Notes under the pieces: generated by a model
The model's database searches: none
What the model was told of the DNA's origin: nothing
What the model saw: only the letters and a program-made list of their open reading frames with translations
In this document: positions 1 through 64,000 of the stretch, piece by piece
Numbering within the stretch: position 1 is the first letter of the stretch
Layout of the letters: each line of letters starts with the position of its first letter
Source of the DNA: a virus
Direction: 5' to 3' (one strand)
Length of the DNA: 64,000 nt
Virus record (IMG/VR): IMGVR_UViG_3300045250_000069
Translations under genes and position numbers: made by a program

Positions 1-552
1 TACGAGCTCCTGCTCGTCGAGGAAGCGCAGCTGCTGAACGGCAACGGCACCGGCGCGAACCTGCGTGGTCTCCTCAACCGCACGGGCGTGCAGACCGCTA
101 CCGCAACGACCGCGACCCTCGCGGACGAACTGTTCAAGGCGCAGACCGCGGTGCAGACCGCGTCGGGTCTCACCGCAGACGCGGTGGTGCTCAACCCGGC
201 CGACTACCAGGTGCTGCGCCTCGCGAAGGATGCGAACGGCCAGTACTACGGCGGCGGCATGTTCCAGGGCCAGTACGGCAACGGCACGCTCACCGAGCAG
301 CCGCCCGTGTGGGGTCTGCGTACGGTCACGACGCCCGCGATTGCGCAGGGCACGGCCGTTGTGGGTGCGTTCCGTCAGGCCGCGACCATCTACCGCAAGG
401 GCGGCGTGCGCGTCGAGGCGACGAACTCGCACGACGACGACTTCACGAACAACCGCATCACGGTGCGCATCGAGGAGCGTCTCGCGCTCGCCGTGCGTCG
501 CCCGTCGGCGTTCGTGAAGGTCACGATCTCGGACGAGCCCGCCGAGGGCTAG
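1..552 (+). CDS. Major capsid protein (HK97 fold), C-terminal part, copy 1
   Basis: Identical to 3' part of 39573-40778; ends FTNNRITVRIEERLALAVRRPSAF. Confidence 0.93.
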   Translation, partial: YELLLVEEAQLLNGNGTGANLRGLLNRTGVQTATATTATLADELFKAQTAVQTASGLTADAVVLNPADYQVLRLAKDANGQYYGGGMFQGQYGNGTLTEQPPVWGLRTVTTPAIAQGTAVVGAFRQAATIYRKGGVRVEATNSHDDDFTNNRITVRIEERLALAVRRPSAFVKVTISDEPAEG

Positions 553-612
553 CCGATCCAGGTGCTGTGGGCGGGTTTCGGCTCGCCCACAGCACCGTAT
601 CGAGGAGTGGTC

Positions 613-795
613 ATGAAGAACTACACGGTGATGGTGCGGGGTATCCCGCACCGCATGCAGCTGGACGAAGAGCACGCGAAGCGGCTCGGCGCGGTACCGA
701 TCGAGGAAGCCGTAGCGCATTCGGTCGCGTCGCCGAAGCCGGTGCGTAAGGGCCGGGCTCCAGCGAACAAGAACCGCACGGTGGCAGACAAGTAG
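613..795 (+). CDS. Small basic head-associated protein
   Basis: GAGGAG RBS; ATG at 613; position after MCP. Confidence 0.65.
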   Translation: MKNYTVMVRGIPHRMQLDEEHAKRLGAVPIEEAVAHSVASPKPVRKGRAPANKNRTVADK

Positions 796-807
796 GGGGC
801 GCGGATC

Positions 808-1308
808 GTGGACTATGGCGACATGCTCACGGGCACTATCGATCCGATGGAGGCCGCTCAGGCCGCGATCCGCGACTACTGCGGCTGGCACGTCGCGCCG
901 CAAGTGCGCGAGACCATGATTCGCGACGGTAACGGCAGGCACCTGCTGAAGTTGAAGACGATGCGGATCGTCGAACTGCATCAGGTGCTCGTTGACGGCC
1001 GCGACGTGACGGAGCGTGTGCGATGGTCTGAGGCCGGCATGCTCGAGGGCGTCCGGTTCCCGAACCGGTTCCGATCGGTCGAGATCGACCTCACTCATGG
1101 ATTCGAGCCGGGCGAGGTCGGCGCGATCGCGGGTGTGCTGAGCCGGTCGGCGAAGCGGTTCGGCACAGACCCGACGTTGCGGTCGCAGGCGGTCGGTGGT
1201 GCGTCGGTGTCGTACCTCACGAGTGCCGGCGGTGGCGGTCTGTCGCATCTGCTCACTGCGGATGAGAAGGCAGACCTCGACGGCTACCGCCTCACTTGGG
1301 GGGTCTAA
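808..1308 (+). CDS. Head-tail adaptor
   Basis: Synteny; AIRDYCGWHVAP motif; C-terminal LDGYRL. Confidence 0.8.
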   Translation: MDYGDMLTGTIDPMEAAQAAIRDYCGWHVAPQVRETMIRDGNGRHLLKLKTMRIVELHQVLVDGRDVTERVRWSEAGMLEGVRFPNRFRSVEIDLTHGFEPGEVGAIAGVLSRSAKRFGTDPTLRSQAVGGASVSYLTSAGGGGLSHLLTADEKADLDGYRLTWGV

Positions 1309-1640
1309 TGGTCACGTATCTGCGCCCGACGAAGGCGCTTGATCCGTACTCGGGCCTACCGACCGGTCTCGATTGGATGAACCCGCAACGGGTCGATGCG
1401 CCGGCGGCGTTCATCCTCAACTCGAGCACGTCCGAGACGACCGACGGCCAGTCGGACAGTGCAACTGTCGGATGGGTGCTCTATATCCCCGAGGGGGAGG
1501 TTGAGCCGCATCCCGGCGACAAGGTCGAGCTCGACGGCGTCACGTTCGCGCAGAACGGTCGCCCGCTGCGGGAACGAAACCCGTTCACAGGGTGGGCGCC
1601 GTACGCGCAGGTCAGGCTCACGATGCAGGAGGGCGACTGA
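1308..1640 (+). CDS. Head-tail stopper
   Basis: TAATG coupling, beta-rich, synteny. Confidence 0.7.
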   Translation: MVTYLRPTKALDPYSGLPTGLDWMNPQRVDAPAAFILNSSTSETTDGQSDSATVGWVLYIPEGEVEPHPGDKVELDGVTFAQNGRPLRERNPFTGWAPYAQVRLTMQEGD

Positions 1641-1909
1641 TGGAGTTCAACGACGGGTTTTTCAAGGAGATCCTCGAGAGCGAGAAGGTCGGCGATCTGT
1701 GTGAGACGGCCGCGGATGCTGTGCATGGGATTGCGTACGCGAATGCGCCGGTCGAGTCTGGTGACTACCGCGACGGGTTGAAGGTGAAGCGGCAGCGCAG
1801 CGGAGACCGCGTTACCGCGCTTGTCGTCGGCGAGGACTGGAAAACTCTTCTCGTCGAGTCGCAGACCGGTAACCTCGCTCGCGCGGTGCGGGCGGTGAAG
1901 CGGCGATGA
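1640..1909 (+). CDS. Neck/tail-completion protein (HK97 gp10-like)
   Basis: APVESGDYRDGL motif, synteny. Confidence 0.7.
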   Translation: MEFNDGFFKEILESEKVGDLCETAADAVHGIAYANAPVESGDYRDGLKVKRQRSGDRVTALVVGEDWKTLLVESQTGNLARAVRAVKRR

Positions 1910-2334
1910 TCGTCGTCCATTCTGACCTGGAGCAGTGGCTGTGCGGATGGTTGCGTGGCCGACTCCCGGCGTTCGGCATCAACCCGTCATGGGTGTCGAA
2001 CGCGGAACGGTCGTCGACTGCCGGCGGCGCGCCAAACGCTCCTGGCGAGCTGCACATCATTATCCGAGTCGACGCCGGCCCAGAGGGCGACGTCGGCATG
2101 AAAGATTCCACGATCGGTGTGACCGTGATTGGCCCGAACCGTGCGGCATTGAAGCCGACCGGTGACGCCGCTCGCATGATCGTCGCACTGATTAAGGGCG
2201 AGACACCAGAAGCGGTGTCGCCCATCGCAAACGTACAGGTCACCAGCGGCCCGTACACTGTGCCGTCGAGTAACGACGAGGCCCGCTACTATGCGGTGCT
2301 CGAAGCGACCTCGGTCGGCACACAACACCAATAA
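1906..2334 (+). CDS. Tail terminator
   Basis: Synteny before major tail protein. Confidence 0.7.
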   Translation: MIVVHSDLEQWLCGWLRGRLPAFGINPSWVSNAERSSTAGGAPNAPGELHIIIRVDAGPEGDVGMKDSTIGVTVIGPNRAALKPTGDAARMIVALIKGETPEAVSPIANVQVTSGPYTVPSSNDEARYYAVLEATSVGTQHQ

Positions 2335-2362
2335 TCGGCCCCACGCGGGCTAAACGCCACCC

Positions 2363-2397
2363 ACCCACGGGTGGCGTTTGTCGTTTCCACAGAAAGG
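2363..2397 (+). terminator. Hairpin AAACGCCACCC/GGGTGGCGTTT with T-rich tail before major tail gene
   Basis: Inverted repeat followed by TGTCGTTT. Confidence 0.5.
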
Positions 2398-2404
2398 GAA
2401 GCAA

Positions 2405-2986
2405 ATGGCAGACGCACGGGGCCGTGATGTAAACGAGGCCCTCATCTACGTGACCGGGTTCGCGGGTATCGCGCCCGTCGAGCAGGAGAACGTGATCACT
2501 GCGGTGCAGCTCGGCGCCGACACTCTGACCGTACCCTCCGGCTTCAAGTACCTCGGTCTCCGCACCTCGGATGGCGGGCCGGAGCAGTCGCGAGAGGCGG
2601 GCGACGCGATCGAGTTCCTCGAGGATGGGTTCTCCATCAACGCGGACGGTTCGATCACGGTCGCGATGACGCTCGCGCAGTACAACGAGATCACCCGAGA
2701 ACTCTCCCTCGGCAGCGCGCCCGACGCGAACGGTGTCATCAAGGTCAAGGACACCACGAACTCGAACCAGTACATCGTGCTGCTCGAGTCGGTGTACAAG
2801 TCCGGTGCGATCAAGCGTGAGCACGGTGTCGTCCGGGTCTCCGAGATCTCGAATGGCAAGGACGAGCGAGGCACAGTGAACGGCATCGCCGTCACGTTCC
2901 AGTGGGTTCGCCATGAGCTGTTCGACAACTCCTACTACTGGGAGGCGTACGTCGAGGGCGAGACGACGGAGCCTGTCGAGCCGTAG
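2405..2986 (+). CDS. Major tail (tube) protein
   Basis: FKYLGLRTSDGG motif; GAAAGGGA RBS; synteny. Confidence 0.85.
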   Translation: MADARGRDVNEALIYVTGFAGIAPVEQENVITAVQLGADTLTVPSGFKYLGLRTSDGGPEQSREAGDAIEFLEDGFSINADGSITVAMTLAQYNEITRELSLGSAPDANGVIKVKDTTNSNQYIVLLESVYKSGAIKREHGVVRVSEISNGKDERGTVNGIAVTFQWVRHELFDNSYYWEAYVEGETTEPVEP

Positions 2987-3073
2987 CAGTACCGGCGCGG
3001 TCGGGAACGCTTCGGGGTCGTGCCCGGCCGCGCCTTTAACCCCGCAACCCCGTCACCCTGAAAGGAAACCGTT

Positions 3074-3457
3074 ATGGCTACTCGCAAGAATGCGCCTGCC
3101 GCCGCCGAGTTCGACGACTGGTCGGACGAGCGCGAGGCTGAGGTACTCGAATCCATCGCAGAGCAGACGCGCGTCAAGCATGTCATCACCGCGGAGAAGC
3201 AGTTCTACGGCCGATTCGTTGACGGTGAGATCATCGGCCCGATCCCGTTGAAGCTGTCGCTCGCGACGCTCGAGGCACTCGACGAAGCGGGTGAGGCGCC
3301 CGTCGACCAGATGTCCACGCTGTTCACTCTGCTCGGCATGGAGACTGAGGCAGAGTCGGTTCGGGAGCGAGACCTCGCTGAGGTGATGAGTCTCGCGGAG
3401 AAGTATTTCGGTGCGCTCAACAAGCTTACGAACGTGGTGGTCGGCTCGGGGAAATAG
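3074..3457 (+). CDS. Tail assembly chaperone (short form)
   Basis: Between tail tube and TMP; ends at slippery GGGGAAA-TAG. Confidence 0.85.
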   Translation: MATRKNAPAAAEFDDWSDEREAEVLESIAEQTRVKHVITAEKQFYGRFVDGEIIGPIPLKLSLATLEALDEAGEAPVDQMSTLFTLLGMETEAESVRERDLAEVMSLAEKYFGALNKLTNVVVGSGK

Positions 3458-3837
3458 CGTTCGTCGCCCAGGTCATGCACGACTATCCGGACGAGCTCGC
3501 AGTGACGCTGCGGGGCGAGTTCGGGGTGTCGGTCTATGACGTGGGCGACGCCGTCTCCCCAGGTGAGGCGTTCTCGCTCATCAAGGTCGCCTATCAGGAC
3601 CCGTCGACGCGGCTCGGCGCCGCGGTGCAGAAGTGGGAGTATCCCGCCTCAATGGTTGACCTCGTGCAGATCGCCGCAGCGACCGGAGACAAGAGCGACG
3701 AAGTCCTGCCGTGGAGCGCACGCCAGCGACTTGATGAGTTGGCGGACCGCAAGGTCACTGAATCCGATGTGGAGGCGGGCCGGGCACGGCTCGCGCAGGT
3801 ATCAGCGTTCCGGCGGATGCCGGACTTCGATGGGTAG
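3448..3837 (+). CDS. Tail assembly chaperone extension via -1 frameshift
   Basis: -1 frame open from GGGGAAA (3448-3454): GEIAFVAQVMHDYPDE... Confidence 0.8.
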   Translation, partial: GEIAFVAQVMHDYPDELAVTLRGEFGVSVYDVGDAVSPGEAFSLIKVAYQDPSTRLGAAVQKWEYPASMVDLVQIAAATGDKSDEVLPWSARQRLDELADRKVTESDVEAGRARLAQVSAFRRMPDFDG

Positions 3838-3846
3838 GAGGCTGCT

Positions 3847-6800
3847 GTGGCGGATTCGATGGTCGGACATGGCTACGTGCAGATCACGCCGTCGATGCGG
3901 GGATTCCGTAAGACGGTGAATCGTGAGGTGGAGGGGACTGCCGGCGAGGCCCGGCGGTCATTCTCCGCCCGCATGAAGTCGGCTGGCCGCGAGTCCGGGC
4001 AGTCGCTCGGTACGTCTCTGAAGCAGACGCTGACGGCGTCGGCTGGGGATCTTGGCGCGGGTGCGCTGAAGGGTCTCGAGTCGAACGTCGCGAAGGCTGC
4101 CGGAGCGCTCTCTACTGCCCGCCTGAAGCAGCAGGACGAGGCCGGCAAGGTTCGTGTCGCGGAGGCGAAACTCGCGGAAGCGATGAAGAAGTACCCGGAG
4201 GGTGCCTCACAGATCGTCGCCGCTGAGGAGCGTGTTGAGACGGCACGGCGGCGGCACAAGGACGCGACCGACAAGGTCACTGACGCCTCCGACAGACTAC
4301 GCACAGCGCAGGACCGGCTCAAGACCGCGACCGACCGCGTCGCGGATTCCGTCGACAAGGTGAAGCTCGGGTCGTTCGCGCAGCAGCTGCGCGACGGATG
4401 GAAGGACGCGCGCGTCGCGAACTCCCAGTTCTCGGGCGTCGCATCCTCGATCGGTGGCATCGCTCGCGCGGTGTCGAACGCGTCTGGGCTGTCGAAGCTG
4501 GGTGGCATCGCCCGAGCTGCAGCGCAGCGTACGTCGACGGCGTTCGGTTCGCTCGCGACGATGATCGGCGGCAAGCTCTCCGCAGGATGGACGGCCGCGT
4601 CGTCGTGGCTGTCGGGCGTAGCGGGTCGTGTCGGCGGATTCCTTGCCCCGGTGGGGCAGCTGTTCTCCAACCTCGGGACGAAGCTCGCGACGCCGTTCGT
4701 GAACCTCGGCACGAAGATCGCTGGACATCTGAAGCCGGTCACGGACTCGGTGAAGGCGTTCGCGTCGAAGCTGCCTGGCCCGATGGGCAGCGCAGCTTCC
4801 GGTATCGGGTCGACCCTCGCATCTGGCCTGTCCGGCCTCGTCGGCAAGATTGGCACAGTCGGGCGGGACCTCGGCGCGCGGTTCGCTTCCTCCGTGCAGT
4901 CGGCGGCGACCGCTGGCGTCGCTGGTGTCGCTGCTGCTGTAGGCGCGGCTCTCGCGGGCGGTATGGGGCGACTCACGTCGCTCGACGAGTCGATCGCGAA
5001 GATGAAGGGCCTCGGATTCGCGTCCGAGGACATCGAGAAGGCGATGCAGATCGCCAACGATGCCGCGGTCGGCACGTCATTCGCGATGAACGATCTCGCG
5101 TCGGCTGCGGCAATGGCGATGACGGCCGGGATTAAGCCGGGCGAGCAGCTTGTCGGCTACCTCGATTCGATCAAGGGCGCGGCGACGGCGTCGGGTGCGC
5201 CGGTGCAGGAGATCGCGTCGATCTTCGGCAAGGTTGCGACCGCTGGCACCGCGTACACGACGGAGATTCAGCAGCTCGCGGACCGTCAGATCCCGATTTG
5301 GGGCGAACTCGCCGAGGTCATGGGGGTGCCTGCGGCCGAGGTGAAGAAGCTCGCGTCGGAAGGCAAGATCGACCTCGTCACGTTCCAGACCGCGGTCACG
5401 AACGCGACCGGCGGCATGGCCGAAGAGATGGGCAAGACTCTGCCAGCGAAGATCGCGAACACGCGGTCGGCGTTCTCCCGGCTCGGCATGGCGCTGCTCG
5501 GCACGAAGATGGAGGGCGACGAGCTCGTCGGCGGCTTGTTCCCGGCGTTCAAGTCGTTCTTCGACATGGTGCGCACGGGCGTCGACGCGGTGACCGCGCT
5601 CATTGGCCCGTTCTTTGAGAAGTGGACGACGTCGGGTGGCGGGAAGCTCGTAGAGCTGTTCGATTCGCTGACCGAGAAGTTCACGAGCTTCAAGGAAACC
5701 GTGTCGGACGGTGGCGGGCTGGATGCCCTCGGCGGGCAGGCGACGAACCTTGCTGCGGTGCTTGCGCCGGTCGGTGCGGCGCTTGCTGCAATCGGTATCG
5801 GTGGTCTAGCTCCGCTGCTGGCGCGCATCCCGGTGCTGGGTGGGATGCTCGGTGGCCTCGGCGGCGCGTTCGCGTTCCTCGGCGGCCCGATCGGGATCGC
5901 GGCGGCGGCGATCGCCGCGTTCATGGCCACGGGCGCCGACTCCAGCGCTCTCGTGTCCGGGTTGACGGGAATCATCGATTCGGTGCTCGCCATGCTCCCG
6001 GGCTTGATCGACACGGTCGTGAAGGTCATCCCCGGCATCGTCGACGGCATCCTGAAGGCTGTGCCGGAGCTGCTGACGGCGGCGACCGGCATCGTGCAGG
6101 GGCTGATCGGCGGCATCGTGAAGGCGACGCCGCTGCTCGCCAAGGGCTGGGTGCTGCTGCTGAACGGCCTGATCAACGCGGTCGTGCAGAACCTGCCAAT
6201 GATCATCCAGGCCGCGGTGACGCTCGTCACGACCCTGATACAGGGGATCGTGCAGGCGCTGCCACTGTTGATCCAGGGCTCCATATCGCTCATCACTGGC
6301 CTGATTCAGGGCATCGTCACGAACCTGCCCATGATCATCGAGGCCGCGATTCAGCTGGTCATGTCGCTGATCGAGGGCATCATCTCGATGCTGCCGACGC
6401 TGATCGAGGCGGCGATCTCGCTCGTGACCACGCTGATCACAGCGATCGCAGAGAACCTGCCTCTGATCATCGAGGCCGGTATCGGGCTACTCCTCGCCCT
6501 CGTGACGGGCCTGCTCGACGCACTGCCTGAGCTGATAACCGCGGTGCTCGAGCTGATTCCCGCGATCGTGACGACCCTGCTGGAGAACCTGCCACAACTG
6601 GTGTCGGCGGCGTTAGAGATGATCCTGGCGATTGCTGGCGGGCTGATTCAGGCGATCCCGGAGCTGGTCGCGGCGATCCCGGAGATCATCGCGGCCGTGT
6701 TCACCGCATTCACTGAGGTCGATTGGCTGTCGCTTGGTGGCGACATCATCGCGGGCATCGTCGAAGGCATTGTGAATGCCGGCGGGCAAATCTGGGATGC

Positions 6801-7173
6801 GCTGCTCGAGATCGTCGGTGACGCCTGGCAGGGAGTCAAGGACTTCTTCGGAATCGCTTCACCGTCACGGCTCATGCGCGACACGATCGGTAAGCAGATC
6901 CCGGCGGGTCTCGCGGTCGGTATCAAGCAGGGCGCGAGCGAGTCGACGAATGCCGCTTTGGCGATGTCGAAGCAGGTCGCGTCGGCTGCGCAGACCGCAG
7001 CCACGTATTCCTCGAGCGTGGACGTGCAACGCACCGACACGGGCCTCGCGGTCACGGATGCAGCGGGCCTCACGGTCAACTTCACCGTGAATGGCGAGAA
7101 GGGTCAGGATGTTGACGAGCTCGTCGACATCATCATGCAACGTCTGGGTGGCGTAAGCCGGAGGTTCCGATGA
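3847..7173 (+). CDS. Tape measure protein (1108 aa)
   Basis: Long Ala/Gly-rich ORF, tape-measure core, amphipathic repeats. Confidence 0.95.
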   Translation: MADSMVGHGYVQITPSMRGFRKTVNREVEGTAGEARRSFSARMKSAGRESGQSLGTSLKQTLTASAGDLGAGALKGLESNVAKAAGALSTARLKQQDEAGKVRVAEAKLAEAMKKYPEGASQIVAAEERVETARRRHKDATDKVTDASDRLRTAQDRLKTATDRVADSVDKVKLGSFAQQLRDGWKDARVANSQFSGVASSIGGIARAVSNASGLSKLGGIARAAAQRTSTAFGSLATMIGGKLSAGWTAASSWLSGVAGRVGGFLAPVGQLFSNLGTKLATPFVNLGTKIAGHLKPVTDSVKAFASKLPGPMGSAASGIGSTLASGLSGLVGKIGTVGRDLGARFASSVQSAATAGVAGVAAAVGAALAGGMGRLTSLDESIAKMKGLGFASEDIEKAMQIANDAAVGTSFAMNDLASAAAMAMTAGIKPGEQLVGYLDSIKGAATASGAPVQEIASIFGKVATAGTAYTTEIQQLADRQIPIWGELAEVMGVPAAEVKKLASEGKIDLVTFQTAVTNATGGMAEEMGKTLPAKIANTRSAFSRLGMALLGTKMEGDELVGGLFPAFKSFFDMVRTGVDAVTALIGPFFEKWTTSGGGKLVELFDSLTEKFTSFKETVSDGGGLDALGGQATNLAAVLAPVGAALAAIGIGGLAPLLARIPVLGGMLGGLGGAFAFLGGPIGIAAAAIAAFMATGADSSALVSGLTGIIDSVLAMLPGLIDTVVKVIPGIVDGILKAVPELLTAATGIVQGLIGGIVKATPLLAKGWVLLLNGLINAVVQNLPMIIQAAVTLVTTLIQGIVQALPLLIQGSISLITGLIQGIVTNLPMIIEAAIQLVMSLIEGIISMLPTLIEAAISLVTTLITAIAENLPLIIEAGIGLLLALVTGLLDALPELITAVLELIPAIVTTLLENLPQLVSAALEMILAIAGGLIQAIPELVAAIPEIIAAVFTAFTEVDWLSLGGDIIAGIVEGIVNAGGQIWDALLEIVGDAWQGVKDFFGIASPSRLMRDTIGKQIPAGLAVGIKQGASESTNAALAMSKQVASAAQTAATYSSSVDVQRTDTGLAVTDAAGLTVNFTVNGEKGQDVDELVDIIMQRLGGVSRRFR

Positions 7174-7937
7174 GCAGTGGTGTGCGGGTCGAGTACGGCG
7201 GGATCATGTTCCGGGGGAAGGGCTACACAGCAGTCCCTGGGGACAAAACGTTCGGTATTGCTCGTAGTGGCCTGCAGGGGTTTGATGCTCCTGCAGGCCG
7301 CCGCGGCGAGGACATCGCACGACCGGGGGACGGAAGCTTCGCGCTGGCGACTCATGCGGGCGCCGCGATCCGCTCGATCTCGGGTATCGCCGTCGCCAAC
7401 TCGCATCGCGAATTGATGGTGATGCGTGACGATTTCGCGGGGCTCGCGTCGGCCGATCTGCGACCGATGGTCTACTGGGTTGAGGGCATCCCTCGGAGCA
7501 CGGACGCTCAGGTGTGGGACCAGCCAACATGGGAGTGGGACCCGCGGGATCGCCACGCGAAGTTCCAGCTGATGCTGCGCTGCCCGTGGCCGTTCTGGCT
7601 TGGTGACGCGCACGCGCAGGAGCTCTCGACGGGGCTCGAGTTGGTGAATCGTGGGACGGCGAATGCGTGGCCCGTGATCAGGATTACGGGCCCGGTATCG
7701 ACGGCGTTTTCGATCACGGTCGGGGGCCGGAAGGTTCGCGTGGATCGCACGCTCACCGCGACACAGTGGGTTGAGATTACGACTCGTACGGGTGTCGCTC
7801 GGACGAACGCGGGGGAGCTGTTGCTGTCGGAAGTGACGGGGCTGATGCCGTACCTGCCGCCCGGAGTTTCGACGGTGGTGTTGTCGAACATTACCGCGCC
7901 GCGCGTCAAGTTTTCGTGGTCTGACACATACGTGTAG
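7170..7937 (+). CDS. Distal tail protein (Dit-like)
   Basis: First gene after TMP; LRCPWPFW and NRGTANAWP motifs. Confidence 0.8.
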   Translation: MSSGVRVEYGGIMFRGKGYTAVPGDKTFGIARSGLQGFDAPAGRRGEDIARPGDGSFALATHAGAAIRSISGIAVANSHRELMVMRDDFAGLASADLRPMVYWVEGIPRSTDAQVWDQPTWEWDPRDRHAKFQLMLRCPWPFWLGDAHAQELSTGLELVNRGTANAWPVIRITGPVSTAFSITVGGRKVRVDRTLTATQWVEITTRTGVARTNAGELLLSEVTGLMPYLPPGVSTVVLSNITAPRVKFSWSDTYV

Positions 7938-7945
7938 GGGGATGC

Positions 7946-9130
7946 ATGGCTTGGCGAATCGTGGCCGCTGACGCAGTGACTCGGAAAGTGTTTTATGACC
8001 TGACGAACGTCGCCACCGCGTCGTACTCGGCGGTGCTGAACGGCGCCGGGTCGGTGGACGTGACGATCCAAACCCGGGATGCGCTCACGCCCGTACCGGT
8101 GGAAGTGCTGCAGCTGTTGCGGCGTCGACAGAAGGCGACCGTGATCATCGTCGGATGGGTGCAGTCGTCTGGTGAGACGTACGCGGTCGCGGACGCACTG
8201 ATCGACACGTCATCGTGGAATCCTGGCACGGGCGTGCTGACGGTCTCGGGGGAGTCCGTGTGGTCTCTCATGGGCGAACGGATGATGTATCCGATGTGGG
8301 CGCGCGAGGTGATCGCGGGCGGCGGCACCGGAACGTTCTTCGTGGACTCCACGATCGAGGATGCGATGTGGTGGATCGTGGCCGCGTCGATCGGGCTCGG
8401 CAAAGAGATCTACCGCAACGGCGAGCTGATTTACGCGCCGACCGGGAATCATCACCGGCATCAGGATTTTCGGTGGTCGTCATCGACGGCGACGCAGTCT
8501 CGCCGGTGGGAGTTCCCGTACCGTGAACGCACCGCGCTCGAGATCCTCGAGGAGTTCCTCGGCTATGACGGTGCACCGGATGTCGCGCTCCAGCCACGCA
8601 TCGTGGATGAGGAGATCTATTGGCTGGTGCACACGAAGGTGGACATGCTGCGGTGGGAATCCGAGCTCGTGCATGATCGCGCTCCTGGTTTTCAGTCGCG
8701 GGTGACCGACCTGCAGATCGTGAAGGACGGCGTGCGCGGAACCACGTCACTGCTGAAAGTCGGCGGCGGTTCGGGCAAGTCGATGCAGTCCACGGCCGCC
8801 GTGTTCCAAGACATCGGCATCTCGGTGGAGGATCTTGACGGTCTCACTCGCGAGCGGATCACGTCAGCGAAGCAAGCGGACGATAATCCGCGGTTGCGGC
8901 GTCTCGCGGTCGCGGAACTCCGCGAAAACTATTCCGACATTGAGCAATGGTCGTTCGGTGTGCGCTGCGACGGCGAAGTTCCCCCGTCGCTGTTTATGCC
9001 TGGGGCTGGGGTGCGGTTGCAGTACGGCGGCGACGAACTCTATTCCGCGAAAGAGCACCTGTTTCAGATCCTCGGGGTGAGCGGTTCGACCGATTCCACG
9101 CAGCTCAGATTGGACATCCAGAATGCCTAA
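7946..9130 (+). CDS. Baseplate hub / Tal-like minor tail protein
   Basis: Synteny; YSAVLNGAGS N-terminal motif. Confidence 0.75.
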   Translation: MAWRIVAADAVTRKVFYDLTNVATASYSAVLNGAGSVDVTIQTRDALTPVPVEVLQLLRRRQKATVIIVGWVQSSGETYAVADALIDTSSWNPGTGVLTVSGESVWSLMGERMMYPMWAREVIAGGGTGTFFVDSTIEDAMWWIVAASIGLGKEIYRNGELIYAPTGNHHRHQDFRWSSSTATQSRRWEFPYRERTALEILEEFLGYDGAPDVALQPRIVDEEIYWLVHTKVDMLRWESELVHDRAPGFQSRVTDLQIVKDGVRGTTSLLKVGGGSGKSMQSTAAVFQDIGISVEDLDGLTRERITSAKQADDNPRLRRLAVAELRENYSDIEQWSFGVRCDGEVPPSLFMPGAGVRLQYGGDELYSAKEHLFQILGVSGSTDSTQLRLDIQNA

Positions 9131-10157
9131 AGAGAACCTGCGCCGAGATGATGATGGCGGGATTGGTGACCTGTCGAAACAGATCAAAGACCTCCAGACC
9201 GCGAACCCGCTCGAGAACGGATCAGTCGACACTGGCACGCTCACGATCCGTTCAAGCCAGGACGGGCTCGTGATCGAGGCGGGCGGGCAATTCCTCGCGA
9301 AGGACGGCGCGACCATCCTCATTGAGGCGCTGCTGCGAGTGACGGGGCAAACCCAACTCGGGGACACATGGACCAATCAACTCATCTCGAACGGCAACCT
9401 GTTCGCGAACGGCCAGCTTGCGGTCGAGGGCAAAACCTATTTGAACGACATCCTCGACGTGGATGGGACCACCGACCTCCGTGGCCGAGTGAATTTTCGC
9501 AACGATCTGTACGCACTCGAGCTTCCAGAGGCGTCGTCTCCAACGTCGATGAACATCGTGCTGGTCGATGATGGCGGAAAGTTCTATCGGGGCCCGAAGT
9601 ATTCGTCTGGTGGTACGGGTGGCTCGGATAACCCGACTTCGCCTGGCGGGTTGGGTGAGGGCCCGGCTGCGCCGTTTTCGTATCAGGCGTTTTCGATTGG
9701 AAATGGGTCGGGCGAGGCAGACTTCGGGACTCGGAACACCGCGAAGGGCTGGCATGACGGGCTCGACTTCGCGTATGACGGCGCCGGGTACGGTGCTGCG
9801 GTGAGGTCGGTCGCGACTGGCACGGTCGTGAACTCGTCCTATGCGAATCATTCTGATGCCGGCCCCTACCCTGTGTGCATTGATCATGGGCCGCTCGAGG
9901 CTGGATCGCACGCGGGGAGGCGACTCTATTCGGTGTATTGGCACATGCTGGACCGCACGGTGTCGGTCGGCGATTCGGTGACGGCAGACACGGTGATCGG
10001 GCATGTCGGCGCGTACGGCAATGTCACGGGGCCGCACCTGCACCTCGAGCTGCATCTGGATTCGCTGCACTCGAATTGGCCGGTGCTTGGCCTTGATTCG
10101 TCGACTGGTGCGCAGGATCCTGTTCCGATTTTTAATGAGTATGGGGGCTGGCGGTAA
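9123..10157 (+). CDS. Minor tail protein with C-terminal M23 peptidase
   Basis: HxxxD (WHDGLD) and HxH (GPHLHLE) motifs. Confidence 0.85.
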   Translation: MPKENLRRDDDGGIGDLSKQIKDLQTANPLENGSVDTGTLTIRSSQDGLVIEAGGQFLAKDGATILIEALLRVTGQTQLGDTWTNQLISNGNLFANGQLAVEGKTYLNDILDVDGTTDLRGRVNFRNDLYALELPEASSPTSMNIVLVDDGGKFYRGPKYSSGGTGGSDNPTSPGGLGEGPAAPFSYQAFSIGNGSGEADFGTRNTAKGWHDGLDFAYDGAGYGAAVRSVATGTVVNSSYANHSDAGPYPVCIDHGPLEAGSHAGRRLYSVYWHMLDRTVSVGDSVTADTVIGHVGAYGNVTGPHLHLELHLDSLHSNWPVLGLDSSTGAQDPVPIFNEYGGWR

Positions 10158-10627
10158 TGGCGAAATATAGCGGTACGGTTGTGCGGCCGTCGAGTGTGGC
10201 GCATGTGGCGTCGGCTCGGGCGCAGTTGCAAGTAAAGCTGGCGGAGCCGGGGACGCGTTCGGGATCGCTGGTGAATGACGACACCATCGTTGTTGACGTG
10301 CCGTCATCGGGCGCGTTCGAGGTCGATTTAATCCCGTCTCCGCAGATTCTCTCCCGGTCTGGTCGGCCCGCAGTGTATAGCGTCGCGGAGTCGTGGCTGG
10401 ACCCTGACGGCGTGCAGATCCCCGGCGGGTACTCCGAGTGGGGGACGTTCTACCTTGGCGCGTCTGGCGGCACGCTCTCGCAATATAAGGTGGCGCCGCC
10501 TGGCACGCCGGTCATCGAATGGGTGTCGACCCTCGCGGAAGCGCAGGCCCTCGAACCGACCCTCGCGAAGGGCTCAATCATCATCGTCGCCGGTAGCACG
10601 GCCTGGAATGTTTACGAGGTGTCGTAA
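10157..10627 (+). CDS. Minor tail protein
   Basis: Coupled TAATG starts within tail operon. Confidence 0.65.
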   Translation: MAKYSGTVVRPSSVAHVASARAQLQVKLAEPGTRSGSLVNDDTIVVDVPSSGAFEVDLIPSPQILSRSGRPAVYSVAESWLDPDGVQIPGGYSEWGTFYLGASGGTLSQYKVAPPGTPVIEWVSTLAEAQALEPTLAKGSIIIVAGSTAWNVYEVS

Positions 10628-12183
10628 TGGCTCTAACACTGATTGGCAGTATCGCCGCAATTACTGACGCGGTGGCTGCGAACCTCGTATCCGGCCCGAC
10701 GCAGACTCGTGCCGCGGTTGACGCGCGCGTGCGCGGCATTGTGCCGGCTGAGGTGTCGTCGCAGATCGCGAACTCTACGACGTTGCAGGCTGCGTTGGCG
10801 GCGATGATCGGCAATCTCGGTGATGCGAACCTCGCGGCGGAGTATGCGCGCACGATTACGCCGACTGCGGATTGGAACACGCTCACTCAGCGTGGTGTGT
10901 GGCGGCGCGCGTCAGCGACTCCGAACGGGTCGAACGTGCCGCCGACGCAGGCGTCGGGCACGCTGTATGTGACGAAGTCGAACGAGCAGACTGACCAGGC
11001 TGGCGGGCAACTGTTCATGGCCGCTGACGGTATTTGGTACCGCAGCGTTTCTGATGCGGGCGTGTGGTCGGAGTGGCGTGCGCTCGATTCCGACTATCGC
11101 GGGCTGATGCCGGATGGACAGTCGATCGATGACATGACCGGCCAGCAGTGGACTGGGCAATGGTATGTGCCGTCTACTGCTGCGGCGGACGCGCTGGTGG
11201 GTGCGAAACCGCCGATGAGCGGGCCGGGCACGTTCACGGTCGTGTCGTCGCGCACGTCGGGCTATTCGCACACGGTGCAGTGGTGGTCGATGCACCTGCT
11301 GTCAGGCTCGAAGCTGTTTATGCGGCTCACGGTCGCGTCGGGCGCGTTCAATGACTGGATTGAGGTTGGCGGTGCCGGGAGTAGTGCTGGCGCGCGTGAC
11401 CTGCGCCTGCAACTGTTTGAGGAGGCGTACCCGCTCGTTTCGACAGGGAATAAGGGCGTCGTCGTGCTTCGGTATGACCACGGCCTCACGAATTTCAAGT
11501 CGACGATCCTGCCGTTGCATCAGCAATACAATCTGCCTGCCTATATCGCGATGAATTCCCGCAACTGGTCGCTCGATGAGAACTCGGGCGCAACGCAGGA
11601 GGAAGCCCGGTCGTGGGCGAACGTCGAATGGGGCAACCATTCCGCCGACCACGAAGACAAGTCGGGTGGGGCCGCGATCTACGACAACATCGTGAACGGC
11701 CGCATCGAGCTCGAAGCCCAGTTGGAACGCACGATCCACGGCTACACCGCGCCGGGGTTGACGGGCGGCCAGTTCGACGGGTTCAACACCGGCTGGGTCG
11801 ACGGCTACTCCAACACGCCCGCGGGTGCGATGATCCTCGACCATCACGCGATCGCGTCCGGCGGGATCGGCGACACGAACTTCCGCCCCCTGGACGGGAA
11901 GATCCGCATCGGTGGCCGGCATTACACGTGGGAGCAGCGCACGTACGCACAAATCAAGGCCGAGATCGATACTGCGATCTCGACCAAGACCGCGCTGACG
12001 ATTATGGCGCACCCGCGCACGATGAACCAGTCCGGGTATTGGACGCCGGCACTGTTGGAGCAGGTGCTGGCCTATATTCGGTCGCAGATCGATGCGGGGA
12101 ACCTCGCTGATCTGACCTACTACCAGTCGCAGCATGCGGTGTTGCGGACGCCGGTCGAGGCATTCCAGGCCGCACTCGCCTAA
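10627..12183 (+). CDS. Tail fibre/RBP 1: knob-like repeats plus CE4 polysaccharide-deacetylase-like domain
   Basis: W-rich repeats; LRYDHG, GNHSADH, MAHP motifs. Confidence 0.75.
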   Translation: MALTLIGSIAAITDAVAANLVSGPTQTRAAVDARVRGIVPAEVSSQIANSTTLQAALAAMIGNLGDANLAAEYARTITPTADWNTLTQRGVWRRASATPNGSNVPPTQASGTLYVTKSNEQTDQAGGQLFMAADGIWYRSVSDAGVWSEWRALDSDYRGLMPDGQSIDDMTGQQWTGQWYVPSTAAADALVGAKPPMSGPGTFTVVSSRTSGYSHTVQWWSMHLLSGSKLFMRLTVASGAFNDWIEVGGAGSSAGARDLRLQLFEEAYPLVSTGNKGVVVLRYDHGLTNFKSTILPLHQQYNLPAYIAMNSRNWSLDENSGATQEEARSWANVEWGNHSADHEDKSGGAAIYDNIVNGRIELEAQLERTIHGYTAPGLTGGQFDGFNTGWVDGYSNTPAGAMILDHHAIASGGIGDTNFRPLDGKIRIGGRHYTWEQRTYAQIKAEIDTAISTKTALTIMAHPRTMNQSGYWTPALLEQVLAYIRSQIDAGNLADLTYYQSQHAVLRTPVEAFQAALA

Positions 12184-12200
12184 CCACACTCTCTCACTCA

Positions 12201-12225
12201 AGCCACCCCTGCGGGTGGCTTTTTT
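12201..12225 (+). terminator. Intrinsic terminator between the two fibre paralogs
   Basis: AGCCACCC-CTGC-GGGTGGCT-TTTTT. Confidence 0.85.
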
Positions 12226-12259
12226 GTTGCACCCACACGGTGCGGAAAGGGGCAGACCG

Positions 12260-13699
12260 GTGGATGACGACCTGGTGCAGCTCGCAACCCTGATCGGTGT
12301 TGAACTCAAAACCCGTGGCACGATCCGTGCACTCATCCCCGCCGACACGGACGTGAACACGCTCCGCACCCCCGGCGTGTATGCAGTCGCATCGACCACG
12401 ATCGCTGCCTCACTCATCAACTGGCCGGAACCGGTCACGGGGCTTCTCGTGGTCGAAAAAACGCCCCAGAACCAGATGACGACGCAGAACGTGTACCTGT
12501 ACAAGTCAACATCGCAGCCACCGAAGAAATACTCGCGCGTGAACCGTCTCGCATCGAACGATGCGTGGACGGCGTGGGGTTCCCCGGAATGGGCGCAGGC
12601 CGTGTTCGGCGGCACGTCCGAGACTCCCGCGAACGTTGACATGCATGTCGAGGCGGGCGCGTGGCTCGTCACCGCACCGGCCACGGTGACTGGTTTGCCG
12701 GCGGTGACGGCGACCGGATGGATTATCGAGAATCTGCGGTTCCGTGACTCGACAGTGATGCTGCAGCGTGCGACGGCTCGCACGTCGGGTGCGCCTCGCG
12801 TGTTCACTCGGGTCGGTGCGGTGCCTGCCGCGACGGGTTGGAATGGTGCCGCCTGGCATGAACTCGCGGCCGGTGGTGGAACCACGCCGGTTGTGGCGGA
12901 GGACGCGGGGCTCGCGAACGCGATGCTGCTGCAGGACTTCGTGCGCCGGCGCGGTGGCCGCAAGAAAGTGACGACCGGGGTTATTTCGTTCCGTTTCGAT
13001 CATGGCCTCGCGAACTTCGACACGAAGATCCGGCCACTGCTCGAGGCCCGCAACATCCCGTACAGTCTCGCGCTCTGCTCCGGCCAATGGTCACGTTCGG
13101 AGAACGTCGGTGTGACTGCGGCGATGGTCAACGGCTGGGTTGAGGGTGGTCTCGCGGAGGTCTGGAACCATTCGAAGGATCATGGCTCGGGCGACAACTC
13201 GACTGCGCAATGGCAGGCCGCGATCCAGGACGGTCTCACCGAACTGCAGGCGCAAATTCCGGCCGCGCAGATAGACGGCTGGGCACCCCCAGGTTCCTCT
13301 GGTACGGACTTTGGCGGGTTCACGAACGGTGGCACGATCCCGCAACTGTTGACCGAGGGGGGCCGCTATATCCTCGCGCGGCACGCGATCACTGCCGGCT
13401 ACCTGTCTGGCACCGTGTATCGGCTGTTGGATGGGAACCCGCGTAACGCGCTCACGCATGTGACGGGGGATAAGCAGACGCAGGCGCAGCTCGAGGCGTA
13501 CCTGAATGGCGCGGTCTCGCAACGCAAGGGCGTGCAGATCATGATTCATCCGTCGCTGGTCGACTCGGAGGGGTATATCACGACGGCGGAGATCGAGGGG
13601 TTCCTGGATGCGGTAGTGACCGCTCGCGACGCTGGCCAGGTGGCGGTGATGGGGCCGTACGACGCGCTCCTCGCTGACGCGACCGACGCTGCGATCTAA
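12260..13699 (+). CDS. Tail fibre/RBP 2: knob-like repeats plus CE4-like domain (paralog)
   Basis: GTG start after GAAAGGGG; FRFDHG, WNHSKDH, MIHP motifs. Confidence 0.72.
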   Translation: MDDDLVQLATLIGVELKTRGTIRALIPADTDVNTLRTPGVYAVASTTIAASLINWPEPVTGLLVVEKTPQNQMTTQNVYLYKSTSQPPKKYSRVNRLASNDAWTAWGSPEWAQAVFGGTSETPANVDMHVEAGAWLVTAPATVTGLPAVTATGWIIENLRFRDSTVMLQRATARTSGAPRVFTRVGAVPAATGWNGAAWHELAAGGGTTPVVAEDAGLANAMLLQDFVRRRGGRKKVTTGVISFRFDHGLANFDTKIRPLLEARNIPYSLALCSGQWSRSENVGVTAAMVNGWVEGGLAEVWNHSKDHGSGDNSTAQWQAAIQDGLTELQAQIPAAQIDGWAPPGSSGTDFGGFTNGGTIPQLLTEGGRYILARHAITAGYLSGTVYRLLDGNPRNALTHVTGDKQTQAQLEAYLNGAVSQRKGVQIMIHPSLVDSEGYITTAEIEGFLDAVVTARDAGQVAVMGPYDALLADATDAAI

Positions 13700-13759
13700 C
13701 CGCGCCCCAAACGTTGATCCCCGTTACGGGGCCATTTTTCATGCCTGAAAGGGGCAGCA

Positions 13760-14653
13760 ATGACTCATTCGAAGCTCACGAACAAGATCAGTCTCAGCAG
13801 CCAGTCGAGTTCGCGTGACGGCACGAAGATCGATCGGTTCCTCGTTCACCACGCAGCAAGCACCTCGCAGTCCGGCGTGGTCGACATGATGGTGCGCGCG
13901 ACCCGCACAGTCTCGGCGAACTATGTCATCGGCGACACAATCACCTGTGTCGTTGACGAGGATCGCCGCGCCTGGACTTCTGGCGCGTCGGGTGACGGCG
14001 GCCGCGGCGCAGCGTTCGACACGCGCTCAATCACCGTCGAAACCATCAATGACTCGACGGACGGTTGGACGGTCAGCGACAAGACGTTCGACAACCTCGC
14101 GCGCCTCATCGCCGATTGCGCCACCCGCTACGACTTCGACATCACCGATGACACCGTGCTCACGCACCAGGAACTCTGGTCGCGGTTCCGTGCTTCGTAC
14201 GCAACCGCGTGCCCTGGGGATTTGCAGCGCCGTAAGGCCGAGCTGTTGAAGCTCGCGAAGTCCTACCAGGACGGCAAGGCCACCGGGGGTGGTACTGCCG
14301 CGTCGAAGCCTGCGACGTCGACGCCGGCGCGCGCCTCGTGGGAGGCGACCGCGTTCGGCATCGGCACCACCGCCACCGCCGCGCAGTGGAAGACGATTCA
14401 GAGCTGGCTCAAGAAGCTGGTCCGCTATGACGGCCCCGTTGATGGTGTGCCCGGCCAGAACACCTGGAAGGGCATTCAGCGCACCGTCGCCAAGTACGGC
14501 TACTACGACGGCCCCATCGACGGTGTTCCCGGCACGAACACCGCGAAGGGAATGCAGTCCTACGCACGCAACGGCGGCGGCTACACCGGCCCCACCGACG
14601 GCGTGCTCGGCGCGAACTCGTGGGCCGGGTTCGTCAAGCGGCTTTCGAGCTAG
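13760..14653 (+). CDS. Endolysin: Zn amidase (Amidase_2-like) plus peptidoglycan-binding repeats
   Basis: VHHAA...HQE...ACPG ligands; three DGxxGxxT/S repeats. Confidence 0.9.
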   Translation: MTHSKLTNKISLSSQSSSRDGTKIDRFLVHHAASTSQSGVVDMMVRATRTVSANYVIGDTITCVVDEDRRAWTSGASGDGGRGAAFDTRSITVETINDSTDGWTVSDKTFDNLARLIADCATRYDFDITDDTVLTHQELWSRFRASYATACPGDLQRRKAELLKLAKSYQDGKATGGGTAASKPATSTPARASWEATAFGIGTTATAAQWKTIQSWLKKLVRYDGPVDGVPGQNTWKGIQRTVAKYGYYDGPIDGVPGTNTAKGMQSYARNGGGYTGPTDGVLGANSWAGFVKRLSS

Positions 14654-14661
14654 GAGCGATC

Positions 14662-15078
14662 ATGCCGAAGCGTCTCGTGACCTGGATGCATGACCCGCCC
14701 GAGTGGCGGCCGGTGTGGCTTGGAGGGCATCTGTGGGGTGCGCTCATGGGCGCCGTCACGCTCACCGCGCCGCCGCTCACGATCAAGGGCGAGCTCGGGC
14801 CTGTCCTCACCACCGTGTGGGGAATCCTCGCATTGGTCGGTTCGCTCATCGCCGCCGCGAACGTCTACTCGCGGCATGCATGGGCGGAACGCCTCGGTAT
14901 CCAGATCGCGGCGCTCGGCACCGGCCTCTACTCCGCAACAATCCTCTACCTGTGGGTTTCCACGGGGGAGAACCGCGGCACACAATTCTTCGCCGTGTCG
15001 CTCGGCCTGTTCTTCTTCCTGGCGCGGTTCCTCACGGTCGAGCACTGGGACGACCGCGACCTCGCACGGGAGATCTGA
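14662..15078 (+). CDS. Multi-TM lysis-cassette membrane protein
   Basis: About 4 hydrophobic segments; AGGAG RBS. Confidence 0.7.
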   Translation: MPKRLVTWMHDPPEWRPVWLGGHLWGALMGAVTLTAPPLTIKGELGPVLTTVWGILALVGSLIAAANVYSRHAWAERLGIQIAALGTGLYSATILYLWVSTGENRGTQFFAVSLGLFFFLARFLTVEHWDDRDLAREI

Positions 15079-15416
15079 TGCCGCTCTGGGAATACATCGT
15101 CTCGCTCGCGACGGCACTCGGTGTCGGCACGATCGTTCCCAAGATATTCGACAAGCTGGCCGCGAACATGACCGAGCGAGGGCAGCGCCGCAGGAAGGAC
15201 GCGGAGCGCCTCGCGCAGCTCGTGGACGAAGCGAAGCGCGAGCGAGACGAAGCGATCGCGCACCGCGACGTTGAAGCGTCCCGTCGTCGCCGCCTCGAGG
15301 AACATGCGTCGCGGCTGCGCCGAATCCTCGCGGAAGCACCGTGCGTCGACTTCGACACGATCCCGCCCTGGCCTGGAGGCACGGGGCCAACACCTACGCA
15401 AGGAGACTACAAGTGA
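15078..15416 (+). CDS. 1-TM plus coiled-coil lysis-cassette protein
   Basis: N-terminal hydrophobic helix, charged coil. Confidence 0.7.
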   Translation: MPLWEYIVSLATALGVGTIVPKIFDKLAANMTERGQRRRKDAERLAQLVDEAKRERDEAIAHRDVEASRRRRLEEHASRLRRILAEAPCVDFDTIPPWPGGTGPTPTQGDYK

Positions 15417-15655
15417 CCTCTACCCCGAACCTCGGCGCTGTGATTCAGTCGCCCACCGCCCGCCGTTGGATTTACGGCGTCTACATCATCGCTGTGTTCA
15501 TCATCGGATGTGTTCAGGTCGGCTTCGCTGCGGTGGATGCTGGCCAGCCTGACTGGCTGACGGTCGCTCTCGCGGTCGCCGCGTACGCGGGTGTCCCTGT
15601 TGGCGCGCTCGCCGCAGCGAACACGTCAACCTCTACCGGCAAGCACACCGAATAA
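15413..15655 (+). CDS. Holin (2 TM)
   Basis: ARRWIYGV then two TM helices; AAGGAG RBS. Confidence 0.8.
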   Translation: MTSTPNLGAVIQSPTARRWIYGVYIIAVFIIGCVQVGFAAVDAGQPDWLTVALAVAAYAGVPVGALAAANTSTSTGKHTE

Positions 15656-15676
15656 CCTTCATCCCCAACGATTGAA

Positions 15677-15713
15677 GCCCCCACCTTCACGCTGAGCGCG
15701 TGCGGGTGGGGGC
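15677..15713. terminator. Probably bidirectional terminator after lysis cassette
   Basis: GCCCCCACC/GGTGGGGGC stem between convergent genes. Confidence 0.7.
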
Positions 15714-15731
15714 GCTTTCGTCGTTTCCGGG

Positions 15732-15917
15732 CTACGACCGCACCCAGGCGATGACTTCACCCTCGCCAAGCTCGACCAGCCCACGCGCCTCCTCAAGCGT
15801 CGACGCCGCGATCTCGACCTCGCGCGGCGCATCCACCTCCGGTCGATCGCCGAGCGCGTCACGCTCCGTCTCCGAGAGAGCAGCAGCAGTATTGACGGTC
15901 TTGATCATCACGTGCAT
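15732..15917 (-). CDS. Small acidic hypothetical protein
   Basis: TAAGCT -10-like hexamer 7 nt before ATG (leaderless). Confidence 0.55.
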   Translation of the reverse strand: MHVMIKTVNTAAALSETERDALGDRPEVDAPREVEIAASTLEEARGLVELGEGEVIAWVRS

Positions 15918-15943
15918 GGCATTGAGCTTAGGCCGCGGGCAGC

Positions 15944-16009
15944 CTTGCAACGGAGGGAATAATATTCCCAACTCACTTGAATCGGGCATATTATTCCCTC
16001 GCTTGCAAG
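15944..16009. promoter_or_regulatory. 26-bp-arm inverted repeat containing two GGGAAT-N3-ATTCCC-type palindromes
   Basis: CTTGCAAcgGAGGGAATAATATtCCC / GGGcATATTATTCCCTCgcTTGCAAG. Confidence 0.7.
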
Positions 16010-16011
16010 AG

Positions 16012-16033
16012 TGTCGGCGGCGGGAGCTACCCT
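16012..16033 (+). promoter_or_regulatory. PafBC-type (RecA-NDp) DNA-damage promoter
   Basis: TGTCGG-N10-TACCCT; -10 lies at -12..-7 relative to ATG 16040. Confidence 0.7.
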
Positions 16034-16039
16034 CTGCGC

Positions 16040-16336
16040 ATGAGCAAGCAGCATCTAGAGGGTGCCGACGCGATCGTCGCCGCGATCGAGGCGCAGGCGC
16101 GCCAATCCCATCCGCTCGCCGAGACGATCCACCCAGGTCAGGTGTGGCGCGTGCACGGCCACAGCACCGCGACGATCGGCTGGGTGCGGTACCTCGTGCC
16201 AGAGCGTGGCACCGGGCCCGCCTATCACGCCTACGCTGACCGGCGTGAGGATGGTGTACGGCCGTGGCTCAAGAGCTTCGCGACACTCGACTCAGCCGTG
16301 GCATGGGTCTACCAGCACCGCGGGGAGCTCAGCTGA
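16040..16336 (+). CDS. Hypothetical 98-aa protein, probably leaderless
   Basis: MSKQHLEGAD...; ATG 7 nt after -10. Confidence 0.7.
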   Translation: MSKQHLEGADAIVAAIEAQARQSHPLAETIHPGQVWRVHGHSTATIGWVRYLVPERGTGPAYHAYADRREDGVRPWLKSFATLDSAVAWVYQHRGELS

Positions 16337-16511
16337 GATCGTCCACGATGCTCTCGATCGTGCCCTGACGTCCGCGGAACTCGATCACATCCGGCAACTC
16401 GGCATACTCGTGCAGCACCGCCACGCAGGCATTCACGGCCTCAAGCTGACGGTCCGCAGGCACCTGCTCAATGAGAGCACCGAGCACGTCCAGGGCTTCC
16501 TCAAGATCCAT
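16329..16511 (-). CDS. Small acidic helical hypothetical protein
   Basis: MDLEEALDVLG...; convergent overlap with 16040-16336. Confidence 0.5.
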   Translation of the reverse strand: MDLEEALDVLGALIEQVPADRQLEAVNACVAVLHEYAELPDVIEFRGRQGTIESIVDDLS

Positions 16512-16539
16512 GCGGGGGAGTCTACGCGGCGTAGTTTCG

Positions 16540-16598
16540 TGCCCACTTTTTGCCCACATTTTGCCCACGAAACTCACGCTTTGCCCACATTTGCCCAC
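16540..16598 (+). repeat. Integrase arm-type sites, P arm (5 x TGCCCAC)
   Basis: Copies at 16540, 16551, 16562, 16582, 16592. Confidence 0.75.
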
Positions 16599-16703
16599 AC
16601 TTTCCACCGCTCTCAGCATCCCGCCACATCCACCGCACCCCGCCGACTTACCAGGTAAACACTGGGCACGCGGCGAAAACACGGCGGAGACAACAACCTC
16701 GGC

Positions 16704-16732
16704 ACGCGGGTTCGATTCCCGTCATCCCCTCG
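16704..16732 (+). other. attP core = 3' half of a tRNA (T-arm and acceptor strand, most like tRNA-Gly)
   Basis: ACGCGGG-TTCGATT-CCCGT-CATCCCC-T; flanked by arm repeats on both sides. Confidence 0.85.
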
Positions 16733-16740
16733 CAGTACAT

Positions 16741-16788
16741 CGCCCCGCCTTGCCAGTAGAACACTGGGGAGGCGGGGCGTTTCTCGTT
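16741..16788. terminator. Terminator next to att core
   Basis: CGCCCCGCCT/AGGCGGGGCG stem then TTTCTCGTTT. Confidence 0.75.
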
Positions 16789-16794
16789 TCCCCA

Positions 16795-17874
16795 CTAGCC
16801 TTCTGCCCACATTTTGCCCACACTTTCGGACAGTGCCGACGCGACCGCATCAAGATCCGTGTCGAAAAGATCCGCATACACATCGAGCGTCACCGCGGCC
16901 GAAGCATGCCCGAGCATCCGCTGAACCGCCTTCACGTTCGCGCCAGACTGCACCGCGAGCGACGCCGCAGTATGCCGCAGATCGTGCGGAGTCACACGAG
17001 GGAACCGCTTATCTGTGGCGCGGCAGCGGTTCACCGCACCCGCAAACCAGCCATGGTCAGCATTGGGGCGCTTCACCCGGTCGCCGTCGACCTGCCAGAC
17101 CGGCACTCCCGGCATCGCCCGCGGCACGAGCTTGAGGATGAAGTCAGGGATGGGGACTTCTCTGGACTCCCACGTCTTCACGGCCTCGGTGATCCACTCG
17201 CCTCCGCGGTACGTCATTGACTTCGTGACGAGGATTCGCCGGCGCCGCCAGTCAATGTCATCCCCGTCGAGCGCGACCGCCTCGCCCCAGCGCAGGCCGG
17301 TGAGTGCGAGGAATCGGACGAGCGCGCCGTACCGAGACTCGCGCGCGAGGGCATCGACCTGCGCTGCGGTTAGGTAGGCGTGGCGCCCTTTCTGTTTGCG
17401 GGGGAGCTCTACGGTCGCATCGCGGGCAGGGTTCGAGCGGATGAGCTTGTCACTCACCGCGAGGTCGAGGATGCCGGCGAGCACGCCACGAGCCCGGTGC
17501 ACGACGGTGGGGGACTTGTCGATGCTGTTTGCCCACTCGTGGACCTCGGACGGCAGGATGCCACCGATCGGGGTGGCCGACCAGTAGGGCTGAACGTGGA
17601 TGCGCCACGCCGATTCGAGGTCGCGTTGATAGCTCGCCTTCTTCTTGCTCTTGAGCGCGAGCCAACGTTCAGCGAGCGAGCCGACGGTGACCTTGCCCTT
17701 CGCTGGGTCGATGTAGTCGCCGGTGAGTTTGGCGACCTCGACGGTCGCGGCGAACGCCTCGGCGTCCTTCTTGCGAGCGAACCCGCGCTTGTCGGTCTGC
17801 GCGCCGTCAGGCTTGCGGTAGCGCACACGGTAGCGAGGGCCAGCGTTGGTCTCGTACTTCGTGATCGTCGCCAT
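16795..17874 (-). CDS. int: Tyrosine integrase (prophage)
   Basis: GLRWGE, HDLRH, LGH, catalytic Y; start MATITKY. Confidence 0.95.
   Translation of the reverse strand: MATITKYETNAGPRYRVRYRKPDGAQTDKRGFARKKDAEAFAATVEVAKLTGDYIDPAKGKVTVGSLAERWLALKSKKKASYQRDLESAWRIHVQPYWSATPIGGILPSEVHEWANSIDKSPTVVHRARGVLAGILDLAVSDKLIRSNPARDATVELPRKQKGRHAYLTAAQVDALARESRYGALVRFLALTGLRWGEAVALDGDDIDWRRRRILVTKSMTYRGGEWITEAVKTWESREVPIPDFILKLVPRAMPGVPVWQVDGDRVKRPNADHGWFAGAVNRCRATDKRFPRVTPHDLRHTAASLAVQSGANVKAVQRMLGHASAAVTLDVYADLFDTDLDAVASALSESVGKMWAEG
16804..16821 (+). repeat. Integrase arm-type sites, P' arm (2 x TGCCCAC), inside int 3' end
   Basis: Copies at 16804 and 16815, 11-bp spacing. Confidence 0.7.
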
Positions 17875-17884
17875 GATTTTTCTT

Positions 17885-18277
17885 TCATTCGGTGCCGCGC
17901 CACAGTAAGTCAGCGCGCCGGTAATTTGAAGCGGAGGAAAGCCACACGCGCAGCATGTGAGGAGTGACGGCGAGTTCGTCACACCACCGCTCTGGGTGGT
18001 CTGGATGGCTACGGGCGCACGCGACGACAAGTTCGGCGGTGATCAGCATGTCGGCTGCCCATCGATCAGCACGGGCCTCGCTCTTGCGAGTGGTGGTGGT
18101 GTCGCCGTAGTGGTGGTGCCCGAGCTCGTGCGCGAGTGCGCTTCGCCTGGACATGTAGGTGATGCCTCTACGAACGACGATGAGGTCGTGGCGATGGTAG
18201 TAGCGGCCCATCTCGGGGATATCTGCTTCGACCACCTCGAGTGCGTGCTCTGCAGCGTGCAAGTCTGGGTCCCACAT
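17885..18277 (-). CDS. immA: ImmA/IrrE-family metallopeptidase (anti-repressor)
   Basis: AHELGHH HExxH and EARADRWAA; start may be 18289. Confidence 0.88.
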   Translation of the reverse strand: MWDPDLHAAEHALEVVEADIPEMGRYYHRHDLIVVRRGITYMSRRSALAHELGHHHYGDTTTTRKSEARADRWAADMLITAELVVACARSHPDHPERWCDELAVTPHMLRVWLSSASNYRRADLLWRGTE

Positions 18278-18308
18278 GGGACAGATCATGCGCTGAGCCT
18301 GCGACATA

Positions 18309-18911
18309 TCAGTCTTTGTCGAGTTCGTCCTCGCTCTCGTCATTGCCTGCGACATATCCGAGTTCGGGGATTTCCCTTGGCGCGGTGAACCGTGAACCGA
18401 ATCGGTCGTCCGCATCGATGACGTTGCCCGGCGCGTCGGTCTCGATGTGCTTTTCGAGTTGCTTGACACGGATGTTGATTTCGTTGAGGAGTTGCTCGGT
18501 CGTAAACGAAGACAATGCTGAGCGTCGGTCATTCGTCTCCCGGAGATTCATGTCCCAGACCTCGGCGTCGTAAGCCTCCTGTGCTTCCCAGTTCGCCGGC
18601 ATGTCGATGAGATCGGAGGACTCGCTGCCCTCTTCCTGGGCGAGCAACCAGGCTTGCCGGTCGCGCATGTCTTGTTTCCACTCATCAAAGTTCGGGATGT
18701 CGAGATCGTCCGGGAAGTTCGAGATGAAGTGCGAGTACCTGAGTTCGTCGCCAAGCGCGCGTTCGATCTTGCGTGTGCTGCGGCTCGGCACACCGGTCGT
18801 TTCCCAGTTGACGATCGTGCGGACGCTGACTCCTACGGCGTCCGCTAGATCTTGCTGCGTCCACCCTTTGAGCGCGCGTGCGTCTTTGAGGACTGTCCAA
18901 TCAATGTTCAC
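18309..18911 (-). CDS. Immunity repressor, XRE HTH with acidic C-terminal domain
   Basis: ARALKGWTQQDLADAVGVSVRTIVNWE; divergent from cro. Confidence 0.85.
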   Translation of the reverse strand: MNIDWTVLKDARALKGWTQQDLADAVGVSVRTIVNWETTGVPSRSTRKIERALGDELRYSHFISNFPDDLDIPNFDEWKQDMRDRQAWLLAQEEGSESSDLIDMPANWEAQEAYDAEVWDMNLRETNDRRSALSSFTTEQLLNEINIRVKQLEKHIETDAPGNVIDADDRFGSRFTAPREIPELGYVAGNDESEDELDKD

Positions 18912-18921
18912 AAATGGCAGT

Positions 18922-19035
18922 TTAGGCAAGAACTGAAGAATCACACAAGGCGTGTTGCCCGAAACTTCGGGAAAGTCAGGAAAGTTTTGTTGCCTAAGTT
19001 GCTTAACTTGCGTATGTTGCCTACTCTTGCCTTAT
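18922..19035. promoter_or_regulatory. Immunity switch: five tandem TTGCCTA-like operators plus one inverted copy; TACTCT -10 of cro
   Basis: Copies at 18990, 18999, 19008, 19017, 19027 and TTAGGCAA at 18922. Confidence 0.7.
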
Positions 19036-19279
19036 GGCAGCAACCAGGAAACTCAACGGCACAGCAGTCCGGGTAATCCGTGAACTGCTTGGCGTCCGAA
19101 ACGGAGACCTTGCTCTCCGGATCCAAGTCACACCATCCACTGTGACTCACATTGAACGTGCAGATCGGCAAGTTTCGGCAGAAACGCAGCGTCGACTCGC
19201 TGACGCACTCGGTGTCCCTCTCGAAGCGATTACATACCCGACTGAACCGGCCCTCGAGCAGGTCAGCATCGCCGCGTAG
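19034..19279 (+). CDS. Cro-like HTH protein (leaderless)
   Basis: HTH-like IRELLGVRNGDLALRIQVTPSTVTHIE. Confidence 0.8.
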   Translation: MAATRKLNGTAVRVIRELLGVRNGDLALRIQVTPSTVTHIERADRQVSAETQRRLADALGVPLEAITYPTEPALEQVSIAA

Positions 19280-19381
19280 TCGCGGCCCCATCCTCTTCCT
19301 GCCCTACTCAGCGGCAGGGACACCGGAGCCTCTAGCGCTCCCTGACTCTCGCCCGTCCACTTACGGCGGCGCGATCGAGCC

Positions 19382-19397
19382 TTTGAGAACTCAATAG
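19382..19397 (+). promoter_or_regulatory. rrn-type boxA antitermination signal
   Basis: TTTGAGAACTCAATAG, as in actinobacterial rRNA leaders (from recall). Confidence 0.65.
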
Positions 19398-19603
19398 CGG
19401 AAATCGCTCCCGGTGTGGAGAGAGATACGGGCACCCCTTCGACGTGGCTACGGGGGAGCCCACACTACGCGCGGCGTCAGGCCACGGTTCTCGGACGCGC
19501 GTAAGGCACCGGCCCCACACAAGGGAGCGAACACCAAACAAGAAACGGCCCCGGCGCAGTTGCACCTGCGGATGCCGGGGCCTTACGAGATCAGGAGGTC
19601 TCG

Positions 19604-20572
19604 ATGATCAGTGTAGATGACTACCAGCGGGGAGTGCGAGAAGATCTCGCCCCCATCAAGCTCCCCGCACATCCTTTAGCCGACCGGTTCCCGATGCTGC
19701 CCGCCGACGAGCTGCAGCGCCTCGCAGATGACATTCGTGAGAACGGCCAGCGGCACCCCGTCATCGTCGATGACGAAGGCCTCATCCTGGACGGCCGCAA
19801 CCGCGCCGCCGCATGCAAGATGATCGGCGTTGAGCCGACCACCGCGTTGTACGAAGGCGACGATCCGGCGGCGTTCGTGCTCTCGCAGAACGTCGCTCGG
19901 CGTCACATGACGACCGGGCAGCAGGCGATGAGCACGGCGCTCGTGCTCGCAGATTCCGGCAAGCGCGAGAACGGCCGTTGGAAGCGCGGCGCAATCCCTA
20001 ATCAGGAATCCCTGAATAGCGATTGGAAGAACAAGCTCACTCAGGCGGGGCAGATTCTCGACTCTGCCCCGCACCTCGCGGAAAAGGTCATCGACGGAGA
20101 TCTCGCCCTTGACGCCGCGGTGAAAGAGGCCGAACGCATCCGAGAGTCGGAGCGACAGCAGCTCGAAGAGCAGCAGCGCATGGAGGCCGAGGAAGCCGAC
20201 CGGCTCACGCACCTGCAAGAGGCCGCGCCCGAGTACGCCGCCGCGATCGGTTCCACCTACCGCACGGCACGTCAAGCCTTCGCCGCGTGGGAAGACGACA
20301 ACCGGCGCGAAGCCGCACGCCTACGACAGGAACGGCGCGAAGCCGAACAGACAGCGAAGGCCGAGTGGGAGTCGAACCGCGACCTCTACGACGACGTCGC
20401 CTCGAGCCTGTCGAGCCTCGCCCGCTACGGCGACACCGACATTGACGAGTTCATGAAGGCCTACGAACCGTCAATGCTCACCCCGAACATTCAGCGGCGG
20501 TTCAACGCCGAAGTGATGCGCGCAGCAGCGAAGGCTGCGACCGCATTCGCGGTCTGGAAGGAACAGAACTGA
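19604..20572 (+). CDS. ParB-like N-terminal domain protein with HTH/coiled coil
   Basis: LADDIRENGQRHPV...ILDGRNR...SQNVARRHMT. Confidence 0.8.
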   Translation: MISVDDYQRGVREDLAPIKLPAHPLADRFPMLPADELQRLADDIRENGQRHPVIVDDEGLILDGRNRAAACKMIGVEPTTALYEGDDPAAFVLSQNVARRHMTTGQQAMSTALVLADSGKRENGRWKRGAIPNQESLNSDWKNKLTQAGQILDSAPHLAEKVIDGDLALDAAVKEAERIRESERQQLEEQQRMEAEEADRLTHLQEAAPEYAAAIGSTYRTARQAFAAWEDDNRREAARLRQERREAEQTAKAEWESNRDLYDDVASSLSSLARYGDTDIDEFMKAYEPSMLTPNIQRRFNAEVMRAAAKAATAFAVWKEQN

Positions 20573-21096
20573 TGCAGGTCGAAGACTATTACTCGAAGTT
20601 CATCATCGAGTCCTATGACGCCGTGGTTGGCGAGCATGGCGACGACCCGACGGTCGTGGCGGAGGTGTTCGGTGACGTCGAGGCTCGTGTGAGTCGCGCA
20701 ATCATGAGCGGCGAGATTGCGCCGATCGAGTTGACGCAGCGTGACGCGATCTTGCTGCGCATGCAGCTCGTCTTGCCGAAGGAGCGCAAGCGTCGGCGGA
20801 GCAGCTTCCCGAAGGACCTCGAATACCTCGGCGACGCGATCGCGAATCCGCTCGAGGCCGCGAACATGGACGCGATTCTGTCGCGGGCGATGCCGCTGGG
20901 CGACGGCACCGACAAGGTGCTCGCGTTCTGGAACGGCCGCGACTACGAGCGTGCCGTGAAGGTGCGCTACCGCAACGCGGCCGACGCTACGGCGAAGGCG
21001 GCGCAGTTCGACAACCTCACGATGCCGATTCTCGATGCCCTCGACTCACGTCACGCGCACACGACTCGTGACCTGTTCTGGAAGGACGCTGCCTGA
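20572..21096 (+). CDS. Hypothetical protein coupled to ParB-like gene
   Basis: TGATG overlap; 174 aa. Confidence 0.7.
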   Translation: MQVEDYYSKFIIESYDAVVGEHGDDPTVVAEVFGDVEARVSRAIMSGEIAPIELTQRDAILLRMQLVLPKERKRRRSSFPKDLEYLGDAIANPLEAANMDAILSRAMPLGDGTDKVLAFWNGRDYERAVKVRYRNAADATAKAAQFDNLTMPILDALDSRHAHTTRDLFWKDAA

Positions 21097-21407
21097 TGTT
21101 GAGCGATCGCGTGAAAGAGACCTGCATGAAGGCCGTCGAGCACCTCGAGTTCTCAATCGACCAGATCAGCGGGTCCATGTGCGACACCTCGCACGAGGAT
21201 GCCCTGGAAGTGCTCGACCTCGTGGTCGAGGCGCTGCGGGAGTTGCACGGCGAGACGAACGACCCGATGCGGTATGAGGACGGCACTCCGGTTGCGCAGC
21301 GCGTCCGAGTCGCGGAGGGCGTGTCTGGCACCTACTACCACCGCCACGACGGCGACTTCGACGAGTGGCTGGCAAAGTTCCGTCCCAACCTGCAGGCGGT
21401 GAAGTGA
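21096..21407 (+). CDS. Hypothetical protein
   Basis: Coupled ORF in early operon. Confidence 0.6.
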   Translation: MLSDRVKETCMKAVEHLEFSIDQISGSMCDTSHEDALEVLDLVVEALRELHGETNDPMRYEDGTPVAQRVRVAEGVSGTYYHRHDGDFDEWLAKFRPNLQAVK

Positions 21408-21604
21408 TGCCTGACTGCTGGTTGACACCTGCGATGGTCGCGGACTCGTACCGGCTCCCTGTCCCCACGTTGAAGGAGATGCGCGCTCGTCGCGCGAATG
21501 ACCGTGCGGGGGAGAAGGGACCGGTGTTTTACAAGATCGGGCGGGCTGTCCGGTACCGGGCCTCTGATGTTGAGGCATGGCTGAACGAAAAGAAGGTGGC
21601 CTGA
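21407..21604 (+). CDS. Excisionase/AlpA-like HTH
   Basis: WLTPAMVA...GPVFYKIGRAVRYRASDVEAWL. Confidence 0.8.
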   Translation: MPDCWLTPAMVADSYRLPVPTLKEMRARRANDRAGEKGPVFYKIGRAVRYRASDVEAWLNEKKVA

Positions 21605-21924
21605 TGACTGTTCAGGAGCTGCGGGCTCGTGGCCGGAGTGTGGCCGTGCGCTTGATCGCGAGGAAGGGCAAGTACGGGGCGCGGCCGATCTTCGTGTCGG
21701 TCGACCTCGGTGACCTCGGTGAGGCGCGTCGTGATTTCAAACCGTCGGAGGCGCTCGAGTTCGTGCAGACGTTGGATGCGGCGCTTGAGGGCGAGACGGA
21801 TCCGGTGACGTTCTCGCTGCCTGGCCTGTCGTGGGCGGTGCAGGTGACGGCGCCGGCGGCGTCGGTGCGGGCGTTCGCAGAGCAGATCGCCGACCTCTGC
21901 GACGAGTTGGAGGCCGTCTCGTGA
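21604..21924 (+). CDS. Hypothetical protein
   Basis: Coupled ORF. Confidence 0.6.
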   Translation: MTVQELRARGRSVAVRLIARKGKYGARPIFVSVDLGDLGEARRDFKPSEALEFVQTLDAALEGETDPVTFSLPGLSWAVQVTAPAASVRAFAEQIADLCDELEAVS

Positions 21925-22331
21925 CCGTGCTGGACGTGATTTGTCTCGACGGTGACTGGCCGGAGCTCGGGCCGATCTCGGGTGATGGTCTCGCCCGTCA
22001 CCACCACATGGAGCCGGTCGACTACCCGCTTCTGTGGAGCCTGCCGGGGGTGACCGCCTGATGTTTGAGCGATTGAAAGCGTTCGTGGAGTACCTCGCGG
22101 CGCAGCGTGACGAAGCGCTGGATGACGAGAACGGAGAAACCAATGAATGACCTCAGCCGTGCGCAGCTCGCACAGTTTCAGCCGCAGGATTTGCGCGATG
22201 GTCACGCGGTCCTCGCGCTCATCGGCGTCATCGGGCTCACCCAAACCCCCTCGAATCTCGTCTGCTCAGGCATGGCCATGAGCCTGCCGCTCTACCTCGC
22301 ATTGCGGGCATGGCGGAAGGAGACGCGATGA
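21921..22331 (+). other. Three tiny overlapping ORFs (21921-22061, 22061-22150, 22143-22331)
   Basis: Chained start/stop overlaps; last has hydrophobic segments. Confidence 0.5.
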
Positions 22332-22717
22332 CCTGCCCGCCCGAGCATCGGCATGGCGAAACCGCGCACTGCTACCAGGCGCATTCGTGCAGGTGTGAGC
22401 GTTGCGTGGATGCGTACAGCGAGCGGCGCCGGGGCGTACAACCCACGAATGCGCTGCAGTCGAGCCGACGCCACGGCCTCTGCAATGTCTGCAAACGCGA
22501 GCCCGTCGAAGCGCCGCGCGTCACCTGCGAGGGCTGTGTCGCTTACATGATGGCGCTGCCGCGAACCCCGGAGGCGTTCGATTCCTGCCATCGCGGGCAT
22601 CCGTGGACGCCGGAGAACACTCGCAAGGTTCGCGACGGTCGCGAGTGCCGCGAATGTTCCCGCATCCGCTCACGCGCGAGGAGCGCCCGTCTTAGAGCGA
22701 TGAGGGAGAAAGCATGA
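22328..22717 (+). CDS. Cys/His-rich Zn-finger protein
   Basis: CRCERC, CNVC, CEGC, CHRGH...NT...CREC motifs. Confidence 0.7.
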   Translation: MTCPPEHRHGETAHCYQAHSCRCERCVDAYSERRRGVQPTNALQSSRRHGLCNVCKREPVEAPRVTCEGCVAYMMALPRTPEAFDSCHRGHPWTPENTRKVRDGRECRECSRIRSRARSARLRAMREKA

Positions 22718-23166
22718 ACACGTTGACGTTCTTCGTCGCCGGCATGCCAGCACCTCAGGGCAGCAAAACGTATCTCGGGCATGGGCGGATGAAGGAATCC
22801 TCGGAGAAGGTGAAGCCGTGGCGTGCTGATGTGCGTCATGAGGCGCAGCGCGCGATGGACGACCAGCACTGGTCGACGTGGGAAGACGGGGACCAGCCGC
22901 TGTCGATCGACGTCACGTTTTGGATGCCTCGCCCGAAGTCGCATCCGAAGACGCGCCGCACTCTGCCCGACCGGATGCCTGACCTCGACAAGTTGCTGAG
23001 GTCAACGTTCGACGCGCTCAAGTCAGCCGGCGTGTGCGCCGATGATGCACGGTTCGTGCGCATCCTCGCCACGAAGCGCTACGTCCATCCTGCCGGTCTT
23101 CGGCATCCATCCGAGCCCGAAACGACCGGCGCTCGCATCCACATCAGACCAGAAAGCGTGTCATGA
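22714..23166 (+). CDS. rusA: RusA-like Holliday junction resolvase
   Basis: PAPQGSK and PDLDKLLRSTFDAL motifs. Confidence 0.88.
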   Translation: MNTLTFFVAGMPAPQGSKTYLGHGRMKESSEKVKPWRADVRHEAQRAMDDQHWSTWEDGDQPLSIDVTFWMPRPKSHPKTRRTLPDRMPDLDKLLRSTFDALKSAGVCADDARFVRILATKRYVHPAGLRHPSEPETTGARIHIRPESVS

Positions 23167-24068
23167 ACGTCCTAGAAGAACTGGCGACTCGTGAGGTCGC
23201 GGATGAGTCGATCGACCGTGAAGCGTGGCTTGCGGCACGCCGTGAGGGTGTGACGGCAACGCAGGTTGCGAAGCTCGCGGCGTCGCCGGCGTACGCGCTC
23301 GAGCTGCGTCGAGAGAAGGCGACCGGCGTGCAGACCTTCACCGGGAACGCAGCGACGGAGTGGGGGAAGCTGCGCGAGCCGATCATCGCGGAATGGTATG
23401 CGGGGTCGGGGCTGGAGCCGACCTCGAAACTGTACCGGTCGAAGGAAGATCCGCGGTTCCTCGCGTCGCCGGACATGATCGGTGAGGACTTCTCCGAGCA
23501 CCTGTTCCTGGGCGAAATCAAAACCTCGAAGCACAACCTCTCGCCCGAGGGTGAGCACTTCGCGCGAACGACGTACGCGGACCAGATGCAGTGGCAGATG
23601 TTCGTGACGGGCGCGACCTGGTGTTCGTTCATCTGGGAACAGCACGACGGCACCTGGGTCGAGCAGTTCGACGGCACGTTCGGTCCGACACCATTCGACC
23701 CGCGCACGGCGACGATCGAGCGCGACGACGACCGCATCGAGCACCTCGTTGGGGTTGCTGAACGGTTCCTGTCGGCCGATGCGGAGGCCGCTGGCGCGGA
23801 GGCGTGGATCGTCGAGTATCTCGACGCGAAGGAAGCGGAAGCCGCAGCGAAGGCGCGTGTCGAGGCTGCGGCGGATGCGTTCCGTGACCTGTTCGCGGAC
23901 GGTGGCGCGGTCGAGACGCCCGCTGGCCGCGTGTCGGTGTCGATCCCGAAGCCAGTGAAGCGGTTCGACTCAACGAAGTTCAAGGCCGAGCACGGCGATC
24001 TGTACAAGCAATTTCAGGTGGAGGGCGAGCCGGGGAAGGCTCGCGTCACCGTGACAGGAGTGAAGTAA
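23163..24068 (+). CDS. YqaJ/lambda-exonuclease-like recombination nuclease
   Basis: WLAARREGVTAT, ASPD, EIKT, QMQWQM motifs. Confidence 0.88.
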   Translation: MNVLEELATREVADESIDREAWLAARREGVTATQVAKLAASPAYALELRREKATGVQTFTGNAATEWGKLREPIIAEWYAGSGLEPTSKLYRSKEDPRFLASPDMIGEDFSEHLFLGEIKTSKHNLSPEGEHFARTTYADQMQWQMFVTGATWCSFIWEQHDGTWVEQFDGTFGPTPFDPRTATIERDDDRIEHLVGVAERFLSADAEAAGAEAWIVEYLDAKEAEAAAKARVEAAADAFRDLFADGGAVETPAGRVSVSIPKPVKRFDSTKFKAEHGDLYKQFQVEGEPGKARVTVTGVK

Positions 24069-24658
24069 TGGGCAAGTGGGATAAGGGGCCGCTCGACTAC
24101 ATCGATGTCGCGGCCCGCATCGTCGAATTCCGCGCGAAGCATCCCGAGGGGTCGCTGTCGAGCATCGCGCCAAATGGTGAAGTGCAGCGGCCGTTCCTAA
24201 TGGAGATCGGCGGCGCAACATTCCTCGCCTACTGCGCATTCGCGTACCGGTCACCGGATGACCGCAACCCGGGCGTGGGATGGGCGTACGAGCCCGTACC
24301 CGGCAAGACGAACTTCACCCGCGACTCCGAGTTGCAAAACGCGGAGACGGCGGCGTGGGGCCGCGCGATGGTCGCCGCACTCGCCGTAGACACGAAGAAG
24401 GGCGTCGCATCGGCAGAGGAGGTTCGGAACCGGCAGACGGTCGGGAACGAACCGTCAGGGCAGCAGCCACGCGCGACGCCTGAGCAGTGGCTCGCGGTCA
24501 CCGAGGGCATCGCGAAGGCGAAGGATCTCGACGCACTGAAGAAGGTGTGGGAGGCCGCGCAGGCGGGCGAATACTCACACAAGTGGGGCCCAGACGGTCG
24601 CTCGGTGTCGCAGGCCGTGAATGAGGCCAAGAAGGCGTTCGCGGGGGCTGTCCAGTGA
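24068..24658 (+). CDS. Single-strand annealing protein (Rad52/ERF-like; family uncertain)
   Basis: YIDVAARI...NAETAAWGRA...ASAEEV; follows exonuclease. Confidence 0.7.
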   Translation: MGKWDKGPLDYIDVAARIVEFRAKHPEGSLSSIAPNGEVQRPFLMEIGGATFLAYCAFAYRSPDDRNPGVGWAYEPVPGKTNFTRDSELQNAETAAWGRAMVAALAVDTKKGVASAEEVRNRQTVGNEPSGQQPRATPEQWLAVTEGIAKAKDLDALKKVWEAAQAGEYSHKWGPDGRSVSQAVNEAKKAFAGAVQ

Positions 24659-25026
24659 CCACGCAGGGACAGGTGCTCGCGGCCTGGGATAAGGCCGCGG
24701 ACGACTTCAAGGACGCCTGCATGCGGGAGGCTCGCGCTGACGTGGCGTGGACGAAGTTCGCGGCGAAGCGTCGGATCGAGCTGCGCGCTGAGGCGGATCG
24801 TGTCGGACGAAAGGTGACGATCCCCGACCTCGAGGCGGAGATCGTGAACGACGACGCCGACGGCCTGCTGCTGGAGAAGGTGCTGTCGGCGGCGGTCGTG
24901 ACGGGCCTGCGGAAGCGTCTCGATGTGTTCGAGGCGCAGGCGGGCGCGGCGCGTTCGGAGTTCGCTGCGGATCGTGCTCGCGAGAAGGCGTGGATGTCTT
25001 CTCCGTCTGTGCCGGAGGTGCGGTAA
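24655..25026 (+). CDS. Hypothetical helical protein
   Basis: Coupled ORF. Confidence 0.6.
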   Translation: MTTQGQVLAAWDKAADDFKDACMREARADVAWTKFAAKRRIELRAEADRVGRKVTIPDLEAEIVNDDADGLLLEKVLSAAVVTGLRKRLDVFEAQAGAARSEFAADRAREKAWMSSPSVPEVR

Positions 25027-25400
25027 TGGCGATCCCTACGAAGATCAGCGACCTCGTGCTTGAGCGTGACGGCTGGGCCTGTGTCATCGGCCTGCCGGGA
25101 TGCTCGGGGCGGGCGCAGTACTGCGACCACCGCGCGAACCGCGGCATGGGGGGATCGAAAGCGCTCGATGTGCCGTCGAACCTCATCGCGACGTGCTTCA
25201 CCTGCAACCACCTCAAAGAGGACTCGACCGGAGCGACCCGGCGCGAACTCGAGATCCGCGGTATCCGACTCCGCAACCGGGGCTGGCCGGAGGACACGAT
25301 CGCGCACGCCGAAGCGACGCAGGTCGGCTACCCGGACGGGTCGTGGTGGCTGCTCGATCGGGCTGGTGGGCGGTCGGCAGCTTCGCCTCCGTCCACATAG
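25026..25400 (+). CDS. HNH endonuclease-like protein
   Basis: VLERDGWAC...DHRANRGMGG...NL...CFTCN. Confidence 0.8.
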   Translation: MAIPTKISDLVLERDGWACVIGLPGCSGRAQYCDHRANRGMGGSKALDVPSNLIATCFTCNHLKEDSTGATRRELEIRGIRLRNRGWPEDTIAHAEATQVGYPDGSWWLLDRAGGRSAASPPST

Positions 25401-25598
25401 CACCTGTGGATAGATGTGTGCAAGCAAACACGCTTCAAGTTGAGGTTGAAGGTTGTTTTGTCCAGGGGTGTGGGATCGCCACTTGCCAGTGTTTAGTAGG
25501 CCTGTTCGATTCGAGAACACATCGAGTGTTCGATTCATCCACAGGTCTATTCACAACGCATCGGTGCGTCGTCCACACAATTCCACAAATAATCCACA
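25389..25598. promoter_or_regulatory. Cluster of seven DnaA-box-like 9-mers
   Basis: NN(A/G/T)T(C/T)CACA at 25389, 25405(-), 25535, 25547, 25569, 25579, 25590. Confidence 0.55.
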
Positions 25599-25719
25599 GG
25601 CGATATTCCCGGTATCTGCAGAGGCCGAAAGGTTCTGCATAGCCTAGGAATTACGCAAACGGCCCGGCAGGAATTGCAGTTCCGTACCGGGCCTAACCAA
25701 ATATTCGGAAGGAACGAAA

Positions 25720-25935
25720 TTGGCTACTGACGAGTTTACCCAGCGGCGCAGGCAGCAGCTCGCGCGCAAGTTCCTCGAGATCGCGCGTGACGAACTCGAG
25801 CAGAAGATCCACACACGCGACTACTACATCGAGCGGGCCGCGTTCTACGGCCTCGAGGTCGATGATATTGCGGAGCACATCGGCATGACCCAGGAGGAAG
25901 TGCTGGAGGTGCTGCAAGTCGGTGATGCCGCATGA
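25720..25935 (+). CDS. Small protein, possible C-terminal HTH
   Basis: TTG start after GGAAGGAA; VDDIAEHIGMTQEEV. Confidence 0.6.
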   Translation: MATDEFTQRRRQQLARKFLEIARDELEQKIHTRDYYIERAAFYGLEVDDIAEHIGMTQEEVLEVLQVGDAA

Positions 25936-26561
25936 CTGGCTGGTCATCAGTGCCGAACTGGGTGATCCGGGATGCGCCTCTCGACAACGCTGAGAAGCTC
26001 CTCTACATCGCGCTGTTGAACCGTGCGAACGCTAAGGGTGAGTCGTGGCCGTCGCTCCCGACTCTCGCGTCCGACACGGGGTTGAGCGAGTCCACGGTGA
26101 AGCGGCGCTTGGCGAAGCTTGAGGACGCCGGGTTGCTCAGCCGCGTTCACCGTGCGAACGCCGATGGGAAGCAGATCAACAACCTCTACAAGGTGGCGGT
26201 GTGGAGCCCAAATCAGGGTGGTCACAGTGACCAGGGTGGGGTGGTCACAGTGACCGGGGGAGGTGGTCACAGTGACCTACGAAGTACTACCCAGAGAAGT
26301 ACTACCCATAGGGGGCGCAAACCTGAAACGACTCTCCCGGATGGTTGGTCACCGAACGAGAAACATCGAGCGTATGCGAACGAGCAGCGACTGAACCTCG
26401 AGCATGAGGCAGGGCAGTTCGTCGCGTGGGTGCAGTCGAAGGACATGCGCTATCGCGATTGGGATGCGGCGTTCCGTACATGGTTGGGGAAGGCAAAAGC
26501 GTTCGGTCGTGCGATGCCGCCGCAGCAAGAGCGGAAGGTGATCACTGACTATGACGATTGA
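25932..26561 (+). CDS. Replication initiator (lambda O-like, N-terminal wHTH)
   Basis: SWPSLPTLASDTGLSESTVKRRL; internal iterons; DWDAAFRTWL C-terminus. Confidence 0.85.
   Translation: MTGWSSVPNWVIRDAPLDNAEKLLYIALLNRANAKGESWPSLPTLASDTGLSESTVKRRLAKLEDAGLLSRVHRANADGKQINNLYKVAVWSPNQGGHSDQGGVVTVTGGGGHSDLRSTTQRSTTHRGRKPETTLPDGWSPNEKHRAYANEQRLNLEHEAGQFVAWVQSKDMRYRDWDAAFRTWLGKAKAFGRAMPPQQERKVITDYDD
26217..26313 (+). repeat. Replication-origin iterons: 3 x GGTGGTCACAGTGACC and 2 x GAAGTACTACCCA
   Basis: 16-mers at 26217, 26240, 26262. Confidence 0.85.
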
Positions 26562-27798
26562 TGCGGTCCGTGAGGCAGAGCTCGCGGTGCTCGGCGCGGT
26601 CGTCGGCACGCAGGGCAGGGCACTGGATGATGTTGCGCTTGAAGAGCGTGACTTCCTCCAGCCCTTGCACGGGGAACTGTTCGCGGCAGCTCGATCGATC
26701 TACAACGGCGGCGGGCATGTTGATGTGCTGACGCTCGCAGACGAGTTCCCTCGTGACGCTGCGTTCGTGCATTCGCTCACGGACCACACGCCGTTCGCGG
26801 CCGCGGTCGAGTACTACGCGCAGATCGTGTCGAAGCATGCGCTGCGGCGCCGGCTCGCAGCAGTCGGTACGGGGCTAGCGCACCTGGACGAGTCCCTCAC
26901 CGAGGGTGAGCTGTCAGACGCTGCCGTGCGAATGGTGGATGACGCGGTGGGCGAGGGCAAAGCGCCAGTCAGGTTCGTGGGTGACTACCTGCCCGATGTC
27001 GTGGCGTCGCTGCAGTCCGAGGATGTGTTCGTTCGTTCCCCGTGGGAGTCGCTGGACAAGGTGATTGGTGGGTTTCGTCCTGGCGCGGTGTATGTCGTGG
27101 CGGCGCGTCCTGGTGTCGGTAAGACCGTGGTTGCGGGGCAGATCGCGGTGCAGCTCGCACAGCATGGGATGGTCGCGTTTTCCAGTCTGGAGATGACCGG
27201 GCAGGAACTGACGTCTCGGCTCATGTCGGAGCGGCTGAACATTCGGGTCGGCAGGATCAAGAATGCCCGGCTCCAGGCCGACGATTGGCAGCGCCTGGAA
27301 TCTCACCGTGCTCGGCTCGAGGGCTTGAACATCGCGATCGATGACAGGTCGGGTGTTGGTCCTTCTGATGTGCGCGCGTTCGCACGCTCGGTGTCGAAGC
27401 GGGGGCAGCTGTCCGGTGTCGTGGTCGACTACCTACAGCTGATGACGGCGCCGGGAAAGCAAGACCGGCATGTTCAGGTTGCGGAGTTTTCGCGGCAGTT
27501 GAAGATTCTCGCGAAGGATTTGCAGGTGCCGGTGATTGCGCTATCGCAGTTGAACCGAAATTCGGAGCAGTCAGAGATGCGGGTGCCGCGATTGTCGGAC
27601 TTGCGTGAGTCTGGCGCGATCGAGCAGGACGCGGATTGCGTCATGTTGTTGCGCCGTGAAGAGGGGCACACGTTCGAGACGATGTGGATTGACGTGGCAA
27701 AGAACCGCCACGGACGTACCGGCGAGATTGGTTTGCGCTGGGACGGGACGTATTCGCGGGCGGTTGATGATTTCCCGCCCGACCAATTTATGCACTAG
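26551..27798 (+). CDS. dnaB: DnaB-like replicative helicase
   Basis: AARPGVGKT, VVVDYLQL, ALSQLNR, DLRESGAIEQDAD. Confidence 0.95.
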   Translation: MTIDAVREAELAVLGAVVGTQGRALDDVALEERDFLQPLHGELFAAARSIYNGGGHVDVLTLADEFPRDAAFVHSLTDHTPFAAAVEYYAQIVSKHALRRRLAAVGTGLAHLDESLTEGELSDAAVRMVDDAVGEGKAPVRFVGDYLPDVVASLQSEDVFVRSPWESLDKVIGGFRPGAVYVVAARPGVGKTVVAGQIAVQLAQHGMVAFSSLEMTGQELTSRLMSERLNIRVGRIKNARLQADDWQRLESHRARLEGLNIAIDDRSGVGPSDVRAFARSVSKRGQLSGVVVDYLQLMTAPGKQDRHVQVAEFSRQLKILAKDLQVPVIALSQLNRNSEQSEMRVPRLSDLRESGAIEQDADCVMLLRREEGHTFETMWIDVAKNRHGRTGEIGLRWDGTYSRAVDDFPPDQFMH

Positions 27799-27808
27799 GA
27801 GAAAGTAA

Positions 27809-28258
27809 ATGTCGAAAGCAACGGTGATTGTCGAGGGGTACCTGTCGCAGGACCCTCGCGTGAATGTCACGCAGTCGGGCCGGAAGGTCGCGAATGTGAC
27901 GGTGCCGCACACGCCGCAGCGGAAGAGCCAGTCGGGGCAGTGGGAGGACGCGGGCCCGACGACGTGGTTCGAGGCGACAGTGTGGGAAGACGCCGCCGAA
28001 GCCGTCGAGGGCCTGCGCAAGGGCGACAAGGTGCAACTCGTCGGGCAGCTGCAGGTGGAGACGTACGAGAAGCGCGATGGGTCGCAGGGTGTGAAGGCGG
28101 TCGTGAAGAACGGCACCGTCGGTCTCCTGGAACGCGGCAAGGGCGGCCAGGGCGGCTCGCAGGGCGGTTGGGCTACTCCCGGTGGTTCGAACAATTTCGG
28201 GCCGTCACGCGGACAGCAGACGCCGCAGGCGTGGGACGAGTCGGAGGTCCCGTTTTGA
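27809..28258 (+). CDS. ssb: Single-stranded DNA-binding protein
   Basis: OB fold, Gly-rich linker, DESEVPF tail. Confidence 0.93.
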   Translation: MSKATVIVEGYLSQDPRVNVTQSGRKVANVTVPHTPQRKSQSGQWEDAGPTTWFEATVWEDAAEAVEGLRKGDKVQLVGQLQVETYEKRDGSQGVKAVVKNGTVGLLERGKGGQGGSQGGWATPGGSNNFGPSRGQQTPQAWDESEVPF

Positions 28259-31200
28259 CCGGCGCGGTTGCTCTGGGTTATGCCCCAGCGACACGGTCGC
28301 GTCCTGAACCGCGCCCTCGTTGCTGCGCGCAATGCCGCACCCCGTATGGGTGTGCGACGTCCGGGTGTGGCTGTCATCGGAGGAAGTCGTGATGGACGTG
28401 TGGGACCGCGCGGACGCAGCGAATGACCAGAGGTGGATCGATGACCGACTCCACGAAGAACAACTACGGAGGGAAACCGAGATGACAGAGAAGACGGTGA
28501 CGGTAGTGCTGTCCGGTTGCGATGACGAGACGGAAGTCGAGGTGCCGGTGACTGGTGCGGAGTTCGAGTTCCTGAACAGGCTCTCGGGCATCGTGAACGC
28601 GGCCTCCGAGTATCAGTGCCAGCCAAAGCTACTCGTTGGTGATCGCAGTGAGTGACCGTATCGACCATGCCGCGGAGGCGTGGGAGTTTCAGCAGGCGTC
28701 GCAGCTTGTGGCTGGGGACTCGATGGAGGCGGCGACGTTGGCGGTGCGCCACGCACACGTGCATGCCGTCCTGGCCCTCGTGGAGCAGACCCGGATCGCC
28801 AACCTCATCGCCCTGTCGCAGGCGGAGGACGGCAACGGATGGATCTCGGAGCAGGCTATTGCCTCCGTGTTCCGAGAGCACTGGAACGACGAGACCGGGC
28901 AAGGGCACTGCACGATTGCGCCGGAGGTTGCGGCAGCGCTCGGGATCAAGACAGGAGAAGACGATGAGTAAGCCGGTAGGACACATCCGGGGCAAGCTTC
29001 TGTTTCAGATCGAAGGCGGTGAGCCGATCGAGATGGGGACAGTGAGCCTGCCGCTGGTCGCGACCCGAGTGTCACCGCCGAAGTCAGGCGTGATGACGTT
29101 CGGTCTCGGCGTGGATTTGGAAGGCGTTTCCCGCGACATCGCCGCGATATTCGATTCGAACGAGGTGACCGGAGATGAGTAAGCATATTGATTTCCGCAT
29201 CTACGACGATGCGTCCAAGGTGCAAATCAAGATGACCGAGCGTGACGTGTACGGCCGGATTAGGAGCCACCGTACTCGCCAGTTCACGGTCTCTCGTGTC
29301 GAGTTCGAGGCTGCGCTTGCAGCGGCGAGCATCGAGATGCCGTGGAAGGCGGTGACCGGCGATGAGTGAGCAGAGTGTGCGTGACCTGATCGCGGAGGCC
29401 ATCTACAAGTCGGACATCGAGGGGCTCCAGGACTTTGCGGTTGAGTGGAGCGTGCTGGCTACGCAGTCTCCGAGCATCGCGAAGTCGCGATACAGGGAGG
29501 CTGACGCGGTGCTTGCGGTGCTCGCTGACCCGCCCTCCGACGTGATCGAGGCCGGGGCGCGGGCACTGGCCGAGCTTGAGCCGGGCGAGGCGTGGCCCTC
29601 GAACTATGAGCTCGGAGGTGGCCCGACTGGCACTCGCGACGACGAGTATCGCAGCGAGATGCTCGACCAGGCTCGAATGGTGCTCCAAGCCGTGTTTGCC
29701 GTGGCGCCGAATGTCTCTGAAAAGACCTCGAATCAGGGTAAAACCCCTGGTCAGTCCACGGCGCCGAATATCGGCGAAAAGGCTGTGTTCGGGGGCGACC
29801 GTGACTGAGTACACGCCGACTGTTGATGAGGCGCGCACGAAATACGCCACCGGGGCGACCTGGCAGCACCAAAGTTTCTCGACGGCGGCCGAAGAGTTCG
29901 ACCGCATGATCGCGGGGGTGCGTGCTGATGAGCGTGAGCGTTGCGCGCAGATCGCGGAATCGTCCACTCGACCGTTGCCTGGTCATGGCAGTTTCGGTGC
30001 GGGTTCGCGTTCGCAGTGGTATGCGAACGGTGTCACGGATGCGGCGGCCCGGATCCGAGGTGCGTCATGACTCGGGCACGCAAGAACGGCAAGGGCGAAG
30101 AAGCTTTCGGGCATGTGTCGCGGGCACACGTCCGCCAGTTCGGCTTTCGGTGGCGCGCGTACCGGGCTGGAAGCCACCAGGGCATGTGGTTCGGTACGCA
30201 TGCTGAGGCGCTCGCGTACGCACTCGGAGAGGACAAGAACGATGAGGCGTGATGACCTACAGATCGCAGTCGAGGAAGCGCGGCGGTTCCTGGCACGTGC
30301 GGAGCTGCTGCTGAGCGCAGACCGCGATCCTGCCTATCCGTGGCTGTACGGGGAGCAGGCGGCGTCCGTGAAGCGGGCGTCAATGGATTTGACGAAGGCG
30401 CTACCGAATCTCAGGAGGAACCGATGACGAAGAGCAGTGACGAACGTCTCGTGGAGTTGCGGGCGGAGGCTGGAAGCCGAGCGACTCAGTACGCGCACTC
30501 GCTGGCGTCGGGCGAGTCCCGAGACGACGGCGGTGAAGACGTGCTGGACATGTCGATGCTGTGGTCGGGGCTCGCGGCCGCGTTGGACGAGATGGCCCGG
30601 TGGCGTGGCATGGCTGAGAACGATGCCGCGGTCGAGGCTGCGGCGCGTGGTAGGCGTGAAGCCGATATGGCCCAGTACGGCCACGAAATCTCGTGGGACG
30701 GCATGTTAGAGCGTTTCCGTGAGGCGTACCGCCGTGAATGCCGTACGGTGCTTGCCGCTGCGGTCGAGACGATCAAGGAGCAGGGCGCGTGAGCCGGAAG
30801 ATCACTAGGTGGGAGAAGTTTCGAGACCGGCTCGCGAACCGGATCGCAAACTGGGCGCTCGTTCACATCGCGACGTGGGAGTACCAGAAGGCCGTGTGGT
30901 GGACAATGCGACTCGGTGACGAAGTGCTTAGAGAGAAGAGCTCCGTGAACAAGAAGGGGCAGGGCGGTGAGTAAGCGTGTGCAGAGCAACAGTGTGCAGC
31001 ATCGTCAGGTCGCGCTCGACAAGCTCAACCAGGACGCGGTGATCTTGGATCAGCACGGACATGCGTGGCAGAACGGCGGCATCTACTGGTATCGCGCGTT
31101 CGACAGTGACCGGCATGAATCGAGTTTCAATCTGGCGCAGTTCGCGGGCGACTTCAAGGTGATCCACGGAGGGCAGGCCGGTGATTGAGCCGGTTGAGCC

Positions 31201-32028
31201 GCAGGAGGTATGGCCCTGGGCTATCTCCGAGGGCTGTGTCTGCCCGTGGTGCACGGAACGAGAGGAAGAAGACGATGGATCTTGATCAGGTACGCAGTGA
31301 GGGCGAGCGGCAGGCCGCGGGGTTGCATATCTCTGGGTGGCCGCGTCGGTATGAGGCGAAGTATCGGGCCGGGTTCTCGCTTGGGTTCGAGTGTGGCGCG
31401 CGCTGGCAGGCGGAGCGTGACGCCGAGCGCATCCGCGAACTGGAAGCCGAGGTGGAGCGGCAGCGACGCGAGTTCGATTGGCTGCATGAGAAAGCCGCAC
31501 GAGCCGGGGCGAAGCTCACGTTGATTCAGCGCGAGGCGGAGAGATGGGCACACAATGACATGCGGGGCACGTCAGTGGGCTTCGTAAACCGACTGGATGG
31601 GCAACGCATCCTCACGATCCTGAACGGAGACGAGTGATGAACAGCCGAATCGTTTGGAGCGCCCCTAAGACAATGCCGAACTTGGGGGCGCTCTGTCGTT
31701 GGAGGCACGGGAAATCGCATCGGTGGAACTACGGCTATCTGGTGACGGATTCTCGCGGGATCACCTGGACGTTCAGCCACGAGGCGGGTGGAGTCGCGTC
31801 CGTGTGGATGGTCGCCCTCCCACGCTTTTTCGAGGTCGCTGTTATCGAGCAAACAACGGACGGAGACAACACATGAGGCTGCGCATCGAACTGGTTATCG
31901 AGACCGGCGACCCCGAGGTCGTGGAGTCCCGAGAGACCGACGTGTACACCGCGGCAGAACTCGCTGGTGATGCCCGTGACGAGACCGGAGCCGTACCGCT
32001 CGGCTTCCAGGCAGGAGGGGCAGCATGA
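28255..32028 (+). other. Run of about 15 small overlapping hypothetical ORFs (e.g. 28392-28655, 28648-28971, 28964-29182, 29175-29369, 29362-29808, 29801-30070, 30067-30252, 30242-30427, 30424-30792, 30789-30974, 30967-31188, 31275-31637, 31634-31876, 31873-32028)
   Basis: Chained ATGA/GTGA overlaps with RBS-like purine tracts. Confidence 0.65.
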
Positions 32029-32651
32029 CCCTCGCTAGCTTCGTGCATGTCCTCGCGTTCCCTCACCAGGAGGAGGTGAAGGTCATTGACCGGGAGACGA
32101 ACCGGCCAGAGACCCGCACCATCACCCGCAGGGCACTGCTGGACGACCTCGAAGACACCACGGGAGTCTCGACCGGCGGCGGGGGAAGTTCGGGCGGGAG
32201 TCGCGTCCTCGTCGACTCCGACGTCGTGAAGCTGAAAGCCGCGATCGCCGGCGACTTGCAACGCGACCTGCTGCGCCTCGGCGTCACGGCATTCAAGTTC
32301 GGGCCGCTCGCGAATCAACTCACCGCCTGGTATGCGAACTTCCAAGCGTCATTCCCGAACGGTGCCGAAGAGTATGCGTGGGCAGGGCAGCTCGAACGGT
32401 GGGAGGCGCAGATCCGGGCAGTGACGGAGCCGGTGAAGAAACGCGAAGTGCTCACCGCCTGCCCGATCTGCGGTGCCGCCGAAACGTATGTCGAGGATGA
32501 GCGTCGATCCATGCTCACGATCACGTACAGCGAGGATTCGCCGGCCGCGTCGACCGAGCTCGAATGCCAACGTTGCGGGGTGCTCGCGCAGGGTGTTGCG
32601 GCGGTCGCGGCGACACTCAAAATTGAGAAGGTTCGCAACACCCTCACGTGA
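32025..32651 (+). CDS. Last early gene, C-terminal Zn ribbon; candidate late-transcription regulator
   Basis: CPIC...CQRC; directly precedes an extended -10 promoter and hairpin. Confidence 0.6.
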   Translation: MTLASFVHVLAFPHQEEVKVIDRETNRPETRTITRRALLDDLEDTTGVSTGGGGSSGGSRVLVDSDVVKLKAAIAGDLQRDLLRLGVTAFKFGPLANQLTAWYANFQASFPNGAEEYAWAGQLERWEAQIRAVTEPVKKREVLTACPICGAAETYVEDERRSMLTITYSEDSPAASTELECQRCGVLAQGVAAVAATLKIEKVRNTLT

Positions 32652-32659
32652 TCGTTTTC

Positions 32660-32668
32660 TGCTATCCT
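32660..32668 (+). promoter_or_regulatory. Extended -10 (TGcTATCCT), candidate late promoter
   Basis: TGn-TAnnnT just after 32651. Confidence 0.5.
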
Positions 32669-32699
32669 GTTCTCGACGGGCATTATTGTGTCCAGATCC

Positions 32700-32730
32700 A
32701 GAAGCCCCAGCCATTGCGGTTGGGGCTTCT
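32700..32730 (+). terminator. 13-bp hairpin after candidate late promoter
   Basis: AGAAGCCCCAGCC-ATTGC-GGTTGGGGCTTCT, then GGCATTTT. Confidence 0.6.
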
Positions 32731-32921
32731 GGCATTTTCCAGGCTTGGCGGCATCGGGTGGAACCGGTGGTCGAAGCACACGCGAGCGCAGCGTGGCCAA
32801 GGAAGCGCGCAACAACCGAACATGTGCACGTGGCCCCGGTGACGCATACGGGGCAAACACCGCTTCACTACCCTTCTCGAAGCACCTACCCCTCGAGGGG
32901 CGCGACTCGACAACGCGCACT

Positions 32922-32989
32922 GTCTCTCAGCACAGGGTGCATGCCGGTCTCCAAAACCGGCCGGCCGGGCTCGATACCTGGGAGAGGCG
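32922..32989 (+). tRNA. Degenerate tRNA-Trp(CCA)-like element with reduced D-loop
   Basis: GTCTCTC/GAGAGGC acceptor; CCGGT-CTCCAAA-ACCGG; CCGGG-CTCGATA-CCTGG; G discriminator. Confidence 0.65.
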
Positions 32990-33194
32990 CAATGATCTGC
33001 GATGGGGCTGGAACTCCGGCCCTAGTCTCGGCCGAGCGCGCAGATCAGAAGACCAGGCGATAGCAGACATCCGCGACATCCTGACGACCTCCCCACTAGG
33101 CATAGGGTGCCAAGTGTGGGGTGAGGGTAGCGGCGCACGTAACAGCCCGAGTGGGGCGGCCTGGCACATCTTCCAAGACCGCAGGGAGCTCAGA

Positions 33195-33425
33195 ATGCAG
33201 CGCAAAGAACTACCCGAGCCCGACGAGCACTGGGTGCGGGTCGGCCGTCGAATGTCGCGCTTCCTCTACGCGCTCGGCTACGAGACCATGTCGATTTCAC
33301 CGGCCCGCGAACCGACCACCCCAGACATCACGGTGAACGTGCCAACCAAAGCAGTGTCGGACGAGACTGTCGCCAAGGCACTGACCCGCCTCGCCACCGT
33401 GCCCGATGGGGCATCAGGCCATTAG
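33195..33425 (+). CDS. Hypothetical protein
   Basis: GGGAG RBS; MQRKELPEPD... Confidence 0.55.
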   Translation: MQRKELPEPDEHWVRVGRRMSRFLYALGYETMSISPAREPTTPDITVNVPTKAVSDETVAKALTRLATVPDGASGH

Positions 33426-33501
33426 ACCGCCCCGGCGTCAGGCCGTTGACAGCGCAACCGCCAGTACAGAGCGAGCCGACCGGGGCGCCTACACGCACTA
33501 C

Positions 33502-33762
33502 ATGTCGCAAGCCTCGGCTATATTCCGAAGCATGAGCCAGCACCTGAACATGTACAACCAGAAGGTTTGCCACGGATGCAAACCCTGCCAAGGCGGCGGC
33601 GCCAACATCGGCCGCACCTGGACCCTCATCGCCATCGGCCTCTGCACCGCAGGCATCGGCCTACTCTTCCTCCCGTTCTTCAAGAAATGTGTGTACTGCG
33701 GGCACAACAGTTGGTGGAACAAACACGCCGGCCCCGTACCGGCGACCCCTACCGGCAACTAG
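33502..33762 (+). CDS. Small CxxC-hydrophobic-CxxC membrane protein (moron-like)
   Basis: CHGC...TLIAIGLCTAGIGLLFLPFF...CVYC; own -10-like TACACG and downstream hairpin. Confidence 0.65.
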   Translation: MSQASAIFRSMSQHLNMYNQKVCHGCKPCQGGGANIGRTWTLIAIGLCTAGIGLLFLPFFKKCVYCGHNSWWNKHAGPVPATPTGN

Positions 33763-33778
33763 CCCCACCCTCCACAAA

Positions 33779-33810
33779 CCCCACCCCTCACCCGAGGGCG
33801 TGGGGTTTCT
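33779..33810 (+). terminator. Terminator after moron gene
   Basis: ACCCCAC-CCCTC...GAGGG-GTGGGGT-TTCT. Confidence 0.6.
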
Positions 33811-33829
33811 CCACCCAGGGAGGCACGCG

Positions 33830-34144
33830 ATGGCACGCGAATCCACACGCGAGTTCAAGCGACTCAGAGCAGCATTCAAATACGAATGCGCCCAAGCTGA
33901 CGCCCCATGCTGGATGTGCGGCCTCCCAATCGACTACACCGCAGCGCACGACGCATACTCCAACGACGACAGGTTCGAGCTCGACCACTACTACCCGGTA
34001 TCGGCCAGGCCAGAACTACAAGCCGACCGCGCAAACTTCCGCGCCTCGCACGCAGGATGCAACCGACAACGCGGCGACTCGACCGTCACCTCAACACTCA
34101 TCGGCACACTCTCACGCGACTGGACAACACCACCGCGCCGCTGA
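33830..34144 (+). CDS. Packaging-associated HNH endonuclease (HK97 gp74-like)
   Basis: CWMCG...ELDHYYP...SHAGCNRQRG; upstream of terS. Confidence 0.85.
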   Translation: MARESTREFKRLRAAFKYECAQADAPCWMCGLPIDYTAAHDAYSNDDRFELDHYYPVSARPELQADRANFRASHAGCNRQRGDSTVTSTLIGTLSRDWTTPPRR

Positions 34145-34259
34145 CACAGCGACGGTCAGAGCAGTCAACGCGAGCAGCGCGAACAATCACACAAGCGAGA
34201 CGCGCAAACGTCACAGCAACGCGCACAACACCCAACAGCATCAAGCCAGCGCGATCACC

Positions 34260-34380
34260 GACGGCCGCCGGGGGTAGGGGAGTCTCGCGAATCGAACGAG
34301 ATCGCCCGGCCCTCACCCCGCCGCCCTTCGGCCGCCGCGCGCTGATGTTTAAGGGGGGGGTCGCGCGCGGATAAGGAGTA
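34260..34380. other. Putative cos region of the prophage
   Basis: Non-coding gap between HNH and terS, GGGGGTAGGGGAGTC at 34270, strand-composition flip; exact cut not determinable. Confidence 0.55.
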
Positions 34381-34384
34381 TGCC

Positions 34385-34702
34385 ATGTCGCAGTTTCAAA
34401 AGTTGTCGGTCGTGGATGCGCTTGAGCGGTCGATCGCGAACGCGACGCATCTCCGCGCCGTGCATTCCGCGCATGTGGCTGCTGCTCGGGTGCTCGCGAA
34501 GCGCATTGACGACCTGAGCGATAACGGTTTCGTTGATGAGAACGGGAAGCTTGACAATGTGTCATTGCCTTCGTTCCTGAAGTACTTGGATGCGATGGGG
34601 ATTAGTGCTGATCCTCCGGTGGCAATGAAGGCGGAGAAGACGCCGGCGACGCCGAAGGATCAGATCGCCGCAATGCGCAAGAAGTTGCAGGGCGCCGGAT
34701 AG
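34385..34702 (+). CDS. terS: Terminase small subunit
   Basis: DNVSLPSFLKYLDAMG motif; AAGGAG RBS; position. Confidence 0.8.
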   Translation: MSQFQKLSVVDALERSIANATHLRAVHSAHVAAARVLAKRIDDLSDNGFVDENGKLDNVSLPSFLKYLDAMGISADPPVAMKAEKTPATPKDQIAAMRKKLQGAG

Positions 34703-34777
34703 AATTAGAAGCGGCCCGAATAAGTGCGCCAACACTTACCGGGCCTAACCCAAACCTAAGTGAGTAGGAGGGCTGCG

Positions 34778-35533
34778 ATGCAGTCTACGCGAACCTGTTC
34801 AGTCGATGGATGTGCCGGTGACGTTATCGCGCGCGGGTGGTGCAGCAAGCACTATCAGAAGTGGCGAAAGTACGGCGATCCGATGGAAGGCCGCGGTCAA
34901 GATTTTCGTAAGGCGGTTGATTTCGAGGACGGCACACGTCTTTGCAGTGGGTGCTACGAAAGACAGCCGCTCGAGGTATTCGACAAGGACCCAGGTGGCA
35001 CACTTGGCAGAAAGTCTCGGTGCAAGGCTTGTAGGTCGGCTCAGATGAGAGCTTTGTACGCATCGAACCGCGAGGAGAAGCTTGCATCGGTTCGAGAGTA
35101 TCGCAATGCGAATCGCGATGTTGTCCGCGAGTCTGACAGTCGTCGTTATGCCAGGCATCGCGAGAAACGAATTGCGCTTGCCACCGAGAGCGCGCATCTG
35201 CGCCGCTCTCGAATCTTGCAGAAAAGTAATGACCGGGGAATATCACGGCATTCACTGCGTAAGAGGCATGGCGATAATTGTTGCTATTGCGGCAGATCGA
35301 TGTCTTTTAGGGCTGGCACGCGTGGCGTTTATAACCCTGGGCTGGCGACTATTGAACACATCGTTCCAATCAGCAAGGGCGGCTCTCACACATGGGGCAA
35401 CGTGACACTGGCGTGCTGGGAATGCAATATTCGGCGCGGGAACAGGGATGCCCCTGCAACTTCAGGGGGTGCGCATGGCGGAGCCGACGCATGGCTTCAC
35501 GGTGCCTCGGATTTGGACGAAGCCGCTTCGTGA
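34778..35533 (+). CDS. Free-standing HNH homing endonuclease between terS and terL
   Basis: Zn fingers plus TIEHIVPISKGGSHTWGNVTLACWECN; lower GC; overlaps terL start. Confidence 0.88.
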   Translation: MQSTRTCSVDGCAGDVIARGWCSKHYQKWRKYGDPMEGRGQDFRKAVDFEDGTRLCSGCYERQPLEVFDKDPGGTLGRKSRCKACRSAQMRALYASNREEKLASVREYRNANRDVVRESDSRRYARHREKRIALATESAHLRRSRILQKSNDRGISRHSLRKRHGDNCCYCGRSMSFRAGTRGVYNPGLATIEHIVPISKGGSHTWGNVTLACWECNIRRGNRDAPATSGGAHGGADAWLHGASDLDEAAS

Positions 35534-37022
35534 TCTGAACCGTTCGACCTCGCGTGGTTTCGAGGTGATCACGTTCGCCAAGGATGTTCTCGGCGTGACG
35601 TTGTTCCCGTGGCAAGAGTGGCTGCTCATCCACATGCTTGAGCTGAACGAGGACGGCACGCTGCGGTTTCCTCGCGTGCTGGTCATCGTTGGCCGACAGG
35701 CGGGCAAGACGTTGATGGCGGCGGTGCTCGCCGCGTTTTGGCTGTATGTCGATTCCGCGCGGTGGCCTGGGCAGCTTCGCGAAATGGACTTCACGATTGT
35801 TGGGTCTGCGCAGAAGCTCGACATTGCGATGAAGCCTTGGGAGAAGGTGCGCGCTTGGGCGTGCCCTGACGATCCGAAGGTGGGTGTGTTCCCTGAGCGG
35901 GTGCCGCTATTGCAGTCGGTGACGTATCCGCCGCGGATGATGTCGAGCGAGGTGTACATCCGCACGCATGGTGGTGCACGCTATCTGCCGCGCACGTTCA
36001 GCGCTGCTCGTGGCCAGTCTGCGGCTCGGTTGATTCTCGATGAGTTGCGGGAGCAGTACGACTTCACCGGATGGTCAGCGATTGAGAAGTCAGCGAATGC
36101 GATGTTTGATTCGCAGCTGGTGGCGTTCTCGAATGCTGGGACGGCGAAGTCGAAGGTGCTCGAGTCAGTGCGTTCGATCGCGCATCAAGGTGTGGATGAC
36201 CCTGACACGGTGTGGTTTGTGGCGGAGTGGTCGGCGGAGCCGGATGCCGCGCTCGACGATCCGATTGCGTTTGCGCAGGCGAACCCGTCCGCCGGCTATT
36301 TGCCTGGGCAGACGATCCAGGGATTGATTTCGGCTGCTGCTGAGGCACCGGATGAGTCGGTTGAGCGCATCGAGGTACTCGGTCAGTGGATTACTGCTCA
36401 GACGCACCCGCTCATTCCTACTGGCGCGTGGCTCGATTGCACCGATGAGGGGTCGCAGATCATGCCAGGTAGTGAGATGGCGCTCGCGGTCGATGTCGAC
36501 TGGGATCGTAAGTATGCGGCCGTAGCGGTTGCAGGCTGGCGGGCTGATGGTCTCCCTCACGTGGAGGCGATCGCGCATCGGGCCGGGATCATGTGGACGG
36601 TGCCGTTTATTCGTGAGGTCGCTGAAGCGCAGGGTATTCGCCGGGTTGCGGTGAGGTCTCGGGGTGCGGCGGCGTCCGAGCTCGTCGGGCCGCTCCGGGA
36701 TGCTGGCCTCGAGGTTGTGGAGGTTGCGGGGCCGGCTGATGGTCAAGCGGCTGGGCAGCTTCGTGACGATGTTCTAGCGGGCAAGGTAAGGCATCGCGGG
36801 CAGCAGCCGGTGAATGATGCGTTTGCGGCGTGTGAGCCGTCGACCGTGGGCGGTGTTGAGGTGTTTGAGCGGCGTGGTGCCGCGCTCTCGACGTCGCCGG
36901 GTATCGCCTGCGCGTACGCGCTGTGGGCGTTACGGAATCAGAGCGGCGCTCCGCCGCTATCGGCGTACGAACCGGACGAGCCGGACGGTGAACCTGGCGT
37001 GCCGTGGTGGCGGAAGGGGTGA
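35475..37022 (+). CDS. terL: Terminase large subunit
   Basis: VGRQAGKT Walker A, LILDELRE Walker B, nuclease VDVD. Confidence 0.93.
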   Translation: MAEPTHGFTVPRIWTKPLRDLNRSTSRGFEVITFAKDVLGVTLFPWQEWLLIHMLELNEDGTLRFPRVLVIVGRQAGKTLMAAVLAAFWLYVDSARWPGQLREMDFTIVGSAQKLDIAMKPWEKVRAWACPDDPKVGVFPERVPLLQSVTYPPRMMSSEVYIRTHGGARYLPRTFSAARGQSAARLILDELREQYDFTGWSAIEKSANAMFDSQLVAFSNAGTAKSKVLESVRSIAHQGVDDPDTVWFVAEWSAEPDAALDDPIAFAQANPSAGYLPGQTIQGLISAAAEAPDESVERIEVLGQWITAQTHPLIPTGAWLDCTDEGSQIMPGSEMALAVDVDWDRKYAAVAVAGWRADGLPHVEAIAHRAGIMWTVPFIREVAEAQGIRRVAVRSRGAAASELVGPLRDAGLEVVEVAGPADGQAAGQLRDDVLAGKVRHRGQQPVNDAFAACEPSTVGGVEVFERRGAALSTSPGIACAYALWALRNQSGAPPLSAYEPDEPDGEPGVPWWRKG

Positions 37023-38473
37023 GCGTGAACATCATCGAACGATTCGGGCGTATGCTCTCGACTCGCACAGCAGGCAAGATTGAGGGAGTCTCGCCGTATG
37101 GGCAGCAGCTGCAGCTGGTGTCGTATATGCGCGGTGAGGGCGAAGTTGAGTCGGTCGGCTCATGGCCGGTGGCGCGCCTGTGGCGTACGCAACCGCATCT
37201 GCGCACGGTCGTGGATCTGATCTCGCAGCAGGTCGCTGCGCTCGGCCTTCACGTGTACCGATTCGATGGTGACGGTGGCCGTGAGCGGGTCCGCGACTCG
37301 GCGCTGCAGTCGCTGCTGGAGATGCCGAACCGGGAACAGACCGGCGTCGAGTTCATTTACTCGCTCGTGACGCAGCTGTCGCTTTATGACGATGCGTTCG
37401 TGTACGTCGCATTCAACGGTGACGGAAAGCTGCAGGCTCGGGTTGTGCCCGCGACGTGGGTGACGCTCGAGGTCAACGAGTCCAAGACCGAGGTGCTCGG
37501 CTACATCGTGAACGGTGTCCGGTTGAACCGGAACGACATCGTCCGATTCCCTGGCGGCACGCCGGATGAGCCGACGCAGTCGGCGTCGCCTGTGGAGACG
37601 CTGCGCACGATCCTCGACTCGGAGAACGCGACGCATGCGCGCCGCCGCAACATCCTCACTCGCGGGCCTCGCGTCGGTGGCGTGATCCAACGCCCGAAGG
37701 ACGCGCCCCGCTGGACGGATGCGGCCCGTCGCACGTTCGACGAGACGTGGGAAGCGTTCCAGCCGGGCGGGGAACGCGCCGGTGACGCGGTGCTGCTCGA
37801 GGACGGCATGTCGTACACGGCTCCCGAGTTCGATGCGTCCGCGACTGGCTATAAGGACGGTTCCGTGCTGTCGCTGTCGACTGTCGCGCAGGTGTTCCAT
37901 ATCCATCCGGCGATCCTCGGCATCTCTGGTGCGGTCGGTTATCAGGGTGTGAAGGAGATCCGGCAGGCGCTCATCGGCGACTCGCTCGCGTGGACGTTGA
38001 AGCGTATCGAGGCACGGTTCACGCAGGTGTTCCTGCAGCTCGTTGGAGAGACCGGCATGTACGTCGAGTTCAATCGTGAGGCGCGCCTGCAGGGGTCGTT
38101 CGAGGAGCAGGCTGTGATCATCCGCCAGTCGGTCGGCGCTCCGTTCATGACCGTGAATGAGGCGCGGGCGATGCGGAACATGCCCGCGGTCGACGGCGGT
38201 GACGAACTCATCGTGCCGCTGAATGTCACGACCGAGGGTGGTTCGAACCGCTCCCCGGAGGATGACACCGCGCAGCAGGACGGCATGAAGCACCTCATTG
38301 ACGGCGTCGTCTCACGGGCACGGAATGCGATCACCGCGAAGCGGGGTGCTGGCGACACCAGCATCGATTGGGCGCGCTGGACTCGCGAGCTTCTCGAGGA
38401 TGCCGCCAAGTCGGGGGTCGAACTCGACGATGCCGCGATCGGTCGCGCGCTCGCGGAGATCGGGAGGCTGTGA
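37019..38473 (+). CDS. Portal protein (HK97 family)
   Basis: LLEMPNREQTG, VLLEDGMSY, MTVNEARAMRNMP motifs. Confidence 0.93.
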   Translation: MSVNIIERFGRMLSTRTAGKIEGVSPYGQQLQLVSYMRGEGEVESVGSWPVARLWRTQPHLRTVVDLISQQVAALGLHVYRFDGDGGRERVRDSALQSLLEMPNREQTGVEFIYSLVTQLSLYDDAFVYVAFNGDGKLQARVVPATWVTLEVNESKTEVLGYIVNGVRLNRNDIVRFPGGTPDEPTQSASPVETLRTILDSENATHARRRNILTRGPRVGGVIQRPKDAPRWTDAARRTFDETWEAFQPGGERAGDAVLLEDGMSYTAPEFDASATGYKDGSVLSLSTVAQVFHIHPAILGISGAVGYQGVKEIRQALIGDSLAWTLKRIEARFTQVFLQLVGETGMYVEFNREARLQGSFEEQAVIIRQSVGAPFMTVNEARAMRNMPAVDGGDELIVPLNVTTEGGSNRSPEDDTAQQDGMKHLIDGVVSRARNAITAKRGAGDTSIDWARWTRELLEDAAKSGVELDDAAIGRALAEIGRL

Positions 38474-39576
38474 TGCAGGTAACTGTCGTGATGGGGCCGC
38501 CGGGTGCCGGGAAGTCCACGTATGTGCAGGAGCAGCGGAAGCCGGGCGACGCGGTCGTCGACTTCGATGTACTCGCGCAGGCGCTCGGCTCGCAGACAGC
38601 GCATGATGCGCCGCCGGCGGTCGCGAAGCTGACGTTCGCGGCCCGACAGGCGGCGATCGCGCGGGCACTCGACGGCCTGTCTGGTGCTGATGACGAGCTC
38701 CCGGCGGACGTGTGGGTTATCGCCTGGGATCTGAGCGAGGAAACCTACAAGCGCTGGGAGGGCCTCGGCGCCAACTTCGTGCTGCTCGATCCCGGTGAAG
38801 AAACCGTCATGGAGCGGCTCCGGGCTGAGGGGCGACCTCAATCATCCATCGATGCTGCGACCGACTGGTACGCGCGGCGAGCGAAAGGGCAGAGCATGCT
38901 GAAGTACAAGAGCGCCGCGATCGATCTCGGCGCTGCAGAGATCGACGACGGCCAGTTCATCGGCTACGCCTCGGTGTTCGGGAACGTGGACTCGTACGGC
39001 GATGTCGTCGTGAAGGGCGCGTTCGCCGAATCCCTCGCGGAGCACGGCGAGCAGGGCGCAGGCATCCCCTGCTATTGGTCGCACCGCATGGACGACCCGA
39101 CGATGAACATCGGCTCCACAGTGTCGGCGATCGAGGACGAGCACGGACTCAAGGTGACCGTGCAGCTCGACACCGAGTCCGCCACGGGCGCATACGTGCA
39201 CCGGCTGATCAAACAGGGCCGCGTGAAGCAGATGAGTTTCGCGTACGACATTCTCGACGCGGCCGAGGTCAAGGTCGACGGCGAGTGGGCGTACGAGCTG
39301 CGAAAGCTCAGGATTCACGAGGTGTCGGTCGTGCCGGTTGGCGCGAACCAGGCTACTGAACTGCTCGCCGTGAAGCGCGGCGAGCCCAAGACTTCCGTCG
39401 AACCGGCGGGGGATGACGAGCAAGACGACGTCGAGGAGCCCGCGGAGGAGCCGAACTCGGAGGAACCGGAAACGGTCAACGAGGAAGCCAACGCCGAGGC
39501 CAAGGCGAAGCGCGCTCGCGCACTCATCAAGATCGCCCTCACATCGGGGGCAACGAACCGAAAGGATTCGGAATGA
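38473..39576 (+). CDS. P-loop kinase-like domain fused to HK97-type prohead protease
   Basis: GPPGAGKS...VVDFD (aa 1-141), then GYASVFGNVDSYGD...WSH...QMSFAY...EVSVV; internal ATG 38896 with RBS. Confidence 0.85.
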   Translation: MQVTVVMGPPGAGKSTYVQEQRKPGDAVVDFDVLAQALGSQTAHDAPPAVAKLTFAARQAAIARALDGLSGADDELPADVWVIAWDLSEETYKRWEGLGANFVLLDPGEETVMERLRAEGRPQSSIDAATDWYARRAKGQSMLKYKSAAIDLGAAEIDDGQFIGYASVFGNVDSYGDVVVKGAFAESLAEHGEQGAGIPCYWSHRMDDPTMNIGSTVSAIEDEHGLKVTVQLDTESATGAYVHRLIKQGRVKQMSFAYDILDAAEVKVDGEWAYELRKLRIHEVSVVPVGANQATELLAVKRGEPKTSVEPAGDDEQDDVEEPAEEPNSEEPETVNEEANAEAKAKRARALIKIALTSGATNRKDSE

Positions 39577-40778
39577 ATCTCAAGGCACAGCGCGAGGCCG
39601 CTCAGAAGGAGCTCCTCGCCATCAAGAGCAAGATCGACGACGGCACGGTGACGGACGACGACTACACGGCCGTCGACACGCTCACGAAGACCATCGAGGG
39701 GCTCGACGTGAAGATCGCTTCGGCGGCACGCATGGAGCAGTTCCTCGGCGCGAAGGCCCCCGAGCCGGACGCAGGCAAGAAAGCGCCGGCGTCGCTCGGC
39801 GACCACTTCATCGCGGAGTCGGGCGTGAAGTCGGGCCGCGCGCCCGGCCAGCGTGCGACGTTCGCTGCTCCCGAGATCGGCGTGAAGGCGGCGACAGACA
39901 CCATCGTGTCGCCCGCCGGCGTGGAGCTTCGGGAGACCGCGACTGACGTCGACCTCACCGTCGTGCAGGCGCCGCGACGTACGTCGCTCGCCGACCTGTT
40001 CGGCTCCGGCAGCATCTCGGGCAACGCAATCCGCTACTTCATCGAGGGCGGTCTCGAGGGCACGTTCGGGACTGTGGGTGAGAACGGGCAGAAGCCGCAG
40101 TTCTCGGTGACGCACCCGACGCCGCAGATCGACGCACTCACGAAGATCGCCGGCTGGTACAACGAGTCGGACGAGATCCTCGAGGACTACGCGTGGCTCG
40201 CGTCGTCGATCAACAACCGCGCCCTGTACGAGCTCCTGCTCGTCGAGGAAGCGCAGCTGCTGAACGGCAACGGCACCGGCGCGAACCTGCGTGGTCTCCT
40301 CAACCGCACGGGCGTGCAGACCGCTACCGCAACGACCGCGACCCTCGCGGACGAACTGTTCAAGGCGCAGACCGCGGTGCAGACCGCGTCGGGTCTCACC
40401 GCAGACGCGGTGGTGCTCAACCCGGCCGACTACCAGGTGCTGCGCCTCGCGAAGGATGCGAACGGCCAGTACTACGGCGGCGGCATGTTCCAGGGCCAGT
40501 ACGGCAACGGCACGCTCACCGAGCAGCCGCCCGTGTGGGGTCTGCGTACGGTCACGACGCCCGCGATTGCGCAGGGCACGGCCGTTGTGGGTGCGTTCCG
40601 TCAGGCCGCGACCATCTACCGCAAGGGCGGCGTGCGCGTCGAGGCGACGAACTCGCACGACGACGACTTCACGAACAACCGCATCACGGTGCGCATCGAG
40701 GAGCGTCTCGCGCTCGCCGTGCGTCGCCCGTCGGCGTTCGTGAAGGTCACGATCTCGGACGAGCCCGCCGAGGGCTAG
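39573..40778 (+). CDS. Major capsid protein with N-terminal delta/scaffold domain
   Basis: HK97-fold motifs, coiled-coil N-terminus. Confidence 0.95.
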   Translation: MNLKAQREAAQKELLAIKSKIDDGTVTDDDYTAVDTLTKTIEGLDVKIASAARMEQFLGAKAPEPDAGKKAPASLGDHFIAESGVKSGRAPGQRATFAAPEIGVKAATDTIVSPAGVELRETATDVDLTVVQAPRRTSLADLFGSGSISGNAIRYFIEGGLEGTFGTVGENGQKPQFSVTHPTPQIDALTKIAGWYNESDEILEDYAWLASSINNRALYELLLVEEAQLLNGNGTGANLRGLLNRTGVQTATATTATLADELFKAQTAVQTASGLTADAVVLNPADYQVLRLAKDANGQYYGGGMFQGQYGNGTLTEQPPVWGLRTVTTPAIAQGTAVVGAFRQAATIYRKGGVRVEATNSHDDDFTNNRITVRIEERLALAVRRPSAFVKVTISDEPAEG

Positions 40779-40838
40779 CCGATCCAGGTGCTGTGGGCGG
40801 GTTTCGGCTCGCCCACAGCACCGTATCGAGGAGTGGTC

Positions 40839-41021
40839 ATGAAGAACTACACGGTGATGGTGCGGGGTATCCCGCACCGCATGCAGCTGGACGAAGAGCA
40901 CGCGAAGCGGCTCGGCGCGGTACCGATCGAGGAAGCCGTAGCGCATTCGGTCGCGTCGCCGAAGCCGGTGCGTAAGGGCCGGGCTCCAGCGAACAAGAAC
41001 CGCACGGTGGCAGACAAGTAG
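40839..41021 (+). CDS. Small basic protein (copy 2)
   Basis: Same as 613-795. Confidence 0.65.
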   Translation: MKNYTVMVRGIPHRMQLDEEHAKRLGAVPIEEAVAHSVASPKPVRKGRAPANKNRTVADK

Positions 41022-41033
41022 GGGGCGCGGATC

Positions 41034-41534
41034 GTGGACTATGGCGACATGCTCACGGGCACTATCGATCCGATGGAGGCCGCTCAGGCCGCGATCCGCG
41101 ACTACTGCGGCTGGCACGTCGCGCCGCAAGTGCGCGAGACCATGATTCGCGACGGTAACGGCAGGCACCTGCTGAAGTTGAAGACGATGCGGATCGTCGA
41201 ACTGCATCAGGTGCTCGTTGACGGCCGCGACGTGACGGAGCGTGTGCGATGGTCTGAGGCCGGCATGCTCGAGGGCGTCCGGTTCCCGAACCGGTTCCGA
41301 TCGGTCGAGATCGACCTCACTCATGGATTCGAGCCGGGCGAGGTCGGCGCGATCGCGGGTGTGCTGAGCCGGTCGGCGAAGCGGTTCGGCACAGACCCGA
41401 CGTTGCGGTCGCAGGCGGTCGGTGGTGCGTCGGTGTCGTACCTCACGAGTGCCGGCGGTGGCGGTCTGTCGCATCTGCTCACTGCGGATGAGAAGGCAGA
41501 CCTCGACGGCTACCGCCTCACTTGGGGGGTCTAA
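41034..41534 (+). CDS. Head-tail adaptor (copy 2)
   Basis: Same as 808-1308. Confidence 0.8.
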   Translation: MDYGDMLTGTIDPMEAAQAAIRDYCGWHVAPQVRETMIRDGNGRHLLKLKTMRIVELHQVLVDGRDVTERVRWSEAGMLEGVRFPNRFRSVEIDLTHGFEPGEVGAIAGVLSRSAKRFGTDPTLRSQAVGGASVSYLTSAGGGGLSHLLTADEKADLDGYRLTWGV

Positions 41535-41866
41535 TGGTCACGTATCTGCGCCCGACGAAGGCGCTTGATCCGTACTCGGGCCTACCGACCGGTCTCGATT
41601 GGATGAACCCGCAACGGGTCGATGCGCCGGCGGCGTTCATCCTCAACTCGAGCACGTCCGAGACGACCGACGGCCAGTCGGACAGTGCAACTGTCGGATG
41701 GGTGCTCTATATCCCCGAGGGGGAGGTTGAGCCGCATCCCGGCGACAAGGTCGAGCTCGACGGCGTCACGTTCGCGCAGAACGGTCGCCCGCTGCGGGAA
41801 CGAAACCCGTTCACAGGGTGGGCGCCGTACGCGCAGGTCAGGCTCACGATGCAGGAGGGCGACTGA
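41534..41866 (+). CDS. Head-tail stopper (copy 2)
   Basis: Same as 1308-1640. Confidence 0.7.
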   Translation: MVTYLRPTKALDPYSGLPTGLDWMNPQRVDAPAAFILNSSTSETTDGQSDSATVGWVLYIPEGEVEPHPGDKVELDGVTFAQNGRPLRERNPFTGWAPYAQVRLTMQEGD

Positions 41867-42135
41867 TGGAGTTCAACGACGGGTTTTTCAAGGAGATCCT
41901 CGAGAGCGAGAAGGTCGGCGATCTGTGTGAGACGGCCGCGGATGCTGTGCATGGGATTGCGTACGCGAATGCGCCGGTCGAGTCTGGTGACTACCGCGAC
42001 GGGTTGAAGGTGAAGCGGCAGCGCAGCGGAGACCGCGTTACCGCGCTTGTCGTCGGCGAGGACTGGAAAACTCTTCTCGTCGAGTCGCAGACCGGTAACC
42101 TCGCTCGCGCGGTGCGGGCGGTGAAGCGGCGATGA
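41866..42135 (+). CDS. Neck protein (copy 2)
   Basis: Same as 1640-1909. Confidence 0.7.
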   Translation: MEFNDGFFKEILESEKVGDLCETAADAVHGIAYANAPVESGDYRDGLKVKRQRSGDRVTALVVGEDWKTLLVESQTGNLARAVRAVKRR

Positions 42136-42560
42136 TCGTCGTCCATTCTGACCTGGAGCAGTGGCTGTGCGGATGGTTGCGTGGCCGACTCCCGGCGTTC
42201 GGCATCAACCCGTCATGGGTGTCGAACGCGGAACGGTCGTCGACTGCCGGCGGCGCGCCAAACGCTCCTGGCGAGCTGCACATCATTATCCGAGTCGACG
42301 CCGGCCCAGAGGGCGACGTCGGCATGAAAGATTCCACGATCGGTGTGACCGTGATTGGCCCGAACCGTGCGGCATTGAAGCCGACCGGTGACGCCGCTCG
42401 CATGATCGTCGCACTGATTAAGGGCGAGACACCAGAAGCGGTGTCGCCCATCGCAAACGTACAGGTCACCAGCGGCCCGTACACTGTGCCGTCGAGTAAC
42501 GACGAGGCCCGCTACTATGCGGTGCTCGAAGCGACCTCGGTCGGCACACAACACCAATAA
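42132..42560 (+). CDS. Tail terminator (copy 2)
   Basis: Same as 1906-2334. Confidence 0.7.
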   Translation: MIVVHSDLEQWLCGWLRGRLPAFGINPSWVSNAERSSTAGGAPNAPGELHIIIRVDAGPEGDVGMKDSTIGVTVIGPNRAALKPTGDAARMIVALIKGETPEAVSPIANVQVTSGPYTVPSSNDEARYYAVLEATSVGTQHQ

Positions 42561-42630
42561 TCGGCCCCACGCGGGCTAAACGCCACCCACCCACGGGTGG
42601 CGTTTGTCGTTTCCACAGAAAGGGAAGCAA

Positions 42631-43212
42631 ATGGCAGACGCACGGGGCCGTGATGTAAACGAGGCCCTCATCTACGTGACCGGGTTCGCGGGTATCGCGC
42701 CCGTCGAGCAGGAGAACGTGATCACTGCGGTGCAGCTCGGCGCCGACACTCTGACCGTACCCTCCGGCTTCAAGTACCTCGGTCTCCGCACCTCGGATGG
42801 CGGGCCGGAGCAGTCGCGAGAGGCGGGCGACGCGATCGAGTTCCTCGAGGATGGGTTCTCCATCAACGCGGACGGTTCGATCACGGTCGCGATGACGCTC
42901 GCGCAGTACAACGAGATCACCCGAGAACTCTCCCTCGGCAGCGCGCCCGACGCGAACGGTGTCATCAAGGTCAAGGACACCACGAACTCGAACCAGTACA
43001 TCGTGCTGCTCGAGTCGGTGTACAAGTCCGGTGCGATCAAGCGTGAGCACGGTGTCGTCCGGGTCTCCGAGATCTCGAATGGCAAGGACGAGCGAGGCAC
43101 AGTGAACGGCATCGCCGTCACGTTCCAGTGGGTTCGCCATGAGCTGTTCGACAACTCCTACTACTGGGAGGCGTACGTCGAGGGCGAGACGACGGAGCCT
43201 GTCGAGCCGTAG
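42631..43212 (+). CDS. Major tail protein (copy 2)
   Basis: Same as 2405-2986. Confidence 0.85.
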   Translation: MADARGRDVNEALIYVTGFAGIAPVEQENVITAVQLGADTLTVPSGFKYLGLRTSDGGPEQSREAGDAIEFLEDGFSINADGSITVAMTLAQYNEITRELSLGSAPDANGVIKVKDTTNSNQYIVLLESVYKSGAIKREHGVVRVSEISNGKDERGTVNGIAVTFQWVRHELFDNSYYWEAYVEGETTEPVEP

Positions 43213-43299
43213 CAGTACCGGCGCGGTCGGGAACGCTTCGGGGTCGTGCCCGGCCGCGCCTTTAACCCCGCAACCCCGTCACCCTGAAAGGAAACCGTT

Positions 43300-43683
43300 A
43301 TGGCTACTCGCAAGAATGCGCCTGCCGCCGCCGAGTTCGACGACTGGTCGGACGAGCGCGAGGCTGAGGTACTCGAATCCATCGCAGAGCAGACGCGCGT
43401 CAAGCATGTCATCACCGCGGAGAAGCAGTTCTACGGCCGATTCGTTGACGGTGAGATCATCGGCCCGATCCCGTTGAAGCTGTCGCTCGCGACGCTCGAG
43501 GCACTCGACGAAGCGGGTGAGGCGCCCGTCGACCAGATGTCCACGCTGTTCACTCTGCTCGGCATGGAGACTGAGGCAGAGTCGGTTCGGGAGCGAGACC
43601 TCGCTGAGGTGATGAGTCTCGCGGAGAAGTATTTCGGTGCGCTCAACAAGCTTACGAACGTGGTGGTCGGCTCGGGGAAATAG
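43300..43683 (+). CDS. Tail assembly chaperone (copy 2)
   Basis: Same as 3074-3457. Confidence 0.85.
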   Translation: MATRKNAPAAAEFDDWSDEREAEVLESIAEQTRVKHVITAEKQFYGRFVDGEIIGPIPLKLSLATLEALDEAGEAPVDQMSTLFTLLGMETEAESVRERDLAEVMSLAEKYFGALNKLTNVVVGSGK

Positions 43684-44063
43684 CGTTCGTCGCCCAGGTC
43701 ATGCACGACTATCCGGACGAGCTCGCAGTGACGCTGCGGGGCGAGTTCGGGGTGTCGGTCTATGACGTGGGCGACGCCGTCTCCCCAGGTGAGGCGTTCT
43801 CGCTCATCAAGGTCGCCTATCAGGACCCGTCGACGCGGCTCGGCGCCGCGGTGCAGAAGTGGGAGTATCCCGCCTCAATGGTTGACCTCGTGCAGATCGC
43901 CGCAGCGACCGGAGACAAGAGCGACGAAGTCCTGCCGTGGAGCGCACGCCAGCGACTTGATGAGTTGGCGGACCGCAAGGTCACTGAATCCGATGTGGAG
44001 GCGGGCCGGGCACGGCTCGCGCAGGTATCAGCGTTCCGGCGGATGCCGGACTTCGATGGGTAG
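43674..44063 (+). CDS. Chaperone -1 frameshift extension (copy 2)
   Basis: Same as 3448-3837. Confidence 0.8.
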   Translation, partial: GEIAFVAQVMHDYPDELAVTLRGEFGVSVYDVGDAVSPGEAFSLIKVAYQDPSTRLGAAVQKWEYPASMVDLVQIAAATGDKSDEVLPWSARQRLDELADRKVTESDVEAGRARLAQVSAFRRMPDFDG

Positions 44064-44072
44064 GAGGCTGCT

Positions 44073-47000
44073 GTGGCGGATTCGATGGTCGGACATGGCT
44101 ACGTGCAGATCACGCCGTCGATGCGGGGATTCCGTAAGACGGTGAATCGTGAGGTGGAGGGGACTGCCGGCGAGGCCCGGCGGTCATTCTCCGCCCGCAT
44201 GAAGTCGGCTGGCCGCGAGTCCGGGCAGTCGCTCGGTACGTCTCTGAAGCAGACGCTGACGGCGTCGGCTGGGGATCTTGGCGCGGGTGCGCTGAAGGGT
44301 CTCGAGTCGAACGTCGCGAAGGCTGCCGGAGCGCTCTCTACTGCCCGCCTGAAGCAGCAGGACGAGGCCGGCAAGGTTCGTGTCGCGGAGGCGAAACTCG
44401 CGGAAGCGATGAAGAAGTACCCGGAGGGTGCCTCACAGATCGTCGCCGCTGAGGAGCGTGTTGAGACGGCACGGCGGCGGCACAAGGACGCGACCGACAA
44501 GGTCACTGACGCCTCCGACAGACTACGCACAGCGCAGGACCGGCTCAAGACCGCGACCGACCGCGTCGCGGATTCCGTCGACAAGGTGAAGCTCGGGTCG
44601 TTCGCGCAGCAGCTGCGCGACGGATGGAAGGACGCGCGCGTCGCGAACTCCCAGTTCTCGGGCGTCGCATCCTCGATCGGTGGCATCGCTCGCGCGGTGT
44701 CGAACGCGTCTGGGCTGTCGAAGCTGGGTGGCATCGCCCGAGCTGCAGCGCAGCGTACGTCGACGGCGTTCGGTTCGCTCGCGACGATGATCGGCGGCAA
44801 GCTCTCCGCAGGATGGACGGCCGCGTCGTCGTGGCTGTCGGGCGTAGCGGGTCGTGTCGGCGGATTCCTTGCCCCGGTGGGGCAGCTGTTCTCCAACCTC
44901 GGGACGAAGCTCGCGACGCCGTTCGTGAACCTCGGCACGAAGATCGCTGGACATCTGAAGCCGGTCACGGACTCGGTGAAGGCGTTCGCGTCGAAGCTGC
45001 CTGGCCCGATGGGCAGCGCAGCTTCCGGTATCGGGTCGACCCTCGCATCTGGCCTGTCCGGCCTCGTCGGCAAGATTGGCACAGTCGGGCGGGACCTCGG
45101 CGCGCGGTTCGCTTCCTCCGTGCAGTCGGCGGCGACCGCTGGCGTCGCTGGTGTCGCTGCTGCTGTAGGCGCGGCTCTCGCGGGCGGTATGGGGCGACTC
45201 ACGTCGCTCGACGAGTCGATCGCGAAGATGAAGGGCCTCGGATTCGCGTCCGAGGACATCGAGAAGGCGATGCAGATCGCCAACGATGCCGCGGTCGGCA
45301 CGTCATTCGCGATGAACGATCTCGCGTCGGCTGCGGCAATGGCGATGACGGCCGGGATTAAGCCGGGCGAGCAGCTTGTCGGCTACCTCGATTCGATCAA
45401 GGGCGCGGCGACGGCGTCGGGTGCGCCGGTGCAGGAGATCGCGTCGATCTTCGGCAAGGTTGCGACCGCTGGCACCGCGTACACGACGGAGATTCAGCAG
45501 CTCGCGGACCGTCAGATCCCGATTTGGGGCGAACTCGCCGAGGTCATGGGGGTGCCTGCGGCCGAGGTGAAGAAGCTCGCGTCGGAAGGCAAGATCGACC
45601 TCGTCACGTTCCAGACCGCGGTCACGAACGCGACCGGCGGCATGGCCGAAGAGATGGGCAAGACTCTGCCAGCGAAGATCGCGAACACGCGGTCGGCGTT
45701 CTCCCGGCTCGGCATGGCGCTGCTCGGCACGAAGATGGAGGGCGACGAGCTCGTCGGCGGCTTGTTCCCGGCGTTCAAGTCGTTCTTCGACATGGTGCGC
45801 ACGGGCGTCGACGCGGTGACCGCGCTCATTGGCCCGTTCTTTGAGAAGTGGACGACGTCGGGTGGCGGGAAGCTCGTAGAGCTGTTCGATTCGCTGACCG
45901 AGAAGTTCACGAGCTTCAAGGAAACCGTGTCGGACGGTGGCGGGCTGGATGCCCTCGGCGGGCAGGCGACGAACCTTGCTGCGGTGCTTGCGCCGGTCGG
46001 TGCGGCGCTTGCTGCAATCGGTATCGGTGGTCTAGCTCCGCTGCTGGCGCGCATCCCGGTGCTGGGTGGGATGCTCGGTGGCCTCGGCGGCGCGTTCGCG
46101 TTCCTCGGCGGCCCGATCGGGATCGCGGCGGCGGCGATCGCCGCGTTCATGGCCACGGGCGCCGACTCCAGCGCTCTCGTGTCCGGGTTGACGGGAATCA
46201 TCGATTCGGTGCTCGCCATGCTCCCGGGCTTGATCGACACGGTCGTGAAGGTCATCCCCGGCATCGTCGACGGCATCCTGAAGGCTGTGCCGGAGCTGCT
46301 GACGGCGGCGACCGGCATCGTGCAGGGGCTGATCGGCGGCATCGTGAAGGCGACGCCGCTGCTCGCCAAGGGCTGGGTGCTGCTGCTGAACGGCCTGATC
46401 AACGCGGTCGTGCAGAACCTGCCAATGATCATCCAGGCCGCGGTGACGCTCGTCACGACCCTGATACAGGGGATCGTGCAGGCGCTGCCACTGTTGATCC
46501 AGGGCTCCATATCGCTCATCACTGGCCTGATTCAGGGCATCGTCACGAACCTGCCCATGATCATCGAGGCCGCGATTCAGCTGGTCATGTCGCTGATCGA
46601 GGGCATCATCTCGATGCTGCCGACGCTGATCGAGGCGGCGATCTCGCTCGTGACCACGCTGATCACAGCGATCGCAGAGAACCTGCCTCTGATCATCGAG
46701 GCCGGTATCGGGCTACTCCTCGCCCTCGTGACGGGCCTGCTCGACGCACTGCCTGAGCTGATAACCGCGGTGCTCGAGCTGATTCCCGCGATCGTGACGA
46801 CCCTGCTGGAGAACCTGCCACAACTGGTGTCGGCGGCGTTAGAGATGATCCTGGCGATTGCTGGCGGGCTGATTCAGGCGATCCCGGAGCTGGTCGCGGC
46901 GATCCCGGAGATCATCGCGGCCGTGTTCACCGCATTCACTGAGGTCGATTGGCTGTCGCTTGGTGGCGACATCATCGCGGGCATCGTCGAAGGCATTGTG

Positions 47001-47399
47001 AATGCCGGCGGGCAAATCTGGGATGCGCTGCTCGAGATCGTCGGTGACGCCTGGCAGGGAGTCAAGGACTTCTTCGGAATCGCTTCACCGTCACGGCTCA
47101 TGCGCGACACGATCGGTAAGCAGATCCCGGCGGGTCTCGCGGTCGGTATCAAGCAGGGCGCGAGCGAGTCGACGAATGCCGCTTTGGCGATGTCGAAGCA
47201 GGTCGCGTCGGCTGCGCAGACCGCAGCCACGTATTCCTCGAGCGTGGACGTGCAACGCACCGACACGGGCCTCGCGGTCACGGATGCAGCGGGCCTCACG
47301 GTCAACTTCACCGTGAATGGCGAGAAGGGTCAGGATGTTGACGAGCTCGTCGACATCATCATGCAACGTCTGGGTGGCGTAAGCCGGAGGTTCCGATGA
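44073..47399 (+). CDS. Tape measure protein (copy 2)
   Basis: Same as 3847-7173. Confidence 0.95.
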   Translation: MADSMVGHGYVQITPSMRGFRKTVNREVEGTAGEARRSFSARMKSAGRESGQSLGTSLKQTLTASAGDLGAGALKGLESNVAKAAGALSTARLKQQDEAGKVRVAEAKLAEAMKKYPEGASQIVAAEERVETARRRHKDATDKVTDASDRLRTAQDRLKTATDRVADSVDKVKLGSFAQQLRDGWKDARVANSQFSGVASSIGGIARAVSNASGLSKLGGIARAAAQRTSTAFGSLATMIGGKLSAGWTAASSWLSGVAGRVGGFLAPVGQLFSNLGTKLATPFVNLGTKIAGHLKPVTDSVKAFASKLPGPMGSAASGIGSTLASGLSGLVGKIGTVGRDLGARFASSVQSAATAGVAGVAAAVGAALAGGMGRLTSLDESIAKMKGLGFASEDIEKAMQIANDAAVGTSFAMNDLASAAAMAMTAGIKPGEQLVGYLDSIKGAATASGAPVQEIASIFGKVATAGTAYTTEIQQLADRQIPIWGELAEVMGVPAAEVKKLASEGKIDLVTFQTAVTNATGGMAEEMGKTLPAKIANTRSAFSRLGMALLGTKMEGDELVGGLFPAFKSFFDMVRTGVDAVTALIGPFFEKWTTSGGGKLVELFDSLTEKFTSFKETVSDGGGLDALGGQATNLAAVLAPVGAALAAIGIGGLAPLLARIPVLGGMLGGLGGAFAFLGGPIGIAAAAIAAFMATGADSSALVSGLTGIIDSVLAMLPGLIDTVVKVIPGIVDGILKAVPELLTAATGIVQGLIGGIVKATPLLAKGWVLLLNGLINAVVQNLPMIIQAAVTLVTTLIQGIVQALPLLIQGSISLITGLIQGIVTNLPMIIEAAIQLVMSLIEGIISMLPTLIEAAISLVTTLITAIAENLPLIIEAGIGLLLALVTGLLDALPELITAVLELIPAIVTTLLENLPQLVSAALEMILAIAGGLIQAIPELVAAIPEIIAAVFTAFTEVDWLSLGGDIIAGIVEGIVNAGGQIWDALLEIVGDAWQGVKDFFGIASPSRLMRDTIGKQIPAGLAVGIKQGASESTNAALAMSKQVASAAQTAATYSSSVDVQRTDTGLAVTDAAGLTVNFTVNGEKGQDVDELVDIIMQRLGGVSRRFR

Positions 47400-48163
47400 G
47401 CAGTGGTGTGCGGGTCGAGTACGGCGGGATCATGTTCCGGGGGAAGGGCTACACAGCAGTCCCTGGGGACAAAACGTTCGGTATTGCTCGTAGTGGCCTG
47501 CAGGGGTTTGATGCTCCTGCAGGCCGCCGCGGCGAGGACATCGCACGACCGGGGGACGGAAGCTTCGCGCTGGCGACTCATGCGGGCGCCGCGATCCGCT
47601 CGATCTCGGGTATCGCCGTCGCCAACTCGCATCGCGAATTGATGGTGATGCGTGACGATTTCGCGGGGCTCGCGTCGGCCGATCTGCGACCGATGGTCTA
47701 CTGGGTTGAGGGCATCCCTCGGAGCACGGACGCTCAGGTGTGGGACCAGCCAACATGGGAGTGGGACCCGCGGGATCGCCACGCGAAGTTCCAGCTGATG
47801 CTGCGCTGCCCGTGGCCGTTCTGGCTTGGTGACGCGCACGCGCAGGAGCTCTCGACGGGGCTCGAGTTGGTGAATCGTGGGACGGCGAATGCGTGGCCCG
47901 TGATCAGGATTACGGGCCCGGTATCGACGGCGTTTTCGATCACGGTCGGGGGCCGGAAGGTTCGCGTGGATCGCACGCTCACCGCGACACAGTGGGTTGA
48001 GATTACGACTCGTACGGGTGTCGCTCGGACGAACGCGGGGGAGCTGTTGCTGTCGGAAGTGACGGGGCTGATGCCGTACCTGCCGCCCGGAGTTTCGACG
48101 GTGGTGTTGTCGAACATTACCGCGCCGCGCGTCAAGTTTTCGTGGTCTGACACATACGTGTAG
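47396..48163 (+). CDS. Distal tail protein (copy 2)
   Basis: Same as 7170-7937. Confidence 0.8.
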   Translation: MSSGVRVEYGGIMFRGKGYTAVPGDKTFGIARSGLQGFDAPAGRRGEDIARPGDGSFALATHAGAAIRSISGIAVANSHRELMVMRDDFAGLASADLRPMVYWVEGIPRSTDAQVWDQPTWEWDPRDRHAKFQLMLRCPWPFWLGDAHAQELSTGLELVNRGTANAWPVIRITGPVSTAFSITVGGRKVRVDRTLTATQWVEITTRTGVARTNAGELLLSEVTGLMPYLPPGVSTVVLSNITAPRVKFSWSDTYV

Positions 48164-48171
48164 GGGGATGC

Positions 48172-49356
48172 ATGGCTTGGCGAATCGTGGCCGCTGACGC
48201 AGTGACTCGGAAAGTGTTTTATGACCTGACGAACGTCGCCACCGCGTCGTACTCGGCGGTGCTGAACGGCGCCGGGTCGGTGGACGTGACGATCCAAACC
48301 CGGGATGCGCTCACGCCCGTACCGGTGGAAGTGCTGCAGCTGTTGCGGCGTCGACAGAAGGCGACCGTGATCATCGTCGGATGGGTGCAGTCGTCTGGTG
48401 AGACGTACGCGGTCGCGGACGCACTGATCGACACGTCATCGTGGAATCCTGGCACGGGCGTGCTGACGGTCTCGGGGGAGTCCGTGTGGTCTCTCATGGG
48501 CGAACGGATGATGTATCCGATGTGGGCGCGCGAGGTGATCGCGGGCGGCGGCACCGGAACGTTCTTCGTGGACTCCACGATCGAGGATGCGATGTGGTGG
48601 ATCGTGGCCGCGTCGATCGGGCTCGGCAAAGAGATCTACCGCAACGGCGAGCTGATTTACGCGCCGACCGGGAATCATCACCGGCATCAGGATTTTCGGT
48701 GGTCGTCATCGACGGCGACGCAGTCTCGCCGGTGGGAGTTCCCGTACCGTGAACGCACCGCGCTCGAGATCCTCGAGGAGTTCCTCGGCTATGACGGTGC
48801 ACCGGATGTCGCGCTCCAGCCACGCATCGTGGATGAGGAGATCTATTGGCTGGTGCACACGAAGGTGGACATGCTGCGGTGGGAATCCGAGCTCGTGCAT
48901 GATCGCGCTCCTGGTTTTCAGTCGCGGGTGACCGACCTGCAGATCGTGAAGGACGGCGTGCGCGGAACCACGTCACTGCTGAAAGTCGGCGGCGGTTCGG
49001 GCAAGTCGATGCAGTCCACGGCCGCCGTGTTCCAAGACATCGGCATCTCGGTGGAGGATCTTGACGGTCTCACTCGCGAGCGGATCACGTCAGCGAAGCA
49101 AGCGGACGATAATCCGCGGTTGCGGCGTCTCGCGGTCGCGGAACTCCGCGAAAACTATTCCGACATTGAGCAATGGTCGTTCGGTGTGCGCTGCGACGGC
49201 GAAGTTCCCCCGTCGCTGTTTATGCCTGGGGCTGGGGTGCGGTTGCAGTACGGCGGCGACGAACTCTATTCCGCGAAAGAGCACCTGTTTCAGATCCTCG
49301 GGGTGAGCGGTTCGACCGATTCCACGCAGCTCAGATTGGACATCCAGAATGCCTAA
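48172..49356 (+). CDS. Baseplate hub protein (copy 2)
   Basis: Same as 7946-9130. Confidence 0.75.
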   Translation: MAWRIVAADAVTRKVFYDLTNVATASYSAVLNGAGSVDVTIQTRDALTPVPVEVLQLLRRRQKATVIIVGWVQSSGETYAVADALIDTSSWNPGTGVLTVSGESVWSLMGERMMYPMWAREVIAGGGTGTFFVDSTIEDAMWWIVAASIGLGKEIYRNGELIYAPTGNHHRHQDFRWSSSTATQSRRWEFPYRERTALEILEEFLGYDGAPDVALQPRIVDEEIYWLVHTKVDMLRWESELVHDRAPGFQSRVTDLQIVKDGVRGTTSLLKVGGGSGKSMQSTAAVFQDIGISVEDLDGLTRERITSAKQADDNPRLRRLAVAELRENYSDIEQWSFGVRCDGEVPPSLFMPGAGVRLQYGGDELYSAKEHLFQILGVSGSTDSTQLRLDIQNA

Positions 49357-50383
49357 AGAGAACCTGCGCCGAGATGATGATGGCGGGATTGGTGACCTGT
49401 CGAAACAGATCAAAGACCTCCAGACCGCGAACCCGCTCGAGAACGGATCAGTCGACACTGGCACGCTCACGATCCGTTCAAGCCAGGACGGGCTCGTGAT
49501 CGAGGCGGGCGGGCAATTCCTCGCGAAGGACGGCGCGACCATCCTCATTGAGGCGCTGCTGCGAGTGACGGGGCAAACCCAACTCGGGGACACATGGACC
49601 AATCAACTCATCTCGAACGGCAACCTGTTCGCGAACGGCCAGCTTGCGGTCGAGGGCAAAACCTATTTGAACGACATCCTCGACGTGGATGGGACCACCG
49701 ACCTCCGTGGCCGAGTGAATTTTCGCAACGATCTGTACGCACTCGAGCTTCCAGAGGCGTCGTCTCCAACGTCGATGAACATCGTGCTGGTCGATGATGG
49801 CGGAAAGTTCTATCGGGGCCCGAAGTATTCGTCTGGTGGTACGGGTGGCTCGGATAACCCGACTTCGCCTGGCGGGTTGGGTGAGGGCCCGGCTGCGCCG
49901 TTTTCGTATCAGGCGTTTTCGATTGGAAATGGGTCGGGCGAGGCAGACTTCGGGACTCGGAACACCGCGAAGGGCTGGCATGACGGGCTCGACTTCGCGT
50001 ATGACGGCGCCGGGTACGGTGCTGCGGTGAGGTCGGTCGCGACTGGCACGGTCGTGAACTCGTCCTATGCGAATCATTCTGATGCCGGCCCCTACCCTGT
50101 GTGCATTGATCATGGGCCGCTCGAGGCTGGATCGCACGCGGGGAGGCGACTCTATTCGGTGTATTGGCACATGCTGGACCGCACGGTGTCGGTCGGCGAT
50201 TCGGTGACGGCAGACACGGTGATCGGGCATGTCGGCGCGTACGGCAATGTCACGGGGCCGCACCTGCACCTCGAGCTGCATCTGGATTCGCTGCACTCGA
50301 ATTGGCCGGTGCTTGGCCTTGATTCGTCGACTGGTGCGCAGGATCCTGTTCCGATTTTTAATGAGTATGGGGGCTGGCGGTAA
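49349..50383 (+). CDS. Minor tail protein with M23 peptidase (copy 2)
   Basis: Same as 9123-10157. Confidence 0.85.
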   Translation: MPKENLRRDDDGGIGDLSKQIKDLQTANPLENGSVDTGTLTIRSSQDGLVIEAGGQFLAKDGATILIEALLRVTGQTQLGDTWTNQLISNGNLFANGQLAVEGKTYLNDILDVDGTTDLRGRVNFRNDLYALELPEASSPTSMNIVLVDDGGKFYRGPKYSSGGTGGSDNPTSPGGLGEGPAAPFSYQAFSIGNGSGEADFGTRNTAKGWHDGLDFAYDGAGYGAAVRSVATGTVVNSSYANHSDAGPYPVCIDHGPLEAGSHAGRRLYSVYWHMLDRTVSVGDSVTADTVIGHVGAYGNVTGPHLHLELHLDSLHSNWPVLGLDSSTGAQDPVPIFNEYGGWR

Positions 50384-50853
50384 TGGCGAAATATAGCGGT
50401 ACGGTTGTGCGGCCGTCGAGTGTGGCGCATGTGGCGTCGGCTCGGGCGCAGTTGCAAGTAAAGCTGGCGGAGCCGGGGACGCGTTCGGGATCGCTGGTGA
50501 ATGACGACACCATCGTTGTTGACGTGCCGTCATCGGGCGCGTTCGAGGTCGATTTAATCCCGTCTCCGCAGATTCTCTCCCGGTCTGGTCGGCCCGCAGT
50601 GTATAGCGTCGCGGAGTCGTGGCTGGACCCTGACGGCGTGCAGATCCCCGGCGGGTACTCCGAGTGGGGGACGTTCTACCTTGGCGCGTCTGGCGGCACG
50701 CTCTCGCAATATAAGGTGGCGCCGCCTGGCACGCCGGTCATCGAATGGGTGTCGACCCTCGCGGAAGCGCAGGCCCTCGAACCGACCCTCGCGAAGGGCT
50801 CAATCATCATCGTCGCCGGTAGCACGGCCTGGAATGTTTACGAGGTGTCGTAA
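50383..50853 (+). CDS. Minor tail protein (copy 2)
   Basis: Same as 10157-10627. Confidence 0.65.
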   Translation: MAKYSGTVVRPSSVAHVASARAQLQVKLAEPGTRSGSLVNDDTIVVDVPSSGAFEVDLIPSPQILSRSGRPAVYSVAESWLDPDGVQIPGGYSEWGTFYLGASGGTLSQYKVAPPGTPVIEWVSTLAEAQALEPTLAKGSIIIVAGSTAWNVYEVS

Positions 50854-52409
50854 TGGCTCTAACACTGATTGGCAGTATCGCCGCAATTACTGACGCGGTG
50901 GCTGCGAACCTCGTATCCGGCCCGACGCAGACTCGTGCCGCGGTTGACGCGCGCGTGCGCGGCATTGTGCCGGCTGAGGTGTCGTCGCAGATCGCGAACT
51001 CTACGACGTTGCAGGCTGCGTTGGCGGCGATGATCGGCAATCTCGGTGATGCGAACCTCGCGGCGGAGTATGCGCGCACGATTACGCCGACTGCGGATTG
51101 GAACACGCTCACTCAGCGTGGTGTGTGGCGGCGCGCGTCAGCGACTCCGAACGGGTCGAACGTGCCGCCGACGCAGGCGTCGGGCACGCTGTATGTGACG
51201 AAGTCGAACGAGCAGACTGACCAGGCTGGCGGGCAACTGTTCATGGCCGCTGACGGTATTTGGTACCGCAGCGTTTCTGATGCGGGCGTGTGGTCGGAGT
51301 GGCGTGCGCTCGATTCCGACTATCGCGGGCTGATGCCGGATGGACAGTCGATCGATGACATGACCGGCCAGCAGTGGACTGGGCAATGGTATGTGCCGTC
51401 TACTGCTGCGGCGGACGCGCTGGTGGGTGCGAAACCGCCGATGAGCGGGCCGGGCACGTTCACGGTCGTGTCGTCGCGCACGTCGGGCTATTCGCACACG
51501 GTGCAGTGGTGGTCGATGCACCTGCTGTCAGGCTCGAAGCTGTTTATGCGGCTCACGGTCGCGTCGGGCGCGTTCAATGACTGGATTGAGGTTGGCGGTG
51601 CCGGGAGTAGTGCTGGCGCGCGTGACCTGCGCCTGCAACTGTTTGAGGAGGCGTACCCGCTCGTTTCGACAGGGAATAAGGGCGTCGTCGTGCTTCGGTA
51701 TGACCACGGCCTCACGAATTTCAAGTCGACGATCCTGCCGTTGCATCAGCAATACAATCTGCCTGCCTATATCGCGATGAATTCCCGCAACTGGTCGCTC
51801 GATGAGAACTCGGGCGCAACGCAGGAGGAAGCCCGGTCGTGGGCGAACGTCGAATGGGGCAACCATTCCGCCGACCACGAAGACAAGTCGGGTGGGGCCG
51901 CGATCTACGACAACATCGTGAACGGCCGCATCGAGCTCGAAGCCCAGTTGGAACGCACGATCCACGGCTACACCGCGCCGGGGTTGACGGGCGGCCAGTT
52001 CGACGGGTTCAACACCGGCTGGGTCGACGGCTACTCCAACACGCCCGCGGGTGCGATGATCCTCGACCATCACGCGATCGCGTCCGGCGGGATCGGCGAC
52101 ACGAACTTCCGCCCCCTGGACGGGAAGATCCGCATCGGTGGCCGGCATTACACGTGGGAGCAGCGCACGTACGCACAAATCAAGGCCGAGATCGATACTG
52201 CGATCTCGACCAAGACCGCGCTGACGATTATGGCGCACCCGCGCACGATGAACCAGTCCGGGTATTGGACGCCGGCACTGTTGGAGCAGGTGCTGGCCTA
52301 TATTCGGTCGCAGATCGATGCGGGGAACCTCGCTGATCTGACCTACTACCAGTCGCAGCATGCGGTGTTGCGGACGCCGGTCGAGGCATTCCAGGCCGCA
52401 CTCGCCTAA
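50853..52409 (+). CDS. Tail fibre 1 with CE4-like domain (copy 2)
   Basis: Same as 10627-12183. Confidence 0.75.
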   Translation: MALTLIGSIAAITDAVAANLVSGPTQTRAAVDARVRGIVPAEVSSQIANSTTLQAALAAMIGNLGDANLAAEYARTITPTADWNTLTQRGVWRRASATPNGSNVPPTQASGTLYVTKSNEQTDQAGGQLFMAADGIWYRSVSDAGVWSEWRALDSDYRGLMPDGQSIDDMTGQQWTGQWYVPSTAAADALVGAKPPMSGPGTFTVVSSRTSGYSHTVQWWSMHLLSGSKLFMRLTVASGAFNDWIEVGGAGSSAGARDLRLQLFEEAYPLVSTGNKGVVVLRYDHGLTNFKSTILPLHQQYNLPAYIAMNSRNWSLDENSGATQEEARSWANVEWGNHSADHEDKSGGAAIYDNIVNGRIELEAQLERTIHGYTAPGLTGGQFDGFNTGWVDGYSNTPAGAMILDHHAIASGGIGDTNFRPLDGKIRIGGRHYTWEQRTYAQIKAEIDTAISTKTALTIMAHPRTMNQSGYWTPALLEQVLAYIRSQIDAGNLADLTYYQSQHAVLRTPVEAFQAALA

Positions 52410-52485
52410 CCACACTCTCTCACTCAAGCCACCCCTGCGGGTGGCTTTTTTGTTGCACCCACACGGTGCGGAAAGGGGCAGACCG

Positions 52486-53925
52486 GTGGATGACGACCTG
52501 GTGCAGCTCGCAACCCTGATCGGTGTTGAACTCAAAACCCGTGGCACGATCCGTGCACTCATCCCCGCCGACACGGACGTGAACACGCTCCGCACCCCCG
52601 GCGTGTATGCAGTCGCATCGACCACGATCGCTGCCTCACTCATCAACTGGCCGGAACCGGTCACGGGGCTTCTCGTGGTCGAAAAAACGCCCCAGAACCA
52701 GATGACGACGCAGAACGTGTACCTGTACAAGTCAACATCGCAGCCACCGAAGAAATACTCGCGCGTGAACCGTCTCGCATCGAACGATGCGTGGACGGCG
52801 TGGGGTTCCCCGGAATGGGCGCAGGCCGTGTTCGGCGGCACGTCCGAGACTCCCGCGAACGTTGACATGCATGTCGAGGCGGGCGCGTGGCTCGTCACCG
52901 CACCGGCCACGGTGACTGGTTTGCCGGCGGTGACGGCGACCGGATGGATTATCGAGAATCTGCGGTTCCGTGACTCGACAGTGATGCTGCAGCGTGCGAC
53001 GGCTCGCACGTCGGGTGCGCCTCGCGTGTTCACTCGGGTCGGTGCGGTGCCTGCCGCGACGGGTTGGAATGGTGCCGCCTGGCATGAACTCGCGGCCGGT
53101 GGTGGAACCACGCCGGTTGTGGCGGAGGACGCGGGGCTCGCGAACGCGATGCTGCTGCAGGACTTCGTGCGCCGGCGCGGTGGCCGCAAGAAAGTGACGA
53201 CCGGGGTTATTTCGTTCCGTTTCGATCATGGCCTCGCGAACTTCGACACGAAGATCCGGCCACTGCTCGAGGCCCGCAACATCCCGTACAGTCTCGCGCT
53301 CTGCTCCGGCCAATGGTCACGTTCGGAGAACGTCGGTGTGACTGCGGCGATGGTCAACGGCTGGGTTGAGGGTGGTCTCGCGGAGGTCTGGAACCATTCG
53401 AAGGATCATGGCTCGGGCGACAACTCGACTGCGCAATGGCAGGCCGCGATCCAGGACGGTCTCACCGAACTGCAGGCGCAAATTCCGGCCGCGCAGATAG
53501 ACGGCTGGGCACCCCCAGGTTCCTCTGGTACGGACTTTGGCGGGTTCACGAACGGTGGCACGATCCCGCAACTGTTGACCGAGGGGGGCCGCTATATCCT
53601 CGCGCGGCACGCGATCACTGCCGGCTACCTGTCTGGCACCGTGTATCGGCTGTTGGATGGGAACCCGCGTAACGCGCTCACGCATGTGACGGGGGATAAG
53701 CAGACGCAGGCGCAGCTCGAGGCGTACCTGAATGGCGCGGTCTCGCAACGCAAGGGCGTGCAGATCATGATTCATCCGTCGCTGGTCGACTCGGAGGGGT
53801 ATATCACGACGGCGGAGATCGAGGGGTTCCTGGATGCGGTAGTGACCGCTCGCGACGCTGGCCAGGTGGCGGTGATGGGGCCGTACGACGCGCTCCTCGC
53901 TGACGCGACCGACGCTGCGATCTAA
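52486..53925 (+). CDS. Tail fibre 2 with CE4-like domain (copy 2)
   Basis: Same as 12260-13699. Confidence 0.72.
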   Translation: MDDDLVQLATLIGVELKTRGTIRALIPADTDVNTLRTPGVYAVASTTIAASLINWPEPVTGLLVVEKTPQNQMTTQNVYLYKSTSQPPKKYSRVNRLASNDAWTAWGSPEWAQAVFGGTSETPANVDMHVEAGAWLVTAPATVTGLPAVTATGWIIENLRFRDSTVMLQRATARTSGAPRVFTRVGAVPAATGWNGAAWHELAAGGGTTPVVAEDAGLANAMLLQDFVRRRGGRKKVTTGVISFRFDHGLANFDTKIRPLLEARNIPYSLALCSGQWSRSENVGVTAAMVNGWVEGGLAEVWNHSKDHGSGDNSTAQWQAAIQDGLTELQAQIPAAQIDGWAPPGSSGTDFGGFTNGGTIPQLLTEGGRYILARHAITAGYLSGTVYRLLDGNPRNALTHVTGDKQTQAQLEAYLNGAVSQRKGVQIMIHPSLVDSEGYITTAEIEGFLDAVVTARDAGQVAVMGPYDALLADATDAAI

Positions 53926-53985
53926 CCGCGCCCCAAACGTTGATCCCCGTTACGGGGCCATTTTTCATGCCTGAAAGGGGCAGCA

Positions 53986-54879
53986 ATGACTCATTCGAAG
54001 CTCACGAACAAGATCAGTCTCAGCAGCCAGTCGAGTTCGCGTGACGGCACGAAGATCGATCGGTTCCTCGTTCACCACGCAGCAAGCACCTCGCAGTCCG
54101 GCGTGGTCGACATGATGGTGCGCGCGACCCGCACAGTCTCGGCGAACTATGTCATCGGCGACACAATCACCTGTGTCGTTGACGAGGATCGCCGCGCCTG
54201 GACTTCTGGCGCGTCGGGTGACGGCGGCCGCGGCGCAGCGTTCGACACGCGCTCAATCACCGTCGAAACCATCAATGACTCGACGGACGGTTGGACGGTC
54301 AGCGACAAGACGTTCGACAACCTCGCGCGCCTCATCGCCGATTGCGCCACCCGCTACGACTTCGACATCACCGATGACACCGTGCTCACGCACCAGGAAC
54401 TCTGGTCGCGGTTCCGTGCTTCGTACGCAACCGCGTGCCCTGGGGATTTGCAGCGCCGTAAGGCCGAGCTGTTGAAGCTCGCGAAGTCCTACCAGGACGG
54501 CAAGGCCACCGGGGGTGGTACTGCCGCGTCGAAGCCTGCGACGTCGACGCCGGCGCGCGCCTCGTGGGAGGCGACCGCGTTCGGCATCGGCACCACCGCC
54601 ACCGCCGCGCAGTGGAAGACGATTCAGAGCTGGCTCAAGAAGCTGGTCCGCTATGACGGCCCCGTTGATGGTGTGCCCGGCCAGAACACCTGGAAGGGCA
54701 TTCAGCGCACCGTCGCCAAGTACGGCTACTACGACGGCCCCATCGACGGTGTTCCCGGCACGAACACCGCGAAGGGAATGCAGTCCTACGCACGCAACGG
54801 CGGCGGCTACACCGGCCCCACCGACGGCGTGCTCGGCGCGAACTCGTGGGCCGGGTTCGTCAAGCGGCTTTCGAGCTAG
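53986..54879 (+). CDS. Endolysin (copy 2)
   Basis: Same as 13760-14653. Confidence 0.9.
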   Translation: MTHSKLTNKISLSSQSSSRDGTKIDRFLVHHAASTSQSGVVDMMVRATRTVSANYVIGDTITCVVDEDRRAWTSGASGDGGRGAAFDTRSITVETINDSTDGWTVSDKTFDNLARLIADCATRYDFDITDDTVLTHQELWSRFRASYATACPGDLQRRKAELLKLAKSYQDGKATGGGTAASKPATSTPARASWEATAFGIGTTATAAQWKTIQSWLKKLVRYDGPVDGVPGQNTWKGIQRTVAKYGYYDGPIDGVPGTNTAKGMQSYARNGGGYTGPTDGVLGANSWAGFVKRLSS

Positions 54880-54887
54880 GAGCGATC

Positions 54888-55304
54888 ATGCCGAAGCGTC
54901 TCGTGACCTGGATGCATGACCCGCCCGAGTGGCGGCCGGTGTGGCTTGGAGGGCATCTGTGGGGTGCGCTCATGGGCGCCGTCACGCTCACCGCGCCGCC
55001 GCTCACGATCAAGGGCGAGCTCGGGCCTGTCCTCACCACCGTGTGGGGAATCCTCGCATTGGTCGGTTCGCTCATCGCCGCCGCGAACGTCTACTCGCGG
55101 CATGCATGGGCGGAACGCCTCGGTATCCAGATCGCGGCGCTCGGCACCGGCCTCTACTCCGCAACAATCCTCTACCTGTGGGTTTCCACGGGGGAGAACC
55201 GCGGCACACAATTCTTCGCCGTGTCGCTCGGCCTGTTCTTCTTCCTGGCGCGGTTCCTCACGGTCGAGCACTGGGACGACCGCGACCTCGCACGGGAGAT
55301 CTGA
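54888..55304 (+). CDS. Multi-TM lysis protein (copy 2)
   Basis: Same as 14662-15078. Confidence 0.7.
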   Translation: MPKRLVTWMHDPPEWRPVWLGGHLWGALMGAVTLTAPPLTIKGELGPVLTTVWGILALVGSLIAAANVYSRHAWAERLGIQIAALGTGLYSATILYLWVSTGENRGTQFFAVSLGLFFFLARFLTVEHWDDRDLAREI

Positions 55305-55642
55305 TGCCGCTCTGGGAATACATCGTCTCGCTCGCGACGGCACTCGGTGTCGGCACGATCGTTCCCAAGATATTCGACAAGCTGGCCGCGAACATGACCG
55401 AGCGAGGGCAGCGCCGCAGGAAGGACGCGGAGCGCCTCGCGCAGCTCGTGGACGAAGCGAAGCGCGAGCGAGACGAAGCGATCGCGCACCGCGACGTTGA
55501 AGCGTCCCGTCGTCGCCGCCTCGAGGAACATGCGTCGCGGCTGCGCCGAATCCTCGCGGAAGCACCGTGCGTCGACTTCGACACGATCCCGCCCTGGCCT
55601 GGAGGCACGGGGCCAACACCTACGCAAGGAGACTACAAGTGA
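55304..55642 (+). CDS. 1-TM coiled-coil lysis protein (copy 2)
   Basis: Same as 15078-15416. Confidence 0.7.
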   Translation: MPLWEYIVSLATALGVGTIVPKIFDKLAANMTERGQRRRKDAERLAQLVDEAKRERDEAIAHRDVEASRRRRLEEHASRLRRILAEAPCVDFDTIPPWPGGTGPTPTQGDYK

Positions 55643-55881
55643 CCTCTACCCCGAACCTCGGCGCTGTGATTCAGTCGCCCACCGCCCGCCGTTGGATTTA
55701 CGGCGTCTACATCATCGCTGTGTTCATCATCGGATGTGTTCAGGTCGGCTTCGCTGCGGTGGATGCTGGCCAGCCTGACTGGCTGACGGTCGCTCTCGCG
55801 GTCGCCGCGTACGCGGGTGTCCCTGTTGGCGCGCTCGCCGCAGCGAACACGTCAACCTCTACCGGCAAGCACACCGAATAA
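55639..55881 (+). CDS. Holin (copy 2)
   Basis: Same as 15413-15655. Confidence 0.8.
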   Translation: MTSTPNLGAVIQSPTARRWIYGVYIIAVFIIGCVQVGFAAVDAGQPDWLTVALAVAAYAGVPVGALAAANTSTSTGKHTE

Positions 55882-55957
55882 CCTTCATCCCCAACGATTG
55901 AAGCCCCCACCTTCACGCTGAGCGCGTGCGGGTGGGGGCGCTTTCGTCGTTTCCGGG

Positions 55958-56143
55958 CTACGACCGCACCCAGGCGATGACTTCACCCTCGCCAAGCTCG
56001 ACCAGCCCACGCGCCTCCTCAAGCGTCGACGCCGCGATCTCGACCTCGCGCGGCGCATCCACCTCCGGTCGATCGCCGAGCGCGTCACGCTCCGTCTCCG
56101 AGAGAGCAGCAGCAGTATTGACGGTCTTGATCATCACGTGCAT
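55958..56143 (-). CDS. Small hypothetical protein (copy 2)
   Basis: Same as 15732-15917. Confidence 0.55.
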   Translation of the reverse strand: MHVMIKTVNTAAALSETERDALGDRPEVDAPREVEIAASTLEEARGLVELGEGEVIAWVRS

Positions 56144-56265
56144 GGCATTGAGCTTAGGCCGCGGGCAGCCTTGCAACGGAGGGAATAATATTCCCAACTC
56201 ACTTGAATCGGGCATATTATTCCCTCGCTTGCAAGAGTGTCGGCGGCGGGAGCTACCCTCTGCGC

Positions 56266-56562
56266 ATGAGCAAGCAGCATCTAGAGGGTGCCGACGCGAT
56301 CGTCGCCGCGATCGAGGCGCAGGCGCGCCAATCCCATCCGCTCGCCGAGACGATCCACCCAGGTCAGGTGTGGCGCGTGCACGGCCACAGCACCGCGACG
56401 ATCGGCTGGGTGCGGTACCTCGTGCCAGAGCGTGGCACCGGGCCCGCCTATCACGCCTACGCTGACCGGCGTGAGGATGGTGTACGGCCGTGGCTCAAGA
56501 GCTTCGCGACACTCGACTCAGCCGTGGCATGGGTCTACCAGCACCGCGGGGAGCTCAGCTGA
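56266..56562 (+). CDS. Hypothetical protein under PafBC-type promoter (copy 2)
   Basis: Same as 16040-16336; promoter at 56238-56259. Confidence 0.7.
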   Translation: MSKQHLEGADAIVAAIEAQARQSHPLAETIHPGQVWRVHGHSTATIGWVRYLVPERGTGPAYHAYADRREDGVRPWLKSFATLDSAVAWVYQHRGELS

Positions 56563-56737
56563 GATCGTCCACGATGCTCTCGATCGTGCCCTGACGTCCG
56601 CGGAACTCGATCACATCCGGCAACTCGGCATACTCGTGCAGCACCGCCACGCAGGCATTCACGGCCTCAAGCTGACGGTCCGCAGGCACCTGCTCAATGA
56701 GAGCACCGAGCACGTCCAGGGCTTCCTCAAGATCCAT
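56555..56737 (-). CDS. Small hypothetical protein (copy 2)
   Basis: Same as 16329-16511. Confidence 0.5.
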   Translation of the reverse strand: MDLEEALDVLGALIEQVPADRQLEAVNACVAVLHEYAELPDVIEFRGRQGTIESIVDDLS

Positions 56738-56929
56738 GCGGGGGAGTCTACGCGGCGTAGTTTCGTGCCCACTTTTTGCCCACATTTTGCCCACGAAACT
56801 CACGCTTTGCCCACATTTGCCCACACTTTCCACCGCTCTCAGCATCCCGCCACATCCACCGCACCCCGCCGACTTACCAGGTAAACACTGGGCACGCGGC
56901 GAAAACACGGCGGAGACAACAACCTCGGC

Positions 56930-56958
56930 ACGCGGGTTCGATTCCCGTCATCCCCTCG
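56930..56958 (+). other. att core: prophage attR abutting the satellite left end
   Basis: Same tRNA-3' core; P-arm repeats on left only, different sequence on right. Confidence 0.85.

Positions 56959-64000: not shown

What the first reader, a model, noticed from the sequence alone, without database searches (positions are those of the whole stretch)
10627..13699. Two tandem paralogous tail fibres ending in variant CE4 deacetylase domains (DHG instead of DDG)
Seen: both proteins have two W-rich knob-like repeats, then a domain with motif 1 RYDHG/RFDHG, motif 2 HSxDH and a motif-5-like xHP. They are diverged, and only the first has the long N-terminal anchor. Established: CE4/NodB enzymes use TFDDG plus HxxxH (Asp-His-His metal triad) and an RxPY motif. 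Here the second Asp is His and the Arg is absent (YTAPG/WAPPG). Inference: a His-His-His variant pair that binds or de-N-acetylates two different cell-wall glycans, possibly a branched dual-receptor tail or a receptor-editing system.
Basis: partly seen in the sequence, partly recalled or inferred. Interest (0 to 1): 0.7.

Follow-up and report, generated by a model that had tools for sequence, protein, structure and literature searches.

The report
Paired phage tail fibres with deacetylase tips
Two neighbouring prophage tail-fibre genes each end in a sugar-deacetylase-type domain in which one metal-holding aspartate is replaced by histidine, the hallmark of a large, uncharacterised family in phages of Arthrobacter-like bacteria that probably edits the host's wall sugars during attachment.

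Summary
Genes 10627-12183 (518 aa) and 12260-13699 (479 aa; the true start is GTG 12260, not 12134) lie last in the tail module of an integrated actinobacterial prophage. Each protein has an N-terminal helix, two Trp-rich pyocin-knob-like domains and a C-terminal NodB/CE4 domain.

AlphaFold models (pLDDT 89 and 91) match the zinc-bearing turret head protein of archaeal virus HFTV1 (Z 20) and CE4 enzymes (Z 14-17). Alignments put R-x-D-H-G on the canonical T-F-D-D-G. HSxDH falls on motif 2 and xHP on motif 5, and the motif-3 Arg is missing.

This is a family trait, not a local oddity. His occupies that position in 200 of 203 domains, and the family has at least 401 clusters at E<1e-30. All other catalytic positions are near-invariant, so an active metal-dependent deacetylase is likelier than a dead lectin.

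The two genes are old paralogues (33% identity). They fall in separate clades, and two other prophages keep the same gene order. Single-chain fusions of two such domains also exist.

Activity, substrate, virion presence and a "branched" fibre remain untested. Databases already call relatives "polysaccharide deacetylase", "esterase" or "minor tail protein". The scan had noted the same sequence in another genome (e1-3292708).

Verdict: a new variant of a known kind, of moderate interest.

The parts
10157..10627 (+). 156-aa small tail protein. Its stop codon shares base 10627 with the start of fibre gene A. It is possibly a fibre adaptor or attachment protein (role unproven).
   Evidence: ORF. 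No Pfam or PHROG hit. A 156-aa homologue (E 2e-6) sits in the same place before the A/B pair in L002. Atlas features resemble phage tail N-terminal and beta domains; this is a lead only.
10627..12183 (+). Fibre gene A (P0001, 518 aa). N-terminal helices aa 1-75, knob 1 about aa 76-160, knob 2 about aa 161-250, NodB/CE4 domain aa 256-518.
   Evidence: PHROG 11373 'tail protein' at 1.4e-54. PF01522 at 26.7 bits, above the 23.1 cut-off. AlphaFold pLDDT 89.1. Foldseek and VIA matches.
11470..11484 (+). Gene A motif 1, R-Y-D-H-G. D284 is the putative catalytic base. H285 sits in place of the metal-binding Asp.
   Evidence: Conservation.
11638..11652 (+). Gene A motif 2, H-S-A-D-H (putative metal ligands H338 and H342).
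12007..12015 (+). Gene A motif 5-like A-H-P (H462 is the putative catalytic acid).
12200..12229 (+). Intrinsic-terminator-like hairpin (9-bp G+C-rich stem, 4-nt loop, T-run) between genes A and B.
   Evidence: Hairpins stand at the same junction in L002 and JEGGS.
12260..13699 (+). Fibre gene B (P0002, 479 aa, GTG start). Helix aa 2-20, knob 1 about aa 22-110, knob 2 about aa 111-205, NodB/CE4 domain aa 215-479.
   Evidence: PHROG 11373 at 4.6e-108. PF01522 at 22.3 bits, just under the cut-off. AlphaFold pLDDT 90.8. VIA Z 20.4 to 8qpg and 16.9 to 3rxz.
12992..13006 (+). Gene B motif 1, R-F-D-H-G.
13169..13183 (+). Gene B motif 2, H-S-K-D-H.
13544..13552 (+). Gene B motif 5-like I-H-P.
50853..53925 (+). 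Exact second copy of genes A and B. The window's 1-16732 is repeated at 40227-56958.

Best explanation
Genes A and B encode the two distal tail fibres (receptor-binding proteins) of a temperate siphovirus of a Micrococcales host; the closest homologues are from Brachybacterium.

Each fibre is probably a trimer. It would be anchored by its N-terminal helix, carry two pyocin-knob-type domains, and end in a NodB/CE4 domain that is a working metal-dependent deacetylase.

In that domain the usual Asp-His-His metal site has become His-His-His (H285, H338, H342 in A). The catalytic base (D284) and acid (H462, with D423) are kept. The lost motif-3 Arg is probably replaced by R282 or R420.

On contact, the tips would bind an acetylated wall glycopolymer and strip acetyl groups from it. 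This would let the phage move through the polymer or commit to it, as SGNH-esterase tailspikes do in Gram-negative phages and as proposed for the HFTV1 turret.

A and B are ancient paralogues kept as an ordered pair. They most likely have different glycan specificities.

Shown here: gene structure, fold, motif equivalence, family-wide conservation, paralogy and synteny.
Inferred: metal ligation by His285, catalysis, substrate, trimer state and virion location.
For: Tail context:
- Gene order is TMP 3847-7173, distal tail 7170-7937, minor tail 7946-9130, M23 peptidase tail protein 9123-10157, the 156-aa protein, A, B, then the endolysin 13760-14653.
- Both proteins hit PHROG 11373 'tail protein'.
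- Relatives are annotated as minor tail proteins in about 20 Arthrobacter phages.
- In the 15.8-kb phage Adaia the CE4 protein is one of only two genes after the TMP.

Fold:
- The knobs match the R2 pyocin fibre and staphylococcal phage RBPs.
- The C-domains match the HFTV1 turret head protein 8qpg at Z 20.1 and 20.4, and CE4 structures 3rxz at Z 17 and SpPgdA at Z about 14.7.
- 8qpg is a trimer with a modelled Zn site (PMC12494034).

Motif equivalence: D-H falls on D-D and HSxDH on H(S/T)xxH in alignments to 2iw0, 4u10, 6dq3 and HFTV1 gp31.

Conservation in 206 domains:
- D284: 203 of 203.
- H285: 200, with Asp in 3, so D and H interchange at this site.
- H338: 205; H342: 206; H462: 206; P463: 205; R282: 196; R420: 185; D423: 189; H407: 201.

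Known CE4 pseudoenzymes lose such residues, and MT5-His loss inactivates the enzyme (PMC10967932, PMC11713874). A relocated Arg is precedented in PgaB-type enzymes and Agd3.

Pairing:
- A and B fall in separate well-supported clades (100 and 99 SH-aLRT). L002 and L006 have the same A-then-B order.
- Tandem pairs also occur in JEGGS and L013.
- Four metagenomic proteins fuse two such domains in one chain.
Against: - There is no biochemical or virion evidence for any member of the family in the papers searched.
- I could not inspect model coordinates, so the His-His-His geometry is not verified.
- A His at the Asp position is not among the CE4 metal-site variants described in the two reviews and papers I read, so its competence is unproven.
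- Gene B scores just under Pfam's cut-off.
- Gene B has only about 20 aa in front of its first knob, unlike its relatives. How it attaches to the tail is unclear.
- Some annotators call relatives 'lysin A'.
Confidence: 0.6

Rival explanations
1. The CE4 domains are catalytically dead and serve only as lectin-like glycan-binding tips (pseudoenzymes, like BA3943, BA0150 or BA0330). The D-to-H change and the loss of the motif-3 Arg mark the inactivation.
For: Two canonical residues are changed: the metal-binding Asp and the MT3 Arg. Among the best structural matches is the pseudoenzyme BA3943 at Z 15-16. Receptor-binding proteins often reuse enzyme folds for binding alone.
Against: Every other catalytic position (base Asp, both MT2 His, MT5 His, an Asp near MT4) is 92-100% conserved across 206 domains at 25-66% identity. 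Described pseudoenzymes lose these residues. His is a competent Zn ligand. Rare members carry Asp at the same site. Alternative Arg residues (R282, R420) are conserved.
Confidence: 0.22
2. The proteins belong to the lysis system rather than the tail. They would be wall-modifying 'lysin' components that work with the M23 peptidase at lysis or during wall penetration, acting on peptidoglycan.
For: They lie directly upstream of the endolysin. Kumotta and MargaretKali gp25 are annotated 'lysin A, hydrolase domain', next to a 'lysin A, peptidase domain' gene in the same M23 - small gene - CE4 order. Many CE4 enzymes act on peptidoglycan.
Against: A complete endolysin (Amidase_2 plus PG_binding_1) and a holin-like gene follow. 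Deacetylation does not cleave peptidoglycan. The N-terminal two-thirds are fibre-type knob domains. In cluster AU phages the genes sit among the tail genes, far from the lysis cassette. PHROG assigns them to tail.
Confidence: 0.08
3. Gene B is a moron-like, separately expressed cassette. It would be made in the lysogen to alter the host's own wall glycan (superinfection exclusion or receptor editing) rather than being a virion part.
For: There is a terminator between A and B. Gene B has a shortened N-terminus compared with its relatives.
Against: No promoter-like site was found between the terminator and the start, a gap of only about 35 nt. The protein has no recognisable export signal and keeps the full knob-knob-CE4 fibre layout. 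Its clade-B relatives carry long fibre-type N-termini and are annotated as tail proteins.
Confidence: 0.05

Closest known systems
HFTV1 turret head protein gp31 (PDB 8QPG; Sci Adv 2025, PMC12494034)
   Same: It is a structural protein of a tailed virus with a C-terminal NodB/CE4-like domain. It is the best structural match to both C-domains (Z 20.1 and 20.4; 17-18% identity). It is a trimer with a Zn site modelled from cryo-EM, and is proposed to bind and deacetylate host surface glycans. Its motif 3 also lacks an Arg.
   Different: It sits on the capsid of an archaeal virus, not on a tail. Its N-terminal part is a galactose-binding-like domain, not pyocin knobs. It has the canonical D-D in motif 1. 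The sequence relation is detectable only by profile comparison (hhalign E 1.5e-4, probability 52%).
Carbohydrate esterase family 4 / NodB enzymes (SpPgdA, ClCDA 2IW0, PgaB, SlCE4; NodB1.2-type 3RXZ and HP0310)
   Same: The fold is the same. The order of motifs 1 to 5 is the same. The catalytic Asp, the E-x-G-N-H-S-x-x-H stretch, a Pro in motif 3 and the motif-5 His are shared.
   Different: The second Asp of motif 1 is His. T-F before it is R-[FY]. The motif-3 Arg is absent. Motif 4 reads R-x-L-D-G. The domain is about 265 aa, with insertions, and is fused to fibre domains.
SGNH-esterase tailspikes and tail fibres that deacetylate receptors (G7C gp63.1, Pectobacterium phages PP99 and Possum, Acinetobacter phage Aristophanes)
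   Same: The proposed working principle is the same: a virion-borne enzyme removes acetyl groups from the receptor polysaccharide during adsorption (papers listed).
   Different: The fold and chemistry are unrelated (Ser-His-Asp hydrolase against a metal-dependent NodB). Those hosts are Gram-negative. Mudcat gp19 combines both domain types in one protein.
Arthrobacter phage tail proteins: JEGGS gp18/gp19 (noted 'esterase'), Adaia gp14, Phrank15 gp30 ('glucosaminyl deacetylase')
   Same: They are true homologues (25-46% identity) with the same knob plus CE4 layout. JEGGS has a tandem pair. JEGGS gp19 and Adaia gp14 have D-H.
   Different: In cluster AU the pair lies upstream of the tape measure gene. 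JEGGS gp18 has D-D and belongs to a third clade. None was found characterised experimentally.
R-type pyocin fibre knob domains (PDB 6CL6, 6CL5)
   Same: The two N-terminal beta-rich domains of P0001 match them (Foldseek E 1e-6 and 6e-6). NCBI names relatives 'pyocin knob domain-containing protein'.
   Different: The pyocin fibre ends in a lectin-like foot, not an enzyme domain. Pfam and NCBIfam give no sequence-level hit.

Membership tests
CE4 / NodB homology domain (Pfam PF01522) | Distorted (beta/alpha) barrel NodB fold | tested here: met
   AlphaFold C-domains have pLDDT about 98. VIA Z is 13-17 to more than 40 CE4 structures and 20 to 8qpg.
CE4 / NodB homology domain (Pfam PF01522) | Profile score above Pfam's gathering cut-off (23.1 bits) | tested here: inconclusive
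   Gene A scores 26.7 bits (met). Gene B scores 22.3 bits (just under). 23 of 24 family members match at E<0.01, best 3e-11.
CE4 / NodB homology domain (Pfam PF01522) | Motif 1, first Asp (catalytic base) | tested here: met
   D284 and D247 are present; Asp in 203 of 203 domains. They align to the first Asp of 2iw0, 4u10 and 6dq3.
CE4 / NodB homology domain (Pfam PF01522) | Motif 1, second Asp (metal ligand of the Asp-His-His triad) | tested here: not met
   The position holds His (H285 and H248). It is His in 200 of 203 domains and Asp in 3.
CE4 / NodB homology domain (Pfam PF01522) | Motif 2, H(S/T)xxH (two metal-binding His) | tested here: met
   HSADH and HSKDH are present. The two His are kept in 205 and 206 of 206 domains. 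Some clade members carry a 7-8 aa insert between the two His.
CE4 / NodB homology domain (Pfam PF01522) | Motif 3, R-P-P-Y: an Arg that holds the catalytic Asp, plus a conserved Pro | tested here: not met
   The motif reads Y-T-A-P-G and W-A-P-P-G. There is no Arg, but the Pro is kept (194 of 206). R282 and R420 are candidate substitutes; this is inference.
CE4 / NodB homology domain (Pfam PF01522) | Motif 4 Asp paired with the motif 5 His | tested here: inconclusive
   A conserved D423 (R-x-L-D-G, 189 of 206) lies at the expected place in the sequence. Its spatial pairing could not be checked without coordinates.
CE4 / NodB homology domain (Pfam PF01522) | Motif 5, L-x-H (catalytic acid) | tested here: met
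   M-A-H-P and M-I-H-P stand at the end of a beta-strand. His is kept in 206 of 206 domains and aligns to F-H-S-D of HFTV1 gp31.
CE4 / NodB homology domain (Pfam PF01522) | Metal-dependent de-N- or de-O-acetylase activity | not testable with these tools
   This needs an enzyme assay and metal analysis.
Phage tail fibre / receptor-binding protein | Encoded in the tail module downstream of the tape measure gene, with tail-protein homologues | tested here: met
   Gene order. PHROG 11373. Annotated relatives.
Phage tail fibre / receptor-binding protein | Fibre-type domains (pyocin knob) | tested here: met
   Foldseek gives 6cl6 at E 1e-6 and 6cl5 at 6e-6, plus phi812, 80alpha and phi11 baseplate RBPs. 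These domains were not folded alone.
Phage tail fibre / receptor-binding protein | Present in the virion, trimeric, and required for adsorption | not testable with these tools
   This needs virion proteomics, cryo-EM and genetics.
SGNH-esterase receptor-deacetylating tailspikes | SGNH hydrolase fold and motifs | tested here: not met
   No SGNH family appears in the Pfam scan. The fold is NodB.

The most novel reading that the evidence does not exclude
The R-x-D-H-G proteins form a mechanistically distinct, phage-borne branch of the NodB superfamily. It would have a His-His-His metal site and a relocated Arg. The conserved A/B pair, sometimes fused in one chain, would be a two-enzyme adsorption device: the two enzymes act in sequence, or on two different acetylated wall glycopolymers of Micrococcales, and so set the host range.
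Probability: 0.3. Interest if true: 0.6.

Novelty: new variant of a known kind. Interest (0 to 1): 0.42.

Why it matters
The receptors and adsorption chemistry of phages that infect Micrococcales (Arthrobacter, Brachybacterium, Kocuria, Rothia) are almost unknown. A family of several hundred sequence clusters places a CE4-type domain at the fibre tip. This points to acetylated wall glycopolymers as receptors and to enzymatic editing as part of adsorption, extending a principle known from SGNH tailspikes of Gram-negative phages and proposed for an archaeal virus.

For carbohydrate enzymology, a near-universal Asp-to-His change in the metal triad would be a natural test of how ligand charge tunes CE4 catalysis, given that all other catalytic residues are retained.

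The conserved two-paralogue module gives a concrete handle on host-range determinants.

Tried and rejected
- **Near-identical DNA in sequenced phages:** none found. The phage is new at the DNA level.
- **Whole genome of the window:** not held.
- **Complex prediction:** three copies of the 156-aa upstream protein with three copies of gene A's N-terminal 110 aa gave no answer, score 0.08 against a mark of 0.32. This is not evidence either way.
- **NCBIfam:** no useful family for either protein.
- **BLASTP of knob 1 against knob 2, and of the N-terminal halves of A against B:** only marginal similarity. The repeat reading rests on the models, not on sequence.
- **Literature searches for a described CE4/NodB tail protein in actinophages, or a His-His-His CE4:** nothing found.
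- **Expression:** the 'RNA' libraries that hold the stretch also hold the host flank at almost the same contig depth. They therefore do not show transcription.
- **Model coordinates:** not available to scripts, so distances in the putative metal site could not be measured.
- **Gene B start at ATG 12134:** rejected. That reading runs through the terminator as an Arg/Pro-rich stretch that overlaps gene A.
Full report
**What is there**

The window is G+C-rich (about 63%) and carries a temperate siphovirus-type prophage. The tail module reads as follows:
- tape measure gene, 3847-7173
- distal tail protein, 7170-7937
- minor tail protein, 7946-9130 (PHROG 1885)
- tail protein with an M23 peptidase domain, 9123-10157
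- 156-aa protein, 10157-10627
- gene A, 10627-12183
- gene B
- endolysin, 13760-14653 (Amidase_2 plus PG_binding_1)
- holin-like gene

Gene A starts on the last base of the preceding stop codon. An intrinsic-terminator-like hairpin with a T-run follows gene A at 12200-12229. The ORF of gene B is open from 12134, but that reading runs through the terminator. The credible start is GTG 12260, behind GGAAAGGGG, which gives 479 aa.

**The observation**

- The two C-terminal domains align over 266 residues at 33% identity, E 2e-35.
- The N-terminal halves are barely similar by BLASTP.
- They are Trp-rich, at 5.7% and 4.3%.
- In both AlphaFold models (mean pLDDT 89.1 and 90.8) they form two consecutive beta-rich domains behind an N-terminal helical segment. 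That segment is about 75 aa in A and about 20 aa in B.
- For the model of A, Foldseek matches these domains to the knob domains of R1 and R2 pyocin fibres (E 1e-6 and 6e-6) and to baseplate receptor-binding proteins of staphylococcal phages.

**The C-terminal domain is a NodB/CE4 domain**

- Pfam PF01522 scores 26.7 bits for A, above the 23.1 cut-off, and 22.3 bits for B. Of 24 relatives, 23 match, the best at 3e-11.
- A family profile finds a PgaB-type deacetylase (4u10, 1.3e-4), the Colletotrichum chitin deacetylase (2iw0, 2e-4) and PplD (6dq3) among solved structures.
- The models, with pLDDT about 98 in this domain, align to more than 40 CE4 structures at Z 13-17 (3rxz 17.0, HP0310 16.6, SpPgdA 14.7).
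- The best match is the turret head protein gp31 of Haloferax tailed virus 1 (8qpg, Z 20.1 and 20.4).

**The motif variant**

In every alignment, D284-H285 of gene A falls on the D-D of canonical motif 1, and H338/H342 fall on H(S/T)xxH.
- The stretch E-W-G-N-H-S-A-D-H is close to the canonical E-I-G-N-H-T-x-x-H.
- Motif 3 keeps the Pro but has no Arg.
- Motif 5 is M-x-H-P, at the end of a beta-strand.

HFTV1 gp31 has a Zn site modelled from a 2.36 Å map (PMC12494034). It has canonical D-D, N-H-G-Y-N-H and F-H-S-D, and it also lacks the motif-3 Arg. H285 therefore occupies the position of the metal-binding Asp.

I could not check the geometry, because model coordinates are not exposed to scripts. 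His-His-His ligation is an inference.

**It is a family trait**

A profile search of 1.84 billion representative proteins found 1393 clusters at E<1e-3, 659 at E<1e-10 and 401 at E<1e-30.

Residue counts in the 206 domains I could align (203 of them cover motif 1):

| Position | Count |
|---|---|
| D284 | 203 |
| H285 | 200 (Asp in the other 3) |
| R282 | 196 |
| H338 | 205 |
| H342 | 206 |
| H407 | 201 |
| R420 | 185 |
| D423 | 189 |
| H462 | 206 |
| P463 | 205 |

Such retention across sequences only 25-66% identical argues for catalysis rather than a binding-only remnant. Described CE4 pseudoenzymes lose these residues, and loss of the motif-5 His inactivates the enzyme (PMC10967932, PMC11713874).

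The same papers show that the Arg can be supplied from elsewhere (PgaB-type enzymes, Agd3) and that the metal site tolerates variation (the His-Asp dyad of BoPDA and CtAxeA). Neither describes a His at the Asp position. R282 lies two residues before the catalytic Asp on the same strand, and R420 is also conserved. Either could be the substitute Arg; this is inference.

**Who has it**

Named homologues come from Brachybacterium (66% identity in the domain), Paenarthrobacter, Glutamicibacter, Kocuria and Rothia genomes.

Among isolated phages, all but one record are Arthrobacter phages (clusters AU/AM and AN, Kumotta-like, Phrank15). The exception is labelled Pseudomonas phage Hadban.

In the 15.8-kb phage Adaia only two genes follow the tape measure gene, and the second is the D-H CE4 protein. 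This is a strong contextual argument that this protein is the receptor-binding component. I found no experimental study of any member.

**The pair**

Tandem pairs occur in the window, JEGGS (gp18/gp19), a Logan contig (L002), Paenarthrobacter (L006) and an IMG/VR contig (L013). The other ten loci show one gene, although some of these are cut by contig ends.

In a maximum-likelihood tree of 90 domains:
- Gene A falls in a clade (SH-aLRT 100) with the first genes of L002 and L006.
- Gene B falls in another clade (SH-aLRT 99) with their second genes and JEGGS gp19.
- JEGGS gp18, which has D-D, lies in a third clade.

The duplication is therefore old, and the order A then B is inherited as a module.
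- L002 also keeps a 156-aa homologue of the upstream gene.
- Hairpins stand between the two genes in the window, L002 and JEGGS, which may set the A:B ratio.
- Four metagenomic proteins carry two such domains in one chain. This links the two modules functionally, but it does not show a branched fibre.
- Gene B lacks the 30-110 N-terminal residues of its relatives, which often carry W-K-A-N-T-x-Y...G-D-x-V repeats. Its mode of attachment is open.
- A complex prediction for the 156-aa protein with the N-terminus of A gave no answer.

**Mechanism proposed**

Trimeric fibres present three knob tiers and three CE4 lobes. The lobes bind an acetylated wall glycopolymer and remove acetyl groups by the usual CE4 chemistry: metal-activated water, D284 as base and H462 as acid. 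The difference is a His3 site, which would make the metal more electrophilic.

Whether N- or O-acetyl groups are removed, and from which polymer, cannot be told from sequence.

Rival readings and my odds:
- binding-only pseudoenzymes: 0.22
- lysis-associated enzymes: 0.08
- a lysogen-expressed modification gene: 0.05

**Novelty**

The kind is known: virion-borne glycan deacetylases, CE4 domains in viral structural proteins, and database labels on close relatives. What is new is the family-wide D-to-H metal-site variant with a displaced Arg, and the conserved two-paralogue module in Micrococcales phages.

The scan had already noted the same sequence in another genome (e1-3292708). That was a first-reader note with the same reading and is not independent evidence.

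**Side observations**

The window's 1-16732 is repeated exactly at 40227-56958. The repeat ends at a 30-bp core that is the 3' end of a tRNA gene. It is followed once by the phage integrase (16795-18030, minus strand) and once by a different integrase (57124-58293).

In public 'ant metagenome' runs, contigs break at this core and continue in three ways. The phage contig is 1.14-1.45 times as deep as the right flank. This fits one integrated copy plus some circular or tandem forms better than a fixed double lysogen.

Noticed in passing
window 1-16732 and 40227-56958: There is an exact 16,732-bp direct repeat with a period of 40,226 bp, so the prophage appears one and a half times, as if in tandem. 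In public runs the phage contig is only 1.14-1.45 times as deep as the host flank, and contigs break at the att core. The tandem form may therefore reflect a mix of integrated and circular (attP) molecules, or a minority of cells.
   Followed up: partly
window 16703-16732 and 56929-56958: A 30-bp attachment core equals the 3' end (T-arm and acceptor strand) of a tRNA gene. A contig end in the runs supplies the upstream half, with an anticodon loop that I read as UCC (Gly). ARAGORN finds no complete tRNA in the window.
   Followed up: partly
window 57124-63436: Directly beyond the right attachment site lies a second, different tyrosine integrase (57124-58293) followed by an AAA_25-domain protein (60321-61910). 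This is probably another integrative element stacked at the same tRNA site.
   Followed up: no
window 12200-12229; L002 7950-7990; L001 6425-6480: A terminator-like hairpin stands between the two fibre genes in three unrelated phages. It may be a conserved device that sets the ratio of the two fibres, or it may mark a module boundary.
   Followed up: partly
proteins P0005, P0074, P0075, P0080 (metagenomic relatives): These single polypeptides of 856-1052 aa carry two CE4-like domains of this family. In P0075 the second domain has canonical D-D.
   Followed up: partly
L001 (Arthrobacter phage JEGGS) 4585-8374: The JEGGS tandem pair mixes motif types. gp18 has R-F-D-D-A and lies in a third clade, while gp19 has R-F-D-H-G. 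In this cluster the pair lies upstream of the tape measure gene, between the major tail genes and the chaperone region.
   Followed up: partly
window 9123-10157: This tail protein has a C-terminal M23 peptidase domain (E 2.6e-16) behind a repeat-rich N-terminal part. It is probably a virion-associated peptidoglycan hydrolase. In Kumotta the counterpart is annotated 'lysin A, peptidase domain'.
   Followed up: no
BFVD hit A0A140G6V2 (Arthrobacter phage Mudcat, 1292 aa): A relative combines this knob plus CE4 module with an SGNH-hydrolase esterase domain in one tail protein, giving two unrelated deacetylase folds on one fibre.
   Followed up: no
public runs X19-X24: Libraries labelled metatranscriptomic RNA-Seq (ant metagenome) hold the whole phage and the host flank at nearly even contig depth. 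They probably contain DNA-level signal and cannot be used as evidence of expression.
   Followed up: partly

What the first reader, a model, noticed from the sequence alone, without database searches (positions are those of the whole stretch)
16012..16336. Prophage orphan gene wired to the host PafBC (LexA-independent) DNA-damage pathway
Seen: TGTCGG-CGGCGGGAGC-TACCCT, with TGTCGG at -28..-23 and the -10 at -12..-7 relative to ATG 16040, the geometry of a leaderless transcript. Established: actinobacterial PafBC activates promoters with TGTCGG-N10-TA (the -26 element). I found no canonical LexA box in the prophage. Inference: the phage senses DNA damage through PafBC to express a 98-aa protein of unknown function (co-inducer of ImmA, recombination-directionality factor, anti-defence or toxin). 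I know of no described PafBC-controlled phage module, but could not search. Caveat: the motif is short.
Basis: partly seen in the sequence, partly recalled or inferred. Interest (0 to 1): 0.75.

Follow-up and report, generated by a model that had tools for sequence, protein, structure and literature searches.

The report
Damage-switch promoter on a prophage gene
A small phage-carried gene of unknown function sits behind the special promoter that actinobacteria use to switch on DNA-repair genes after DNA damage, and its relatives on chromosomes, plasmids and other prophages almost all keep that promoter, so it looks like a real but unnamed member of the damage response; nothing shows it is the phage's induction trigger.

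Summary
TGTCGG (16012-16017), a 10-nt spacer, TACCCT (16028-16033) and 6 nt precede ATG 16040. This matches the published PafBC consensus tGTCgg(N10)tA(N3)T at -28..-23 and -12..-7. There is no Shine-Dalgarno sequence and no canonical -35. The site is not chance. All 13 homologue loci read by eye, and most of 30 further Microbacteriaceae loci, carry the same box at the same distance from the start codon, while flanks and spacers differ. In [Zimmermannella] faecalis, which has tandem pafB-pafC genes, the motif occurs 12 times against 1 for a reversed control. There it precedes recA, radA, a uvrD-like gene and that strain's prophage copy of this gene. "Orphan" is wrong. The 98-aa protein belongs to an unnamed family found in 34 of 401 Microbacteriaceae genomes and 27 plasmids. 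Some copies sit at conserved chromosomal sites; the window's copy falls in a clade from prophages and other mobile elements. Its alpha-beta5-alpha fold matches no solved structure. No LexA box is present. A role as induction trigger, recombination-directionality factor or toxin has no support. Best reading: a damage/ssDNA-inducible, PafBC-type, leaderless accessory gene in the slot between lysis genes and attP. The scan had already noted this gene trio on other DNA.

The parts
16012..16017 (+). -26 element TGTCGG (PafBC-type box), at -28..-23 relative to ATG 16040
   Evidence: consensus from PMC8635444; conserved in homologue loci
16028..16033 (+). -10 hexamer TACCCT (TAnnnT), 10 nt after the -26 element and 6 nt before the ATG
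   Evidence: no sigma-70 -35 at 16-18 nt on this strand
16040..16336 (+). 98-aa CDS (P0001), predicted leaderless; alpha-beta5-alpha fold; unnamed family
   Evidence: no Pfam or PHROG hit; pLDDT 90.4; 22-34 synonymous-only codon differences between homologues
56238..56562 (+). Exact second copy of the promoter and CDS, in the 16,732-bp repeat (offset 40,226)
15732..15917 (-). Divergent 61-aa gene, also leaderless-looking (TAAGCT, 7 nt, ATG); kept in L003 and L009 but absent in L001, in plasmid copies and in chromosomal copies
15944..16009 (.). AT-rich double palindrome (boxes at 15955-15969 and 15984-15998) inserted between the two divergent promoters; unique to this spot and absent from L003 and L009
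16329..16511 (-). Convergent 60-aa gene overlapping the P0001 stop codon; no family hit
   Evidence: kept in L003
16540..16830 (.). attP: TTTGCCCAC arm repeats on both sides of a core resembling a tRNA 3' end, which ends at 16732 where the long repeat ends
16795..18030 (-). Tyrosine integrase
17885..18307 (-). ImmA-like M78 metalloprotease (HELGH motif), 140 aa from ATG 18307
18309..18911 (-). ImmR-like HTH_3 repressor, about 200 aa from GTG 18911

Best explanation
The site is a PafBC-dependent ('RecA-NDp', sigma-adaptation) promoter. When single-stranded DNA accumulates (DNA damage, and plausibly phage or plasmid replication), host PafBC would bind the -26 box, bridge it to SigA region 4, and start transcription at or next to the A of ATG 16040, giving a leaderless mRNA for a 98-aa alpha/beta protein. 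The protein belongs to an unnamed Microbacteriaceae family whose members almost all carry this promoter type, whether chromosomal, plasmid-borne or prophage-borne. The phage copy is therefore a self-contained, damage-inducible accessory gene (a moron) in the variable slot between the lysis cassette and attP. It is not a demonstrated part of the lysis-lysogeny switch. Shown here: motif, geometry, conservation, regulon context in a related host, purifying selection and a confident fold. Inferred: PafBC binding, damage induction and the transcription start. The most speculative step (about 40%): with no catalytic motif and a small compact fold, the protein acts by binding a host DNA-damage-response or DNA-processing component, the same job as its chromosomal cousins.
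For: The match to the published consensus and positions is exact. The footprint begins at TGTCGG in the alignment with the [Zimmermannella] faecalis prophage, and the upstream flank is unrelated. Thirteen loci read by eye keep a box-N9/10-(-10) unit, eleven of them 6-11 nt (ten 6-7 nt) from the start codon and two Clavibacter plasmid copies with a leader of about 65-70 nt, while the spacers differ. In 30 further Microbacteriaceae loci, 12-13 strict matches lie directly upstream of the gene, and most of the rest are one-letter variants 6-7 nt from ATG or GTG. The genome-wide rate in G001 is only 12 per 2.8 Mb, against 1 for the reversed control. In G001 the motif precedes radA, a uvrD/pcrA-like gene, clpX and recA, several with the same leaderless spacing. 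G001 encodes tandem PafB-like (WYL+WCX) and PafC-like (HTH_PafC+WYL+WCX) genes. There is no canonical -35 and no Shine-Dalgarno sequence. Codon differences between homologues are 22-34 synonymous-only against 16-32 amino-acid-changing. The family is in 34 of 401 genomes with housekeeping neighbours at syntenic sites and on 27 plasmids. The window's copy sits in a well-supported clade from prophages and other mobile elements.
Against: The window's host genome is not held, so pafBC in the actual host is inferred from relatives. One close homologue (L009) has TGTAGG, which loses the C of the GTC triplet that PMC8635444 calls strictly conserved. Some subfamilies have TGACRG or TGCCAG, so tolerance of variants or a different regulator cannot be excluded. 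The protein's function is unknown: no Pfam, PHROG or solved-structure match.
Confidence: 0.7

Rival explanations
1. Induction trigger. The PafBC-driven protein is the phage's DNA-damage input, acting as an antirepressor of the ImmR-like repressor or as a co-activator of the ImmA-like protease. This would be LexA-independent prophage induction, the PafBC analogue of LexA-controlled antirepressors such as coliphage 186 Tum.
For: The phage has an ImmR/ImmA-type module and no LexA box. The [Zimmermannella] faecalis prophage that carries a homologue has the same int-ImmA-repressor layout. The window's copy belongs to a clade from prophages and other mobile elements. Several genomes hold multiple copies, as expected if each element needed its own.
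Against: Family members with the same promoter sit at conserved chromosomal sites among housekeeping genes and on plasmids, with no immunity module nearby. There is no similarity to any known antirepressor. The gene lies in the variable accessory slot, far from the immunity region.
Confidence: 0.12
2. Mobile-element entry or counter-defence factor. The protein is made whenever the element's own single-stranded or replicating DNA activates PafBC. It would then inhibit a host nuclease, restriction system or the damage response itself, working like plasmid PsiB or ArdC-type leading-region genes.
For: Copies lie next to an ArdC-like gene (L007), an N6 DNA methylase and an MmeI-type restriction-modification gene, and an SLFN/AlbA_2 gene with an IS element. 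Copies also lie on conjugative plasmids. PafBC is activated by ssDNA (PMC11804915). The small alpha/beta fold is typical of inhibitor proteins.
Against: The neighbour associations are loose and not operonic. Syntenic chromosomal copies have housekeeping neighbours. The structural matches to PsiB (Z 3.9) and to an anti-Cas protein (Z 4.4) are within noise.
Confidence: 0.15
3. The promoter is not PafBC-dependent. The box would be read by another regulator (for example the third WYL protein seen in G001), or would simply be part of a constitutive SigA promoter.
For: Variant boxes (TGTAGG, TGACRG, TGCCAG) break the 'invariant' GTC. G001 has a third WYL gene. There is no experimental evidence.
Against: The same strict motif precedes recA, radA and a uvrD-like gene in G001. 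These are classical PafBC targets in mycobacteria (recA in PMC8635444; radA and uvrD from my own knowledge). The geometry matches the cryo-EM-defined promoter class exactly. There is no -35, so unaided SigA recognition is unlikely.
Confidence: 0.08
4. The protein is a recombination-directionality factor, or one half of a toxin-antitoxin or abortive-infection pair with one of its small neighbours.
For: It lies about 200 bp from the attP arm sites and is flanked by two small genes. The trio is kept in L003.
Against: The neighbours are absent in L001, in plasmid copies and in chromosomal copies. There is no HTH, excisionase, PADLOC-type or toxin family hit in Pfam or PHROGs. Chromosomal copies have no integrase nearby. 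An earlier scan follow-up also found the three genes separable (e1-3292703).
Confidence: 0.05

Closest known systems
PafBC-dependent (RecA-NDp, 'sigma adaptation') promoters of mycobacteria, e.g. recA P1 (PMC8635444; PMC11804915)
   Same: Same 22-nt architecture tGTCgg(N10)tA(N3)T. Same positions (-28..-23 and -12..-7). No -35. In a related Microbacteriaceae genome with pafBC, the motif co-occurs with those of recA, radA and a uvrD-like gene.
   Different: Here the promoter is on a temperate phage (and, for relatives, on plasmids) in Microbacteriaceae, driving an uncharacterised small protein. My literature searches turned up no described phage gene under PafBC. Function is untested.
LexA-controlled prophage accessory genes and antirepressors (coliphage 186 Tum; Gifsy antirepressors and dinI-like morons; Lemire et al. 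2011, cited in PMC12392091; details from my own knowledge)
   Same: A small, self-contained, damage-inducible gene placed far from the immunity region of a temperate phage. The family also has chromosomal and plasmid copies, like DinI and ImpC.
   Different: The regulation is by an ssDNA-sensing activator that replaces the -35 contact, not by loss of a repressor. There is no sequence or fold similarity. Antirepressor activity is not shown.
WYL-activator networks that couple DNA damage to mobile-element or defence genes (DdaA in Moraxellaceae, PMC12392091; DriD in Caulobacter, PMC9186387)
   Same: A WYL-domain, ssDNA-sensing activator drives genes beyond core repair.
   Different: DdaA binds about 50 bp upstream of the start and is stated not to use sigma adaptation. 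Its targets are host defence systems, not a phage gene.
ImmR/ImmA switches (ICEBs1, phage phi105; from my own knowledge)
   Same: The window's phage has an HTH repressor followed by an M78 HEXXH protease next to the integrase.
   Different: No link between that module and the 98-aa protein could be established.

Membership tests
PafBC-dependent (RecA-NDp) promoter | tGTCgg box at -28..-23 | tested here: met
   TGTCGG at 16012-16017, which is -28..-23 from A of ATG 16040; consensus
PafBC-dependent (RecA-NDp) promoter | 10-nt spacer followed by a TAnnnT -10 element | tested here: met
   CGGCGGGAGC then TACCCT
PafBC-dependent (RecA-NDp) promoter | No canonical -35 hexamer | tested here: met
   The sigma-70 scan finds no + strand promoter using this -10. 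The nearest TTGCAA is 19 nt away, outside 16-18 nt.
PafBC-dependent (RecA-NDp) promoter | GTC triplet conserved among orthologous promoters | tested here: met
   GTC is kept in 10 of 13 loci read by eye (12 of 13 keep the G and the C), and strict matches occur in 12-13 of 30 further loci. Exceptions are TGTAGG (L009), TGACRG (L033, L034) and TGCCAG (L058-L065).
PafBC-dependent (RecA-NDp) promoter | Same motif on core damage-response genes in a host that encodes PafB and PafC | tested here: met
   Met in the related host [Zimmermannella] faecalis (G001): recA, radA, a uvrD-like gene and clpX, with tandem WYL/WCX/HTH_PafC genes. The window's own host genome is not held.
PafBC-dependent (RecA-NDp) promoter | PafBC binding, PafBC-dependent induction by DNA damage, and a mapped transcription start | not testable with these tools
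LexA-controlled antirepressor module (Tum / Gifsy type) | LexA box at the promoter | tested here: not met
   No TCGAAC-N4-GTTCGA with 1 mismatch or fewer anywhere in the window
LexA-controlled antirepressor module (Tum / Gifsy type) | Protein binds and inactivates the phage repressor | not testable with these tools
   No experimental assay is available here; no homology to known antirepressors
Excisionase / recombination-directionality factor | Small DNA-binding (winged-helix / HTH_17-type) protein associated with an integrase | tested here: inconclusive
   No Pfam or PHROG hit. The model is alpha-beta5-alpha. Many family members have no integrase nearby. Recombination-directionality factors are diverse, so this is not formally excluded.
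Type II toxin-antitoxin pair | Conserved adjacency with a cognate partner gene | tested here: not met
   The flanking small genes are missing in L001, in plasmid copies and in chromosomal copies

The most novel reading that the evidence does not exclude
The temperate phage senses DNA damage through host PafBC and not through LexA/RecA. The PafBC-induced 98-aa protein would inactivate the ImmR-like repressor, directly or by activating ImmA. That would be the first LexA-independent, WYL-activator-wired prophage induction circuit in Actinomycetota, with sister copies doing the same for other prophages and integrative elements.
Probability: 0.12. Interest if true: 0.8.

Novelty: new member of a known kind. 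Interest (0 to 1): 0.45.

Why it matters
[quoted passage not shown] This finding gives a clean, comparatively validated case of a temperate phage (and of plasmids) carrying a gene with its own PafBC-type leaderless promoter. It also defines an unnamed, confidently folded small-protein family that behaves as a signature member of the PafBC-type regulon in Microbacteriaceae. That family is a concrete target for asking what small effectors the LexA-independent response deploys, and whether phages time anything (induction, counter-defence, damage tolerance) through PafBC. As it stands it extends a known promoter class to a new gene and a new carrier; it does not reveal a new mechanism.

Tried and rejected
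1. Complex prediction of ImmA + ImmR + P0001 was unreachable five times. When it ran, it returned 'no answer' (median score 0.19, mark 0.32). I do not use it as evidence either way.
2. Fold searches gave no named match. Foldseek against the PDB had a best E-value of 0.5. VIA-align wide had a best Z of 4.7, within noise. AlphaFold DB clusters and the ESM Atlas returned only unnamed Actinomycetota proteins. The Atlas feature search scored 0.81 or less, which is chance level.
3. Pfam and PHROGs gave nothing for P0001 or for either small neighbour.
5. Metagenome loci could not be extended to look for immunity modules.
6. The search for related loci with the broad alignment failed. With a narrower alignment it found only the known [Zimmermannella] faecalis prophage in IMG/VR.
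7. tblastn found no homologue in 50,697 phage records.
9. The AT-rich palindromes are not repressor operators shared with the immunity region. They occur only at 15955 and 15984.
10. One-mismatch PafBC-like sites elsewhere in the phage are about as frequent as chance once the duplicated hits are removed.

Full report
**What is in the sequence.** One search shows TGTCGG (16012-16017), a 10-nt spacer, TACCCT (16028-16033), six bases and then ATG at 16040. The ORF runs to 16336 and encodes 98 aa. If transcription starts at the A of the ATG, the two boxes lie at -28..-23 and -12..-7. There is no Shine-Dalgarno sequence. A sigma-70 scan finds no promoter on this strand that uses this -10 with a -35 at 16-18 nt. 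The published PafBC consensus is tGTCgg(N10)tA(N3)T. Its upstream half sits at -23 to -28 (the '-26 element'), it has a canonical -10, and it has no -35. PafBC inserts between the DNA and SigA region 4 and reads the two guanines of the GTC triplet (PMC8635444). ssDNA is the activating ligand (PMC11804915).

**Where the gene lies.** The window holds an exact 16,732-bp direct repeat, 1-16732 = 40227-56958, so the phage unit is 40,226 bp. The repeat ends inside a sequence resembling a tRNA 3' end. TTTGCCCAC arm repeats flank it on both sides, so 16540-16830 is an attP-type junction. The second junction, at 56958, leads into a different integrative element that has its own integrase and an AAA_25 protein. 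To the left of the gene lie an amidase endolysin and holin-like ORFs. To the right, beyond attP, lie the integrase, an M78 ImmA-like protease with an HELGH motif, and an HTH_3 repressor. The gene thus occupies the variable slot between the lysis cassette and attP. In the integrated prophage that slot is the extreme right end. No genome is held for this window.

**Is the motif more than chance?** Within the window the strict pattern occurs once per phage unit, against 0.24 expected per 64 kb. That is suggestive only. The comparative evidence is decisive.

- A homologue with 72% identity lies at the right end of a prophage in [Zimmermannella] faecalis ATCC 13722, next to a different att core.
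- In the pairwise alignment, similarity begins exactly at TGTCGG and the upstream flank is unrelated.
- Every further homologue locus I could fetch keeps the unit, while spacers and flanks differ. L001, L003 and L007 have TGTCGG-N10-TA(C/G)NCT-N7-ATG. L009 has TGTAGG-N10-TATCCT-N7-ATG. L025 and L028 have TGTCGC-N10-TAGNNT. L027 has GGTCGG-N9-TACATT-N6-ATG. L029 has TGTCGGTG..CACGAT-N7-ATG.
- Plasmid copies have TGAC(A/G)G-N10-TAnnnT-N6-GTG in Frigoribacterium and Frondihabitans. In Clavibacter they have (C/G)GTCGG-N10 followed by TACGCT or TGCGCT, with a leader.
- In 30 loci from 401 Microbacteriaceae species genomes, 12-13 strict matches lie immediately upstream of the gene. Most others differ by one letter and sit 6-7 nt from an ATG or GTG.
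- Genome-wide, the strict pattern occurs only 12 times in 2.8 Mb of [Zimmermannella] faecalis, against once for the reversed control. Chance therefore predicts roughly 0.01 hits or fewer in all these upstream windows together.
- Several database gene calls start inside the promoter (for example P0007, P0009 and P0013). The conserved ATG or GTG downstream of the -10 is the likely true start.

**Is it the PafBC regulon signature in these hosts?** In [Zimmermannella] faecalis the 12 sites precede the following genes:

- radA, with the ATG 6 nt after the -10;
- a uvrD/pcrA-like helicase;
- clpX;
- a 130-aa ORF I take, from its sequence alone, to be DUF4262-like;
- recA (site at C7:51861-51882, gene at 50946-51731);
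- the prophage copy of this gene;
- two small lipoproteins, one of them inside the same prophage.

The genome encodes adjacent, overlapping PafB-like (WYL+WCX) and PafC-like (HTH_PafC+WYL+WCX) genes. The motif therefore marks the core damage regulon of a related host that has the regulator, and it shows the same leaderless spacing there. That PafBC itself binds the site, that the gene is damage-inducible, and where the transcript starts are all inferences.

**What is the protein?** It is a real gene. Between homologues, 22-34 codons differ only synonymously, against 16-32 that change the amino acid. AlphaFold2 gives a confident model with mean pLDDT 90.4. It has an N-terminal helix, five strands and a C-terminal helix. 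Pfam and PHROGs give nothing. Foldseek against the PDB gives nothing below E 0.5. VIA-align reaches only Z 4.7. AlphaFold DB and the ESM Atlas return only unnamed Actinomycetota proteins.

The gene is not an orphan.

- The family has 15 representatives at E below 1e-3 among 1.8 billion proteins.
- It occurs in 34 of 401 Microbacteriaceae genomes, with up to six matches per genome.
- It occurs on 27 Microbacteriaceae plasmids, and in none of 50,697 deposited phage records.
- Two subfamilies occupy conserved chromosomal positions. Their neighbours are housekeeping genes such as nitroreductase, MsrB/SelR, fatty-acid desaturase, LysR and UbiA.

A maximum-likelihood tree places the window's protein in a supported clade (96/94) of 11 sequences. 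These come from prophage right ends, from an ArdC-bearing element, from an IS/SLFN context, or from contexts I could not assign. The clade is separate from the chromosomal-syntenic clades and from the plasmid clades. The tree is unrooted, so the direction of transfer is open. A further clade member, L068, again follows a VanY-type lysin and precedes a non-coding gap and host genes.

**Mechanism.** Best reading (about 0.7): this is a self-contained accessory gene that is inducible by damage or ssDNA and activated by PafBC through sigma adaptation. It is transcribed as a leaderless mRNA. Its product performs whatever small-protein function the family has in the LexA-independent damage response. 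With no catalytic motif, that function is most likely stoichiometric binding to a partner.

This is not excluded. Both prophages examined have an int-ImmA-repressor module and no LexA box, and the phage copies form their own clade. But family members with the same promoter also occur at plain chromosomal sites and on plasmids. That shows the wiring alone does not imply an induction role. I put this reading at about 0.12.

A role at element entry or in counter-defence is about 0.15. The support is a set of loose neighbours: an ArdC-like gene, a methylase, an MmeI-type gene and an SLFN gene. Recombination-directionality-factor and toxin-antitoxin readings are unlikely, because the flanking small genes are dispensable across the family. 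This agrees with an earlier scan note on the same trio in another genome. A joint fold of ImmA, ImmR and the protein gave no verdict, and I do not count it either way.

**Comparison with what is known, and novelty.** The promoter is a member of the known PafBC/RecA-NDp class, and every sequence-level defining feature is met. What is new is the cargo and the carrier: an uncharacterised family that behaves as a signature regulon member in Microbacteriaceae, and its presence on a temperate phage and on plasmids. Full-text searches found 20 papers that mention both PafBC and prophage and 5 that mention both RecA-NDp and phage. Judging by titles, abstracts and the two papers I opened, none describes a phage gene controlled by PafBC. 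Functionally, the nearest analogues are LexA-controlled prophage morons and antirepressors, here with an activator in place of a repressor. The scan itself has already noted PafBC-type promoters on other mobile genes, so the theme is recurring. I rate it a new member of a known kind, with interest 0.45.

Noticed in passing
window 1-16732 and 40227-56958: Exact 16,732-bp direct repeat at offset 40,226. The first junction (about 16540-16830) has arm repeats on both sides of a core resembling a tRNA 3' end, like a native attP. This means a head-to-tail tandem prophage, or a circular form assembled with the integrated one.
   Followed up: partly
window 56959-64000: After the second att core a different integrative element begins, with its own tyrosine integrase (57124-58293, +) and an AAA_25-domain protein (60321-61910). 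It looks like a satellite-like element stacked at the same att site.
   Followed up: partly
window 15944-16009: An AT-rich double palindrome (GGGAATAATATTCCC and GGGCATATTATTCCC) lies between the two divergent promoters. It is found nowhere else in the window. It is absent from the otherwise collinear loci L003 and L009, so it looks like an inserted element or a private operator.
   Followed up: partly
window 15732-15917 (-): The divergent 61-aa gene also has leaderless geometry (TAAGCT, 7 nt, ATG). L003 and L009 show the same arrangement. In L003 the two back-to-back promoters are only about 11 nt apart.
   Followed up: partly
L013 (G001:C4:46861-46882, -) and L012 (G001:C2:115100-115121): In [Zimmermannella] faecalis two paralogous small lipoproteins (117 and 126 aa) sit behind canonical TGTCGGTG-N8-TAnnnT boxes with leaderless spacing. 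One lies inside the same prophage, about 3 kb from the homologue of this gene. It is a second prophage gene with a PafBC-type promoter.
   Followed up: no
L070-L188 (IMG/VR matches): Among 39 matches to TGTCGGTG-N8-TAnnnT-N6-ATG in high-GC viral contigs, 22 have the ATG opening an ORF of 50 aa or more in the GC3-rich frame. These include a recurring 48-59-aa family (L165, L150, L071, L101, L077, L151), DUF3263 proteins (L081, L132) and an HNH_3 endonuclease (L175). PafBC-type leaderless promoters may be common in actinobacterial (pro)phage DNA.
   Followed up: partly
L033, L034, L043 (TGACRG); L058, L060, L062, L063, L065 (TGCCAG): Whole subfamilies of the gene carry variant boxes in which the middle base of the 'invariant' GTC is changed but the G and the C are kept. 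This could show which positions PafB really reads, or it could point to a diverged regulator.
   Followed up: no
L007 4001, L025 3001, L029 498, L001 (P0005): Database gene calls for several homologues start upstream, inside the -26 or -10 boxes. The conserved start 6-7 nt after the -10 is the likely true start, so leaderless genes appear to be systematically mis-called.
   Followed up: partly
window 33503-33524 (+): A one-mismatch PafBC-like site (TGTCGC-N10-TATATT), using the same TGTCGC variant seen upstream of homologues in L025 and L028, lies near the head of the late region. I did not examine it.
   Followed up: no
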